This document shows positions 1-64,000 of a DNA stretch of 64,000 nucleotides, piece by piece. Every line of letters begins with the position of its first letter. Within the stretch, counting starts at the first letter, position 1. The stretch lies in NCBI GenBank assembly GCA_965655095.1, contig OZ296648.1, forward strand, positions 143,592,001-143,656,000, in the 5' to 3' direction. The position numbers were made by a program, and so were the translations under genes. The notes under the pieces were generated by a model. The model worked only from the letters and a program-made list of their open reading frames with translations. It was not told the DNA's origin and did not search any database. The DNA comes from Haplodiscus bocki (lineage: Eukaryota).

Positions 1-529
1 GTCGTTTAATACCCCTTTATTGCTTCACATTGACGCCGTGCATAGAGTCATAAAATATAGAACTTACATGTATTCCGTCCCAACACAATACAAGACTCAT
101 GCAAGCCCATAACATTTTAGACACCTTTTGGAATGGAATATTAGCCACCATTAAGTCACTCACACCATTTACTGGAATTGTGTTTTTTTCACACTGTCAC
201 CCTTATTGAGAAAACATGGGTGCCATGCCATGATCTTGCCGTGATCATAACATGGCGAGGAGGAATCACCCATGATCATTCCATGTCATAGCATGATCGT
301 CATGTTTGACCACGACTGTCAAGCCAGGCATCCATCATTCGGTAGAAAGAACCGGAAAATTTCAGTTGTTCGCGTAAAATCAAAATTGATGCATTAGTTA
401 TATCTTTTTTCATGAATTCTCATGAAATTTACAAAATTTTCTATCAATTTGGAGTTTAAACAGTTTGTGGATAATTACATGTATAAAATCATTGGAATGA
501 CATGATATTAATATTGCATTCGATCTTTT

Positions 530-715
530 GTTAACTCCCCACCTCTGATTTAACTCCACCCTCACCCACGCCATAATGGATATGCGAAATAAAAGCGCCA
601 TAATAAGCGGTTCGCGCGAGTGAATTTTAGCCAATTATTAAAGAGTTTTTTGGAGGGGGTGGGTGGGGGTTAAGGATTATATTCCTGTTACTACTGGTGG
701 GGGGGGGGTTCGCAG
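530..715. repeat. Diverged dispersed repeat, inverted copy of ~4630-4830
   Basis: Blocks GGATATGCGAAATAAAA, GAGTGAATTTTAGCCAAT and GTTACTACTGGTGGGGGG reappear reverse-complemented and in collinear order at 4630-4830. Boundaries approximate. Confidence 0.6.
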
Positions 716-2546
716 AAAAGATCTATTCAATTAACTATGAGTATAGAATTAGGAGCATAGACTTCAAGATTTCACCTCATTTTTCCATTTTTTTCCACGT
801 TCCTTTGATTTATTGGTCAAATATCAATTATCTAGGGTAATCTGGTTCAACTTTACCATAAATAAACCAGCCCAAGGAAAATATAAAACTGATCTCGTTG
901 GAACTGTGATATGAAGCCGGATAACCTACTAAAATTAGAATAACTTGTACCGTTTTATGTGCATTTGTCAAGACAGGCTACCCAGGAAAGGAAATGGGCG
1001 CATTCCAAAATTTCTTTTCATGTTCTCCGTCAACCGTCAATCGAATCAGACAACGACAAAATTAGCAAAATGAAATACGGCGTTCATCAAATTTTTCAAA
1101 GGTGCATTTCAAAGGTATGGAACATGAAGCTCATTTGAAATTTTGAGTCGATATTCTACTTTTATTTAGTGAAACATTGTCTTGCATTTTTCGGGAAAAA
1201 GATAACTTCAATTCAATTAACCGTTCATCCTCTGAATTCAATTTTCAAGTCAACTTTTCCTGCAACCTAATTTTTTGAAGTGCTTTATATGAACGCTGAA
1301 AAAATCCTCTTATAGCTCACTTTTTGTAAATTCAGTGGCGCTGTTGTGATGATAAGTTTGGTTCCACAAGGTAGCGCAATCAGCATGCAGTGCGTACAAT
1401 CAATTGTGGTACCTGCTAAACAGTGACAGCTCATTAATTAATTCAGAGACGTGAATCTCCGTCAAATGAGGTTGCGAGGCATACAAGAGATTTATTAGGG
1501 GGTATAGCGCAACAGACGCTACCCGTCGAGTGAATACTCAGAGACTACTTCCAATTTAGTTTGCTGCATTTTGCTATAAATTGCAAGGCATTTGACGTAG
1601 TAGGCGGACATCAATCATTCTGTAATCATACGTATGTTGAAAAAGCCAGATTTTTTGGGCCTAAACGAGTTGAGAATGAAAACCAGGACAGAGCAGTTTT
1701 ATTAAATTTAAGAGAAAATCACAAAAAAATTACCAACTCAATGTTTGAGAATCTGCACATTTTACAAAGCAAAAATGAACAAGTATCGACATATTTTCTC
1801 ACTTTCAAAAAATTGATAAGCCAAACATCACCTTTTAGAAGGCTGTTGTTTATTTTTTTAAGCCAACGTTTAACAAAAATAGCGCTTTATAGATCACCAA
1901 AAAAAGACAAAGTACATGATAAATATTTTAAAAATGTAGTTTTCGACCGTTTACACGATACCACTAGACTCTGTGATGATGCCTCTACATGCAAATTTTG
2001 TTGTTGCTGTCGTATGGGACAGCTCCCGATATCATAAACGATTGTAATTCCTAGTGATGTTGACCAGTCGATTATTTTTAAGCCACTCATAATTGACCGC
2101 TCTTCCGAGTTTTTGTAGCTACAGTCATGCAGCAAGCCAAGTTACTCGAGTAACAAAGACATTGGATAAAGAATGTATCGACCACACAATCTTTCGATTG
2201 TGAGTAACAATTTCTACATCTAGCCAACTAATCCTCTGCAAGTTTTGAACAAGATTAAACATAAGCGCCCTTGACGGCAAAGAGGCTCGCTTTTCACTCA
2301 AAAGGTGGATTGCTCGATGAAAATGAAGACTCAAAAACCTGTTCAGAGCACCAAACAACGCGGGTTTATTTTACTTGATACATTATAGCTGACATGCTGT
2401 TATTGGAAGCGGAAGAACAGAGAAAAGCTCCTCTCAATTAATGCCTAATTTAGCTGTTTAACAGCTGACGTTAAATCATCAAAAAATTTGAAAAATTGAG
2501 AAAAAGTCAAAATTCATCAATTTGTTTTTTATTAAGGTCGATTTCT

Positions 2547-3055
2547 GGTCGCAAAGGTGATGTGAACCGCAAAAGAATAAATTTTTCGGATTTTTAACTC
2601 GGAGGTAGCTATTTCGCCGACTCTATAACACAAGAAATGACAGTTTGCTTGCCAAATGATTCGTTTCTCAACCGAGGTTTCCTATAAGAGTCCTCTTTAT
2701 GAGTTTTTCTAACAATTTGTTAATGAGCAGAAATAGAAGGTAGGAGAGCAAAGATTACGAAGAAGTGTCAGTTACAAGCCCTTTCTCGCTTACTATGAAC
2801 CAACAAAAAACCAGGATACAGAATCAGTTTCTGAAAATCTATTGTAAGCAACTGATTTTTTTGCTCTCCGTTATTGTAGATAGCAGTAGTCTACATAGTG
2901 GATATGGTCTGCAAAAGTGCAAATTTTCTGGAAATTTCGTGAATTTAGCAATGTTTGGAGTACTTTGTAGCATAAAAAACACCATTTGAACAACTGAAAA
3001 ATGTCAATAAAATCAGGTTTCGAAAACTTCCGGTAAAAGTTGGCAGATTGATGCA
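2547..3055 (+). repeat. 509-bp direct repeat, copy 1 (uninterrupted; empty-site equivalent)
   Basis: Nearly identical to 5733-6241 at offset 3186 (identical 74-aa ORFs at 2765 and 5951). Continues GATGCA-TCTGTATC where copy 2 is cut by the Polinton. Confidence 0.95.
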
Positions 3056-4287
3056 TCTGTATCACCCTAATTAGGAAAAGTAGCTGGAGAGTTGGTATTG
3101 ACTTCAAAAATGCAAACGAATAGATGTTGCAAAATCTGCACAATCTTGACTAATTTTAAACACTAAAAGCGCCTCTCTTCAGCAAAAACTCCATATGTTT
3201 GAGATAAGTCTCGAATTCAACAATTTTCATTGATTTATGCTGATTGAGTAGTTGCAAACAGACCTGGTTTTCTCAAAACAAAAGAAAAATGACGACTGGA
3301 AGCCAAAAACTAGCCATTTTCATACATTAAAAATGGACAAACTAGTGTGCATTAAAGGAAAGGAGTATAATTTCCCAAAAACTGTAGGTTTGTCTTAATT
3401 TGGTAAAATTGTGAGTGTTTTTTGGTACGTAAACTGGCAAAAATTTGGGCCATTTTCAAAAAACTTCGGCAACAATCGTTAAATTACCAAAAACGTTCCA
3501 CTCATTAACTCAAAAGTAGCGTTTTTTGCTGCAAAAAAGTGCACCATTAAAAAAAGATTACCTTCGTACATACTTCAACAAATTCCGCGCAAAAAGTTGT
3601 TTCGTAGGCAAAATTTGGGTCAAAATTGCAAAATTAACAGTTTCTGTCCAGTTTTATAATCTGGCAGTAATAGGGATCTTTTCTCAGCTGATTTACTTTA
3701 GTTTTCAATTAAAACTGGTAAAATTTAAGATCGGAAATTGTAAATGAATTGAATAATTAAATTTGGCAGGAAATTTGCGAGCAAGCAGTAAATGGGAAAC
3801 GAAGTTTTACTTCGCTCAAAAATATGACAAGAAAAAAAAACAAGCCAGGAACGGCCCAAGTCCTTACGGCTCAACATATGTAAGGTACACTTCAGTACTT
3901 GGTTTTGGAAAAAATGCATTGAGATTGTTGGTATTTCGGGCTTCGAGTCGAGGACTTTCGATTTCTTGTACGTAGCATAATACGTTTCCCCGGATTTCAG
4001 TTCTCCTTCGAAGAACGGCAGAAGACCTAGGAGCTCAATGCCAGACAGTGGAATTTCGTTGCTTTCGAGTATCTTAAACAAAAGGCACTGAAAAATTCGG
4101 CTTTTTTACGAAAAAGCGCCGACAAACAGTGACAAAAATGTAAACAATAGAGGCCTTACATGCTTCGCTCGCTCGCCTCTAAAACTGCGCATAGGCTGGT
4201 TTTAATTCACATTTTTCTATTCAGTCAGAATGTGTGAAAGAGCGAATGTTGCAGAAAGTTAATTGTGAAGTGTTTAGGTAGCCTCAT

Positions 4288-4623
4288 TATAAATTTGGTA
4301 AATTCCAAAAACCAAAAGTACAACACCTACTTGTATTCTCAAGTAATGCCGAATGTTCTCAGGTTTTTGAAAATTCTTGAATGTCCCAGCAAAAAAAAAC
4401 CCTAACACTATTTTTTTTGTTTTTTCTCTACAACTTCCACCAAAGAAACCGTGTTCATTCTTTTCATGCATATCACCTCACACGCAGCTCCAATTTTAGA
4501 CGTTGTCGACTTGTTATAACTGAGCGCCTATTCAGAAACGTCAAAAACCTTTGAATATTCGGTACTGCTTGTGTACATCAACAGGTGTAGTACTTGAAGT
4601 TTTTGGAATTTACCGAATTTATA
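4288..4623. mobile_element. Fold-back/MITE-like element with ~83-bp imperfect inverted arms
   Basis: 4288-4370 is an imperfect reverse complement of 4541-4623. The ORF track shows the mirror peptides GVVLLVFGIYQIY (-) and GVVLEVFGIYRIY (+). Confidence 0.7.
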
Positions 4624-4629
4624 TGGGAT

Positions 4630-4830
4630 TTCTCTTGTTAACCCCCCCCCCCCCCACCAGCCTCACCAGTAGTAACCAGAATTTAAACTCTTCCCACACC
4701 CCCCCCCCGCTCCTGAACTCGTCTCTGATTGGATAAACTTCACTCGCCTGTGAGTCAAAACATTACGCCGTTTATTATTTTGCATATCCACTATCAATAT
4801 GGTGTGTGGCGGGGGGGGGGGGGTTAACTA
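4630..4830. repeat. Diverged dispersed repeat, inverted copy of ~530-715
   Basis: CCCCCCACCAG..CAGTAGTAAC, ATTGGATAAACTTCACTCGC and TTTTGCATATCCA match the reverse complement of 530-715. Confidence 0.6.
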
Positions 4831-5732
4831 TTGCTATAAGTTCTTTCCCAATTTCGGGATATCTCCAGGGACTCAATTCATCAGAGTATTTTGTCTTCCG
4901 TAGCGCACATTTACAATTGAATACCGCCAATTTATTCCGCAAAATAACACCGAAGTCAACGTGTAGGCTAAACATTTACCTTATCAAGGCCTTTCAAACA
5001 TTTAGGTACCTTAAATTTACAAAATTGTTGAAGTCAGCCCAACTTTCTCAGACTACACGATTTATAAATCTCTAGCTTTAATTCATGAAGTACCACATTC
5101 ATAACAAAGACTAAACGTTTATTTGACCAGATTTCTTATTTCTGCAGTGATAGTGCAGAAATTCTGAGTGAACATTGCATGGAAAGATTGATTTCATAGC
5201 TAAATTGTACAAGCCAAACCTTAGGTGAGCTAAGAATGTTTGTTTAGAATAGACAGCAATCAATCTTCAATTTTATGGGGTCGGTCTTATAGCAACATAT
5301 GCACGCGAGCGCATTACACCATGCTGACCGGTGTTGAGTGTCCCGTGTGAGATCAAGTTCACGTTCACGTTTCCACTAACCGAACGATATTTTAGACGAA
5401 CGGAAATCCTTGAGTTTGATTGGTTCAACGAAGGCTGCTTAGAAATTTCAATTAAGTAACCATGAAAAAGAGCTTTACCGATTCGCTTCCATCATTGTAA
5501 ATTTGCTCAAAAGAGCGTTCGGCTAAATTGTTATTCGGCTTGTTGAAGGTCCACTCAAGTTCACCCGGTGAGGTATTGTCGGACAAGGTTCTGGAGACTA
5601 CAGATTCTCTGTCTAGTGGGGGTCCCGTCTGTGGGCTATGGGTACGAGATCCCCACGCTGGGGTAGTTTTCGCCCATTGATCTTGGATCAGTTGGTTAAG
5701 TAAATGAGTGAGGGTTGAGATCTGTTCAGTTA

Positions 5733-6241
5733 GGTCGCAAAGGTGATGTTAACCGCAAAAGAATAAATTTTTCGGATTTTTAACTCGGAGGTAGCTATTT
5801 CGCCGACTCTATAACACAAGAAATGACAGTTTGCTTGCCAAATGATTCGTTTCTCAACCGAGGTTTCCTATAAGAGTCCTCTTTATGAGTTTTTCTAACA
5901 ATTTGTTAATGAGCAGAAATAGAAGGTAGGAGAGCAAAGATTACGAAGAAGTGTCAGTTACAAGCCCTTTCTCGCTTACTATGAACCAACAAAAAACCAG
6001 GATACAGAATCAGTTTCTGAAAATCTATTGTAAGCAACTGATTTTTTTGCTCTCCGTTATTGTAGATAGCAGTAGTCTACATAGTGGATATGGTCTGCAA
6101 AAGTGCAAATTTTCTGGAAATTTCGTGAATTTAGCAATGTTTGGAGTACTTTGTAGCATAAAAAACACCATTTGAACAACTGAAAAATGTCAATAAAATC
6201 AGGTTTCGAAAACTTCCGGTAAAAGTTGGCAGATTGATGCA
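5733..6241 (+). repeat. 509-bp direct repeat, copy 2 (truncated by Polinton insertion)
   Basis: Matches 2547-3055; identity stops exactly at the AGTAGT Polinton terminus at 6242. Confidence 0.95.
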
Positions 6242-6720
6242 AGTAGTAAGAGTGTGAGCTGAGCTGCGCAGGGGGGTGGAAGACCCTCATGTATTAAGAT
6301 AGGCTATAGCGAGCCGACTCGAGCCGAGAGCCGAGAAGGGTCTTCCACCCTAGCCGAGAGCTCTCGGGTGACTTAATGACGACTCGGGTTACGTAATACT
6401 CGATTCTGATTGGCTGACGACTCGGGTGACGTAATGCTCGATTCTGATTGGCTGCCGAGACGAGTCGGCAATGTATTAAGATATGGAGCCGAGAGCCGAG
6501 ACGAGTCGGGAAAGATATGGAGCCGAGAGCCGACTCAATGTATTAAGATAGGCGATGCATGTATTAAGATATGGAATAGGGTCTTTTTCGGCACTGTGCG
6601 ACGATTTTCGGCAGTTTTTCGAAAAAATTTTTTGGGTGCCCACCGCCCGCGCGGATAAATATTACGGCGCGGATAATTAATACGCCTGCGGATATTTTAT
6701 TACGCGTGCGGATAGTGTTT
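6242..6720. repeat. Putative Polinton terminal inverted repeat with internal subrepeats
   Basis: Contains a 38-bp tandem unit x2 (6377-6452), ATGTATTAAGAT x4 (6289, 6471, 6538, 6559), GAGCCGA runs, GCGGATA x4 (~6650-6715) and a hairpin GGTGGAAGACCCT/AGGGTCTTCCACC (~6275-6349). The partner TIR is not in the window. Confidence 0.7.
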
Positions 6721-6814
6721 TGACTTAATGCTATGTAAAAAGATTGTGTAATAGTTTGAAAAAGTTAATTACAATGTATAAAAATGGACAAACAATTAAT
6801 ACTATTATCAAAAC

Positions 6815-8986
6815 TTACAAATTTAAGGGTTTTGTGTGTATTCCATCTTCTTCTACTATTCTTTTTGGATAAAAGTAAGACAATCCTTTCTTTGTTTGTT
6901 CATACGTAGCAACACTATGCTGAATCGTTCTAAATCCTCTATTGGTTGAAGTAACGTTGACTGCTTCTTCTAAGACTTTGCGATACTTTGCCATTGGACC
7001 ACCATCGCCACACTCTTCCAATGTTCTTTTATTGAGTCCTTTGCTGCTAAACTTGTGCTTGTTAGTCTGTTTATCATAACAACAATATATTTTGCTACAG
7101 AGACACAACATTTCTGCACATCTAAATTCATCTTTGAAAAGACCTGGCTCTCTTTTATCATGTTTCTTGTGGACATTACAGCAAGTCCTGGGGAAAAAAT
7201 TATCGGTAGCATTCGCAGTAAAATTATCATTGCAATCTTTAGAACGTAACTGATCCCATTCAGCTCGTTTTTCGGGAAGAATAACATCTTCTAAATTTTC
7301 TTCGGACAAAGCCAAGTAAAGGGAGTCGGTATCCATTTCAAGTTCTTCATACTTGTCAGTGTCACAGAATTTTTTGAAGAAATTGTAGTAAAGTTCCAAC
7401 ATTCTCAGTTTTGCATATTGTAAGATAAAGAAACCCACAATGATTGGTTCTCTGTGCTCAATTTCTGACTTGACAAGTTCCACTTCATACAGTTGATCAG
7501 TTATGTGATTAAGTCGCTTGAACAATTTACTATTAATTGCACTGTGGGTTTTTTCATCGCTCAGATACTTTGTCACTGTGTGTCGACTGCGATCCATGAT
7601 TTGATAGCACAAGAGCTGTTAGCTAATAGTTTCATAGTTTCGGCAACAACACTCGAATTTGGATTTTCATCTCCTTGTCGTCGTGCATCCACGGCAGACT
7701 GAACAAAACTGCCAAAACATTTTCTCGGAGTGTATTGAACAAATCGGTGAATCTTTTTACAAACTAACCCAAGTTGCAAATAAAACAAAAGCAAAGGAGT
7801 TATAATGGTGCCATTTGTTAGAATAAAGCTTGATATGAGCATTCTTCTAGGCTGAACCATAGTATTTTCCTTTTCTGCGTACTGTTTCATCAGATTGCCA
7901 ATATCATCCCTACTCACAGCAGTATTTTTGAATATGGGAGGAAAGTTGGAAAAGTAGTCGCGCAAGTGTTCAGGCACTTCAATATCACATTGAACATAAC
8001 CAAAGAGTTGCCCATCAATAATTCCGTGCAAAAGTCCTTCTTCACTCAATGGACGTCTGTAGGGAAAGTTTTTTCGGAGGTGACTTTTGACTGATGCATC
8101 AGTTTTATAGAGACTCCACCACTCACACTCCCACATTTCAACAATTTGGTAACCCTTTTGTTGTATGTAATCCCTACGCATCTCATCTTGCTGTCGCTTC
8201 TTCACTCGCCTCTCAATATCCGTATCTGTTAGAGAGGGACGTGCTTCTTGACAGGGACAGTAGTGATAGTAACATCCCATTGCTTCAAACACAGTGTTGC
8301 AATGATAACAAATTCCATCTACACTGAAGCAATCAATCTTCTTTTGTCTACCAGTAGTAACATTACTCTCAATTTTGCAATCTGGGCGACTTTGTTGAAA
8401 GTATGACAGAACCATATTCTCAAAGGAGCGAGATTTGTTTTGGCGAGCTGTGAATCTATTAGTCTCAGAATCGTACTCCCATCGCGTATACAATCCAGTT
8501 GGCATTGGTTGACATATTGAGTAGGGATAAAGCTGACTAGCATCGATACCAACGATTGATTTACACAAGTTTGATGATTTGCGTATAAAAGTTTCATCTA
8601 CTACAGCTTTACGTGTAAAGACAATAGAAGGACCGCCAACCATATCTTCTCGTATCTTCTCAAGCAAATCTTTATCCGACTCTGTAAAAGGATAAAATTT
8701 TGAGTCTGTCGATTTATGCAAACAAATATTGGCCAAATTGGGTAGTGTACATCCAAGTTTTAGCATATCAATTCCCTTGTTGTGGTAAAATTCAATCATT
8801 TTCTGCATTGCCTCTAGTGTCGGAACAACATCTTTATTGTATAACTACCACTTGAGGAAATCTGAGAAATTCTGCATGTTATTACTTTCCCAGACGCTTT
8901 GCAAATACGAATAGTTTTCTGCACCAGTCGGAGGTATTCGATCCATTCGTAATTTGGCTACTGCCTGCTCTGTTGTTAAACCACTG
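6815..8986 (-). pseudogene. Protein-primed family B DNA polymerase (pPolB), C-terminal ~720 codons, disrupted
   Basis: Motifs IREDMVGG, GIDASQLYP (motif A), KLLANSS[YG]YQIM (motif B, split by a frameshift at ~7608), EMDTDSLY (motif C), EPGLFKDE, CSKIY and SSKGLNK. In-frame stop at 8845-8847. ORFs 7573-8808 and 6815-7612. Confidence 0.93.
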
Positions 8987-9186
8987 NNNNNNNNNNNNNN
9001 NNNNNNNNNNNNNNNNNNNNNNNNNNNNNNNNNNNNNNNNNNNNNNNNNNNNNNNNNNNNNNNNNNNNNNNNNNNNNNNNNNNNNNNNNNNNNNNNNNNN
9101 NNNNNNNNNNNNNNNNNNNNNNNNNNNNNNNNNNNNNNNNNNNNNNNNNNNNNNNNNNNNNNNNNNNNNNNNNNNNNNNNNNNNNN
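8987..9186. other. Assembly gap (200 N)
   Basis: Run of exactly 200 N; pPolB does not recognisably resume after it. Confidence 1.
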
Positions 9187-12100
9187 ACAAATTTTTAGGA
9201 GTAATATGAACCGCCTTGCGAAGGGTTCTGCTACTGCAAGATCAATCAGTTGCGAAGCCATGCTGAGAAGCTTTCTTCCCCGATTGCCGATACGACAGCT
9301 AAACCTTTAAAGCGTCATTGGGTTTCAATTTTTAAGAATGCGTTGGTTGTTGAGATGATTGGAAATATGGAAATATTGAATTACGTTGTAGGGATGGGCC
9401 TAACTGCTCGCAAAATCTATACGTCTCCGGTGAACCAAAATTTGTACTTCCTTGGCATGATTGAAAATTTTTCTGGGAAATGAAGGATGCCACAGTGAAG
9501 AAGAAGTATGGAAAGGGCTTTGCACTTGTTTGAAAATCTCATTGTTCGAATGTTCACTATTCCTGACACACTTAAACAAAATAAATTTTGCACAAGAAGA
9601 GGATTTGTGAGTACCAAATTTGGGGCGATGTACTACTTCAATTATTGTTGCTTCAATATTTTAGTCTTCCCGACGATCTTTGAAAACTGACCGCCTTCCT
9701 CTCTTCTGTTTACCCATATGAACAATTTCTTGATGTCTGAGTGAAAAACTTTGTGTGTTTCACGGAATGTACACTCTACATTAACCGTATTGACGAAGAA
9801 ACAGGTCCAGACAACAATTAGTCATTCCAACAAACAATTTGCTGTGCAGCTGCATTCGTTATTGGACAAAATGTCAGCCTGGTTTGTTGGGTTTTTTGAT
9901 TCCATAACCTACAAGATATCAAAATGTACCTTGATCTTTACTCGAGCTGACATTCCTGGTTTAATTTGCTGTCAAGTCTTTTGCAAGCCCATCATCACAC
10001 CAATTTATCAACTCAGTGGCATTGGCACCTTGAATTGGTGCACTAGATGTTTTTTTGCTAATCACCTGCTAAAATTGAAAATGGAATTGTCTTTGCAATA
10101 TTCCCGCGATTGGAAGATGAGCCTTTCCCTGGGAAAGCTTTTTGCGAAAGCATGATAAACCTTATGAATTTCTCTGGTCTCTATTCCTTGTGCCATGTTG
10201 ATAACAATCAATTCAATTATCCACCCTTGGGCGACTTCGCCCTATTCATTTTACTGTCGGAGAAAAGTGGAACGACTAGAACGTTGTGAGGTTCGTTATA
10301 AATTTGCGTAAAAACTGTTCAGTCATGATCCAGCAAAAGTGGTATTTCACTACAATTGGAGTGTCTGCCGGGTCTCAACTCAACTAAAGACCTGTTTTCA
10401 AGAAATAACAGTCTGAGTCTGATTTGTTCAAAGTTGAGGTATTTTCGGACTTCGAAATATGGCCTTTTTATTTCACTGCCTGGCGTCCAACACTATCTTC
10501 AACTGAGGTAGCGTTTTACCGCGGAGACGAGTTTCATGGAGTTAATTATTTTTTCTCGCTGCTAGTGCTTCCTCGTTTCCGGAGGGCATATGCTGTATAA
10601 AAAAACCATCATAATGCCTAACTATTATCAACAATTGCGTGAGAATAGTCCTTTCGAAGTCATCTTCTGCCGAAGTAACTCGCATGTAGCCTCAAAGCAT
10701 GATTTTCTGAAGAACTACTTGGCGCTCTTTGGTAGTTTTGTAGCTCCGTTTTTGAGAAGACGACTCTTGAAATTAGAAGATCTGCCGTTTCTGAGTGATG
10801 AAGGTGTACATACCCATTTGCTAGTTCCTAGGTGGAGATTGTGGCACGTCACAACTTATTTTCTAAAGTGGCTACGTTTTTGATGGGTCAGTTTTTGCCA
10901 ACAAGTTTTTGTCTGCGTTGATGCTGTTTCACTTGAAAATTCGATTAATTTTTGGTTGAGGTAAATTCTTCTGTATTTTAACGAAAAATCTCTGGTACCC
11001 TCACTGACGACAACCACTGTCTTGTGTCGAAGGCTCATTTCATCTTTCATACGCTTAGGCTGTTAACCTGAGCCAATCCATGAAGGTGTTCAATGTTGGA
11101 GAATCGATTTCTTCTTGACGTTTCGGACAGGTCGACCGAAAGTTGGCGTAGTTTAAAGATTCCTCTATGGAAGAAATCTCCAATGCCTTTGAAAACTTCT
11201 ATAGCATCTTTTGCACCTTAAGTTGTCAACCTTTGTAGAAGAGCTTTCATTTGGTTGTTCGTCAAATGAGTATTTCCATTCATGAAAAGGAATTGGCTGC
11301 TCGGTCACATTGTTTCAGCGGGTTGCCATTAAATGATAGAGTGTTATTTTCGGGAGGAATTGTAGAAACGGCTTCAAGAGATTTGACTTGCACCGTGTAG
11401 AGGAATAGTTGTGTGTTTCTGATTGTTGAGCGTGATGTGTTATCATGAACTTCGTATTTCTTAGTCACTTTCCCAATAGGAGAAAAAGTTTGTAACTAGA
11501 ATGCTTGAACTTCGGACATCTCAGTTGAAAGACGTTAGGTTGAAGTCTCTGTTCTTTTTTGGTTTGTCACCGCAATTTGTGGTGGGCAGTGTTCTGAGTC
11601 CTCAGAATGATTAATGTCGTTGCCAACTTTAATGTCTCTGGCTTCTGCTACACTACTATGTATCATATCATCTTCAGAAAGGATTCTATCCTTCTAACTC
11701 AAAATTAACCTTTCCCTTTTTTTCATGGACTATGCAAAAAATGTAAAAGATCTTCTGTCGTCTCGATTTGTTCTGGGAATGCTTCGAGGACAACAATAGC
11801 GACGAAAATTTGAAATGCTAGTTGACATTCGATCTTCGACAGACTTTGCATCTGTCTGACGACTGCCATGTCTTTATCAGAACCTTATCTGGCGGTGCCT
11901 GCATTGGTTGCATCCCCAGCTTCATTATGTTAATTTTGGACTTGCTGATGGAATGACTTCCACCTGTTTTTTGGAACTTTTCTGCAAAACTAATTTGAAA
12001 ATATTTTCATCTGATTTGAAAAAGTTGGGAGAAAAGGAAATGTTCTATGAAGTTGCTGATTTGTATTGACTGCGATTGGTTACATTATTAACGATTTTTA

Positions 12101-13061
12101 CAAAAAAAAATGCAACTTACTATTACAATTTGTTCAAAATGTAATGCAACATTTGCTCGAAACAAAGAAACAAGATCTGAACACATGTGCACATTATGTA
12201 CCAGAAACAACTTCTCTATTTTTACGGAAAAGACGTGAAGCGAGAAACGGATTGATTGAATATCTTTGCTGACTATATCAAACAACGTTAGTGTTCTCGT
12301 TCAACCCGGGTTTACTACCATACAAAAAACGGGGAAATCATAGAAAGTCATATATGGTGATCTCTGAAAACATTAAAGCCATAGAAAGTACCATTAAGTT
12401 TATGGTAACATGCAAGCCATAAAAAGACCATACTGTAGTATGATTCCATGCAAGTCAAACACTGTACCATAGTATGGCCATAGTACGGAAAAGCATGCGC
12501 GAATTTCATCAGATTATGATAAAGTTTTCTGGTGAACAAAAATTTGACTTAAAATACTCATGGAAAACATTACATTAAAGGGTGAAGTTCGAAACTTTTG
12601 GCAATTATATGACTCAGGAGCATAGTAAATGCCATCTGCGTTCATTTCTGGTTGCATAAAATTAAAAATGAGCTTCTGTGAAATCCCATTTCCGACAAGT
12701 ATAGTGTACAGTGATGTAGTTTTACAAACTACGACACAAGTAAAAGTCTTTCTTTCTTAGCACAAACGCGGAAAGTTGAACTCTGAAAGTTGCTGACGGG
12801 CATTCTTTTTGGGTCTTGAAGTTGTCAAGACCTTTGAATTACTCGGAACTATGTAATTAAAAATTTGGAAGTTGTTTGTCGAAAAATAAATCAAGAAAAA
12901 CATGAAAATCATTAGATGACCATACAAAATAACAGTAAAGACATTAACTGGCCATATAGGTTTATGACTGACAGACATTTTATAGTATGACCATAGAAAA
13001 AACAGGAAACTAATGGCATTACCATAAGCTGTTTTTGTGTATGGCAGTTTATGGTCCATAG

Positions 13062-15459
13062 TGTTGCAGAGGTAGGGGGATGCTGTGCTACTACGAGCAT
13101 GTGGAAAGTAGAACTAGAACTTGAATTTAATTTTCTTTCTGGTTCTGATTTTCTCTACCGCTTAGTGCGGCAGGTGATTAGCGTTCCTTTTGTTGTCTGA
13201 AAGAGTACAGCGGTGGCGCCGCGGCAGTTGTTCTGTCTAATGAAAATAAGTCTCAGGGGTTTCATTGATCTACTTTCAGCTGCCTTGCTGGCTCCGCGAA
13301 CAAATATTGCGTAAGTTCAATAAAAAGGGCTGTTTGAGCGATGAAAGGAAAATAGAGAAAGAAATAAAAAACAGTTCAGTAAACCGGGGGAAATTAAACA
13401 TACGAGATTGAAGAGAAAAGGAAACGGTGCAATTTGGGAACTGAGTCATGTCTAGTTGAGAGCAATGGAAGTGGGAACTACTAGAAAAAGAAGTTGTCTG
13501 TTCCATTAACTTCACAAAGAACGGTTGAAGAAAACTCTTTAGCTTTCACAAAATAGAAAAAAGATTGATTCTCGTACGAAATTTCTGTCCCCTTCTGTAT
13601 CTAGTCCCAAACTTTAGCTCTCCATGAACCCGAAAGATAACCAAAGTGAAATTCAATCCATATTCAATAAGTCTGGAGATTATCCGGTTTTTAAAATATC
13701 CTGCAGGAAAGAAGATCGTTGATGACTTGATCTTATGGTTTTCATGATATTAAATCTTCAAAATGTGTGAAATTCGATCAAAATGCAGATAGTGGAAAAA
13801 TCCCAAAAACGAACGGTAATTTATGTTATTGAGTTGGACTAAAAAACCGGAAGACAATTTACTTGTCAGAAAAACTCCCAAAAATTTTTGTTTGGGATAA
13901 CTCAAGATAATGTTGAATAATATGGTTGACTTTATTTTTTGTTTTGGTCTAGGAAGGACTTTTTTTCTCCAGTTTTTCTAGCACTTTTTTTCTGACTTGG
14001 GTTTAGTTTTTGCTGGTTTCATTTTTTAGTTGTTAATTTATGTCATATGTAAAACACTATCTTTTAGTCTACACTCAGTACTTGCGTTAGCATAGCAACT
14101 GGTTCAGGGAGCTTGGTTTTCCCCGAATTTTCCAAACCGTTAGTAAATCTCCGGATTTTTTGACGGGGTTTGATATGTTTTAAATTTTGTCTAATACTCA
14201 GGTGAAACTCGCTTTCCAGCGGCGACCTGGTGATGTTCTCTTAGTCTGTTTTTCTCCACCCAAGAATGTTGTCTAGCAGATTTTTTGAAAGGGAATTCTA
14301 TAACATTAGAATTGGTCAGAGAGATATTATATTCTCTTTCTGAACAGGAAAACTTTTTAACTAACGGATACCGTCGATGGAGTCGGATGATCTGCGTGTT
14401 GTTCTGGGACTCTCCTCTCATGACTCTGACTCGCGAAGAGAGTGAATAAGAACTTTCAAATCAATGCGAGCAATGGAATTGTTTGAAAGTTACAGAAGGG
14501 GACGGTTTCCGCGTATTTATTCCGTATCTCGGACTTCAGAATAATTTCTAAAAACCATGGAAGCAGACGAGGTGAGATTTGATCTATGTAACGCTAATTC
14601 TTTTTTCCTAGGAACACCATGGAGGTTGTGCAGTTTATGATCCACTCATGCTTCAGGACCGGAGGTCGTTAGCGGCATCCGCACACGCTAATACCAAAGG
14701 TAGCGTTAGCGGAGACTGTGTAGACTCCAGCGGCAAGAGTATAGAATAAAACAAGTTGTGCAAAGTAAGGTTCACACTTGTTACAGAACCGAAGTTCATC
14801 CACGGAATCAGCGCACGGTAAAACCAAAGCTAGCGTTAGTGGACTCTGTTTAGACTGCAGCGGCAAGAGTTTGAAATGGGTAAGCAGAAAAGAGCGATAT
14901 TTTCTAAGTCAGAAAAAAAATGGGACTCAGAATATTTTTGCGAAGTTGGAATGATTTTGTGGCTATTACAGAATTTGGAATTGTCTTAGAAAATATTTTC
15001 AGGATTGCAGTTGGATTTAGACTTTTTTTGTCCAAAAAACAAAAAAGGAGAAAGGGAGTTCGACTTGAAATATTTTGTCCAAGTAAAAAGGGAGAAGGAG
15101 AGTAAAGTAAAGCAAGTCAGAATAGGAGTGTGGAGCCCCGTCCGTTAAACGGGAAAACGAATTTTGATCGGGTCGCTTTCCCAGATCGACTCCAAAGTAA
15201 CAGCGTGCTGCCGTTTCATGCAACCAATACAAAAATAGCTTGTACCAAAAATGGTCGGCAGCAGGAGCCATTAGACAAATAGCTCCCGTCAGAATGTTTT
15301 GTAATAAATTATTTGTGCAACTGCAACGGTTAATTTATTGCAGCTATTTTATTCTTTCTCTTATCCGCCTTGCAAGATTGTCTCCTTAGAAAAGGTTAGC
15401 TTTAATTATTTAGTCATATTTAAATTACTTAACATTTAATCGTTATGTGTAAAACGATA
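13062..15459 (-). repeat. 3' LTR (2398 bp)
   Basis: Collinear with 29325-31723; about 13 differences in the first ~165 bp by eye (~90% identity). Plus-strand ends TGTTGC...ACGATA. Confidence 0.95.
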
Positions 15460-15471
15460 TCTCACCCCGCT
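15460..15471 (-). promoter_or_regulatory. Polypurine tract (PPT)
   Basis: Minus strand reads AGCGGGGTGAGA immediately before the 3' LTR. Confidence 0.7.
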
Positions 15472-15500
15472 GAAAGGGAAGTGAATTTGATTGAGGGGCT

Positions 15501-16784
15501 CTATGGAAAAAGGAAGAGGAGGGAAGTTTGGTTGTGAGGTTTTAGCAGAGGAGGGTCGAAAAATTTGATCTCTATAAAATTCGCACCATCAATTAGAAAA
15601 CATTGAGTTTCGCTAAAGAGTTTGTAGTGAGGAAGGAAGTTATTGATGAGGATTGTTGCATCTCCTGTTTTTGTTGAGATTGTGGGATTCTTGAAGACCA
15701 GATCTTGATCAGGCTAAACTGTTTTGGTCCATGTGTTCAGTGGGTCCAGTTGATCACGGACACCAACGCTGATGATCTTCGAGAAGGGCCGTTGAAACAG
15801 ATTGTCGTAGTCAGCAGGGAAGAGGGTGGCTAGGATTGATGTACACCTGCCAGTTGCTGGTCCAATACCGTAAGGGTAGAACTTGATGGAAAATTTTTGT
15901 CCATGGGGATAAGTCCTGAAAAAAGGACTAGTAAAACTCGTGGTCGGTTCAAAAAGGGGATCAGATGATGGTCGGGCCACTTTTGTAGAGTCGAATAAGA
16001 ACTTCACTGAGGGCATCTTCCAAATGATAACATCTGAATTGCCGGGTTCGAGTTGGCGACTTTTATCATACGAGAAAAAGTTTTGAGAATGAATCCCCGC
16101 AGTAATAGACGTATAAGCTGCTATTTCATCCGTAAATAAATTTTCGAGTTTGGAAATTCTTGAAGTGAGGTTCTGTACCGTTGTTGGAGGAGCTTCCTGC
16201 ATGTTGAATGTGGGCTGGAAATCGTCGTTTGCAGAATTGTTTGTTTTCCCCGCGGGTGTTCCCACAGCGCCCACCGGTGTAGAACGACGAAATTTCGGGG
16301 CGTCAGCACAAAGTAGTTGGAGTGCAGTTGAAGTAGGGTTGAGGTTAGGGTTAGGGTTAATTAGAGGACTGGTAGCGGAGTTGTTAGCTGCAATATACTT
16401 GTTGGAGGTTGTTCCAATCGAGGAGAAGAGCAAATGGCGCAAAAAGGCACAGTCAATCCGCAGTTGAAGGACAATGAGTTGTGGTGTTTGTCGGTCGAGT
16501 TTTTCTCCCTTCAAGTGTTGGTTGAACTGTTGGATGCTCTTGTGAATAACCTGTAGACAGTTCGCTTGATGTTGGAGAGGTGAAGAAAAAGGAGATAAAG
16601 ATCCAGGAAGTAATGGATGAGCTGCTGCATCCTGCTTAGAGTGACTTGTCGGCAGAATAAGAGGGAGGATGAAAATGCCGTCAGCGATGGGTTGGTTAAA
16701 AGGAGGACCATGAGATGGGATGAATGGCCGAGGCATTCCGGGAAGAAATCGAGTCAAGGGACACTCCTTGTAGTAGAGTTGCAC
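15501..16784 (-). pseudogene. Retroelement cargo: coiled-coil + TRAF-type MATH domain protein (premature stop at 15714)
   Basis: Reads VIIWKM...FTSPFFRTYPHGQKFSIKFYPYGIG..GRCTSILATLFPADYDNLFQRPFSKIISVGVRDQ. In frame past the TAG it continues PDQDLVFKNP...NNFLPHYKLF...FLIDGANFIEIKF to a stop at 15501, matching the TRAF-C consensus. Heptad TVQNLTSRISKLENLF precedes it. Fragments at 16818-17361 are probably its frameshifted N-terminus. Confidence 0.85.
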
Positions 16785-17549
16785 AGCGAAATAGGTGGGC
16801 CCGAGGGAGGATGATAATCATGGAGGAAAACGGATGCAAGAGGGTTGAGCGACATCAGCGGGAAAATGCGGCGATCGCCTGTGGAGGGACCAACAACCGT
16901 TGAGAGGGTAGATATGTGCTTTGAACCGTGTTTTCTTGGCATCGGCTATCCCAAAAGAATATTTCCCAGGTATAGAATTCTGGTTTGAGACTGTATTGTA
17001 AATGTTGATTGAAGCGGGTTTGTTTTGTTCTCCCTGTGTTTTTAGTATACTTTTCACGGCGATGTTGACGTCCAATAGTAGGGTGATCAGGCTGAACCTT
17101 GAGGTGACTGGGGTGTGAAAGAACGGGTCGAACGTCCCATAGGAGTGAACTAATTGGAGGAAATCCTTCTGTTGCTTTAGATTGATCGTTTTCAAGCAGC
17201 AACACTGAGAACTGTAATCCGGTTGAAGGAGAAGAAGCGGCGTCTGAGATTACGTTTGTGGGATTGTTAGTATAATGTGAAGTTGAGGCGGACGACCCGT
17301 TGGGCGAAGCTGAATGAGAGGGTATTTTTGCAGGAGAGGAGGTAGGAGAGAGAAAGGTCACGATAGGGTTAGAGGGAAGGTCGGAACTAGAAGGCGTAAA
17401 CGATTGGAAATCTTGTTCTGGGTCGAGAAAGACTGACAGACAATCGTCACTAGGAGGAAAAGTTCAGTGAGATGCGGCCTAAGGAAAAGAAATAAAACAA
17501 AGTTAAACAGGAGAAAGTGGAGTTACGGATCGGTTAAATTGAGCCGGCA

Positions 17550-19738
17550 TCATGACTGGATAAACATGTTCTTCCTTCTTCTTAGTATCCTCTCACATAT
17601 AGTGTTACTCTTCCTGATTACATAGAGTTTTTCTCTTTTCTTCTACCGCAGCGAGTGCAGGCGTGCGTGGATCAAAATTAAAGTCAAAACTGACCCAAGA
17701 AATATGTTTTATGAGGTGCTTAGAAGGGTCTTACTGAAATCGAGTGATGCGCCAGTCATTTTCGTTTTTTCTAAGTGGCGTATTACCATAACCACAGCAT
17801 CTGTTAGAAATTTTAAAAAAACACGGAGATTTTGATTCCGCAGTGTTCAAGAGCGTAGACGACTGGTCCAAATGTATCCATAAACTTATCTTTAAAGCAG
17901 CCAGGTGAGATAATATTGTCGACATAGGAATCTCATTAGGGAGCATAATAAGGATAATTGTCCGAGTTCTTGTTATTGTTCGAAAAGACAATGAGTTTTT
18001 CCGAGAACTCCTTCTGATCATTTTGGGAGGCAGCACTGCTCAGGATTTTGTCCCAAAAACTACTGATTTCCTTTCTAGTGTACATTGCAGCATCTTGAGA
18101 TCCAGGGAAAAATTGAACTGCCACTGCTGAAACTTCTTTGGGCCCAAACACAGCGGGTCTGTCCTGGTGTGCAAGGCCAGGTGTTAGTGTATACCAAGAA
18201 TCTTCTTGGTCCATGTCGAATTGAAAGAGGTTTTTGATTCGGTCTCTACAATTTTGTAAGTTAGCGGCGGGGTGTTTTTGTTGTGTAATGGGGTCAGCAA
18301 AAAGAATCTGGCCATCGTAGAGTATCGGGATCCGATCGAAGCACTGGTTCATAGTGTGAAGTGTTGAATGAACTAGTGGGCAGTGATACAGGCCAGCTAA
18401 ACTGCAATCAGTTTCCAGAATTTTTTACCAATTTCCAGCGATTATATACCCTGCGAGGCGTGGGTTTTCAAGAGATAGCATCAGAACAGTAAGAATTTGT
18501 GTTCGTTCTTGCTCATATTGGTTTTTAAAGAGTTTTATCTCAGAAGCTTGAAGTAATTGTGAGCTCTGGAAGAAGAGGTAGTCCAATTTTGTTCCCATGT
18601 GCATTTCGTAATCCATATTCAGATACATGTCTTCATCGCTTGTTTTGTGGGACGTGTGTTTCGGATCGTAGGCATAGAGTTGCGCAAATCCGTTTTTCTC
18701 ATTGGTGCTATGTACTGTAAGATTTGAGTTGCACCTTTCCGTTCCTTGACAAGATTCCTTGCAGATCTCAAGTCAAAGTTTCCGTTGATGATTGCTACAA
18801 AGAAAGAATCGTAATAAGTTGGGTAACTATCTGTCGGCTTTCTACATTGTTTTTGAGGATTGTTTTCGTTTTCAAATACAAAATTGGTTGTCGAGACAGG
18901 TCTACTAATGATATTTTCTTTTGTTCTTTGTTTCACCATGTTAACGTCTTCGGTTTGGAGGATTGATAACACACAGTTGTCATGGTAGTCCCATATGTAG
19001 GCGTAAGGATCCAGTGAAATTGTCAGGCAACTTAATTCTTCCAGTGCGCATGGCAAAACTTGAAGAGAGTCGGAAAAAATTTTCCCAGTTGACGACATTC
19101 TGACTTTTAGTTTTGTTTGTTGCATATGAGCCAGGATGGTATCACGGGTAACCCAACCACCTGCGATGCAGCGACTTCTGTTATTACCGCTCGTAGAACC
19201 CTCTGCGATTACAAAAGTATTCATTGTGTCACACTCAACTTCCACAAATCGAACAGCCAGAGACATCATACTTCCTGTTGCAAGAGATCGGCCTTGTTCT
19301 GGTGAGATTACTAAGTCACTAGTAATTCCAGCTATAGTATGATCGGTGCTGCTGTGGCCGTTATGTCCACAGTGTTACTCTACTCACTGGTGCTGAATTC
19401 GACATTTTGTTGCGTTAAGTTCTTTCCGGAATTGCTTAGTGTAGAGGATATATTTCGTTTGACTATTTTCCAATTCCTCCGGTGTAATGTGGCTTTGTCG
19501 TGCCTGGTTGAGAGCTTAGAGAGTGCTTTCTGTCGAGGCACCACAATCGAAGTGAGACACTCTAAAATTCTTGGCAACATGGTCTGCATCTGGAACTAAA
19601 GTGCAAACAACCTCGGAACAAAAACGAGGATTTGAAGAAGAATTAGCGTCCTCGCTGAACATTCCAGCGGAAGTTCCGTCTGTGGTATTTTACTTCAGAG
19701 GGTAAAACTAATAAAAACAATGAAAGTAGCGTCTTCAC
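17550..19738 (-). pseudogene. env-like envelope glycoprotein resembling gB-like/chuvirus-type class III fusogens; multiple stops and frameshifts
   Basis: Signal-like VKTLLSLFLLVLPSEV at 19738, then SHFDCG, LNATKCRI..HCGH, LPCALEELSC..DPYAYIWDYHDNC, GTKLDYLF..EQERTQIL..LSLENPRLAGY and LYHCPLVH..NQCFDRIPILY..FADPIT..QNC. Hydrophobic stretch near 17800. 3' end approximate. Confidence 0.75.
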
Positions 19739-20307
19739 GGAGTGTCTCAGTGGAAGTTCATTCCATGGTTTTTGGGGAATAGCTATTGAAAAAGACCGTA
19801 ATATCAAACTGGCGCTTTGTAGGCGCTAACACAAAGTGGGACTTAACATTTTATGGTAGTAGCTCCACTACTATTAAAACGATGTCGAGATTTTCAAAAA
19901 GAGTGCCGGATTAAAACAGGTATCACCGAAAAAAGTGCCATATTAAATTTTAAAAATAACTCACCTGGACCATTGAATTGGTTTAATTGTAGTTTTTTTG
20001 TTTCGTTGTGGGCTTGTGGTTTGGTCCTCAGAGACTGAAAATTGACACCGACGAATGAATTCTTTAACTAAGTGTCTGGTCAGAGGATGAGTGTTTCTGA
20101 AGTGCGAAAATTTCGTAGGTTCTTGTTGGGCTAAAAGGAGACTTGTTAGCTCTTCAGTTTTGCTTTAAAGTGAAATTTCCAGTTTCCAGGTTGCAGTTGC
20201 CTCACATTGTGGGCTGGTATAACAATTGGGCAGATACTTCGCTCCACTCAATCTTTGTGATCTCCACGTGATTACTTGTAGCAGGGGGCTGCCTGCGGAA
20301 CTTGATG

Positions 20308-21359
20308 TTAAAATCGAATGTCATATAGATCAACAAGAGGGTGCAGGTTTTGGATCTGTGACACCTCATTAAATCTCCCAAAGCTTTTGTCCATAAAATC
20401 CAACAAATCGTCCAAGCTTTGGTTTTCCCTTTTATCCAGTGTCCTGGAAATTTTTAGAGCCACAAAAAGACTGGCGAATTCTTCTGTTTGGACTGTTGTG
20501 GGAATTCTCAACAACCCGCAATCTGACTTGTAATGGATTTTTGTCCCCTATCCAGAAGATTTTAGTTATAAAGTGTTCTTGCAGAGAAAAGGCTGTCCAA
20601 TTGCAGCGAATGTCAGCTCTCAGATGCGTCCTGTTGTCACCAGGTCGTCTTAAATTAGTTTCTATTGGGTGCACTGAGTGAAGTGTCATTCCTTCAAAGT
20701 GTTTTTTACATGCTTACGATCTTCGTTGGAGGAGGGTTCTCGAAGAGACTTTCAAAAATTGCAAAGTTTGCAGTTTCTGGACGATAAGAAAAAGTAGCTT
20801 TTCCCCAAGTTTCAAGTTTTTTCGTGTCGATTTGGTGACTTCGAAATGTAATGTTATAGGTCAAGCTTTTGTTAATGTAGATTTTGTCGTTTATATCGGG
20901 AAAAGTAGTGGTCATGTAACACTTTCCGTCTTGGCTCTTGATCAAAACTGGAGGTGGATTTTTAAAAAGAGCTGCATTGAAAGAATAGTGGGATATTCCG
21001 GGAGTACAATTGTAGGCGAGTATTTGTTCATCATGGGTAGACTCCGTAATTACTCTGATTTCTTTGGTAAAATTGTTAAAAATGTTGCTCACGATTATGT
21101 GGAATTGTTTGTCAATATTGAGAAGGGTATGTGTCATTTAGATACGGTAGTCTTTGTTTCCTTAACCGATGTTGCTAGGCATGTAGATTTCTGAATAGAG
21201 GAGTTGGCGTAAATGATAACGCTTAGGCGATCCAGAAGGGCAAATGTACACCTCTTTTGTCTCTTTTTCAGTTTCAATATGGAGTATGACAGTCTTGGAA
21301 ACGGTTGTCAGTTCAATTCGTATGATTGCTTTTAATTTTCCCTCCTTTTTGAAATACAT
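20308..21359 (-). pseudogene. Unknown accessory ORF of the retroelement (stops/frameshifts)
   Basis: ORFs 21162-21359 and 20706-21137 are in the same frame and continue by frameshift into 20432-20689 and 20308-20514. Internal repeat ALFKNPPPVLIKS / SLFENPPPTKIVS. Confidence 0.55.
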
Positions 21360-21769
21360 CGAGTCATAGCAAAACTGACAACGAAGCCATCAGTTTTTTC
21401 ATTGCTCTTCGAGTAAGTAGAATTTTGAAATTATTAATAATAAACTAAGGTTTTCCCTAAAATTTTCATTGGTTAAAAAAGTTTTCACAAAATTAAAAAA
21501 AAACATTGATCAAGTCAGCGTTTTTTGTTTCTTCCATTCTACTGTATTTTTTGTTCTGCTACGTTTATCGTAGTAGGGCCTTCCAGGGTAGAATTAGGTG
21601 TCTCGTGGGTTGGGTAGGAGTCGGATTGAGTAAGGCGAAAAGAACAAGAAATTGCAAAGTTCCAGCAGGATATTTATGAGAAATTCAAGGAATCATTGAA
21701 AAGATTAGGCGTCGGGATAGGAACCAGGGGTCGTAGTTTCATTATCAAAAACTTTCTTGTTGTTGAAGG

Positions 21770-22471
21770 ATGGATCACTACGAAAAGTATTTCGAAGAGG
21801 AAGAAGAAGTTAAAATTGAAAATGAGGAGGTAGTGGTTAGCGTAGTAGCGCCACAACCAGTGAATATGCCACCAGGGGTTGTAGTGGGTCCGGTTGCCGG
21901 GTCACCGGAGTCGCCTTTGCCCTCCCCGTCGCCTCCATCGCCGTCTCTCCAAGAACCTTCTCCGCCCCAAAGTTCCCCGTTAGGGGATGCGCCGTTATTC
22001 ATGGGTTCTTTTAAAATTGATGACATCGTAGATCTCGATCAATGGGCGATGGATGCGAGGGCCACCAAAGAAGACCCAAATGTCCGCAGTGAGGAGCCTG
22101 AGATGTCACCCAACCTGAAGACATTCATGCGATATACGCTGGGGACACAATGGGAATTGAAACTGATTCGAGAGTCGGGAGAAAGAGTTATCTGCCAACT
22201 AAGAGCTTACTTAGAGGGTTACAACTCGTTGACTAGCTTCAACTGCCGCAGTGGCTCCGGCTGTTTTGTGCCTGGACGGCAACTGAAAGGCGAGAGCAGC
22301 TGGAGCTGCTCGCCGAGGCTGGTGGTTTTCTTGAGTTGTGAGGCTTTCGGGCCTTCCTCTGGGTCGTCGGCCGTTCTCGGCCGACGGCCTTTTTCTATGT
22401 CTTGTGCCCGCCGTTGTGGTAAAAATCTCGGAGTTGCACGGAATAAAAAAGGGAGGTATCAAAATGTTTAG
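21770..22471 (+). CDS. Antisense ORF inside the retroelement; acidic and Pro/Ser-rich protein of 233 aa
   Basis: ATG-initiated 702-bp open frame opposite to gag-pol, with an EEEEEE N-terminus and a PSPSPPSP tract. Coding-like sequence with stops continues to ~22900. Confidence 0.5.
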   Translation: MDHYEKYFEEEEEVKIENEEVVVSVVAPQPVNMPPGVVVGPVAGSPESPLPSPSPPSPSLQEPSPPQSSPLGDAPLFMGSFKIDDIVDLDQWAMDARATKEDPNVRSEEPEMSPNLKTFMRYTLGTQWELKLIRESGERVICQLRAYLEGYNSLTSFNCRSGSGCFVPGRQLKGESSWSCSPRLVVFLSCEAFGPSSGSSAVLGRRPFSMSCARRCGKNLGVARNKKGRYQNV

Positions 22472-22980
22472 GAGAAATTATTGGAATCATCAGAAAAAAA
22501 TGCGGAAACTGATGAGTCAATAGAACGAACTGATTCATGATCAGACTTTTCAAAAGCAATATTATCGAAGATGTGTGAAGGAATTCTGGTCGAAAGATAG
22601 AAGAGCAATTCTTCGAGCAAGGGCTCAGAACATGAAAGAGAGTGTCGTCAAAGAAGTTCGTATAAACTAGCCGTAGCTTTAGAACCGAAATGAACTTGAA
22701 GATTACTTTTGTTAACGTGAAGTTTGAGATAGATAGGGGTTTAGAAGAGACGCAGACACGGACAATATGAGTAGCATAATTCCAATATACTTTAGTGAGA
22801 AGTGCTGAAACGTAGTTCAGACCGTGCCAATCAGGAAGGACCTGCCCAATGCAACTCGGGTAAATCTTATGGCATTTAGGCATTGTTATCTGGAAAAGAA
22901 AAATCATAAAAACCCCGTAGAAAAAATGCAAGCAAGCCAAACTAAACATACAAAAAAGGGTATAACTCAGTAACAAAAAG

Positions 22981-24650
22981 TTAGAATTTGTAGTGCTGGC
23001 GAGTGCGAGTGCGGCGCACTGAGTGTGGATAAAGATGATTGGGCTGTGAACGATTGTAATTAGGTTCCTTGGCTTTGGGTTCACGGCTATTATTTTTGAA
23101 TTGTTGAAATGGAGTTAATGGTCCACTAGGAGGATTCGTTCGTGAAATTGATGGTATTCGATGGAGCTGCGATATATCAGGAGTTATTGGCAGTTCCGGC
23201 GATAAGACATGAGGAGAATTGACTCCAGGGTCATTGCTAGTATTAATGACTCGTTTCTGAGGAATTGTAATAGGGGTTGTCCGAAAGGGTTCAATAGGAA
23301 ATGGGAAAGAATTTCCCATGCCTGATTTTTTGGTATTGTTCAACTTCTGGATTCGCTGCTGCACGAATCTTCCGTGAAAATCGTCATGACGTCGATCCAT
23401 AGGCATATATTTTTCGTTAATCGGGGGTGGGGTTTCTTCCTCAGGTTAGTATTCGACTAGATGAGTTTGGTGCACCGTTTTGAGAATTTTAGGATCCCTG
23501 TCATGTTGAATTTGGTATTTGGTGTTAGTTACTCGTTTTGTTACCGTAAAAGGTCCGATTTACCTCTGTCGAAGTTTCTGGCTTGTAGAGAGATCTTGGC
23601 GATGACTTTCGTAAAGAACTTTTTGGCGGATGTCGAGGTGTTGTCTCAATTTCAAACGGTTTCTGTAGCCATGCGATCTATACGTTTTTTCTTGATATCT
23701 TCCAAAAGTGGCAGAATAGATGCTTTTGAAATCGCGTTCTCGTTCCAAGAGTGTGTGTAAAATTTGCGGTCGAAGAAGATTATCTAATAACTGATTCTTT
23801 AGATTGTTCTCACTGTGTGAGAGAATTGGTAGGTCTTCGCAGAATTCAGAACTGCAAACTTTCTGAATAATGCGATAGAGTCCAAATTTCAGAGAAATAG
23901 GAATCTGAGGTTTTGTCCCGGAAACAATTTCATAAGTTGTGCTTCCAGTTGTGTAGTTGACACTTGTATTGTGGGCAAAAGCGAAATTCGTTTCTGAGGA
24001 AGACCAATTGTTTCCAGCGTCGTTCGAAAGGTTCCGCCAAAAACCAGCAAAATGTTGACTCTGTCTTCCATTTTTTCCGTTAGTCTATGACTAATGAGCA
24101 GTTTTGTGTCGTAAAGTACTTACTAACACTTTTGTCCAGTTTACGAAATCGGTGTTGCTGGAGGCAGTGCCTCAATCGTGCACAATAGATTGAAGAATTC
24201 CGAATGAATGGACCCTTTTCTCGACAGCCGAAATTGTAGCTTGAGCACCAGTGTTAGTAACTGGGTATACCATCAGCAAGCGAGAAAATGCATCAATAAC
24301 CAAAAGACAACGAAGGTTGCGATTACTTGAGGGGTGGATAGGTCCTTTGTGATCAATATGGATTGTTCGGAACGGAACAGTTCTTTTTGCCGTTCTTCCA
24401 ATGGAACTTCATCCGGTGCTTGGGTTCAGGCTTGATATTCTGGCAGGTGAAGCAGTCAGCAGTATGTGCACATATCCAATGAAACATACCAGACCAGTAG
24501 TAGAAATGTTTTGCTTTGTTGTAGGTTTTTGAAGCGCCCATCTGTTCGCATACTTTGTTGTAATGTCCAAATTCGAAACATGCTAGGAATAGTGACAGAG
24601 GTAAGCAAATTCGTAGGATTTCATCGTCTAATTTATCAGTAGGTTCGTTG
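22981..24650 (-). pseudogene. Integrase (HHCC zinc domain, DDE core, long C-terminal region), fragmented
   Basis: GH..MGASKTYNKAKHFYYWSGMFHWICAHTADCFTCQ, then IHIDHKGP and LLVIDAFSR; downstream fragments 23889-24071, 23560-23748 and 22981-23406. Confidence 0.85.
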
Positions 24651-24678
24651 TAGTATAAAAGTTGTCCTTCTTTTTCGA

Positions 24679-25611
24679 TTAGGATTCGGTCGAAATCTTG
24701 GCAATGTCGAAAAGAGATTTTGAACTGTTGAATTTCGGTTGACTTTGTTTCGGGTGAAGTTCGTTTACGTAGCCAGCATCGACCAGTACAAAGAACAGGT
24801 TCTTTGATTTGTTTGGACAGGATCGTGGAGACATCAAGATCACTGTTTTAGCAACATCATCTAATTTAGGATTTAAGGACTTGGTATCCAAATGAGGTGC
24901 CTCAGTGGTTGTTAGCGACTTCTTTGCTAGGGAAGTGTCAATTTTTCCCATGACAGCGTTATGAGCTGCTTTGGTTATGCACACACGATAGTTGTCGGCA
25001 TTTAGGTTTATTTCCCATACTAGGTTGTGTTCGTCGTCGTTTATGATCGCGTCAGCATCATCAGAGGGTTTATCCAGGACGTCATTGCCTTCGTTAACAC
25101 TCAGCGAGTTGATTGAACTGTATGTTGGTTCAGAGTCTTCTACGGAGCTCCAAGATAGCGTTGAAGGTAGGCAGTGGCATCTGAATTGGTCGATTTTTCG
25201 GCCCATTCTGAAACAATCGGTTGCGGGTTGAATCGTTGTTGTGGGAAACTTGTTATTGAGACTGTTCAATGTGATGTTTTCACCATGATTGTCCAATCGG
25301 AGGACCTTATTGTCATTCCCTTGTTGGCAATGGATTGGGTAGAAGTCGTTGCAAGTGTCGTTAGGAATATCATCGGGTTGAATTCTATAGGTTACTGGAG
25401 AGCCATGTTCATCATAGATTTCTATATCCCTAGGTTTCTTTTGTGTTGTAATTGATGTTTCTGGTATCCCTCTACTCCTACGTTTTGACTTAGGATATCC
25501 GCGAAAGCAAGATATAATCCTGGAGTCTAGATACTCTTGAGACTCTGTAATTTCGTCATGATCACTTGGTACCTGAAGAACCGATGGGTTAATCGTCCTT
25601 TGGGTCCCCAT
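24679..25611 (-). CDS. 310-aa non-canonical pol segment between RNase H and integrase
   Basis: Open frame lying between the RNase H end (YLFCGHKPIL, ~25630) and the integrase zinc finger; Asp/Asn/Ser-rich with no recognised motif. Confidence 0.55.
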   Translation of the reverse strand: MGTQRTINPSVLQVPSDHDEITESQEYLDSRIISCFRGYPKSKRRSRGIPETSITTQKKPRDIEIYDEHGSPVTYRIQPDDIPNDTCNDFYPIHCQQGNDNKVLRLDNHGENITLNSLNNKFPTTTIQPATDCFRMGRKIDQFRCHCLPSTLSWSSVEDSEPTYSSINSLSVNEGNDVLDKPSDDADAIINDDEHNLVWEINLNADNYRVCITKAAHNAVMGKIDTSLAKKSLTTTEAPHLDTKSLNPKLDDVAKTVILMSPRSCPNKSKNLFFVLVDAGYVNELHPKQSQPKFNSSKSLFDIAKISTES

Positions 25612-26800
25612 CAGTCAAGAATCGGTTTGTGACCACAAAACAGGTATTTAAAAAGGAGATTCAATGATGTAATGTTCATAGGTTTGTAAAACTGAAACTA
25701 TTCCACATAGTTCTCTATGGAGAGTAGACACCTTCTGTTCAGATTTGTCGAAAACTCTTGAGTTGAAGGGAATTATCCGTTTCCCTCAGCAAACGGTTCA
25801 ATCAAAAGACAGTTAGTTTTGACATTTGATGAATCCACATGAAAATGCAAAAAATAATCAGTTGAGGGTACAGCAAAGATCGTGTCTTCGTTTTTTCTGT
25901 CTTTGATTGATTGAAACAGTTCTTCGTCTTCGTGTCTCCAGTGAAAAGGAGTCAAGTCCTTAATCAAGTCAAAAACGGTTGACTATCTCCATGGAGATTC
26001 TTGAAATAAGAACTGTAGAATCCAAGGCATCTAAGAACTTTCATAACATCTCCTTTACTTTCAGGTGATATGAGGTTCTTCAATTCATTCTGGGCAATTA
26101 ACGTGACCAAAAAATTTAATTTTCTTTAGAAAATAGAATGTTTTGTCAGCAGCTGCCTTGAGACCGGCCTTCCTAAGAAGGGTATGGTACTCTTTAATGA
26201 CCGTGATCATCTCCTTTTTGTTTTGTGACTGCTTCATTGTATCATCAATGTACGTGATTGCTTGCTTTTTCTTGATGAGTGGATCGAACTGAATCGTCAT
26301 GAGTCAACTAAAGAAGTTTGGAAGTCCCCACAATCCAAAGAATCCACGCGTGTAAGTGTACTGCTTTCCACCGAGTATGAAACTAGTTTATTTTTGTACT
26401 TCTGGGCTCAATAGAACTTGATGATGGGCACAAGAGAGAACCCTTACTGAGAAAAATTTCCCGTTGACCCTAGTCATTATCATTTGCATTGGTTCTAAGG
26501 GGCGGGATTATTTTGTGAGATCTGTCACTGAGTTGAGATATCTAGCGTCAATTACTAACTTCACATAGTCGTTTTAGGCATTCGGATGATAGGGTTATCA
26601 GACAACGATCCCATCTTGTTGTTATCATCCATTTCACAAATGTTATCTGCGTCCTCTAGTTGTGTGAGTAGTTTTTCCAATTTCTCCTGCCAATGTAACG
26701 GAACTTTCCTAGGTCGTTGTCAATTCAGTTCAACATTTTTTTCAGTGTGACATGGAACCTTTGACGAATTTCACCCGCATTGCACATATGTTGAGAACAA
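25612..26800 (-). pseudogene. Reverse transcriptase + RNase H, fragmented
   Basis: KLVIDARYLN (~26550), GKQYTYTRGFFGLWGLPNFF (~26350), QAITYIDD, GLKAAADK..FLKKIKFFGH; RNase H FHVDSSN and NSRVF. Confidence 0.9.
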
Positions 26801-26999
26801 GCATCCTGCGCATCAACGAACATGTCAATCAGGATTATCATTTCTTCATCAGTGATGTCTGAATACTGGAAGTCGAATTGTTTTACATAGTTGATCAGTT
26901 CCTTTGGTTGGTACTGAAGATAGTGATCAATGGGTCGGTTGTTGTGATCTTTCTCGCGGAGAACCGGGAATTGTTTGTCACAAGTCGTTTGACAGGATT

Positions 27000-28360
27000 T
27001 TGAATCTTTAGTGAAGTCTGTTTCTAACTCGTGGTTTGCTAAGATGAATTCTTCTGTATCGTTCTATCTCATCGTCAGCGTAGAAAAACACCGTCGCCTT
27101 AGCGGACAGCGCGTGAACTCCATTTTCCACCAGAGTGTCGACTACAATTTGTACGTCAGCGTAAACCAAAGTATCACGGAGTAGTTTCACAATTTCATGA
27201 TTGTTCATTTGGTCCAGTCCACAACCAAGTTTGGGTGTGGCAATAGTAGAGACATGATTCGTACTTGCGTGAATCTTCTTGGCTTCTAATTTTTTAGACG
27301 GCGTAGATAGGTTGGGTTTATCGCAAAAATATTCTTTAGTCACTAGGTTGTAGATATAACGCTTTCCGATTGAATCCCAGGAGGGGAAGACTTGTCCTAT
27401 TAAAAGTTTTGCTTTGCGGCATGTTGATCTGAGATTAAAATTTCTGTGGGATTAGAAGTCGGCAAAACCTTTGCTCATTCGAGCATCAGCAAAGATGCAA
27501 TGTCTGGTTGAATTAGGTTGTTGGAGGATCGAATCTTTTGTACCATAGATGATCTGTAAAAGTTCGTCACTGCTCTGGGCTGGAACTGTTGAGAAAAGGA
27601 GAGAGCAATCATTGTATCGTTCATCAGTAGAGCTTTTAACGTTCGTTAGCTTGTAGGGACTCTGTTTTTAGTATTTAGGTTGATCTCCATCAACCACGTC
27701 GAGAGAAGAGATTTCAATTAGCTTTTTAGGTAGTATTATTTGATTATTTTTGTTGTTTTCCACCGGTATCGGAAGGCTACGTTCGGATCGATTGCATAAA
27801 GTTTTTACAAAGCCAGACCACTAGCCACAGCGTTTCGAATCGGTTGAAATTTGGAGCCTGGCGGGAAATGTATATTAGTATCTGTGGGCGAATTTTTCCA
27901 GCGAAGGTCGCTTTCAGCATCAATACACATTTTACAAGGGGTCCTAACAGTCACAATTTGTGATAAATGAAGATAGGATTTCTTTTGGTGAAACCAGCCA
28001 TAGCAGATTGAATTCGGTGTATTCTTTATCTCAGTTTCATATAGACCAAAATGAATTCCAGAGACTTGTTTTTGGCAGAAATCCGTTCCAATGAAGTTCT
28101 GAGTCTTCATTTTAGTGATCCATACTGTTGGTGGAAAGATAAAGTGTCCATGTGGGTCATAATTAAAAGCTATATTTGCGTAACCGATCAAAGGAACTGT
28201 TTGTCCTGAGTACGTCTTCGTTACTTTGGTACTTTTTTGTAGAGTAATTGTCTGCTGTGCCTAACAAATCTCCCAAAAATTTCGATACTTGATGATTGAG
28301 CGAGTTGCTCCTGTATCCAACAGGAGTTCAATCTCTAAACCACAACCTTTTTGGGTGTCT
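27000..28360 (-). pseudogene. Aspartic protease plus long PR-RT spacer
   Basis: ELLLDTGATRSII at ~28290-28330 and NFIGTDF motif in ORF 27805-28191. Confidence 0.85.
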
Positions 28361-28608
28361 CCGGTGGCGAAGTAGAAGATATTTAGGCTAAGTCTACAAT
28401 TTCGAGTTTTGTTGACGTTCCAGTTCGGAGACCTTAGTAGTTTAACGGACAGAGATCTGATAATTCGTTAATAGTGTCATCGGTTGTGATGAAGAGAACC
28501 AAATTAGGTGACGTCTGGTTATTGTTTTGTGGAAGTTTTTGTGCGTGGGGCGTAAAACCCGTCGTGGGTCGGTTTTAAGATCTGCGGAAGACAGAGTTGT
28601 TAGGTTTA

Positions 28609-29300
28609 TTACTTCATGGTAGGCGGTAAGAAATGTTTTGTCAGAATTCTCTCCTTGAAGTCGATGGAGAACGAGAAAGTTTCCGTTGTTTCGCCATGTC
28701 CCATTTTGAATAGTGAAAGATCAATTTCGGGACCAATTTTCATCGCTTCAATTGGAAAACTGATTTGGGCGCTGATCATATGATCTTCCATTGTTCGGAT
28801 GGTTATTCTCATATGCGAAGTTTGGCCTTGGAGAGCAATTCTGGTAAGATGTGGAAAAATTTCTTGTAGGTCCATCTCTATTGTACTTCTGGTTCCATCT
28901 TTGGAAACGTTGGCCTCTGGTCCATTGTTCTGATCCATGATCTGGTCCCCATTTTTTGATGTATTCCTGAGTAAAAGTGACTTCTTTCTCGGGAGTTTTC
29001 AACGAGCTTCAATTCTTCCTCTCGAATCTTCATGCGGCACCAACTTGGGGTATGTCCGTTCGTGCGGCAGTAGTTGCAAAATCGTGTTGCATTCCGTCTT
29101 GTCTTTTGGTTTGGGTCTACTGTTCGAGGATTTCCCTTAACAGCATTAACTCGGTGTTCCTGTAATTCTGATAGTAGGTTTTTCATTTTCTGTCCCATTG
29201 TAGCCATTTGAGGTTTTGTTTGTTCTTCATCGTTTTTATGAAAATTAAGACTTAGAAAGACACGTCTCTCTGAAGTATTCGGGTTGAGAATTCATTCCAC
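28609..29300 (-). pseudogene. gag, C-terminal part with CCHC zinc knuckle
   Basis: FCNYCRTNGHTPSWC (CX2CX4HX4C) in ORF 28878-29207, followed by an N/R/Q-rich tail in a frameshifted ORF. Confidence 0.85.
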
Positions 29301-29303
29301 GTA

Positions 29304-29321
29304 GCATCATTGGTCGAACCA
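29304..29321 (-). promoter_or_regulatory. Primer-binding site-like sequence
   Basis: TGGTTCGACC.. begins 3 nt after the CA end of the 5' LTR on the minus strand; the cognate tRNA was not identified. Confidence 0.65.
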
Positions 29322-29324
29322 TTT

Positions 29325-31723
29325 TGTCGCAGAGGTAAGGGGATGCCGTGCTAATACGAGCATGTGGAAAGTAGAACTAGAACTTGAATTCAATTTTCTT
29401 TCTGGTTCTGATTTTTTCTATCGCTTAGTGCGACAGGCGATTAGCGTTCCTTTTGTTGTCTGAATCAATACAACGGTGGCGCCGCGGCAGTTGTTCTGTC
29501 TAATGAAAATAAGTCCCAGGGATTTTTGTTGATATACTTTGAGCTGCCTTGCTGGCTCTGCGAACAAGTTTTCCGTAAGTTCAATGGAAAGGGCTTCATG
29601 AGCGATGAAAGGAGAATAGAAAATGAAATAATAAATTATTCAGTCAACCGGGGGAAATCAAACATTTGCGATTGAAATGAAAAAGAAACGGCGCAAGTTG
29701 TGAACTGAGTCATGCCTAGCTGAGAGTAATGGACGTGAAAACTACGAAAAAACCATTGTCTTTTCAATTAACTTCACAAAAAAACGGTTGAAAAAAGTTG
29801 TCTAGCTTTTACAAAATAGAAGGAAGAAAATAATTCCCGTACAAAATTTCTGTCCCCCTCTGTTTATAGTCCCGAACTTTAGCTCTCCATTGACTCGAAA
29901 GATAATAAAAGTAAAATTCAATCCATTTTCATTATTTCCGGTGTTTGTCCGATTTATAAAACATCCTGCACGAAAGAAGATCGTTGATGACTTGATCTCA
30001 TGATTTTCATAACATAAAATCTCCAAAATAAATGAAATTCATTCAACATGCAGCTAATACAAAAGTATCAAAAACCAATGGTAATTTATCTTATTAAGTT
30101 GAACTAAACAACCGGAAGAAAATTTACTTGTACAAAAAACTCCCGAAAATGTTTGTTTGGGATAACTCGAGACAAAGTTGAAAAATATGGGTGACTTTAG
30201 TTTTTGTTTTGGAACTAGGACGTCGACTTTTTTCTCCAACTTTTCTAGCACTGTTTTCATGATTGGGTTTAGTTTTTGCTGGTTTCATTTTTTAGTTGTT
30301 AATTTATATCATATGTAAAATTCTATCTTTTAGTCTACACTCAGTACTTCCATTAGCATAGCAACCGGTTCAGGTAGTTTCGTTTTCCCCGAATCTTCCA
30401 AACCGTTAATAAATCTCCGGATTTATTGGCGGGGTTTGATGTGTTTTAAAATTTGTCTAACACTCAGGTAAAAGCTCGCTTTCTAGCGGCGACCTGGTGA
30501 TGTTCTCTTAGTCTGTTCTTCTCCACCCAAGATTGTTGTCTAGCGGATTTTTTGAAAGGGATTTCTAAAACATTAGAATTGGTCAGAGAGATATTCTCTT
30601 TCTGAACAGCAAAACTTTTCAACTAACGGATGCCGTCGATGGAGTCGGATGATCTGCGTGTTGTTCTGGGATTCTCCTCTCATGACTCTGACTCGCGAAG
30701 AGTTTGAATAAGAAATTTCAAAACAATGCGAGCGATGGAATTGTTTGAAAGTTACAGAAAGGGACGGTTTCCGAGTATTCAATCCGTATCTCGAACTTTA
30801 GAATAAATTCCAAAAACCATGGAAGCAGATGAGGTGAGATTTGATCTATGTAACGCCATCTCTCTTTTCCTAGCAACACCGTGGAGGTTGCGCAGTTTAA
30901 GATCCACTCATGCTTCAGGACCGGAGCTCGTCAGCGGCATCCGCACACGCTAATTCCGAAGGTAGCGTTAGCGGACACTGTGTCGACTCCAGCGGCAAGA
31001 TTAAAGAGTAAAAAAAGTTGTGCAAAGTAAGATTCACACTTGTTACAGAACCGAAGTTCATCCACGGAATCAGCACACGGTAAAACCGAAGCTAGCGTTA
31101 GTGGACTCTGTTTACACTCCAGCGGCAAGAGTTTGAAATGGATAAGCAGAAAAGCGGGATATTTTTCAAGTCAGAAAGAAAATGGGACTCAGAATATTTT
31201 TGCGAAGTCGGAATGATTTTGTGGCTATTACAGAAATTGGAATTGTCTTAGAAAATTTTTTGCAGGATTGCAGTTGGACTTAGACTTTTTTTGTCCAAAA
31301 AACCAAAAAGGAGAAAGGGAGTTGGGCTTGAAATATTTTGTCCAAGTAAAAAGGGAGAAGGAGAGTAAAGTAAAGCAAGTCAGAAGAGGAGTGTGGAGTC
31401 CCGTCCGTTAAACGGGAAACCCAAATAATGATCGGGTCCCTTTCCCAGATCGACTCCAAAGTAACAGCATGCTGCCGTTTCATGCAACCAATACAAAAAT
31501 AGCTTGTACCAAACATGGTCGGCAGCAGGAGCCAATAGACAAATAGCTCCCGTCAGAATGTTTTGTAAAATATTATTTGTGCAACTCCAACAGTTAATTT
31601 ATTGCAGCTATTTTATTCTTTTTCTTATCCGCCTCGCAAAATTGTCTCCTTAGAATAGGTTAGCTTTAATTAATTAGTCATATTTAAATTAATTAACGTT
31701 TAAGCGTTATGTGTAACGCGATA
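29325..31723 (-). repeat. 5' LTR (2399 bp)
   Basis: Direct repeat of 13062-15459; plus-strand ends TGTCGC...GCGATA, followed by TSD ATAG. Confidence 0.95.
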
Positions 31724-34261
31724 ATAGTATGATTTGCATGTCAGGTCAACCCGGGAAGTCAAAATCGAATGCACTTATCCTAGCTTATCAAATAAAACAT
31801 TCAAACCAATACACCAATAATGTTCAAATAAAATCGGAAACGTGTAGGATTGGATAAAATTTTAACCAGGTGATTAACCAACTGTATGGTGTGACAGATT
31901 TGGCAAAACTCAGGATAAAAATGGATTCACATTAAAAAAGCCACTGTTGTCGAAATTCACGTACATGTGGCAAGTGATATGCCAGCAGTGCTGTGAGCCC
32001 AAAACACCGTTCAAGGTTGAATTTTGTTTGCCAATGAAAACTTTCAGAATAACAATGAGATATATCTAAACAATTTCGACACTTTATTGCGGCAGATCAC
32101 CGAAAAAATTTACCGAGAGATCAGAACTCCGCAATTCGGTAGTTTTAGGGAGGACAAAGCGTATGTTTTACTCACTATTGCCAGTTCAATCCTCTGCTCC
32201 TTTCTCTTTGGGCATAAAACACAAATGTTCCGTTATATACTCGTTATTGGGGTCTCTCCATCCATGGTTCCTTACAATAGAATCTCCGAGTATCGCACAA
32301 TATCTATCTTTTGAAGTTTTTGGGTATTTCTAAAATTTCCAGTGTTTTCAAAAGTCCAAATCCTTCAGAGTTGTCAGTAATCGAAAGTCTTTCACATTTG
32401 AAAACAAAGCCTCAAAAAATCTAAAGCGAAACATAATTCCAACACATCTGTTTTTCTGGCGAAAACCACAGAAAAAAAATAGGACCAACCGAAGCATTGA
32501 TCAATTGACCATCTTGAAACCAGTTTTTTTCTTCCACTGAGCCATTGAGTTGCAACTGGTCAAGGTTTAACGATTTTTTGTAGCAAGTGCCGAAAACAAA
32601 GAGGACTGCTGAAATGAAAGTTAGCAAATGCAAATGGCTTCCAATTTCATAAAAATTCACAATGCCTTCAAGAGCGAGAAATAATTGGTGTGAGTGAATC
32701 TTTTTTTCGGGTCGCATAATAAACGAATGAGAAGCCTTTGCACATGATTGCATAATACGAAAATTCAAAACTCATCGCAGCTCAGTTTTTTTCAACCCTA
32801 AGGTCAGAGTATGCTGTGCTGGGTCGAAATGTGAAGTAACAGAGTCACGGGACCTATTGAGCAAAGTACCCCTTTCAAGATGTAACCAATCTCTGCCAAC
32901 GGCCCTCAGAAATTTTTTGGCTTTCCCTGTCATAATTGCGGGAAATTTCTGGAGCGGTTGCTAATTGCACCCGAATATATGATTTGAGAAAAAACGCTTC
33001 CAGTTTCGTCGAAGTCCCTAGAGTTTGACTTTCTGTCCTGCTAAACTCCTGAGCCAGCCTATAAGTTACTCTTCCATTGATGTGTAAAAAGAACGGCGTT
33101 GTATAATCCTCCTTTACCCTATGAACATTTGTCTCCCGTGACAAGTTGTTCTTAGGATGCTCTTCTTAGCTGTCCCTGTTCACTGCCGCAAACTTCCTCT
33201 TTTTTCTCATTGTTGCCAATTGAGGGAGACATCAATTGGACTGTTTGCAACACTGAAGCGGCATTTAATGTTTATTCTTGTATATTTCAACATGGGTGAA
33301 TGGAGCAACCGGTAAATAATTGTCGGTGAAGTTCATTTTTTTTTCAAAATTGGTAAAAAAAATCAGTACCAATTCATAAAATACTCGTAGTTCTACTTCA
33401 CCTACGTATACCATTTCCTTTTTCCGAAACATGATTGTTTGTGAGCGAGGTAAAGGTACAGAAAGGGGGAAAGTTATTTGCTTAAAAACTTTTCTAAACA
33501 AAAAAATCCAACTGTGGCGAGCATAAAGCAAATTCCCATCCAATTCTTCCCTCATGGGCTGCGTTTCTTACACCATTTGAGAAAAAATGGAAAAATCATG
33601 TCCATTGAAAATTGACAGGAAGATATTTTTTCTTGCTTCGACAAATGTTTCACTAGTAAATAGCAACTAACTGAAGTTATCTCATATTTGGGGAAACAAC
33701 AAAAAACCATTATAAAAATCAATCAACGTAATGAAAAAAATCAACCAAAAAGAAATACAGATGCTGGCTGACTATGAAATACAGAATATTTATGGTGGCT
33801 GACTATGAAAAACACTGAAAAAGGAAGAAAAAGGAAGGCTCCTTCTCTGTTACTCGTTTTTACTAGTTTTTATTGGGTCTGCTTCGGATTTTTTTCCTTT
33901 TCACTTGTAGTAACAAGTATAGTAGTGAGTATTGGCAGCGGGATGGAATAAATACGGATTCACTGCCAATTCAACTCTTTCAGCACAAAATATTGGCACA
34001 ACATGTTAGCACAACTTTTAGTAATTGGATCGATTGTGACGTTAACAGACGCAGAACGATAGAACACGTATGGAAAAAAACGTTCACTCCTGAAGCCTTT
34101 GAACTTGAACTACAGTCATTTGATCAGTGAACCGATTTTTGCAACATCCCAATAATTCAAATGTTCTTCACTTTTGAATACTGAAAACTTAGTTTTGTCA
34201 AACAAACTTACAGAAATTTGAAATGTGCGAAGATACTGAGAAGTATTTCCAGAACTTCAAA

Positions 34262-35110
34262 GGCGCCAAGTTTTTGGGAGTCATGCGAGGTGCGAGTGCA
34301 TAAGTGGCAATTGCTTATTAAAACCCTAATCCCGTCACTCCATTTTCCGTGACTCGACTAGTCGCCACCATGCCGGCTCTGCCGCCGAAATTAGTAAGGA
34401 TGCTGTTTGGTTAACAACTTTGACACTTATCAACCGATGGAAGATAAGCAGTTAACTTTTAGATACAATGCAGTTGATCACGCATTTTTTAGTGCAAGCT
34501 ATTTTACTGCACATCGTGTGAGAAAATTAAATCTGGACACAAATTTTACAAAAAATTGTCGAATGCCTCAAAAAAGGTAGTTTTTGGACGATTTCATAAA
34601 CGCCGATGGCTGATGACATCAAGCGTGGACGCAAATTTCCGCTACTTCATTTTAATACACAAACCGTTCATTCATTTCAGCATTAGTAACACAAAAGCGA
34701 GGCGGAGCTCCGCAAAGCCAGCAATAACTCACTGGTAGCAACGATTCGTCTGATATTTTGTAAAGACTTGGGTGAACTTACCACCAAAGATATTTCAAAC
34801 AACAATTCATTCGTTTACTGCCAACTTCATAAGTGGAAGCATCAAATGTGTAGACTGCCAGCGCTTGCCAATTTTGAACTTGTGGAACGGCATTCCGTAA
34901 GAAACAATGATTAGTCTTTCAAGAGGTAGCATTTGGACACGAGCTCAGAGGTTGCCGAAAAATATTCGATTCTTTTCTTATTCTCCGCAACATTTCAATG
35001 TGGGTGGAAAGTCATACAATCAACACGTGCGCTTTTTTACGTTTACTTGCCAAATGTATGAGATACGGGTTTCAGTCAGTTGAAATTTTTTTATGACTAA
35101 TCTTGGCGCC
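34262..35110 (+). mobile_element. Decayed TIR DNA transposon, PIF/Harbinger-like
   Basis: Ends GGCGCCAAG..AGTCAT and ATGACT..CTTGGCGCC are inverted, with AAA on both flanks. Internal relic peptides SVDANFRY, GSNDS and EVAFG resemble Harbinger DDE motifs. Confidence 0.45.
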
Positions 35111-38100
35111 AAAGTCTTGAAAAACTCTAAAATTTGACAGCTTATCATTTCCTGCTAAAATCATGGATATTTTAATCTGGTACACAAACGTGCTCTAGCA
35201 ATTTTCCATTCAGCAATAGTGTCAACAAGTTAGATAAACGCTTAATCTGTTTCCTTAAATGATCAAAGACCGTGCACATCACTTCTGAGAGCACAGTGAA
35301 CCTAAGGGGTAATTTTCATGGTTATAATTTTGTTCGAGCCAAATCCCTGAATTCTTGACTTTTTTGAAGAGACCTAAGACTTGACCAAGTTCAACCAAAT
35401 CCCCGACAAAAAAATAGAAACCCGAGCCCTACGGCCCCTTTCCAAGCGGACACCCTAACATTTAGCTAGTTTCAACTTTGTTGTATTTTTGAGAAATTAA
35501 TAATCGATGCTACAACTAGAAAGCTCTATACATGCGGAACATATTGTAACGTGTGCTTTGAGATGCTTAGACTCACAAAATGACATTCGAAGCGTTGAAA
35601 AATAGTCAATATTAAACCACAAAAGTATCCTAATATTCTCATAATTTGACGAAACTTCCTAATTGAAGTGCTATTGTCGTAACTGAATTTTTGCTTCACT
35701 AAAAATTTCAACTCAGAAACTGCTCGACAGTTTTGACTTTAGGTTATAGTTTAAAATTCACTGGTTTGGAGAGAAGTTTGTTTTTTCAAACCACCAGATT
35801 TCAAACTCTTTTCCTTTAACTCTCAAAAATGTTGTAATCAGTTCAACTCCCATTTTGTACGTGCTTCAGAGTTAAATTGCCTATGTTGGTGCCATATACC
35901 CACTAAAACATCTTGGAAATTTTCAATAACTCTTCGTTGATAATTCAACGTTTTCCAAGCTAGCAATTTGACCACTTTTACTGATTTTGTATTTATCTGT
36001 TCAAAGGTTTTAGAACCATAAATGGAAACCTGCAAGTCTTACACTTTGTCCTTTTATATGATCGTCGTTCTTAAACGCCTCAATTCCACGTCCTATTCAC
36101 GTGATGTAACTATAGAACGTGGAATGACATTTGTTTTTTGTTATGTAAACAATGTATTTTAATGGTTAAACTGATTGGAAAAGACGTTAGAAGTCGGATT
36201 GTTGAAAAATGGACAATTCCACGTTTGCTTCCTCATAGTTCAAAGTTAAACGTAGATGTTAGTCGATGTTGGGACATTTGTTACAGTATTGCGTGTCCAA
36301 AGAAAAAATTGAGAGTAGGAGCTTATCAACTGTGAAAATGCTTAGCTTGAGTTAGGTTCACAGATACTTGTATCACACTTTTTCTCTGCTTTTTTAGTGG
36401 AAACCAGACAAAGCCAGGGACTGCCCAAGCTTTAATCAGTGTATGGAATTGAATTCGGCCGGCACCACCAACCTATGTAAATTTGCTGTAGAAGCAAAAA
36501 AATTAGTAAGGTTTTCTTAAGTCGTACGTCAGTAGGGTCTTTTCAAGAGGAAAACTTGGTTTTTTTGAAAACGAAACTCTGATCTTACGTTGTTTACGAA
36601 ACCCATCTCAACTTACCATGGTCTATAAAAATTGCAATGCCTAGTATATGAATAATGAAAATATTAAAACTTCAAGCAAAGTGATAGCACCAAAGTGGAT
36701 TCTCAGCAACAACTTTACCTAGAAAAACCGCCTAGTCAAACTAAATCTTACCGTTGAGTCTATTTGTTCAAAAGCAAAACCCACATCTTCCTTTTGCTGA
36801 CAAAGAAATACGGAAAACTTCGGATTGCTGAACTATGCAACCGTGTCCTGTAGAACTCCTCTTCGACCAAAGTCGACTCACGAAAAGCAATGAAAACGTC
36901 CATTGCACAAAAGGATTGCAAAGGATTGCACAACTACTTTTCGTTACAAAAAAAGTAGGAATGATCCAGTGAACAACTTAAGGAGAAACCAGAAATTTGA
37001 CTGGCACTTCATTGCAAACAATTTCGATTTCCGAAGTAGATGCACGACGAAAGTTCTTTGCAAATGTGGAAACAAGCCCTGGAAAACGATTAGTACAGAC
37101 TTTATCAAACGAACATATTGAATATTAGAGCCTAACAATTCCTTTTTTGTTTTCATCTAATTATACTGAAAAAAAGTTATGAAAAATTCTGTCGAAAATA
37201 TTCTATGACTTGAGAGAACAAATATACATATAAGAAAATTATCGGCTGAACGCGTGCGTTTTACGATTGCACTAGCCAATTCATGATTCTTAGTTTCATG
37301 AGATATTCTTTATGAAGATTGTGGCTTTGATTTGTTCGACTTTGAAAGTTTTTTATTACCAAACTGTCGCAAATTCGCGGTAGAATGTAAAATAATAAGG
37401 TGTAAAAACGTACAGGGAAAAGATGTTTACTGAAAAGTTATCATTTGGAAAAACGAAAATTTCAAAATTTGGGAAAAACAGCCAATATGATGCAAGCAGC
37501 GGATAAAATTGAAAACTTCTTGAAAGTGCTTTTCTGTGACCAAAATTTCGTGCTTTCAAATAATCCGGAATCTTTCCAATCTGGGAAAAATTAGTGAAGG
37601 TGATTTAGAACGCATATAGGAGGGAGGTATTTTTTTAGAAAAGGATTCGTTAAAAGTTGGATTTCGGAAAGTTTGCCGGTGTGGTAGCCGGGTGTCTTGT
37701 CTGTTTTGCGAGTCATGTTTCACCGTGGATTGAATCGAAAACCTTTTGACATAAAAATCCATCGAGATAATAATAAGCACTCAGTTTATATACTCCGATG
37801 AAGTACACGTTTCTTCCACTCCTATTAAGAATAAAATTATCGAGCCAAAGTAGTGGTTGCTAATTTATGGTTGCTGTTGGCCTTCCGCTTATCAATTTTT
37901 GAGAAAACCACTGACTAGAACATAATTCTAACAGAACGTCTTCTGGCTTTCAAAGTAAATTGATATATTTTTCGAATAAAATGTGAAAAAGCAAATCCCT
38001 GCCATTAAGCAGATTTGATTAGTAGTTAGTAATGAAACTAGCACTGGATGGTTGAAATATTCACAAACGCAGGGCTGAGTTTTCTCTTGGGCATTCTTGC

Positions 38101-38596
38101 CCTTAGTTCTTTCCTGGACAAGAAACCCCGAGAGCAAACGATAGCATTAGCATGTAATTTACTTCTTAATGAATGGCATTCTAAATGGCTGACTATTTGC
38201 GGAAACCATGTTACTTGAAGACTACTTCCTATGCTCGAACTGCAAATTGGATTTCATTGTGTAGCTGGTGGGAAATGAAGACCGGACTTTCTTCGAAGAT
38301 TATTCAAGAAAAGACAATTGCACTTGGTCACAAACTCAAATTCGAATTTTGATTTGTAATCTTGAAACACCACTAACACGTAAAATCATGAAATCATGAA
38401 CTAAAGCACTAAATTCAAATTGGGCAGCCATTTTTGGGGAAGGCTGTTTTTTTGAGTTTTGGTTTACTAGCCGCATTTTTTTTTCAATTTGAATTGAAAC
38501 TTTCGGAGCTGTCTATTTTCAGCTTTGTTTGAGGTTTAACCAGTTCTGCGTCTGATTTTCAATTTGAATCGCTTTGAATATTCCAAGTTTGAATCA

Positions 38597-39852
38597 TTAC
38601 TGCGATTTTGTTTCTTTTGCGTCTAACATATCAGGACACACTTTGGGGTCATAGTTGGACCCAAAGTTGAACTTCTCAAACGCAGAATCGAGACAGCAAT
38701 AATGGGCCACTTGATATTTGTAGAATAACATGTCAGGGCACGTTTTCATTCCCAAAATAGGCTCGTAGTACTTCTTCGCGGCTAGTGCGGGGCACGTCAG
38801 CCCGGGGTAAACATAAGCCTGTTTGCCCCATTTTTCACCTTCAGCGCAAGCTTCACAGGCTGCCTTGTAGTACTCGTCGGACATGCTCATTGTCTCGGCT
38901 AAGTCCCTCAAAAAGAAGTGGTAGGTTATAGGGTTCATGGTATTCAGGTTTCTGAATTCCTGTTCGAACTTGTTAGGGTACAACTCGTGTGCGTAGTCTT
39001 TAGTCACAACAGAAGACTTCAAAAATCTGTAGCCGGGGTCCGTATCTGCATCGTCTCGCACACATTCGGAGATGTATCCCGTTTTGGCTCTCTTCAGACC
39101 CCGCATAAACAACCCTCCGAGTTGATAAAACTGTTGGAACAGGTTCTCCTCACTTAGACAAGTTTTGAGACCTTGAATCTCATCTGTGTCACTCATAGTC
39201 GCGGGTTTGTTCTTGTCACAGCAGCTTCGAACTTCACTAGCAACCTGGCTCTTGGATTTGAAGGTCAAGTAAGTTTGGGTCACTGGGGTTTGGAGACAAT
39301 CAAGAGGGTCATTGTAAGAACTGAAGTGACACAGTTCGGGCAAAAACACCTCGGCCTGCGTCTCAATTGCTTCGTAAACCCCGTAGTTGCTATCCATAAT
39401 CATGTTCTCAAACAGTGCGAACCCTTTATAAATCTGAAGTTCTTCATACACGTTCCAGTTGGTAGCAGCTCCGTATAATTCGTTCACGCAGTATGACTCA
39501 ACTTCTCGGACGTCATTCATCACTGAGTGGTATCGTCTGTTGAGGGCAGTGGGACTGAAGCATCGATGGTGCACCGACTCCCACTCGTAAGTTTCGTAGG
39601 CCGCCGAACTGTTGCTCATGCAAAATGAAGCCAGTGCCCCCTTTCTCATTGCCCGGGTGAAGCCCTCTTTGCATTCTACACTGTTCGCTAAAATGAAAAC
39701 TACCTCCTTTACGAAGTTAGGCATAGAAGAAATGAAGCCTATACCGCAGTTGAAAAACAGTGAAGTCATCGATGAAAATTGTCGGTCAAAAAACGGTTTC
39801 GGTATTATAAATTTATTCCGAGGCATTACTTGTTTCAAATGAGTGGAATAAC
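38597..39852 (-). CDS. Large terminal coding exon (~417 codons) of an unknown Cys-rich protein
   Basis: 1.24-kb uninterrupted ORF with elevated GC. Splice acceptor ATATTTAG|G at 39853/39852 (phase 1); stop at 38597. No transposon motifs seen. Confidence 0.8.
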
Positions 39853-41712
39853 CTAAATATGTCTTGTTGGATTTTCATTGGGAAACTAATAGTGTTCTTT
39901 CAGGTTGTTGTAATGAGTGTTAGTTGAGTGAATTCCACTTTTTAGCACCAAATTTACTGTTATTAGGTGACCCATAGATTTTGAAAAAAAAATGTTTTTA
40001 GTAGTCGAAGGAAATGTATTCTCTTACCTGCCGTCATGTTTAGCTCTCCGTGATGTTTAACGCTTTGTTTCTTTTTGTTTATTTCACTTGAATTTCTTTG
40101 TCAATTGAACTTCCGTAAGAAACGTGTTTCATTTCATATTACATTTTATTGAACTTGAACTGCGTTTTCCTTTCATTTGAATTACAAAAAGTACAGTGTT
40201 CGTAGCCTGTTGTCAGGTGTTTACAATTAATGTGAAGGTTTCAAAATAATTTAATTTAGACAATGAACATTTTAGAGCATAGTGTTTAAGCTGAATTTAG
40301 TGGACAAATTTTTGACCTGACACCCGACTTAAATTGCAACTATCAAGGTTTTCCGATTTTGTTACCAAAACCTAAAAATACTTTTGAATGATTATAAAAA
40401 GGTGAGTTTTAGTCAATTTGGTGTTTCGCAAAACACTCATCTGAAACAAGCAATGCATAGTCCGACAAAAATTTTAACATTCTAAAAGTTACTAACATTC
40501 GTTCGATTAATCTTCACATATTCAATTATAATTGATGTGAAATATGTTGAAGGAATAATAGCGAACTGTTTAAATCCCGACATCAAATTCTACTCTAGTT
40601 CAATTCGAGTTGTGAATTCCAGTTTATGAAAACAGAATCAGGAACCCCCATTTTTGACACGTTTACCAAAAAATTCTTTGACCATTTGAAAGAAATGAAA
40701 TTTTCTAGGTCTTTCCGGTTGATTTGTTCATTTTAATAAAAGGACTTGTTGACTGGTTCCCTCAATTTCTCCAAATTCTTCTTTACAGTTTTAAAATGTC
40801 ATATGCCCAAAATAGAGGTTCCTGAGAGTACACTTTTGAAGTTCAAAATCAGCAAATCAAAGTTAGATTTTGAAATATGATTTTCCAAATTAATGCCAAT
40901 TTCGAAATTCAAAAGAATAAATGATGATAGCTGGAACGAATTTCTTTTGATACTGAACTGAACACGAAACTTCCGAAACCTCGCTTTCCATTTTTGGCAG
41001 TTTTTAAAGACGCTGAAATTGTGAAAAGAATTTCGGGAAGCTCCAAAATTTGAACGGATTCCGGACAATGAAACGTTTCGCTTTGGAAAATTTTTGGGTC
41101 AATTAGCCAAAACGTGTTTTTTGGGAGTTTTGGGATTTCTCGTCTTCTGGGCTTTTTTTGGTTTTAGGATTTTGGGACGGGTGCCAAAAGTAATTCGAGC
41201 CAGCGTTAACATACCTGTTTCTGAAATTGAAGTGAGGAATAAACCAAACTCATGAGCACTTAAAACATTTGCTGCTTTCTTTTGCTTTGCGTAGATATAC
41301 CTGCCTGTTTCATACTCTTTTACAACATATCTGAAATGAAAAGGGTAGAGAACTTTAAACAGTTTTTGGTTGTCACCAAAACAATTACCACCGAATTAAA
41401 ATTTGACTATTTTTTTTGTAAATAACATACAAGCGAGAATTTTTCCTGAAATGAAAAGTTGACTTTTGACCAAATCTTACTGCATTAACAATGATATCTT
41501 TCAGTTTAAACCAGTTCTTGAGTTATTGGGTATTTATCAACTTTAATCAGTAGTTATACTTTTGTCTACTTAAAATGTGAGTCGAAATCTGCCTTAACTT
41601 TTCACACAAACATGCTAATAAAATGATGCTTATAAAACTCCCGGAAAATTCAAATGTTTTCAATTATACCTAAAATTACCCCAAGCCTAAAACAACAAAA
41701 GCGTAATGAAAC

Positions 41713-41980
41713 CTTTTCAGAAGCTCGGGACAAAAAATATGATCTTAAAATTTTGGGGTTTCCAATTTCTGTCGCTTTTTGGAAAATTTATCAAAAATGT
41801 CGCGAACAGCTTGAAAAACCAAATAGTTTTCTTATAAAATTTGGATATAAATATTGAGCCTAAGAAAACTATTCGGTTGTTCAAGCATTTCGCTACATTT
41901 CTGATAAAACTTCGAAAAAGCGATGAAATTGGAAACCCAACAATTTTGAGCTCATAGCTTCTGTCTCAAGTCTGAAAAAG
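41713..41980. repeat. Fold-back palindrome (~120-bp arms, 26-nt loop) in a putative intron
   Basis: 41713-41834 is an imperfect reverse complement of 41861-41980, e.g. GGGTTTCCAATTTC/GAAATTGGAAACCC and ATAGTTTTCTTA/TAAGAAAACTAT. Confidence 0.8.
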
Positions 41981-42085
41981 CATCCAAAATTGCTTGAAAT
42001 TCCAAAATTCTTTCGTTCCTCGGAAATTTTTCTATGAAACTTGGACTGGAAAACTGAGCCTTAATCAAAAGGCACCTACACTTAC

Positions 42086-42118
42086 GTCTCGTCACTTGTG
42101 TCCACCACAAAGAACCAA
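42086..42118 (-). CDS. Putative 33-nt internal exon (VGSLWWTQVTR)
   Basis: Flanked by AG and GTAAGT, phase 1/1, 58-nt intron from the upstream exon, and the frame stays open. Confidence 0.5.
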
Positions 42119-42176
42119 CTTAGTGAAATTTTGCATTTTCAAAAAATACATGCCAATATATATATGAAGCCCTTAC

Positions 42177-42621
42177 CATTAGTGCAGTTGGCTTGATAGA
42201 ACCCGATTGGGTCAACACATCGCGGGTCAAACTTGTTGGCACATCCTCTTGACTGAACTTGTATTTTTTTGTACGTTTCTCGACAGTATTCCAGATTCTT
42301 CATGTACTCGGTATCTTTATGCTCCGGTTCTTTCCATTTTAGGAAAAGATTCACCACTTCTTGTTCCTTAGTTCGGAGACCCTCGAGACATTTTACGACT
42401 GCATCGTCTAAACCGAGATCACAGCATTCGCGCATGTTCTGGAGGGGTCTCGTAAAGAGTTTGGCCGTAGGGCATTTGTTGTAACTTTTGATGCTTGACA
42501 ATGGAGGAACCCCGATGCAGAATCCTTTTGGGTTTTCGCGGAAAGATTGGAATTTAGCTTCACTCCGTAGGTAGTTTTGGTAAAAGACGAAAGTGATAAT
42601 AATCCATATTTTGGAAAACAT
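42177..42621 (-). CDS. First coding exon of a probably secreted Cys-rich protein
   Basis: MFSKIWIIITFVFYQNYLRSEA signal-like start, 9 Cys in 148 aa, donor AATG|GTAAGG at 42177 (phase 1, compatible with the 39852 acceptor). Confidence 0.7.
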
Positions 42622-45600
42622 TTTTCTGAATTTGGATTGAAAAGCACGTTACAAAAATGCAGCAGTGCTTTTAAAGAAGGTTTTTAAAAATTGACAGAAT
42701 TGATAAAAAATAATTCACAAAGAACGTTTATAAAAGTTGGAATTGAGAAGTTGGAATTGTTAGATTTCTTCTAACTTTGTACCTTGTAGTCCTGAGGTTG
42801 CTTCGGACGAATTTCTTCGGAGAGAAGTAGTGGCGAATTTGATCAGAGTGAATTCAGAAGTAAAATGATACTAGTCGATGTTTACCAACTTGGTTTGAAT
42901 TTGAACCGAAGTTAGAGATAAGATTTATTCGAAGTTTAATTGTAGCGTTGCGTCAGAGCTTCAGAGCTAGTCAGAATCAACCAAGTAGTTTTATCTTTGG
43001 GCCCGAAAGAATTTATGGCTAGAAGCAAAAAGCAAAGATAAGAAATTCAGTTTATCATTTATACGGAAAAGTAACTTGAAGTGTAGATTAGAGCGAAAGG
43101 GCGAACTGCAAAGGCAATTGAAAGATAAAATTTGTTGTTGTTCAAAGCTGTTTTGTAAGTTCTTGCTCAGAAATCTGTCACTTGAAGAAAACGTGACGTT
43201 TCTTAGCCTGCCAAAGGGCACAATGGCCTTCAGATTAAAGAAATCTCAATCCCAATCTAAATGACAAACCTGTTTACTAACTTGGCTGTTACCTTATTGG
43301 CTGTTACCTTATTTGGTTAAAATTAGGAGAAATTGCGAATAATAATTTCCTCTTTAGGACTGTGATTCAAATTACGTAACATTGAGACATAGTTCTCATC
43401 ACAGATGATTCTGTTGTGCTGTAAAAGGGAGAAAATTGTCCTCTGGTGAAGGGGGGAGGTAGTTGCAATTGCAATTTCAGCCCATTACACGTTATTAATA
43501 TTGGATTACATAAGAGATTTGAAGATAGTCTTCATTATATAATATGATGTTGTGATAAGTCTAGTTGAATATTTCCAAAGGCAGTAGAGTGGATCAAGGC
43601 ACAAGTACTGCCTTCACCCTTCACCCCGACCCCCACCATAGTGAATGAATACCAAGCTTCATCGGTAGACCTTGTTTCATCATGTGTTACTCAACATTGT
43701 GAACTTTGATGAAACATTTCCATTGGAACCAAGACAACCGCATAACCCCGTTTTAGAAATTAGGTCTTTCTTTAGATCTTAAAATCTTCAAAATGCTAAT
43801 TCACGAGGCATACCACTTCTAATTTGTTTTTGATCTGGTTTGCAATCAATGAATTTTCGGAATTTCTAGATTTGGGCGTCCGCGGTGAGTGGAGCTTGGC
43901 TCTTGTTTTTGGTAGGGATGGGGTAATTAAAAAGCATCAGGCCATTTCGGTAAAAGAAAAACTATATGTATCTTTCACAATATGACGATTGATTACATTG
44001 CGGTATGATTTTTTACTTTTGTAAATGTTTGAAATACGAAAGACAATATTATGGACCTGAAAAGAGGTTATGTGAATGGATTTGTATTTATAAAGGAAAT
44101 TATTACTGCAACAATTAATGTATTTTTAACAGTTGAAGACTGCTCATTGTTTTGAAGAGTTGAGTGTTGAAAATTTAACTAAAAACTTTCAAAAACAGAC
44201 CACAAAGACCAACCGGAATTCTGATCAATACAAATGGGAAAGTTGAATTGCCCGGACTTGTTTTATCCCTTACTTCGAAAATGAAACCAGATGTTGACAA
44301 GTAACTAAATGATTTCGCAAGGTAATAAAAATTGAAAGTGCCGCAACTATCAACGCTTTTACAAATGCTTCTGCAATCTGTTGACAAAATTGATGGACTT
44401 CACTTAATTTATATTTGACTAGCAAAATTGATCCATCTGTACTTATCTGAATAACTGTCAATCGCTAATCGAGAATTGTTGATTCAAAGGATATCTCCTG
44501 TGATTTATGTGCTTGCAGCAAAAACAGAATATGCCGATACGCCACAAAAACGAAATAAAATTTTTAATGGCTTTTGTACTGCATTTAATAGATCGCCGAG
44601 TGGGGCGAAAAAATCCCATATGGCATTTATTCAAATTCTTGGCAATTTGGAACAATATGCTTTTCAACTTATCATAGGCTGATTACGTTTGTGTATTTAT
44701 GTTCGTACGCCAATTTTCTGTGACACAATTTTCTATTCAACTAATTTGCCATGGGCAGATTACGTTTATGTGTTTGTAAGCTAGTTTTTCTTCTCGACAC
44801 CAGTTGTTTTCGAACTAGGTTATCATAAAGTGTTAATTTCATGTGCTTTCAGCATTACAGGCCGTTTCACCTCGAATACTGTTTACCCCCATAATCTAAC
44901 ACTGAACAATACCTCTTCAAAGGTTCTCATTGAAAGTAGTCGAAAGTCAATCAAAATGTATCAGGATCTGTGTTCTTTGTAGCGGTCCGCTGCACAACTT
45001 TTGTTATTTGCTAAACTGAACGAACTCGGCAGTACTCATTTGTGTATTGTTTGAGTTCATCTTTTTAGGTGTTCAGCCTGAGATATTTCTTCCCTTAGAG
45101 GGTTCAAACATTGTTTTCAAACCTAATTTCAAACCTTTTGGGAAATCTAAGAAGAAAAACGTCAACTTTAAAAAATGCGTGTACTTATGAACCCGGAAAT
45201 ATTGATATTTTCACTAAAAATGCTTAGTCATGACCAATTACTCTGACTTTCTTCCTTCAAGTTTGTTATTCCTTCATCAAGAGTCTGCAAGTTGAAGTGC
45301 CCTCGTACGATTTTTAGTCAGTCCACACATATTGAGAACTTCTAGGGGGTCGACTGAACGAAAAACAAGACGACAACCAAGAACCGCCATATTCTTTTTC
45401 ACGATGTATAATTGAATCGACAACGTCTGAAGTAGTTGCGCGATGAAGTATTTTTGAGGTTAGGTTTCTAGGCTGCGAAGCGGAGGTTTGGGGGTTTGAA
45501 TCTCTGTCGATCCAATTTCTTTCACTAGTTAAATTGTCAAACTTTGCGTGAAAAATAATTATCGTTCACTTATCACTTTTCCAGTAAAGTTTACATTTGA

Positions 45601-48399
45601 ATCTTTCAAAAAACGCTTAGTTGCAATGCAACGATTTGACCAACACTGTTATAATCATCCACTGGCAAAATAAGCTTAATGACGTGATATTAATTATACC
45701 AGCCTGATACCACCATATTTTTTATCGTCTCCCAACTTTGTTACAAAGTGCATTTAAAAACAAGAATCTGTTTTTTATTGGCAAAAAAATACTCGCTTGT
45801 ATGCATTGTGAATAAAATATCATTCTTTTTCACAATTCAAAAATTTTCGAGATTTTGTCCCAAAAACATTGAACCTTGTCGAAAAAAAAACAAGGTCTCC
45901 AAGCATCATTACTCTTTTATTGTAATCCACGTCAAAGCTGCTAACTTTTCAAAAAACCCAAGATTTGGTGAAGAAAAAAGTTTTTTAGGAAATGTTACAC
46001 TTCTATCTGCATTGTAGGGCAAACTTGCTAAAAATTGATGCCAAAACAATTTCTACGTAAAAAGAATTGAAAAAGTGCAATATTCCGATAGAATTGAGGG
46101 ATTCTTCTAATTGGCAGCTAAAATTTTAAAAACGCACTTATCGAATACATCATTTTATTCGCTAAGGTATTTAATGGAGTAAAATTATAATTGAACCCTT
46201 CCTCACTTTTATTTGAAAAAGGTCATTCATTCTCTAAAAGCGTTGACATTAACTATGTTCAGTTTCAAATTTCTCCTCAAAATTTAGCTTGACAGACATT
46301 TTTGGTGCCATTTAGGTCTCAATTTCTCGAAAATTTAATAGACTGCGTGGCGCCTGAAAGCCTTTCCTGAAAATAGACCACCGCATTCTAAACCTTCATG
46401 TGCTTGTACTGTATGTCTGAAACTTTCTCCTACTCACTTGAATTTCGACTATTGGAGCATGTTTTTCTCAATTCGTCATCTGTTTGTGCTTTTGATTTGA
46501 ATCGTTAACGGCGTTCAACACCTAACTTTTTTGAATATGAAAATTAAAATTGAAGCCGCGAATTTCTGGAACATTTTGTACAGTCCAATCCTAAAAACTA
46601 AACTGCCTAACTTCTTAACCAAAACTAGTGAATCGAGTCAACAGATACAAAGAAGAACACTGGTAGCGCTGAAAAAAAATTGCTCCCAATACGCTGTACA
46701 TGCAGCACTTATCTTGAGCTGTAAAAGGTTCCGCCCAATCGATCTGAACAAAACATTCGTAATTCCGAACATTCATTGGGATCGAACCATTCCAATGTTG
46801 ATGGGGTTTTCGGTATGCATCGAGTATCTGAACGTTTGCCACCAAAACGTTTTCGAAATAATTAGAGAATTTTGTCAAATGTTTTGAAAAACTTGTTTCA
46901 AGTCTCGACCTCACTGTCGCGTGGAGCTCCGGTTGTTGAACTAAGAAATATGTTAAGTATTGTAAAGGTTCAGCTTTTATGCCAGACTGCTTGTGCGGCC
47001 ATACATCTGCGTTGTTGTTTAAGAAAGTCTCAGGAAGTTATACTGCAAAGGGCTCTATAAATTTGGCTTGCTCAGACGCGCGGACAAAGTGTTTGCGTGA
47101 TTTCTACAGGCAAGGATTTCGTGAGCACAGAAAAATACAATATAGATGAATTACTTGATAATTATAAGTAGTTATCAATCAACTTAGAAAATCAAATGTG
47201 CACAGGATAATGTAAAATAACGGTTGGATGAAGTGAATAGAAGTGATATTTGGGCAAACAAAAGAAATCAAAATCAGCAGCAAATTTCGTGATAAAAACT
47301 TCACCCCTTCGAAATTTTCAGTCCTCATCTCTTATCAACTGTAAAAACACATCTCTCTCAAAAGAAACAATGGAATCAAGATTCTAAATTTCTGCGAAAA
47401 TCAATCTAACAAAAAAAAGGGTAAACAATTATCCGCTCCGGCTACATGTATCAACTGTAAATTCTATCCCCTCCTGAAAAACATCCTAAGAGTTTTCTTC
47501 ATCAATAACCAGTATCGAAGAAATTTTGGAACAAAAAAAGTTAAAACTTCAATGAACGCTTCGCGGCAAGAAACATAAGCGAACAAAATAGGTAATAACT
47601 TTGTCCGAAAAGTAAAACACTATGTTTTGAAGGCAATTGCAGTATTTGTTAACCCTACTTCACAAGTCTTTCCAACGAACTGAAAATACACTTTTAATAG
47701 TCTTCACCGGGTTGATTCAGATTCTTTCTTGGCTTGTGGCCACGACTAAATGATTTTTATCGCAATAGTTTTTCTGGCTCTTGCTTCAATTACTTCCCAG
47801 TTCTCTGCTTTTAGTCAGTTTTCAGGTCATTTTAATTGCTGTTTAAATAAGTTTTCAGTAAAATGCGATGAAGAGTTAGCGTTTAAAAGTTTCATGAAAC
47901 TCGAAGATCCTAGTGGAACTAGTGAAGAAGATGAAGAAATCTTTTTAAAATTCCACATTCCAGCGTTTTATCCAAGATATTGGTAACAAGCATAGAACAA
48001 CAGTTTACCAAGTCAAATATCTTAGATTTGTCAAAAATCAAAGCATTTCGTTGACCAGGATTTTACATGCTTTTTAGTTTTTTAATCAAGACTCAGTACC
48101 TCGCATAACAAAGCCATTGAGCGAGAGATCCCAAATTTCCCATTTTGTTGTACCGTTAAGATATCTCGGATTTGTAGGAAAGATTCGATCTGTTTTAGAC
48201 CCTGAAGTTTTATCAGAGCCTCAGTTACAAATCGCTTTGCGTTACCGGTTTACTTCTTCTTGGTCCCTTGTCTCAAACACGGTAAATCTTCCGAAAATTT
48301 ACTGCAGCGGAATTCTTAATGTATCCAATTAAATTAGAAGAACCAACAGTCTAGCAGCCTACTAACTTTCCGCAAACAATCACGAAATAAAATTAAGCT

Positions 48400-51300
48400 T
48401 GTGAGAGTAATTCTACTTTGGCCGAACCAAAACATTACTTACGATTACCGAAATTGATTGGCAGACGTCTGTGGCTCAACAGCAGGGTGATGCCCTGTCC
48501 AGTCGTCTTCAATTCTCCGCTTGAGTGATAGGAGGGTTGTTGGGGAAGAAAGATTGCAGCTGAGAAAAATTGTCCGTCGACTTTTTCAGAAGTTTTTCGA
48601 GATAATGTTGAGAAAATACAGCTACCATAGTTTTAGAGGCAATTTCTCCTTGACATAATTGCCAAATGAGGATGATCAAGCGCGGCTCAGACTTTTACTC
48701 AGGTAATAATCTCTCTGAAAATTTTGCAGATAAGATTTGCTTGAAGAAAAGTTCAGCTTGCTGTAGAAGATCGTGAAAAACAATTAGGAAAGTTACACAA
48801 CGACGGCCTCAGTTAACGGGATCCAGCGACCTAACTTTGTGTTTGAGAACTGGATGGTTGTACCGAAATTGATTACGTAATCAGTCATTAGACCAAGCAA
48901 GTCTAACATGTAGCCATTTGGATGGAACGAAGAAACTAGGCGATTTAGAAATTTTGTTCCTTTCATATTTATTCGTAATCGTTTTCGAGTGAAATTTGTA
49001 GTTTCTTCTTGTCACCCTGACGGTGATTGATAGTTGTTCACAAAACGTCTTCCGATGTTTGCAGTTATTTCTGAAGGCAGGCTGTGCTGTTTCAAAATTT
49101 CAAAATTGTTTTTGTCATCAACAGTCCCAGCAGGAAACAATTCTTCGTTTTGGGACTGACATTTCTCCAATTTAGTATGTTCCGTTAGTCACTTTTTTTC
49201 CTGCCTACTTTAGTCATTTTCGCAAACTGATTATAATGAAAAACGAGACAAATAGCGTCAATCGTCTTTGGTTTTTCTCTGAGAACTTCTAAATCTTGAG
49301 TTCTTCAATTTGGGTTGAAACCTCGAAGGGAAAGTTTCAAATTTTAGTGATTTCAGCTGTTTTGATGTGCACTTTTCTCAGATTTAGCGTTAGTCATACC
49401 GCGTTAGCTTACCGTCCTGAAAGTTGAAGACAAATGAGTGCGGGGTTCTAGGGAAAAAAACAGCTGGGAGCAGTTTGAGTTTATGGTTTTTGCCTCGAGG
49501 GTCCAATGGAATAAAACTCCTGGAAACAAAGTATCACTCACAAAGTATTCATCAGTCTGATTAAATAATTTACAATGAAAAATGAATTGATAGAGCTCAA
49601 AATGAAACGTTTGGTTCATGATTGAGGTTTTTTGTAGTTAGAACATTGGTTTTTGTGTAGGTTGTTCTTTTTTTCGGTGCAAGCAGTCAGTGGACCAAAC
49701 GGTTCCCGGAGGCGAACGTGATAGACATTTGGAACGAACTCCACAATTTTCTTTTACATTCTCAGGGAAGAAATGGCAAAACGGATGGTTCCGAGCCGTC
49801 CTGATGCAGTGTCGGGACCAAATAGATGAAACATGTTGATGATTTAATAACCGTTAGAGTGAGTGCGAAAAAAGGCCTCCAATAGCTTAAACATCAGTCA
49901 TCTAGAAGTTTAGAGGAACTTTCGGGGCTTTCGAAGAATGAAAAGCAAATCTAACCAAAAGTACTTATCAGAGAAGGATGTTTGGTTTGCCTAAACCACA
50001 TTGGCTACTTTTTTCGAACATAAGAGAATAATTTTTTTATGAGGTAGAGGCTGAAAACTGTTTCTCTGAAGTATCAACATGGACAATTATTTGAAGAATT
50101 TTTTCCAGATTGTTGGTTTTTGGTACACTTCAAAGAAAGGCATGGTAAGTTGGAGGTGATGAGTAGCTAGTATCAGAAAATTTCGAAACAAACGATGTTT
50201 GTACATCGCTATTGCCCAGAAGATAACATGAAAACCTGGCACATTTGGGCGCCCAAATTTTAAACCATTGACTGGCTGTTTGCCAAACCAACTTCGGGAG
50301 CCGATTGGACAACTGCTCGTAGTGGGGCACATCTTATCCAATCAAAAGCATGTGCGGTAAGAACAGGACGTCTTTTTGAGCGTAGAGGACAAGAAGCTGT
50401 AATTTCTACAGTTCAATTTATACTTCAGTTCTTCATGCATTTGAGTAACCGTTAATTGAACAAAATGGAAAAACTCTACTTACTTGATGTGACTTAATAA
50501 AACTTCAGTTTTGGTAGGCTAGTTTGTTTGAAGAATTATCGGAACTTGTCCGAAGTTGATTCATCTGGGTACTTGATGGTTACATTTGTTCCTCAATTCG
50601 AGAATTGCCGCGTTCAGGGATATACTATGAGTTGAGTTGCTGCTAACGTACGAAGTGGAATTGTCAAAAAGAGCTTCAGACGTTGTTGGGGACGAACATT
50701 GTTGGCCAGGTGATTAAAGAGTCATCAATTTTGTTGAAATGTAAATTTTGTGAACTGGACTACAGTTCGTTGAGAGGTTATAGACGGTTTGAAGGAGCGA
50801 TTTTTTGTCGAGAACTAGCGAAGCGTCTTGTCTCTTCTGAGAAAAACTGAGGTCTGGTTCCGAAGTGCCGACGACGGTTGGTTCTACTGCTCCTTAACGG
50901 CCTTTGCTAGATAGTTTAAATATTACAACGGAGTTAACGGCGAAAAGTAACTGTGTCAGCCTGAGAGTGAAAGTTATCCAGGTTAAAGAACCAGATTAGT
51001 AGGCGAACTTCTCCTGGATGTAGTTGTTGAGGAGATGACTGAGTGAAGTGGTTAGTCTTGAAATGAGAATAGACTGCTGGAAAAGAGAGTATTATGATAA
51101 TGGAGATGTTGTTGGTAGCAAAATCAGGTTTTGAAATGTAAGTTAACCTCAGCTGGGGTTTCGATTGGTTGGTGGGTTATTACACGGAGTTCATAGAGAT
51201 TGGCGTGACAGACAATTGGAGAAGAAAGTGGGTGGAAGACATGTACATTTATACCAACACAATTTTGTGAATGTTGTTCTTCCAAAATTGGATCTCCAAG

Positions 51301-51750
51301 ATTAGAGAGGAGTTTGTCACTGTACAAAATAGGGAATAGCTGACTAACAATTAACGAAAGAGTGGAAAACTATTTCTTTTTGAATTATTCATCATGCGAG
51401 AAGAAAGAATTTGTGCGCTTATTGCGGCTGGACTCAACGCCGGAAAGAGGTGCTCTTCTTTTCTCCTAGCTTCTTTTATCATCTCGTAGAGATTCAATTC
51501 CTTCCAGGAGTCAATATTTTTACCCCCCAAAACCCTCAAACAGGAACAAAAAGAAAAACAAGGAACCAAAACCAGATGTCAATATTACGTTGAACGAAAT
51601 AGCTACTGGGGTTCTACTAAACCCGGTTGAGCTGTCAGTCATTTTGTGAATATCCCATTGCCTTATTAATATAACCATAAGATCTAGTATTATGGTGGTC
51701 CAAGATTTGATGGTCCTGTCCAAAGGTATTTAGTTTCAGCTAGTTCAAGA
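48400..51750 (-). mobile_element. Heavily decayed Ty3/gypsy pol relic (RT-RH-IN)
   Basis: Minus-strand relic peptides GEVRLLI..NLDN (~51000), KIDDSLI (~50720), VIFWAIAMYKHRL..FLILATHH (RNase H end, ~50200) and an H..C..C integrase-like stretch (~49720-49820), in gypsy order. Boundaries approximate. Confidence 0.5.
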
Positions 51751-52599
51751 GATGCTTGTTACTGCAAAAAATGTGTTTTTTCTGTAAATGTCTGAAGACG
51801 ACAGTCCTAGCAAGTGATTAACTTTGGACGAATCAGGAATTATCTAGACTAGAGTACGCTTTCTCAAGTACTGCCTCGGGTATTGTGCGGATGTTGATAA
51901 TTTCTGAGTCAAACTTCAACTCATTTGTTCAATGACTTCAACTCTGCCTGAGCTTCAACATAAAGTAGGTCAAAGCAACTTTTAGAACTAGGTCATCATG
52001 CTCTTTTTTGCAAACACGAAAGGTTTAGCGCAGGTATTTTTCTAACTGTAGTGTTATACAATTTTAGGTTGTTTAGGAAGTTTGATTTCTGAATCAAATA
52101 CAAATACGAAAACAAAGTTACCGCTGCACTGCCTTTTCGTTTTTTTTACTGCTTATGTTCTGCTACGCTTGCCCGCCCGAGGAACAGGGAAAGAATGAGT
52201 TCATTCATGATAAGGGGCAAAGGGCGGTACAAGATGACGGTAGATCAAGTCAACCTAATTAAGAGATGGCGAATTACAACGGAAGACCCGGTTTAGCCAT
52301 AGGGCTTGTGATTTCCGAAGTTAGCGTTCCTGTGCTAAAAAATGACGCAGCGATTGACTCTTCACTCTTATTCATTTAGGGAGCAGCAACCAAATCAAAA
52401 GCTTGGGGTTGAATTTTCCTTCAATAATCCACTTTCGTAGGCAAACTCACCACCTTGGAATGTGGCTGTGGACGAGATTGAAGATATTTTTGTGGAAGAG
52501 ATGTCAACACCTGGGTGGTTACCCCTTGGTTTATGAGACGCAGCGTGGATTTCTACTTCGAAGAATCCGCTTTTACTGGTTTCGTGGGTTATCCATCAA

Positions 52600-55500
52600 T
52601 CATCGCACGGTGCGCAAAAGTAGGAAACAATCATAGAGTGGGAAGAAACGGTTATCGAGCAGTTCAAGGCCTTTATTAGTGGATGTTGCAAACTAACCAT
52701 CTTTCAAAAGCGGCATTGGTTCGGCTACTTCAAAACGTGGGTACCAGGCGTTCTCCAGGCTAAACACAAGGTCCAATTTGAGTGTGGATAATTTCTGGAG
52801 ATGGAGTGGGCCTGCGGTGCCAACTGCGTTTTTGTTTGTGTGGGCTTGGCAAGACCACCGTCCATATCCACGCTTCAGTCTAGAGCCGCTTGTTATAGCG
52901 ATGATGCATTTGCAATATCAAACAAAGTTGGTCGTTTGCAAAAGAAACAGGTGAAGTAGTCGAGAGGAAACTTACATATGTCGAACTTGGAATTGCTTGA
53001 GTCAAGGTTAGATCTCTCGTAGACCAAATAATTGAGAAACTGCAAAAAAACTTGTATAAGGAGACGAAAGAAGATTTCATTAAGCAGTGGGTCGGAGAGT
53101 TTGAGGGAGTTGTGGCAAAACGTTTGGTAGAGACTTGATATGGCTTTGAAGTAAAAGTGTCTCTGGATATCAGATTTGTGGTGACATCTGGTTTTGAACT
53201 GGAGAGTGAGATCGGAGTTTTACAGATGTAAACTATGTGATTTGCCTACTTCCAGTGAACTTCTGCGGAAACTGCAAATTACATTAGATGCTCTTCAGTG
53301 GGGACAATCCAGATGCAAATCGGGTAGGTTTGTCTGCACTTGGGCATCAGAATCTAGAAAATAAGATATTGAAGTGTGAGTATAAGAAAGTAGGTCTCGG
53401 AATGTGATAAAGCCATATAAAGAAGAATTAATGGAAAACGGCAGACATAGGCCAACTTAAAACTGTACCAATTTTTGAAAATTAGGACGCTTGCGATTTC
53501 GATTTTGTGTGCGAAGCACTAAATTTTCATCACGGTGTTCGTGCTGGGACCAATTGTGGTTTATTGGTCTTGAAAAAGCGTGTGCTTTCTCTGCTCAATC
53601 GATGCATTGCAATAAATGGTTGACCAGGTGCTAATGGAAGAATCATCAATTGTGAGCTTGAAGAGATGGAAAAGAAAAAGGAGATGTACGAGGAAGAAGA
53701 TTTTCAAAGGTAGTTGGCAGAGTCAGAGAAAATTTTAGGTGACAACTGCTTCCGGAGTCACAGCTAGTAAAATTGTTAGTGATTGATGACGTGGAAGGCA
53801 TATGATTGACATGGAAGAAATTCGAGTCTTTTGAAATTTTGGCTTCACTGTTGCCTTTGTGCATGGCATCACTCAAAATTAGCAGAATATATTTTTTGAG
53901 AAAACCGTTCTTGCATCAAGATAGCTGGAAAACGCTGAGGACGGAAAAGATAGTCTCAAAGTTGGCTTTTTAACTGTTTTTTCCATGTTAAGATCCAAGG
54001 TCAGTTGTGGAAATTCAGGCAACCATAAATGTGTTGTTTTTGAAAAAAGGCCACGTCCTAATGACATGGTTATTTGTGATTTTGTCCCAGAAACATTTTC
54101 GTACGTTGTTTTCCCGGTGTTGCAAATTACGTAAGTAATTTGCGCAATTGTAAAATTTGGTTTTACAGAGATCAGGTGGTTACCAGCATCCTTCAAAACA
54201 ACTTTTTGGGCTACAAGCTGGTTCTGTGTCTCTAGTTTTTGTTTTTTCACAGAGATCGAGCACTTCTTGGTCGTAGGGTAACTCCAAGTTCTTTTTTCCC
54301 CAAAGAGGAAATCAGTATTGATGGAGATGCTACTGTGATCAAGTAAAATAGACCGGATTTTCCAAGATATTGTGTATCTTTACGGATAGCAGCATCTGTG
54401 GCCTGGGCACGAGTGTTATGAAGTGGGAAGACGTTGAGAAACGGAAAAAATGCGGCAATTACTGGGATGAAGTAGCAACTTTGGCCTCTAGCTGGTTGAT
54501 GATTTCCTTTTGTCCCAGTAAACAGTGCAGAAAGGTTTAGTGGCAGTTACTATTCCTGCCGCTGGATTCTCGGGAATTTTGTTCCCGCTTTTAGGCATGT
54601 GCTTCTTTTGAGAAGCAACAGTCAGCTGGCAGATGTCATATCCAGACTTTCATGGATAGCCAACAGTTAATTGTTTTTGCATTGGCATAAACTTTAATTT
54701 TCTGTTGCTTCCATGTGGCCACCTTCTTCGGTGTAGTGTTCTAGATGGACACAAGCTCACAAAAAAGACAAAAGATAGTATTTTGGAACGTTTTTACTAA
54801 AACACAATATCCAAGTCATCTTTTCAGCTGGAGAGTTGTGAATCAGCTGCTTTTAGGAGCCAATCAAGATCCTGCCAATATTGTACAAGTCCCCTTGCTT
54901 TTCGGATGTCAGAGGATTCTGCATCCAGTGAGATTTTTTCTCGTATTCATGTGAGTACACCGACAGGAACACAATTTTCAGTTTGTTCGATTAAAAAAAG
55001 TTGAAAAGTCGTGTTTCACTGTTTCTCGACCTCATCAGCTTCTGCAAAGAGCGCCATTGTATCCTAGTGAGGAGCCTCAAAGTTTGTGAAAGTGTTCTGG
55101 GCCAATAAAGCGTCAGCTTTGCCTAAAACAGAGTCATTTGCTGCTTTGGCCTTGCACAAAAAGTGATGATCTGCGTTGTAAATTTAATTCAAAAATAGTG
55201 CCGTCTTCTTCATCCAAGTTCAACCGGTTTCCTCTGAAGAGGTGCTCGATTTTTTTGCTGTTCTCCTTCTGTATACAACGACTACATTCAACTGTACGTT
55301 AACTCAGAGCCGTTCAATGATATTGGAGGCAAAGCTGGAGGTGAGCACAGGCGAACAAAAAGTGAAAAAAATATCCTGTGCGGAAAAAATCAGTTGCTGA
55401 TTGAGTTGACATAATTTGAAAGTCAGTACTGATCCTAACTAGTGTGTAACTCTCGGCATGGTTTTTTTCGTTGAAGATTCTCTCATCTTTGTCTTGTTGT

Positions 55501-58500
55501 TAGTGGACTGGTCGTGTGGAACTCAATGACGGAAACAATCTTTCTCACTTCGTGTTAGATTTTTTAATATCAGTGTGTTATCGTTTTTGTCCAAACGTTT
55601 CAAATAAAAAGATTTTTTTTCTTCAGTTGCAATTGATTAACGTGGTGTTTTTCTACTGTAATCAATCTGCTCAGGGTGCGAAGAAGAGCAGATGGAGACC
55701 CAGATTTCCAAATAGTCTCTGCGTTTTGGAACTCATAATAATGAAACGTAACATGAAAGAGTGCAGGAGCTGTTGTCCTTTGGGTCCTCCGAAAGAAGGA
55801 ATAAATTTTGGTCGTAATTTTCAAATTGGGAATAGAGAGATATAGATGTAGTGCGTTTGAGTTTGCAGTCGGGAAACAGCTACACAAAGCTCTTATGATA
55901 ACCTTATGAATTATGATAACCTTTCAGACGCATCGAAAACTCAGGAAATGGGAAATTTGTCCGTTTCACTCCAGAAAACATCAAAATGCATCCACAACTA
56001 ACGTTAGAACGTTAGAGGAATCAACTTTAAAGTGATGAGGACAATCGGTGGAAAGATAAAAGTGAGAATGGTGCTTTCATTGGCCCCATCTTCGGTTAAT
56101 TACAGTTGTTTTGCTTTACTCTTTTTACCCAATGGGAAGCTGTTGTCTTTCCCAAATCAAAGAAAGATTGTTTAACTACATGGTGTTTTTAACTGAACAA
56201 ATGTGGAAGCCAATACTTTCCACAGCTTTCACGACGTGTTGCTCACAATCAGGACATTTTATATTCTTGAAGGATTTTATTCGTTTGATAACGGGTCGTA
56301 AAGATTCCGAAGTAATCAGTCTGTCTTTCCTCAGTAAAAGAACGCACCGCTTGGGACAATTTAAGGACCGGCTTTGCGTAGAAACTTGTGATACTGGTTG
56401 ATCATGGTCAACCTTTCGTTTCTGTTTGGCGACTGCATTCTAGTATCATCAATGCATGTGATGTCCAAACTTTTTTGATATAAGGGGACCTGAATGAATG
56501 CTCATTTTCCGATTGAAGAAAAATGGGATCCCACCGGGGCCATTGAAGCCAGGTTTTGAGGTGTTTTGCAGTCCACCCATCAAAAAATGGTTTGATTTCG
56601 AGTTGCTGGGATCACAAGTACTTAGTAATCGGCCCGAGATAAAGATTTTCGGCCGCCTTCTTTGGTCATTTTCATTTGAACTGGTTCCACTGGCCAAGAA
56701 TGTTTGGTAAGATGCATCAAGAGAAGGGGTATTCTGAATCGATGGAGAGCTTTGAGCGACCAGTTTTGTTCACTAGAACAATTGGGTAAACAAATATGTG
56801 ATCCTGCATTTTCGTCGTCACTGCCCGGTGACTGGGAAAAAAAGGAACCCGTCGTGAGAAGGGTTCGAGAGTTCTTGAGTGATTTTTTCCAATATCTTCT
56901 ACTTTCAGCGTACATGTGCTTCGTATAATAAATCCAATACTCCAAATTTGAGACAATTGGGCAAAGGCTGGTCTCGGTTCAAACTTCCATAGCAGACTGA
57001 GTCAGAGGATTCTTCTGTTCACTCCGAAGAAGATCATTACTTCAGAAAAAACCCTTCTCTAACACGTTGTGTGTTTTCAGATTTTCAGCCCACACGGTTA
57101 ACAGGAAAACGAATTGTCAATTTGATGCGTACTTGAAACGTAAGGTCGCATAGCCCATCATAGGGACTGTTTGTACAAAAAATGTTCCCAAAAAGGTTTT
57201 TATTAGATATTGGCTGCTGCAGCTGCGAAATTTTCAACATCTTTCGAGAGTAGATATTTGATAAAGAAGCTACAATATCAAGCATGAAAAGAAGTTTCAA
57301 ACGACTGTCTTGCCGTACGTCTCCGGTGACGAACTGATTAACAATCGAACTTTTTCTCAAGTTTATGGTCTAGCGGAGTTAGAATTCGGATACCTCAGCG
57401 ACTTTTTTGACGAGGTTCCCACAGTTCGTTGATACAATCATCAGTTCTGGTGAAGCGGACCACATTGGGTAACGTCTAATTGCTGCGTTGTGAGAATCTA
57501 TTTTCCTAGAAAGTGAAACTCATGTAGAATGTTCATCTGGCTTTAGAGAACTGAGATGAGGGCCGATAAGACCGTCCTAGACAAAATTTTGGTTTGCAAT
57601 AACCCTTTCCTCGGCCCGATGGGGGTCGCGGGAATTTTTCGCTGTATCACTTTGCTTCATTCCCTTGCTGTTTCAATACCGGCTCCCATTTTTGGTTTTA
57701 AGGAATTACTTGAATCCGTCCCCGCTGGAAAAGTTGGCCAGGGAGCTGCTTCTTTTTGATATCAGAGGCATTTGCTCTTGGACAACCATCTGATTCATGG
57801 TTCTTCCTGAAGCCGGATCTCCTCCAACTTGGTCATCACCTTCTACCGAAATCTTCTGTGAGAGTGATTCCTCTCTCTGAAGCTCTTTTAATTTTGACAA
57901 AAATCATCCCTCATTTTGTGCTATTCACGACACCATTTTGGGGTATGTCCAGTAGTACAGCTATAGTCACAGATCTGTGTACTGTTTTCTGATCCGAATT
58001 GATTTGGGTTAGCTGCGCGGGATTATCTTTCAACGGTGTTCACTTGGTGTTTCTGTACTTTTGTTAGGAGGTGTTCGTGTCTCCAGACGTGCTGCAGCTA
58101 GTTCAGCCTCAAACAATTTTTAACATTCAGGGAGGTTGAGTTTATCTGGAATATTCCAGTAGAGAAACCTCTCCAGATGGCTTTAGGATACTCCACTGAG
58201 TACCCGTAATTTTTTCGTGGCAAGTACTTGGGTCTGACCATACTGAGAGCGTAGTCCTTGTATTTCGTTTTTGTCGCTTCGATTGGGCGAAATATTCTGC
58301 TGCATTTCTGGCATTCGTGATCTGGTTCAAGTCGTTGAACCAACCCTGATCACCAGTCTCTTTGAATCGAAAAGGAAGTTCCGATTTTTTTCACCATCCC
58401 ATTTTTTTCTGTAATCAATTTCCATCCCATGGCAAACAATGCTTTTTCCGTCTGAAAATCCAGTGACGATGTTTGTTTCCATATTGTCTCACGTGGATGT

Positions 58501-61500
58501 AACCAGAACATTGGTACCGTCACCTTTGTCATTAGGACTTCTATGTGGGGAGAAAAATGTCTCTTTCCGGGAAGTGTGAAGAGTTGTTGGCCATTGGATC
58601 AGGGTTTCCTTCTTCGTGAACAAAATTTTTCTTCCATTCTTCAAAGTGTAAGAAATATTGAGTGTCTTCATGCGTGTCTCGAACAAAAAAACTTTCCAAA
58701 GCCAGATCGGGATTGGCTAGAAGCCTTGTAACGATTTCGTTGCCCTACAACTACATGATTGAATGAAAAACACAGCACTTTGCCAAAGATATGAAGTTTG
58801 AAGCAGTTCAAGCGAGGTTCCATGATATCGCAATACTGAGGATAGGCGGAGCCAAGCAAAAAGTGCGTTCTGTCATTTCCTGGTTTTTGTGAAATGTGCA
58901 GCTTTCCCGCGGGTGTATTTTCAGTTGTATTCAGAAATTACGATCTCGATCTCAGTAAAAGAAGAACGTTTCAAACGTTTCAGCTTTTTTCCACGCGGCT
59001 GAGACAAAGTTTCAAGAAAGAAGAAGATTTAGACAAATCTGTAACTATGAAGGTGGAGTTGTTCACACAATGTGCCTTACTGGTCGTATGAATTCGTAGA
59101 ATTCGTAGCAAGGGGATGAAGTAGTTGAAGCTGTAAAATGTAATTTTTCAACCGCCTCTGCTAATCTGCTGAGCAACGTCTGTGACCACACGACTGCGTT
59201 GTTTTGTAGGAAAGTCCTAGAAGCCTAAACTCCTCCCAGTCTGGTATTTGTAAAGCTGCCTCGTTTAGCCAGTGCGACAATTTTTTTACTTCTACTAAGA
59301 AGAATTTGAGTAGCAATGAAAGTAACAAAGTAAGTGTTCACTAATTTGTTATATTATTGGAACTATCAACCAAGATGGAAAGTAAAATGTGCACAGGTTA
59401 AGGTAAAAATTCAAACGGGTGAGGTTTTTGGAAGTGAGATTTCGGTCTCACCATCCTGAGAGCGTAGTCCCTATACCTACTTTTTTGTGGCTTCGATTGG
59501 GCCAAAAATTCTGCAGCATTTTTGGCATTCGTGATCTGGTCCATGTCGTTGAACCAACCCTGATCACCAGTCTTTTTGCATTGAAAAGGAAGTTCCGATT
59601 TTTTTCACCATCCCATTTTTTCCTGTAATCCATTTCCATCCGATGGCAAACAATGCTTTGTCCGTCTGAGAATCAAGTGACGAAGTTTGTTTCCATATCG
59701 TCTCACGTGGCGGTAACCAGAACATTGGTACCGTCACCTTTGTCATTAGGACTTCTATGTGGGGAGGAAAATGTCTCTTTCCGGGAAGTGTGAAGAGTAG
59801 TTGGTCATTGGATCAGGGTTTCCTTCTACGTGAACAAGGTTTTCTTTCCATTCTTCAAAGTGTACGAAAGATTGAGCGTCTTCATGCGTGTCTCGAACAA
59901 AAGAACTTTCCAAAGCCAGATCGGGATTGGCTAGAAGCCTTGTAACGATTTCGTTGCCCTACAACTACATGATTGAATGAAAAACACAGCACTTTGCCAA
60001 AGATATGAAGTTTGAAGCAGTTCAAGCGAGGTTCCATGATATCGCAATACTGAGGATAGGCGGAGCCAAGCAAAAAGTGCGTTCTGTCATTTCCTGGTTT
60101 TTGTGAAATGTGCAGCTTCCCCGCGGGTGTATTTTCAGTTGTATTCAGAAATTACGATCTCGATCTCAGTAAAAGAAGAACGTTTCAAACGTTTCAGCTT
60201 TTTTCCACGCGGCTGAGACAAAGTTTCAAGAAAGAAGAAGATTTAGACCTATCTGTAACTATGAAGGTGGAGTTGTTCACACAATGTGCCTTACTGGTTG
60301 TAAGAATTCGTAGAATTCGTAGCAAGGGGATGAAGTAGTTGAAGCTGTAAAATGTAATTTTTCAACCGCCTCTGCTAATCTGCTGAGCAACGTCTGTGAC
60401 CACACGACTGCGTTGTTTTGTAGGAAAGTCCTAGAAGCCTAAACTCCTCCCAGTCTGGTATTTGTAAAGCTGCCTCGTTTAGCCAGTGCGACAATTTTTT
60501 TACTTCTACTAAGAAGAATTTGAGTAGCAATGAAAGTAACAAAGTAAGTGTTCACTAATTTGTTATATTATTGGAACTATCAACCAAGATGGAAAGTAAA
60601 ATGTGCACAGGTTAGGGTAAAAATTCAAACGGGTGAGGTTTTTGGAAGTGAGATTTCGGTCTCACCATCCTGAGAGCGTAGTCCCTATACCTACTTTTTT
60701 GTCGCTTCGATTGGGCCAAAAATTCTGCAGCATTTTTGGCATTCGTGATCTGGTCCATGTCGTTGAACCAACCCTGATCACCAGTCTTTTTGCATTGAAA
60801 AGGAAGTTCCGATTTTTTTCACCATCCCATTTTTTCCTGTAATCCATTTCCATCCGATGGCAAACAATGCTTTGTCCGTCTGAGAATCAAGTGACGAAGT
60901 TTGTTTCCATATCGTCTCACGTGGCGGTAACCAGAACATTGGTACCGTCACCTTTGTCATTAGGACTTCTATGTGGGGAGGAAAATGTCTCTTTCCGGGA
61001 AGTGTGAAGAGTAGTTGGTCATTGGATCAGGGTTTCCTTCTTCGTGAACAAGGTTTTCTTTCCATTCTTCAAAGTGTACGAAAGATTGAGCGTCTTCATG
61101 CGTGTCTCGAACAAAAGAACTTTCCAAAGTCAGATCGGCAATAGCTGGAAGACTTGTAACGATTTCGTTGCCCTAGAACTACATGATTGAATGAAAAATT
61201 CAGCAATTTGCCAAAGATATGAAGTTTGAAGCAGTTCAAGCGAGGTTCCGTGATATCGCAATACTGAGGATAGGCGAAGCCGAGCAAAAAGTGCGTTCTG
61301 TCATTTTCTGGTTTTTGTGAAATGTGCAGCTTCCCCGCGGGTGTATTTTCAGTTGTATTCAGAAATTACGACCTCGATCTCAGTAAAAGAAGAACGTTTC
61401 AAACGTTTCAGCTTTTTTCCACGCGGCTGAGACAAAGTTTCAAAAAAGAAGAAGATTTAGACAAATCCGTTCCTATGAAGGTGGAGTTGTTCACACAATG

Positions 61501-61871
61501 TGCGTTACTGTTCGTTTCAATCCGTAGAATTCGTAGCGAAAGGATGAAGTATTTGAAGCTGTAAAATGTAACTTTTCAACCACCTCTGCTAATATGCTGA
61601 GCAACGTCTGTGACCACACGACGGCGTTGTTTTGTAGGAAAGTCCCAGAAGCCTAAACTCCGCCCAGTCTCGTATTTGCAAAAATGCCTTGTTTAGCCAG
61701 TGCGAGATATTTTTTACTTCTACTAGAAAAAACTTGAGGAGCAAGGAAACTAACAAAGTAAGTGTTCACTAACTTGTTATATTATTGAAACTATCAATCA
61801 AGATGGAAAATAAAATGTGCACAGTTTGAGGTAAAAATTCAAACGGGTGACGTTTTCGGAAGTGAGATCTG
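52600..61871 (-). mobile_element. Second decayed gypsy relic: RT/RH (tandemly amplified), IN, then env-like and possibly MATH-like remnants
   Basis: RH-like IVTDLSKS, SRS*FLNTTEN and LNCFKLHIFGK..NH; IN-like KVEDIGKNHSRTLEPF..VNKTG (56717-56956); env-like EQTENCVPVGVLT (~54970) and CY..KIHNILENPVYF (~54370). Confidence 0.45.
58231..61871. repeat. Tandem array of three ~1214-bp units (58231-59443, 59444-60657, 60658-61871)
   Basis: Same ORFs recur at 58668/59882/61096 and 58894/60108/61322 (period 1214); junction GAAGTGAGATTTC|GGTCTCACCA is seen twice. Confidence 0.95.
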
Positions 61872-61899
61872 GGCAAACAGAGAGAATGGAAAAATGTAG

Positions 61900-63600
61900 C
61901 ATGATTCGTAAAAATTATTTCAAAGAATCGATGTCTTCAATCTTCAACTGTCGTCTGTCTCTCTATCTCACTTTATAATAACCTCAATCTCCTGCTTCTC
62001 ATTCGCATTGTGAGTAATTGAGTGTATTTTTGATCTGTGGTCTATGAAGGCATCCACTGTAAAACAATCGGAGGTATGTATTTTAAACCTATCAACTCTT
62101 TTTTCATCTTTGCTTCTGAAACACGTATGTTTTTTTGTCAAAGTTGCTGAGATCAAATAAAATCCCTGAAGTGTTATGGTCTATCACAAAATGTTAGTCC
62201 CAATACTCAAAACAAATGAGTCACAAAGATAACAGTTCAGTTAAAAGTCAACTTGTTTCTGGAACGAAGAAGAGTTGTAAAATATCATAAAACATTTCAG
62301 ACATGATTAATACACCTAGTTCCCAGATTATGAAGCTGATTCAAATGAGTTTGTGAAACAAAAACTCTTGTTTTTGAACGTATAGACATTGAAAACATCA
62401 TTTGGCCTTATTCAATGCTTTTTTGCATTGCATCTTGCTTGCTTTTCCATTTGTGATTTCTGTGAAAATTGAACAATCAATCGCTTCCTCTCTATTTCTT
62501 GTCTTTTTCCATAAAACGCATTTTTCAACAATTTGTAGAAATCCATTCCCAGTTTATGGTCTGCTTCTCTTCTTTTTTCTGCGTCTCACTTTTTGCATGA
62601 TTACAAACACACTTTTGGTTGTGATGAAATTACCGTATTAAATTTCCTTAACTGCACTCCTTATGTTACCAAAGTTTTTAGCTGTCGAAACCTTTATATC
62701 GTAAACATCCACACCAGAACTATTCAAAAATTTGTTCATACTACAAAATTAAGATTACACTTATTCGTTTCAACTGAATATTGAGAAATAGGAGACTATT
62801 TTGATTACTTAGAATGAGAAAAATCACAGGATGGAAATTAGTTTGTTCGGCATTCAATTTACGAACAAAATGAGAGGCTGCACTTTACCTAGCTGTCAGA
62901 GAGCCTTGATCTTTTACCTACGTGCTTCATATACAGTAACTCCAAAAGAAAAAAAATAAAATGAAAAATGGTTACTCTCCGTGGTGATGTTTTTCATTGG
63001 CTTTGGACTTCGCTAAAATAAAGTTTGTATTATTGCAGCACTGATATCATTGGCTTTCAAAATCAATCGTTTCATTTAAGATGCAGTAAACTATAAAGTA
63101 TCCAAAACTTTATTGATATCAAGAAATTACGGTAAATGAATCGGAGTCAGCTTAGTTTTATATTGGCAACCGCCATCAAATGTTATCTTATCTCAGCTTC
63201 CTCGTCCTTCACATGAAACTTTGAGTCAAAATCAGGGCTTTCAAAATCTGAAGGAAATCTGAAACATATAGGGACTCTATGGTTTTTTTAGTTTCCAAGA
63301 AAGCTAATACTCTTCAGGAAAAATCGTATGGCCGGGGTCTTTTGGTAAATGCAAGCACCACCTGATGTTACTTCAAATTACTTTTCTTGTCATGGGCAGT
63401 TCTCAAATTTCTAGAAACGCAAGTCATATGGCGGTTTCGAAAGAAACATTGTTACTTTTCAATCAAACAGAAAGGGTTTTCGTGCAGAGTAAGGGCAATT
63501 CTGGGTCCTTGATAGGACCGGAAAACCAGAAGAGGCAACAGTTTGTTAAGGTTGTTGAATCTCGCTAGAAATATTGGGAAGACATTCCTGCAAAACGTGT
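61900..63600 (-). pseudogene. Highly decayed pPolB of a second Polinton/Maverick lineage
   Basis: Minus strand, collinear with the pPolB C-terminus: MDFYKLLKNAFYGKRQE (~62500-62560), VYTFKNK, WELGVLIMSEMFYDILQ, CDSFVLSI (motif C remnant), KRVDRFKI..DAFIDHRSKIHS. Boundaries approximate. Confidence 0.7.
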
Positions 63601-64000
63601 TCCTGCTTTCCTTTTTTGGGAATTCATCTATTTTCCGTCAAGTTGTATATTCAAAAATTTCTGCTTTTATTTCACTAGAGTAAAGCTTATGAGTACTTGT
63701 TAAAATCGGACTAGTTTTGGTATTTTTTAATTGTGCTAAGGTTGACTAAAACGCACAATTGTCATCTATCGGTATTTTGAATTTTTGGCGTTACCTTTTT
63801 TTTGGTTACTTTGAATTTTGTTCTTCATCAAGTGAATTAGGTTTTCAGAGATATAATGTGCTTGAGTTAAATATAGTGATGGTCCACTCTGAACCCTTAT
63901 CTACTTGATCTTCAATGGCTGTGTTTAATTGAATATTAACGTTGACAGAGTCAATTTCCATTCGATTTTTTTAATAAGGCTACTTTTGAGTTAATGAACA

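Follow-up and report, generated by a model that had tools for sequence, protein, structure and literature searches.

The 64,000-nucleotide window analysed here, the whole stretch of Haplodiscus bocki contig OZ296648.1 from position 143,592,001 to 143,656,000, carries a dead copy of a giant env-bearing Ty3/gypsy lineage that has multiplied recently and keeps a cassette of accessory genes under selection, and whose members probably work as complex endogenous viruses. The element is 18.7 kb long on the minus strand (13062..31723), and its two 2.4 kb LTRs, the 5' LTR at 29325..31723 (minus strand, termini 5'-TA...CA-3') and the 3' LTR at 13062..15459 (minus strand), are 90.1% identical (2158/2394 aligned columns; K2P 0.106). 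The 4-bp target-site duplication ATAG lies at 13058..13061 on the left and at 31724-31727 on the right, and 4-bp duplications likewise flank other copies. The primer-binding site (29304..29321, minus strand) is mutated in the window copy, the family site being complementary to the 3' end of tRNA-Met(CAU); the tRNA-Met pattern had 12 matches, at three of which, 5'-truncated copies, ARAGORN reported no full tRNA. In the window copy the gag, pol, env and TRAF genes are all disrupted, and about 1.3 kb (the leader, the upstream ORF0 and the first ~195 gag codons) is missing from it, so that the full length in its family, family A, comes to ~20 kb. The LTRs, target-site duplication, primer-binding site, polypurine tract (15460..15471, minus strand; short) and gypsy-order pol listed in the first-pass annotation were all recovered, as were its antisense ORF, fusogen-like env and TRAF-MATH gene in an extra region of about 7.5 kb past pol (7,521 bp from the end of pol to the 3' LTR); its count of at least three accessory genes was right that such genes exist and too low, the window copy having eight (A, antisense, B, C1/C2 as one frame, D, E, X and TRAF).

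The core genes place the element in Ty3/gypsy. A gag remnant with a CCHC knuckle (28437..29308, minus strand) precedes a pol interrupted by stops and frameshifts (22984..28467, minus strand; protease, macro, RT, RNase H, integrase), in which the integrase zinc finger is still recognised by Pfam on the window frames (E 7e-08). In a family copy gag matches PF03732, and the Pfam domains of pol follow the Ty3/gypsy order protease-RT-RNase H-integrase. The best PDB match of the RT is Ty3 (E 1.9e-34), followed by foamy virus (5.5e-22) and MLV-type RT (5.6e-14), and in a quick tree with only five named rows the families fall within an unnamed 44-row clade (stem 1.11, SH-aLRT 100). Between protease and RT lies a TARG1/OARD1-like macro domain (27131..27562, minus strand), which in the window copy has one stop and is 78% identical to that of a family copy; the latter matches human OARD1 at E 9.4e-26 with the TK and GCGLD motifs aligned, and the residues at these positions presumably hold the catalytic Lys/Asp roles of TARG1/OARD1. 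Judged by these alignments, the domain belongs to the TARG1/OARD1 sequence family and its activity is predicted. A whole-pol query (P0130) scored 34 family-A copies, and its macro region matched at no more than 39%.

Downstream of pol the minus strand encodes ORF A (22471..22901; ~140 aa, likely a paralog of ORF0 and E), ORF B (21153..21389; ~73 aa), its paralogs C1 and C2 (20706..21137; a single 143-aa frame in the window copy), ORF D (20317..20674; ~127 aa) and ORF E (19997..20333; ~114 aa), the paralogy of D with ORF0 and E being weak (E 0.005-0.014). The antisense ORF, on the plus strand at 21767..22471, combines an acidic, proline-rich N-terminus with a helical C-terminal domain, and an acceptor-like sequence stands immediately 5' of its start codon. 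No credible match to Pfam or PDB profiles emerged for X, the antisense ORF, ORF0, A, B, C or E, and the ESM Atlas yielded nothing usable for ORF0 or ORF X. The ORF0 model has a confident fold (pLDDT 87), for which Foldseek retrieved nothing from PDB or BFVD at E<=0.001; a PH-like assignment was rejected as too weak (best VIA Z 4.7, rmsd 3.4, 85 aligned). The model of the antisense domain (pLDDT 88) had a best structural Z of 4.1 and was without a match in BFVD. For models such as these, missing structural matches do not prove new folds.

The env gene (17506..19694, minus strand) is broken in the window copy and is recognised there by Pfam as a Monjiviricetes fusion glycoprotein (E 2.1e-09); in family copies it matches PF24664, a class III fusogen-like family, and no other (E 5.7e-39 and 2.3e-41), and by sequence it had no match in the PDB. 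It has 17 Cys and segments resembling a signal peptide and a transmembrane stretch, and its frame is open in 7 of the 14 copies chosen by their integrase. The whole gene lies within an intron, 19964-17479: a mini-exon of three codons including a start codon (19965..19973, minus strand) adjoins the splice donor at 19964, and ORF X (16864..17478, minus strand; ~206 aa), which has no start codon of its own, begins at the acceptor at 17479. We found the precise fusion of donor to acceptor nine times in genomic sequence and never in a reversed control, against 621 perfect hits for the family-A donor motif. In these nine copies env is missing exactly from donor to acceptor and the start codon is joined to the startless ORF X, and the six examined all have an open frame of 198-211 aa, at four separate tree positions. 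The env-less junction copies are fossil evidence of a spliced, tax-like RNA in family A, with recurrent template-switch deletion as a possible alternative to splicing because three bases are common to both sides of the junction. The predicted family-B junction had no genomic match, searches of families C and D did not recover the donor motif, and the ORF X of family C carries its own start codon. The 1.3 kb deletion of the window copy and the deletions in L062 and L100-L102 were considered as spliced copies and rejected, as they are not at GT-AG sites.

The last gene of the cassette (15504..16969, minus strand) overlaps the end of ORF X and is a broken, RING-less TRAF-like ORF (TRAF MATH E 1.3e-06 on the window frames). 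In a family copy it matches PF21355 at E 5.4e-17 and TRAF4-like entries of the PDB at E 4e-14; the coiled coil and TRAF-C/MATH of a canonical TRAF are present, the N-terminus is not Cys-rich, and RING or zinc fingers had no Pfam match at E<=1. In a tree that included no other animals, the element TRAFs and host genes L024/L025 form one group, separated from L026/L035 with support of 100/100. A helical motif is common to the host TRAF subfamily and the element TRAFs of families B and D, the element TRAFs lack an intron that the host genes have in MATH, and no match to gag, pol or env was found in 27 kb near the host TRAF genes. The element TRAF descends from an intron-bearing host TRAF-like subfamily of the same genome; the TRAF of family C could be a separate capture.

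Four families of 16.9-22.0 kb, with pol 58-84% identical, share the cassette. Family A comprises gag, pol with macro, env and nine accessory ORFs, and the order A, antisense, B, C, D, E, env, X, TRAF is kept in all 14 integrase-chosen copies. In families B, C and D (pol identity ~78%, 58% and 84%) the antisense ORF, small ORFs, env, X and TRAF are all kept, with variation in that family B lacks A and E and family C has a shorter set. Among copies selected for open frames, eight accessory ORFs had a tree-based omega of 0.08-0.34 (versus omega=1, p<=7e-10 in every case), and pairwise omega was 0.09 for ORF0, 0.09 for macro, 0.07-0.08 for env and 0.04-0.06 for integrase. Other reading frames gave 0.79-6.8; the mirror frame, the one exception, is interrupted by stops in all copies. 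Shared variants are in excess at third codon positions. Every ORF tested evolves under purifying selection. Subfamilies also recombine, antisense alleles being 31-100% identical. LTR pairs are 98.9-99.9% identical in five of six measured elements; the family multiplied recently and the window copy is a dead member of it. The initial proposal of a complex env-bearing Ty3/gypsy lineage thereby stands, the extra ORFs being retained in genomic copies with omega below 1, while its description of the lineage as formerly infectious suits the window copy and not the family (LTR pairs 99.7-99.9% identical).

In the favoured interpretation, a complex endogenous virus, tRNA-Met would prime the full-length RNA, pol would be produced by -1 frameshifting on a slippery heptamer that precedes the stop codon of gag, and env would give particles that likely move from cell to cell. 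A spliced RNA skipping env would express ORF X and probably also the TRAF overlapping its end, and RNA from the opposite strand would supply the antisense product. ORF X probably regulates the LTR, given its composition (an acidic N-terminus, then a basic stretch and a conserved C-terminal domain) and its analogy to HTLV tax and foamy-virus tas. The macro domain is predicted to strip ADP-ribose marks, and the RING-less TRAF may serve as a decoy: as an adaptor it would bind host TRAFs or the tails of receptors but yield no ubiquitin-ligase output, so that captured TRAF and macro would likely blunt host signalling. We entertain more tentatively a bolder version, in which this is a still-infectious Ty3/gypsy complex virus that reinvented deltaretrovirus-style regulation (an env-skipping spliced transactivator and an antisense regulator), carries an immune-evasion kit (RING-less TRAF, de-ADP-ribosylase and two small-protein families with unmatched folds) and is the source of most host TRAF-like sequences.

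It is extremely improbable that an ordinary gag-pol-env element simply carries the extra ORFs along as neutral cargo or as nested insertions. Capture of additional ORFs by LTR elements is documented (PMC5408684, PMC6431247), but the low omega values and third-position excess reported above, together with an order conserved over four families, argue against such an origin, and neutral cargo is refuted for the eight ORFs with tree-based omega and for ORF0 and macro. The 3' region of the window copy is colinear with other copies and contains no nested insertion, its inverted pairs are short (14-25 nt) and imperfect, and no terminal repeats bound the extra ORFs. A more serious competitor, if still a rather unlikely one, is an intracellular retrotransposon whose env and accessory genes, through trafficking, anti-apoptosis or anti-silencing, aid replication or survival within germ or stem cells, with no extracellular infection involved: selection on env demonstrates function and not infection, the evidence here comes from genomic copies, and the eLife survey itself calls transmission inferred. 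Against it, env retains its signal peptide-like and transmembrane-like segments and its class III profile across families with pol only 58% identical, and env-less spliced copies are rare (9 junction versus 621 intron-bearing matches). It is improbable that host benefit maintains the cassette, with the element as the vehicle for thousands of TRAF-like copies that tune immunity, regeneration or symbiosis. MATH queries of the genome did return ~3,000-3,600 first-look candidates, and the TRAF frame is open in 9 of 14 integrase-chosen copies; yet the selection is seen between replicating subfamilies, in the old window insertion TRAF has decayed just like gag, pol and env, and no orthologous, fixed, LTR-free derivative was identified.

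These results indicate that a Ty3/gypsy lineage can match complex retroviruses in gene complexity, with selected accessory genes and genome-recorded splicing. An identifiable host donor makes the gain of a retroelement from TRAF signalling testable, and an apparent large "TRAF family expansion" in a genome of this kind may consist of retroelement cargo.

Complex retroviruses include HTLV-1 (tax/rex, HBZ) and the foamy viruses (tas). As in these, a start codon on a small exon upstream of env is joined by splicing to a 3' exon in which ORFs overlap, and a spliced gene with an env-removing intron, a complex-retrovirus trait, is present in family A as genomic spliced copies; an antisense gene is shared with HTLV-1. 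The RT here is Ty3-like, in contrast, and the env class III, so that the likeness, drawn from gene layout alone, would be convergent. Errantiviruses in the strict sense, those of insects, have a baculovirus-F/class I env, whereas the env here matches PF24664 only; the first-pass label "errantivirus-like" therefore holds for an env-bearing gypsy element and not for the type of env, which is gB/chuvirus-type and unlike the insect F-type. The element appears to fit the broad category of env-carrying gypsy elements set out in PMC13524379, whose main text describes "ancient errantiviruses" with an HSV/gB-type env, gag-pol-env order, a signal peptide and transmembrane segment, and multiple copies; it shares with them the Ty3/gypsy pol, gene order, class III fusogen-like env and multicopy state. 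The first filter given there required a pol-env gap of <=1 kb and a total of <=10 kb, whereas ~3.1 kb with five or six ORFs separates pol from env here, so short-gap filters in env surveys would miss such elements. The terms TRAF, MATH, accessory, macro, splic- and antisense do not occur in that main text, the seven supplements of the eLife survey have no acoel row, and the acoel literature as searched held no relevant paper.

Individual components have published counterparts. By the account in PMC3352826, ORF111L of the iridovirus ISKNV, a large DNA virus, is a TRAF-like protein encoded by a virus; it acts on TNF-receptor signalling and promotes apoptosis through caspase-8, so viral TRAFs are not necessarily inhibitors. 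Fish epsilon-like ERVs are described with macro-domain ORFs (PMC4977317) and bdelloid LTR elements with an extra ORF3 (PMC5408684), one or two extra ORFs in those accounts against a nine-gene cassette with macro inside pol here. A close precedent is Burro/GYPSM1 of planarians. PMC6431247 describes these as giant, gypsy-like LTR elements, numbering thousands of copies, that show homology to MATH_TRAF_C and to a mononegavirus-like env and are proposed to interfere with host apoptosis and ubiquitination. "Undescribed system", as first suggested, is thus too strong, and novelty is limited: env-bearing gypsy elements are widespread, and MATH/TRAF with env in a giant gypsy LTR element already occurs in Burro. 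The Burro case also suggests that TRAF was captured more than once. The layouts differ. Burro, as reported there, exceeds 30 kb. Its single polyprotein of ~4,900 aa holds MATH, BIR, BCL2, ankyrin and env, the last placed after gag and ahead of the protease, and a dUTPase separates protease from RT; no such Pfam domains were found in gag or pol here. The present elements, in contrast, measure 17-22 kb with separate gag, pol and env, env following pol, macro where Burro has its dUTPase and a stand-alone TRAF 3' of env, together with an antisense gene, a spliced ORF and a TRAF that traces to a host subfamily of their own genome.

The first-pass annotation described a giant LTR element with gypsy pol, env and a TRAF-MATH gene, and the LTRs, target duplications and Pfam matches agree that it is real. 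An LTR alignment placed the 5′ LTR at 31723-29325 and the 3′ LTR at 15459-13062 on the minus strand, with 90.1% identity over 2.4 kb (K2P 0.106). Both ends are flanked by 4-bp target duplications, GC skew is positive along the element and flat beyond its borders, and its frames match an integrase zinc finger, a mononegavirus-type fusion glycoprotein (PF24664), and TRAF MATH in Pfam. Stops and frameshifts break gag, pol, env, and TRAF, and ~1.3 kb present behind the primer site of other copies is missing; the window copy inserted long ago and is dead. Another member of the lineage, much further decayed, lies at ~47000-61900 (minus strand), with remnants of gag, pol, ORF A, the antisense ORF, and env at 65-72% nucleotide identity to family D, one of four related families (A-D), and with the gag start in a 1,214-bp tandem triplication. 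The window also holds two minus-strand open frames without Pfam matches (425 aa at 38597-39874; 169 aa at 42139-42648, resembling a small secreted Cys-rich protein) and an identical direct repeat of at least 300 bp (2547-2846 and 5733-6032, spacing 3,186 bp).

Queries of the 1.5 Gb genome returned 3,585 first-look candidates for MATH (150 were scored, and many have open frames of ~500 codons that are nearly identical) and 4,570 for integrase, which are candidates and not copy numbers; 621 exact matches to one family-A motif provide a firm floor. Six MATH-chosen loci had a single common layout, with paired LTRs in five. Because picking loci by TRAF would bias the layout count, we picked loci by integrase, using 14 of the top 16 non-self matches (one skipped match was already a MATH match and the other lay on a short contig). 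All 14 copies, which belong to family A only, carry accessory ORF A, the antisense ORF, B, C, D, E, env, X, and TRAF in this order, showing that the extra ORFs are not private to the window copy; the number of copies with a frame open for more than 90% of its length ranged from seven (env) to all 14 (D). Family B (22.0 kb, LTRs 3.3 kb, pol ~78% identical) is without A and E and carries as many as three paralogs of ORF0; families D (pol 84%) and C (16.9 kb, pol 58%) retain env, X, and TRAF along with small ORFs and a match to the antisense ORF.

LTR pairs were 98.9-99.9% identical in five of six measured elements, the sixth being the window copy, and the lineage therefore moved recently. LTRs start with TA in family A (window 31723 and 15459) and TG in families B and C. 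A single primer site is common to all families; it complements the 3′ end of a tRNA whose anticodon loop contains CAU. Three loci (L111-L113) are 5′-truncated tRNA-Met(CAU) copies with encoded CCA; this pattern had 12 exact genome matches against two in the control, and the copies are probably retrocopies of the primer tRNA. Head-to-tail arrays of ~17.5 kb period occur on two contigs of the genome (G000 C2:24.63-24.66 Mb and C9:15.02-15.04 Mb; L009-L011), with one LTR apparently common to neighbouring units. Deletion derivatives at L030, L101, and L102 join the start of env to the MATH domain, the latter two inside tandem units of ~7.8 kb.

For selection analyses, we drew from 31 copies those in which the open frame spanned 85% or more of the query, a limit lowered to 50% for env. 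Within families, pairwise dN/dS was 0.04-0.06 for integrase, 0.07-0.08 for env, and 0.09-0.42 for accessory ORFs. Codon models of 13-19 family-A copies, which excluded the window copy, one decayed copy, and, for C and the antisense ORF, one or two divergent alleles, bore out the expectation of dN/dS below 1 across genomic copies, with omega of 0.08-0.34 (A 0.08, antisense 0.10, B 0.31, C 0.26, D 0.27, E 0.28, X 0.27, TRAF 0.34) and p ≤ 7e-10 against omega 1 for each of the eight ORFs, estimates subject to the choice of open frames and to recombination between subfamilies. Four of five other reading frames gave 0.79-6.8; the mirror frame was low, as expected, yet had stops in every copy. Constraint on TRAF was strongest in its MATH part (0.07-0.21).

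Pol encodes protease, macro, RT, RNase H, and integrase domains, in that order, and Ty3 is the nearest solved structure to the RT. A quick RT tree of 81 rows, left from 126 after removal of 37 near-duplicates and of rows that failed a length filter, placed the families inside a long-stemmed clade of 44 rows that has no name, separate from the five named rows. In all four families the gag stop is preceded by a G/T-TTAAAC heptamer, likely a −1 frameshift site. The macro domain matches human TARG1/OARD1 (E 9.4e-26) with motifs retained and has an omega of 0.09. Since P0231, a distant gypsy pol that falls outside the 44-row clade, also has a TARG1-like macro domain, gypsy pol likely captured this domain more than once. 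Macro motifs are decayed in three relatives (P0126, P0129, and P0130). Env is ~729 aa with a hydrophobic segment at each end and 17 cysteines; PF24664 is its only Pfam match.

Sequence comparison identifies the element TRAF as a captured host gene and traces it to a host TRAF-like subfamily. The best Pfam MATH matches in the genome, L024 and L025, have no gag, pol, or env match within 27 kb and have in common an intron inside MATH that element TRAFs lack; a helical motif is common to them and the TRAFs of families B and D, and all element TRAFs group with them to the exclusion of two further host-like MATH genes (100/100). TRAF has 528 database homologs, the best 120 of which are unnamed ENA proteins. 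The protein comprises a coiled coil and MATH without a RING. TRAFs without a RING can behave as dominant negatives. An iridovirus TRAF is reported to promote apoptosis (PMC3352826), so the effect of the element TRAF could be of either sign.

ORF X lacks a start codon; its frame opens at a pyrimidine tract and AG that families A, B, and D conserve. One genomic copy has lost env, with the gap running precisely from a donor downstream of ORF E to this acceptor, and the exact junction has nine genome matches against none in the control. All six junction copies examined hold an open 198-211 aa frame from the start codon of a three-codon mini-exon, and they occupy four separate places among unspliced copies, so the identical cut arose repeatedly. 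It is best read as reverse-transcribed spliced RNA, although the junction ends have three bases in common, the predicted family-B junction had no match in the genome, and the donor motif was not found in families C and D.

In the ten copies inspected, an acceptor-like sequence also lies immediately 5′ of the start codon of the antisense ORF. Antisense proteins are 31-100% identical among copies (e.g., L019, L057, and L054) with integrases 94-100% identical, which suggests an arms race or the exchange of modules. Two groups of accessory ORFs look paralogous: ORF0, A, and E (hhalign E 1e-4 to 2e-3), and B, C1, and C2 (7e-14 to 5e-4). Predicted folds of ORF0 and the antisense domain (pLDDT 87-88) gave no significant match in a structure search; 416 and 153 relatives were found, respectively, those of ORF0 being without a name in the 120 of 416 listed.

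HTLV-1 splices a start-codon exon over env into overlapping 3′ ORFs (tax/rex) and has an antisense gene, HBZ; the element's start-codon exon, overlapping 3′ ORFs, and antisense gene are alike in arrangement, with no sequence homology detected. By inference, the lineage likely works like a complex retrovirus. Our analyses support a real multi-gene accessory cassette under selection in an env-bearing gypsy lineage that has been active recently, together with genomic evidence of splicing and a traced capture of a host gene; that part of the proposed errantivirus-like complex lineage stands, but the lineage is not an errantivirus in the strict sense. No description of this layout was found in the available portions of the literature searched, with Repbase, Dfam, and subscription journals outside its scope. 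A survey describes env-bearing gypsy elements, gB-type among them, as widespread, and its first filter would miss elements with a 3 kb pol-env gap (PMC13524379); Troyka is described without env (PMC12440569). Env-bearing gypsy elements and the combination of MATH_TRAF_C with env are already known, the latter from giant planarian Burro elements, but the available account of Burro places both in one polyprotein (PMC6431247), and the window lineage is not a Burro.

Follow-up and report, generated by a model that had tools for sequence, protein, structure and literature searches.

The stretch of DNA analyzed here, a 64-kb window of the Haplodiscus bocki genome, harbors a decayed copy of an 18.7-kb env-bearing Ty3/Gypsy-type LTR element that occupies positions 13062..31723 on the minus strand. 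Its 5' LTR (29325..31723) and its 2.4-kb 3' LTR (13062..15459) are 89.4% identical, and the pair is flanked by a 4-bp target-site duplication, ATAG, at 13058-13061 and 31724-31727. Read in the direction of the element, the 5' LTR is followed by a primer-binding site (PBS, 29304..29321), the TGG of which lies three bases past the LTR end, by the 3' part of gag (28437..29308), and by pol in the order PR-RT-RH-IN (22984..28467), as identified by Pfam on a natural copy (L036) and mapped to the window. An ORF on the plus strand, antisense to the element, sits between pol and env at 21767..22471. The env gene (17506..19676), with an ORF of about 730 codons, encodes a mononegavirus-type fusion glycoprotein; it is frameshifted in the window copy, where the match to PF24664 has an E value of 2e-9, and gives 9e-34 in copy L037. 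Directly after the env stop, sequence inspection finds a splice-acceptor-like site made of a pyrimidine tract and a TAG (17479..17510). Next come an ORF of about 207 codons, here called ORF X (16855..17478), an overlapping stop/start TGATG (16853..16857), a TRAF-like accessory gene (15501..16855), and a polypurine tract (PPT, 15460..15471) that abuts the 3' LTR, all of them on the minus strand.

The LTRs, PBS, PPT, 4-bp target-site duplication, gag, and PR-RT-RH-IN order of pol that define the Ty3/Gypsy elements (Metaviridae) are all present, and the element is assigned by this layout to the env-bearing, errantivirus-like Ty3/Gypsy elements, with a separate env ORF for a viral fusion protein. 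The window copy itself is old and dead: its TRAF gene carries a frameshift and an internal stop, env and pol are broken, and the leader and the 5' third of gag are gone. Seven further elements of the same family (family A) have LTR pairs that are 97.1-99.9% alike where both LTRs are in view; three of the ten could not be measured. The family-A LTRs mostly start with TA, as they do in the window (31723 and 15459), and those of families B and D start with TG.

The product of the TRAF-like gene reads, from its N-terminus, as a PAM2-like motif, a helix, a Pro/Ser/Thr linker, a coiled coil, and a MATH domain. The original prediction, made from the window alone, had described the gene as the last ORF before the PPT, in sense orientation and about 40 bp from the 3' LTR, and this is where it lies: the terminal stop (15503-15501) is 41 nt from the LTR. 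Its proposed start at 17,361 has to be given up, since the true ATG is at 16855-16853 and the stretch 16858-17361 belongs to ORF X in another frame. The single stop that was to be read through does exist, as a TAG at 15716-15714 interrupting the minus-strand frame 16817-15501; in addition, a net frameshift close to position 16,760 splits the first 32 or so codons from the remainder.

The gene is far from peculiar to this copy. A MATH query of the 1.5-Gb genome found 3,486 candidate places, and 147 of the best 150 that were scored have no stop in the 107-aa match, in a ranking that favors intact copies; open TRAF frames of 430-500 codons occur in many other copies. The tail of stop, PPT, and LTR is found at 30 of 30 loci, three tandem duplicates and the window copy itself being among them. 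The order of genes is common to at least four families of this genome (A-D), as judged from regions of 20 kb around ten copies of family A and of 24 kb around copies of families B (four), C/C2 (three), and D (three). Where unbroken, the layout is LTR, gag, pol, antisense ORF, env (PF24664), ORF X, TRAF, PPT, and LTR. Between families, identity is 90-96% in RT-RH, 43-51% in the MATH domain, and 34-43% in ORF X. Copies of family D are young, with LTR pairs 98.5-99.7% identical. The lineage is one of high copy number, and the TRAF-like gene, first noticed in a single copy, is fixed in it and belongs to all four families.

Relatives were also sought elsewhere. The 120 ENA proteins listed as close relatives are 67-96% identical; their source is probably this species or a near one, so that they do not count as independent support. 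Proteins such as P0275, P0198, and P0266 fall in the clade of the element TRAFs, and P0275 is not from this genome. No relative was confirmed among the JGI metagenome contigs with an element domain or among the viral contigs with a host-like TRAF. Closer at hand, the window holds a second and far more decayed element on the minus strand (49400-58720), with remnants of gag, pol (26-41% amino acid identity to family A), the antisense ORF, and env. Its MATH remnant at 49873-49451 has a similar tail, which suggests that a deeper branch of the lineage carries the TRAF gene as well; a DNA search with this remnant found only itself.

There are several other features of the window and the lineage to record. 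The antisense ORF (window 21767-22471, plus strand; 262-984 on the minus strand of L033) occurs in all four families, is under purifying selection in the antisense frame (dN/dS ratio, w, of 0.08 for shared variants), and found no family match. The leaders between PBS and gag in natural copies (L044:2011-2670; L125, L156, and L159) hold two to four hydrophobic micro-ORFs of 38-61 aa, none of which is listed in family B, together with a conserved ORF of 106-119 aa that has two paralogues in family B; this leader is lost from the window copy. The pol gene of L036 (3913-9453) shows a weak match to a Macro domain between protease and RT (E 0.0012, below the cut-off). Elsewhere in the window there are three tandem 1,214-bp repeats with gag-like sequence (58228-61868), a pair of 100% identical direct repeats (2547-2846 and 5733-6032), and a run of minus-strand ORFs with only weak nuclease-like matches (6815-9306).

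The MATH (TRAF-C) domain, at 15561..16031 of the minus strand, is recognized by sequence and by fold, as had been predicted. With the internal stop read as X, the window frame (Pfam accessions for the domain PF21355 and PF22486) matches TRAF-mep_MATH with an E value of 3.6e-8 and 34.2 bits (cut-off 27.4), and MATH_2 with 32.8 bits (cut-off 32); the unbroken part of the frame alone still reaches 29.2 bits for TRAF-mep_MATH, above the cut-off, and falls below it for MATH_2. Three natural open copies give TRAF-mep_MATH E values of 1e-16 to 1e-17, and the natural copy L008 matches TRAF sequences in the PDB at E 1e-13 to 1e-8. The predicted model of L008 has a disordered N-terminus and two long helices (93-144 and 221-263) ahead of the MATH sandwich, and a fold search with this model retrieved TRAF1/5/4/2/3 with E values of about 1e-11 to 1e-12; the nearest viral folds are iridovirus TRAFs. 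The second helix, with 43 residues directly before the MATH domain and a pLDDT of about 80-87, is the expected coiled coil of TRAF-N type (16055..16185, minus strand), and the first corresponds to 16425..16577 on the same strand. TRAF proteins carry an N-terminal RING in all members but TRAF1, plus zinc fingers. The element frame has no Pfam match to RING or zf-TRAF, and the L008 model contains neither, in keeping with the predicted lack of a RING.

What the MATH domain binds is a different matter. TRAF1/2/3/5 contact receptor peptides of the PxQ/ExT type through S453-S455, D399, and G468 (PMC6125299). When the TRAF2 residues were mapped through a canonical relative in 1ca4 numbering, with the serine triad placed by eye, the S453-S455 position read D-P-A in family A, K-T-P in B, and E-P-P in C, and the D399 position was I, L, or F in the element families. 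R393 is retained in family C only and Y395 in families A, B, and D. The serine triad and D399 are missing from the element and host TRAF genes alike, and only the element proteins have lost the equivalent of G468. With these hot-spot residues absent, binding of classic TNFR tails is unlikely, and the MATH groove probably accepts ligands that are not PxQ/ExT peptides.

The gene is of host origin. Among the strongest Pfam MATH matches in the genome are two genes on contig 5, L053 and L054, which lie at 9.06 and 50.4 Mb and look single-copy; no flanking LTR pair was seen in 30 kb of sequence around them. Both carry an intron near the end of the MATH domain, and the element frame reads straight through the same place. 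In a tree of MATH domains the element TRAFs form one clade (support 100) that joins L053 and L054 apart from the other host and canonical MATH domains (99/97, with five proteins lacking a recognizable domain start left out); a second tree gives the same grouping apart from other MATH domains with a support of 100, and the position of family D differs between the two. The N-terminal long helix is alignable between element and host proteins. The joint clade and the loss of the intron support the capture of a spliced mRNA, and the prediction of a captured, intronless gene is borne out by this relationship to the host TRAFs; a single capture event is indicated. The RING, on the other hand, was probably not cut away by the element. 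In L054 the first exon is short, and its Met stands some 20 residues ahead of a single half zinc finger (a weak match, E 0.006; the relative P0299 agrees); this zinc-finger half is gone from the element copies. Pfam finds no RING in the predicted proteins of L053, L054, and their relatives, the first exon being placed by that one weak match. Since the nearest host genes thus appear to be RING-less too, loss of the RING probably preceded the capture, and the simplest account of the sequences is that the element captured the spliced mRNA of a host TRAF that probably had no RING.

Is the captured gene of any use to the element? Selection was assessed by classing single-base variants against the commonest codon of each alignment column, which gives a simple count without correction for transition bias on copies that are not independent of each other. 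The set for family A held 56 copies (L100, L001, L029, and L030 were left out as duplicates); those for families B and C held 25 and 13 rows, with L079 left out as a duplicate and one duplicate element, L142/L157, included in C. Variants seen in a single family-A copy have w values of 0.76-1.28 in the separate regions and 1.10 over all of them, the neutral pattern expected from decay after insertion. Variants shared by at least four copies are strongly skewed: in the MATH domain there are 25 nonsynonymous and 103 synonymous ones (w 0.07; Fisher p 2e-31 against singletons at w 1.07), and in the first 12 codons, which hold the PAM2 motif, there are 1 and 7 (w 0.05; p 0.002 against singletons at w 1.10), small counts that come with so short a stretch. 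The coiled coil has a w of 0.14, the first helix 0.12, and the linkers 0.40. The MATH domain gives a w of 0.11 in family B and 0.09 in family C, and the first 12 codons have 0 nonsynonymous and 6 synonymous variants in each, with significance in C reached for the MATH domain only. Among shared variants of 11 whole elements, w is 0.04 for MATH, 0.05 for gag, 0.07 for env, 0.01 for RT, 0.14 for ORF X, and 0.08 for the antisense ORF, which puts the constraint on MATH on a par with that on gag and env. Purifying selection on the common variants means that the TRAF gene was useful while the elements replicated, and the neutral evolution across copies that would have spoken against a function is confined to the singletons (about 1.1, compared to about 0.07 for MATH). 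The idea that the gene is a neutral passenger, a host fragment carried without function, may draw on the broken window copy and the neutral singletons; the strong purifying selection on common variants in three families makes it scarcely credible.

The N-terminus holds a motif that was missed at first. The PAM2 motif, xxLNxxAxEFxP, binds the MLLE domains of UBR5 and PABPC1, its Phe being the main determinant (PMC9249222). The window copy reads MSLNPLASVFLH at 16820..16855 of the minus strand, with the final Pro lost, and the family N-termini are MSLNPLAPAFLP in A (L045), MTLNPHAPIFKP in B (L060), and MTLNPFAPTFRP in C (L154). As in known PAM2 proteins, the element motif keeps the register L-N-x-x-A-x-x-F-x-P (L3, N4, A7, F10, and P12) with its key Phe; unlike in those proteins, the Glu is not retained, and the motif sits on a TRAF protein encoded by a mobile element. 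The pattern is present at 39 of 56 family-A, 22 of 26 family-B, and 11 of 12 family-C loci, and at none of 10 family-D loci, 4 host loci, and 17 host-like proteins; shuffled proteins give it 42 times in 12,000. It also occurs in 75 of the 120 ENA relatives, many of the others being called from a later Met. The Pfam model PF07145 scores 20.4 bits in L033, 18.8 in L045, and 16.6 in L126 (two family-A copies and one from B; cut-off 20). That is, among six motif-bearing 20-mers, one is at the cut-off, two are below it, and three have no match; family C, the window copy, and four control 20-mers from the elements give none. The roughly 90 residues that follow are poorly alignable between families A, B, and C (24-36% identity), and the motif is as constrained as the MATH domain in all three. 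From its sequence, the motif is predicted to bind the MLLE of a poly(A)-binding protein (PABP) or of UBR5.

A possible partner is encoded in the genome: a host UBR5-like gene with MLLE and HECT domains, its MLLE split by an intron (L052:2-424 and 1498-1905). A PAM2-like stretch lies directly ahead of this MLLE and has no Pfam match. Searches for other host MLLE domains returned only the UBR5-like exon in the family search and two UBR5 pieces in the search for longer proteins; an MLLE motif pattern gave no match, which is not evidence that the host PABP lacks an MLLE. The best match to a PABP model was set aside as a candidate for the host PABP because it looked like a different RRM protein, which we take to be SF3B4.

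How the TRAF gene might be expressed bears on ORF X. In families A, B, and C this ORF lacks a Met, and in the window copy it has a stop at codon 5. In families A, B, and D it opens right after the acceptor-like pyrimidine tract and TAG behind the env stop, and its shared variants have a dN/dS of 0.20 in its own frame, the two remaining sense frames giving 1.18 and 2.47. Taken together, the missing Met, the selection in its own frame only, and the start behind an acceptor-like site make it likely that ORF X is a second exon. No joint at the putative acceptor of L045 appears among the joints listed for contigs of four runs of unspecified library type. In family A the stop of ORF X overlaps the ATG of the TRAF gene as TG|ATG in 29 of 55 copies and as TA|ATG in 19 (48 of 55 together), so that the variable base keeps the stop; the overlap is ATGA in family B, TGATG or ATGA in C, and absent in D. 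UAAUG, UGAUG, and AUGA overlaps are known signals for reinitiation (PMC5972666), and by analogy the overlap suggests that the TRAF ORF may be translated in this way. The TGGGA found upstream of the overlap, at -113 and -98, also encodes a conserved Trp-Glu or Trp-Asp and is not independent evidence.

The protein of ORF X is modeled with an acidic Pro/Ser-rich N-terminal half, a basic helix, and a small SH3/Tudor-like barrel. Its C-terminus (window 16855-17118, minus strand), which comprises the helix and the five-strand barrel of the model, is conserved across families. A fold search with the barrel gave matches with Z of 4.0 or less and found the common barrel only. Going by the model, ORF X could possibly be an RNA- or chromatin-binding regulator. 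A weak Atlas match to ETS (0.81) was rejected because the model lends it no support.

Our preferred reading, to which we give a chance somewhat short of even, is that the TRAF-like product is a trimeric adaptor that links a host protein of the TRAF pathway to one with an MLLE domain and would likely dampen stress or death signaling in cells expressing the element. By analogy with known systems, ribosomes on a spliced 3' RNA would reach the stop of ORF X and then reinitiate at the ATG of the TRAF gene. A TRAF-type trimer would then have three PAM2 motifs at one end and its MATH domains at the opposite one. The host partner might be bound by the coiled coil and MATH domain, and the PAM2 motifs might tie the trimer to PABP-coated mRNPs or to UBR5. 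The outcome could be sequestration of the partner on mRNPs or its ubiquitin-linked removal, with signaling dampened. The identity of the bound partner, the choice between sequestration and removal, and the direction of the effect are the least secure part of this proposal. There is a precedent in TRAF2, which lowers NF-kB signaling when held in stress granules (PMC7552005). Neither PAM2 nor the overlap is needed for replication, as the young family D lacks both, and its different placement in the two trees is compatible with a loss of PAM2 in D or with an earlier branching.

A rather unlikely alternative, and close to what was first predicted, is a plain dominant-negative decoy, in which the coiled coil and MATH domain poison TRAF trimers or occupy receptor tails and PAM2 is a minor aid to localization. 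Both domains are constrained, the element has lost the lone zinc-finger half of its host counterpart, and family D thrives with little beyond the two; however, the donor genes appear RING-less already, the classic receptor-binding hot spots are absent, and PAM2 is constrained like MATH in three families, which points to an adaptor instead of a bare decoy. What endures of the prediction of a retroelement accessory decoy is the captured, intronless, and selected accessory gene at the end of the element; a RING loss made by truncation in the element and classic receptor binding are both improbable. None of the outcomes named there as refuting (no MATH match, presence in one copy only, neutral evolution across copies) came about. 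Unlikely to a slightly greater degree is a bolder version in which PAM2 would recruit UBR5 and MATH would pick the target, making the protein a degradation adaptor in a lineage as complex as a complex retrovirus, with leader micro-ORFs, an antisense gene, env, a spliced regulator, and a coupled accessory gene. Viral proteins that redirect host ligases offer a parallel.

More doubtful still is an RNA-handling scaffold without any immune role, whose trimerized PAM2 would grip PABP on the element RNA for translation, storage, or packaging. The selection on PAM2 would fit this, as would the loss of the Gly468 equivalent in the element proteins only and the fall of MATH identity to 43-51% between families in which RT stays above 90%; but MATH is tightly constrained within families, and family D has a MATH gene with no PAM2. 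An activator, which would switch on NF-kB/JNK-type signaling or death for the sake of LTR transcription, proliferation, or particle release, seems improbable. The nearest viral folds are those of iridovirus TRAFs, and one of these, the pro-apoptotic ORF111L of the megalocytivirus ISKNV, binds TRADD and induces apoptosis (PMC3352826); it does so, however, with a RING that the element protein lacks. Preferring the adaptor to these alternatives, we turn to how it compares with known systems.

Captured TRAF domains have been seen in LTR elements before. The planarian Burro1/GYPSM1 elements, with thousands of copies, carry MATH_TRAF_C together with an env akin to the fusion proteins of mononegaviruses, as the present element does, and a role in apoptosis or ubiquitination has been proposed for them (PMC6431247). 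In Burro, MATH is part of the ORF1 polyprotein or of an accessory ORF lying upstream, and env is in frame between gag and pol, within a giant polyprotein that also has BIR, ankyrin, and BCL2-like motifs (PMC6431247). The H. bocki element has separate gag, pol, and env genes, and Pfam scans of its ORFs found no BIR, ankyrin, or BCL2-like domains; its TRAF forms a gene of its own at the end of the element, after a separate env and ORF X, and carries a PAM2 motif. ISKNV ORF111L is likewise a virus-captured TRAF with coiled coil and MATH, and is among the top viral fold matches; it is a DNA virus gene with a RING, and the accessible part of its report does not mention PAM2 (PMC3352826). TRAF1 and the host genes L053/L054 also combine coiled coil and MATH with no RING, and the host genes have the N-terminal helix in common with the element. 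The element TRAF differs in having no zinc-finger remnant and no introns and in the added PAM2 and Pro/Ser/Thr linkers; it also lacks the TRAF1/2/3/5 hot spots.

Stop/start coupled translation is known from influenza B, the caliciviruses, and the SART1 retrotransposon (PMC5972666), whose UAAUG, UGAUG, and AUGA overlaps with an upstream TGGGA resemble those found here in the 3' genes of an LTR element. Bdelloid LTR elements have captured ORF3 genes, and extra 3' ORFs of this kind are typically expressed from spliced RNA (PMC5408684); the captured genes described there are esterases, exonucleases, or membrane proteins, whereas that of the H. bocki element is a TRAF. The word TRAF is absent from the main text of that paper (PMC5408684), and a word search of the main text and seven supplements of a 2026 survey of env-bearing Ty3/Gypsy elements found no mention of TRAF or MATH domains (PMC13524379). 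In the literature searched, most subscription journals being outside its scope, there was no report of a stand-alone 3' TRAF gene, or of PAM2 in a retroelement or a TRAF protein. A TRAF/MATH domain in LTR elements is therefore known from Burro, and the 3' stand-alone placement, the PAM2 motif, and the stop/start coupling are new as far as that literature goes.

These results take the capture of TRAF genes by LTR elements from domain annotation to a host donor, an intron loss, a measured selection, and an added motif that can be tested. They also mean that the thousands of TRAF-like matches in such a genome are genes of the elements and not an expansion of host immunity. If the PAM2 motif binds PABP or UBR5, a retrotransposon would have joined immune-type signaling to the mRNA or ubiquitin machinery in one protein, and, if the proposal is true, such elements would face and counter the signaling defenses of the cell, beyond silencing by small RNAs.
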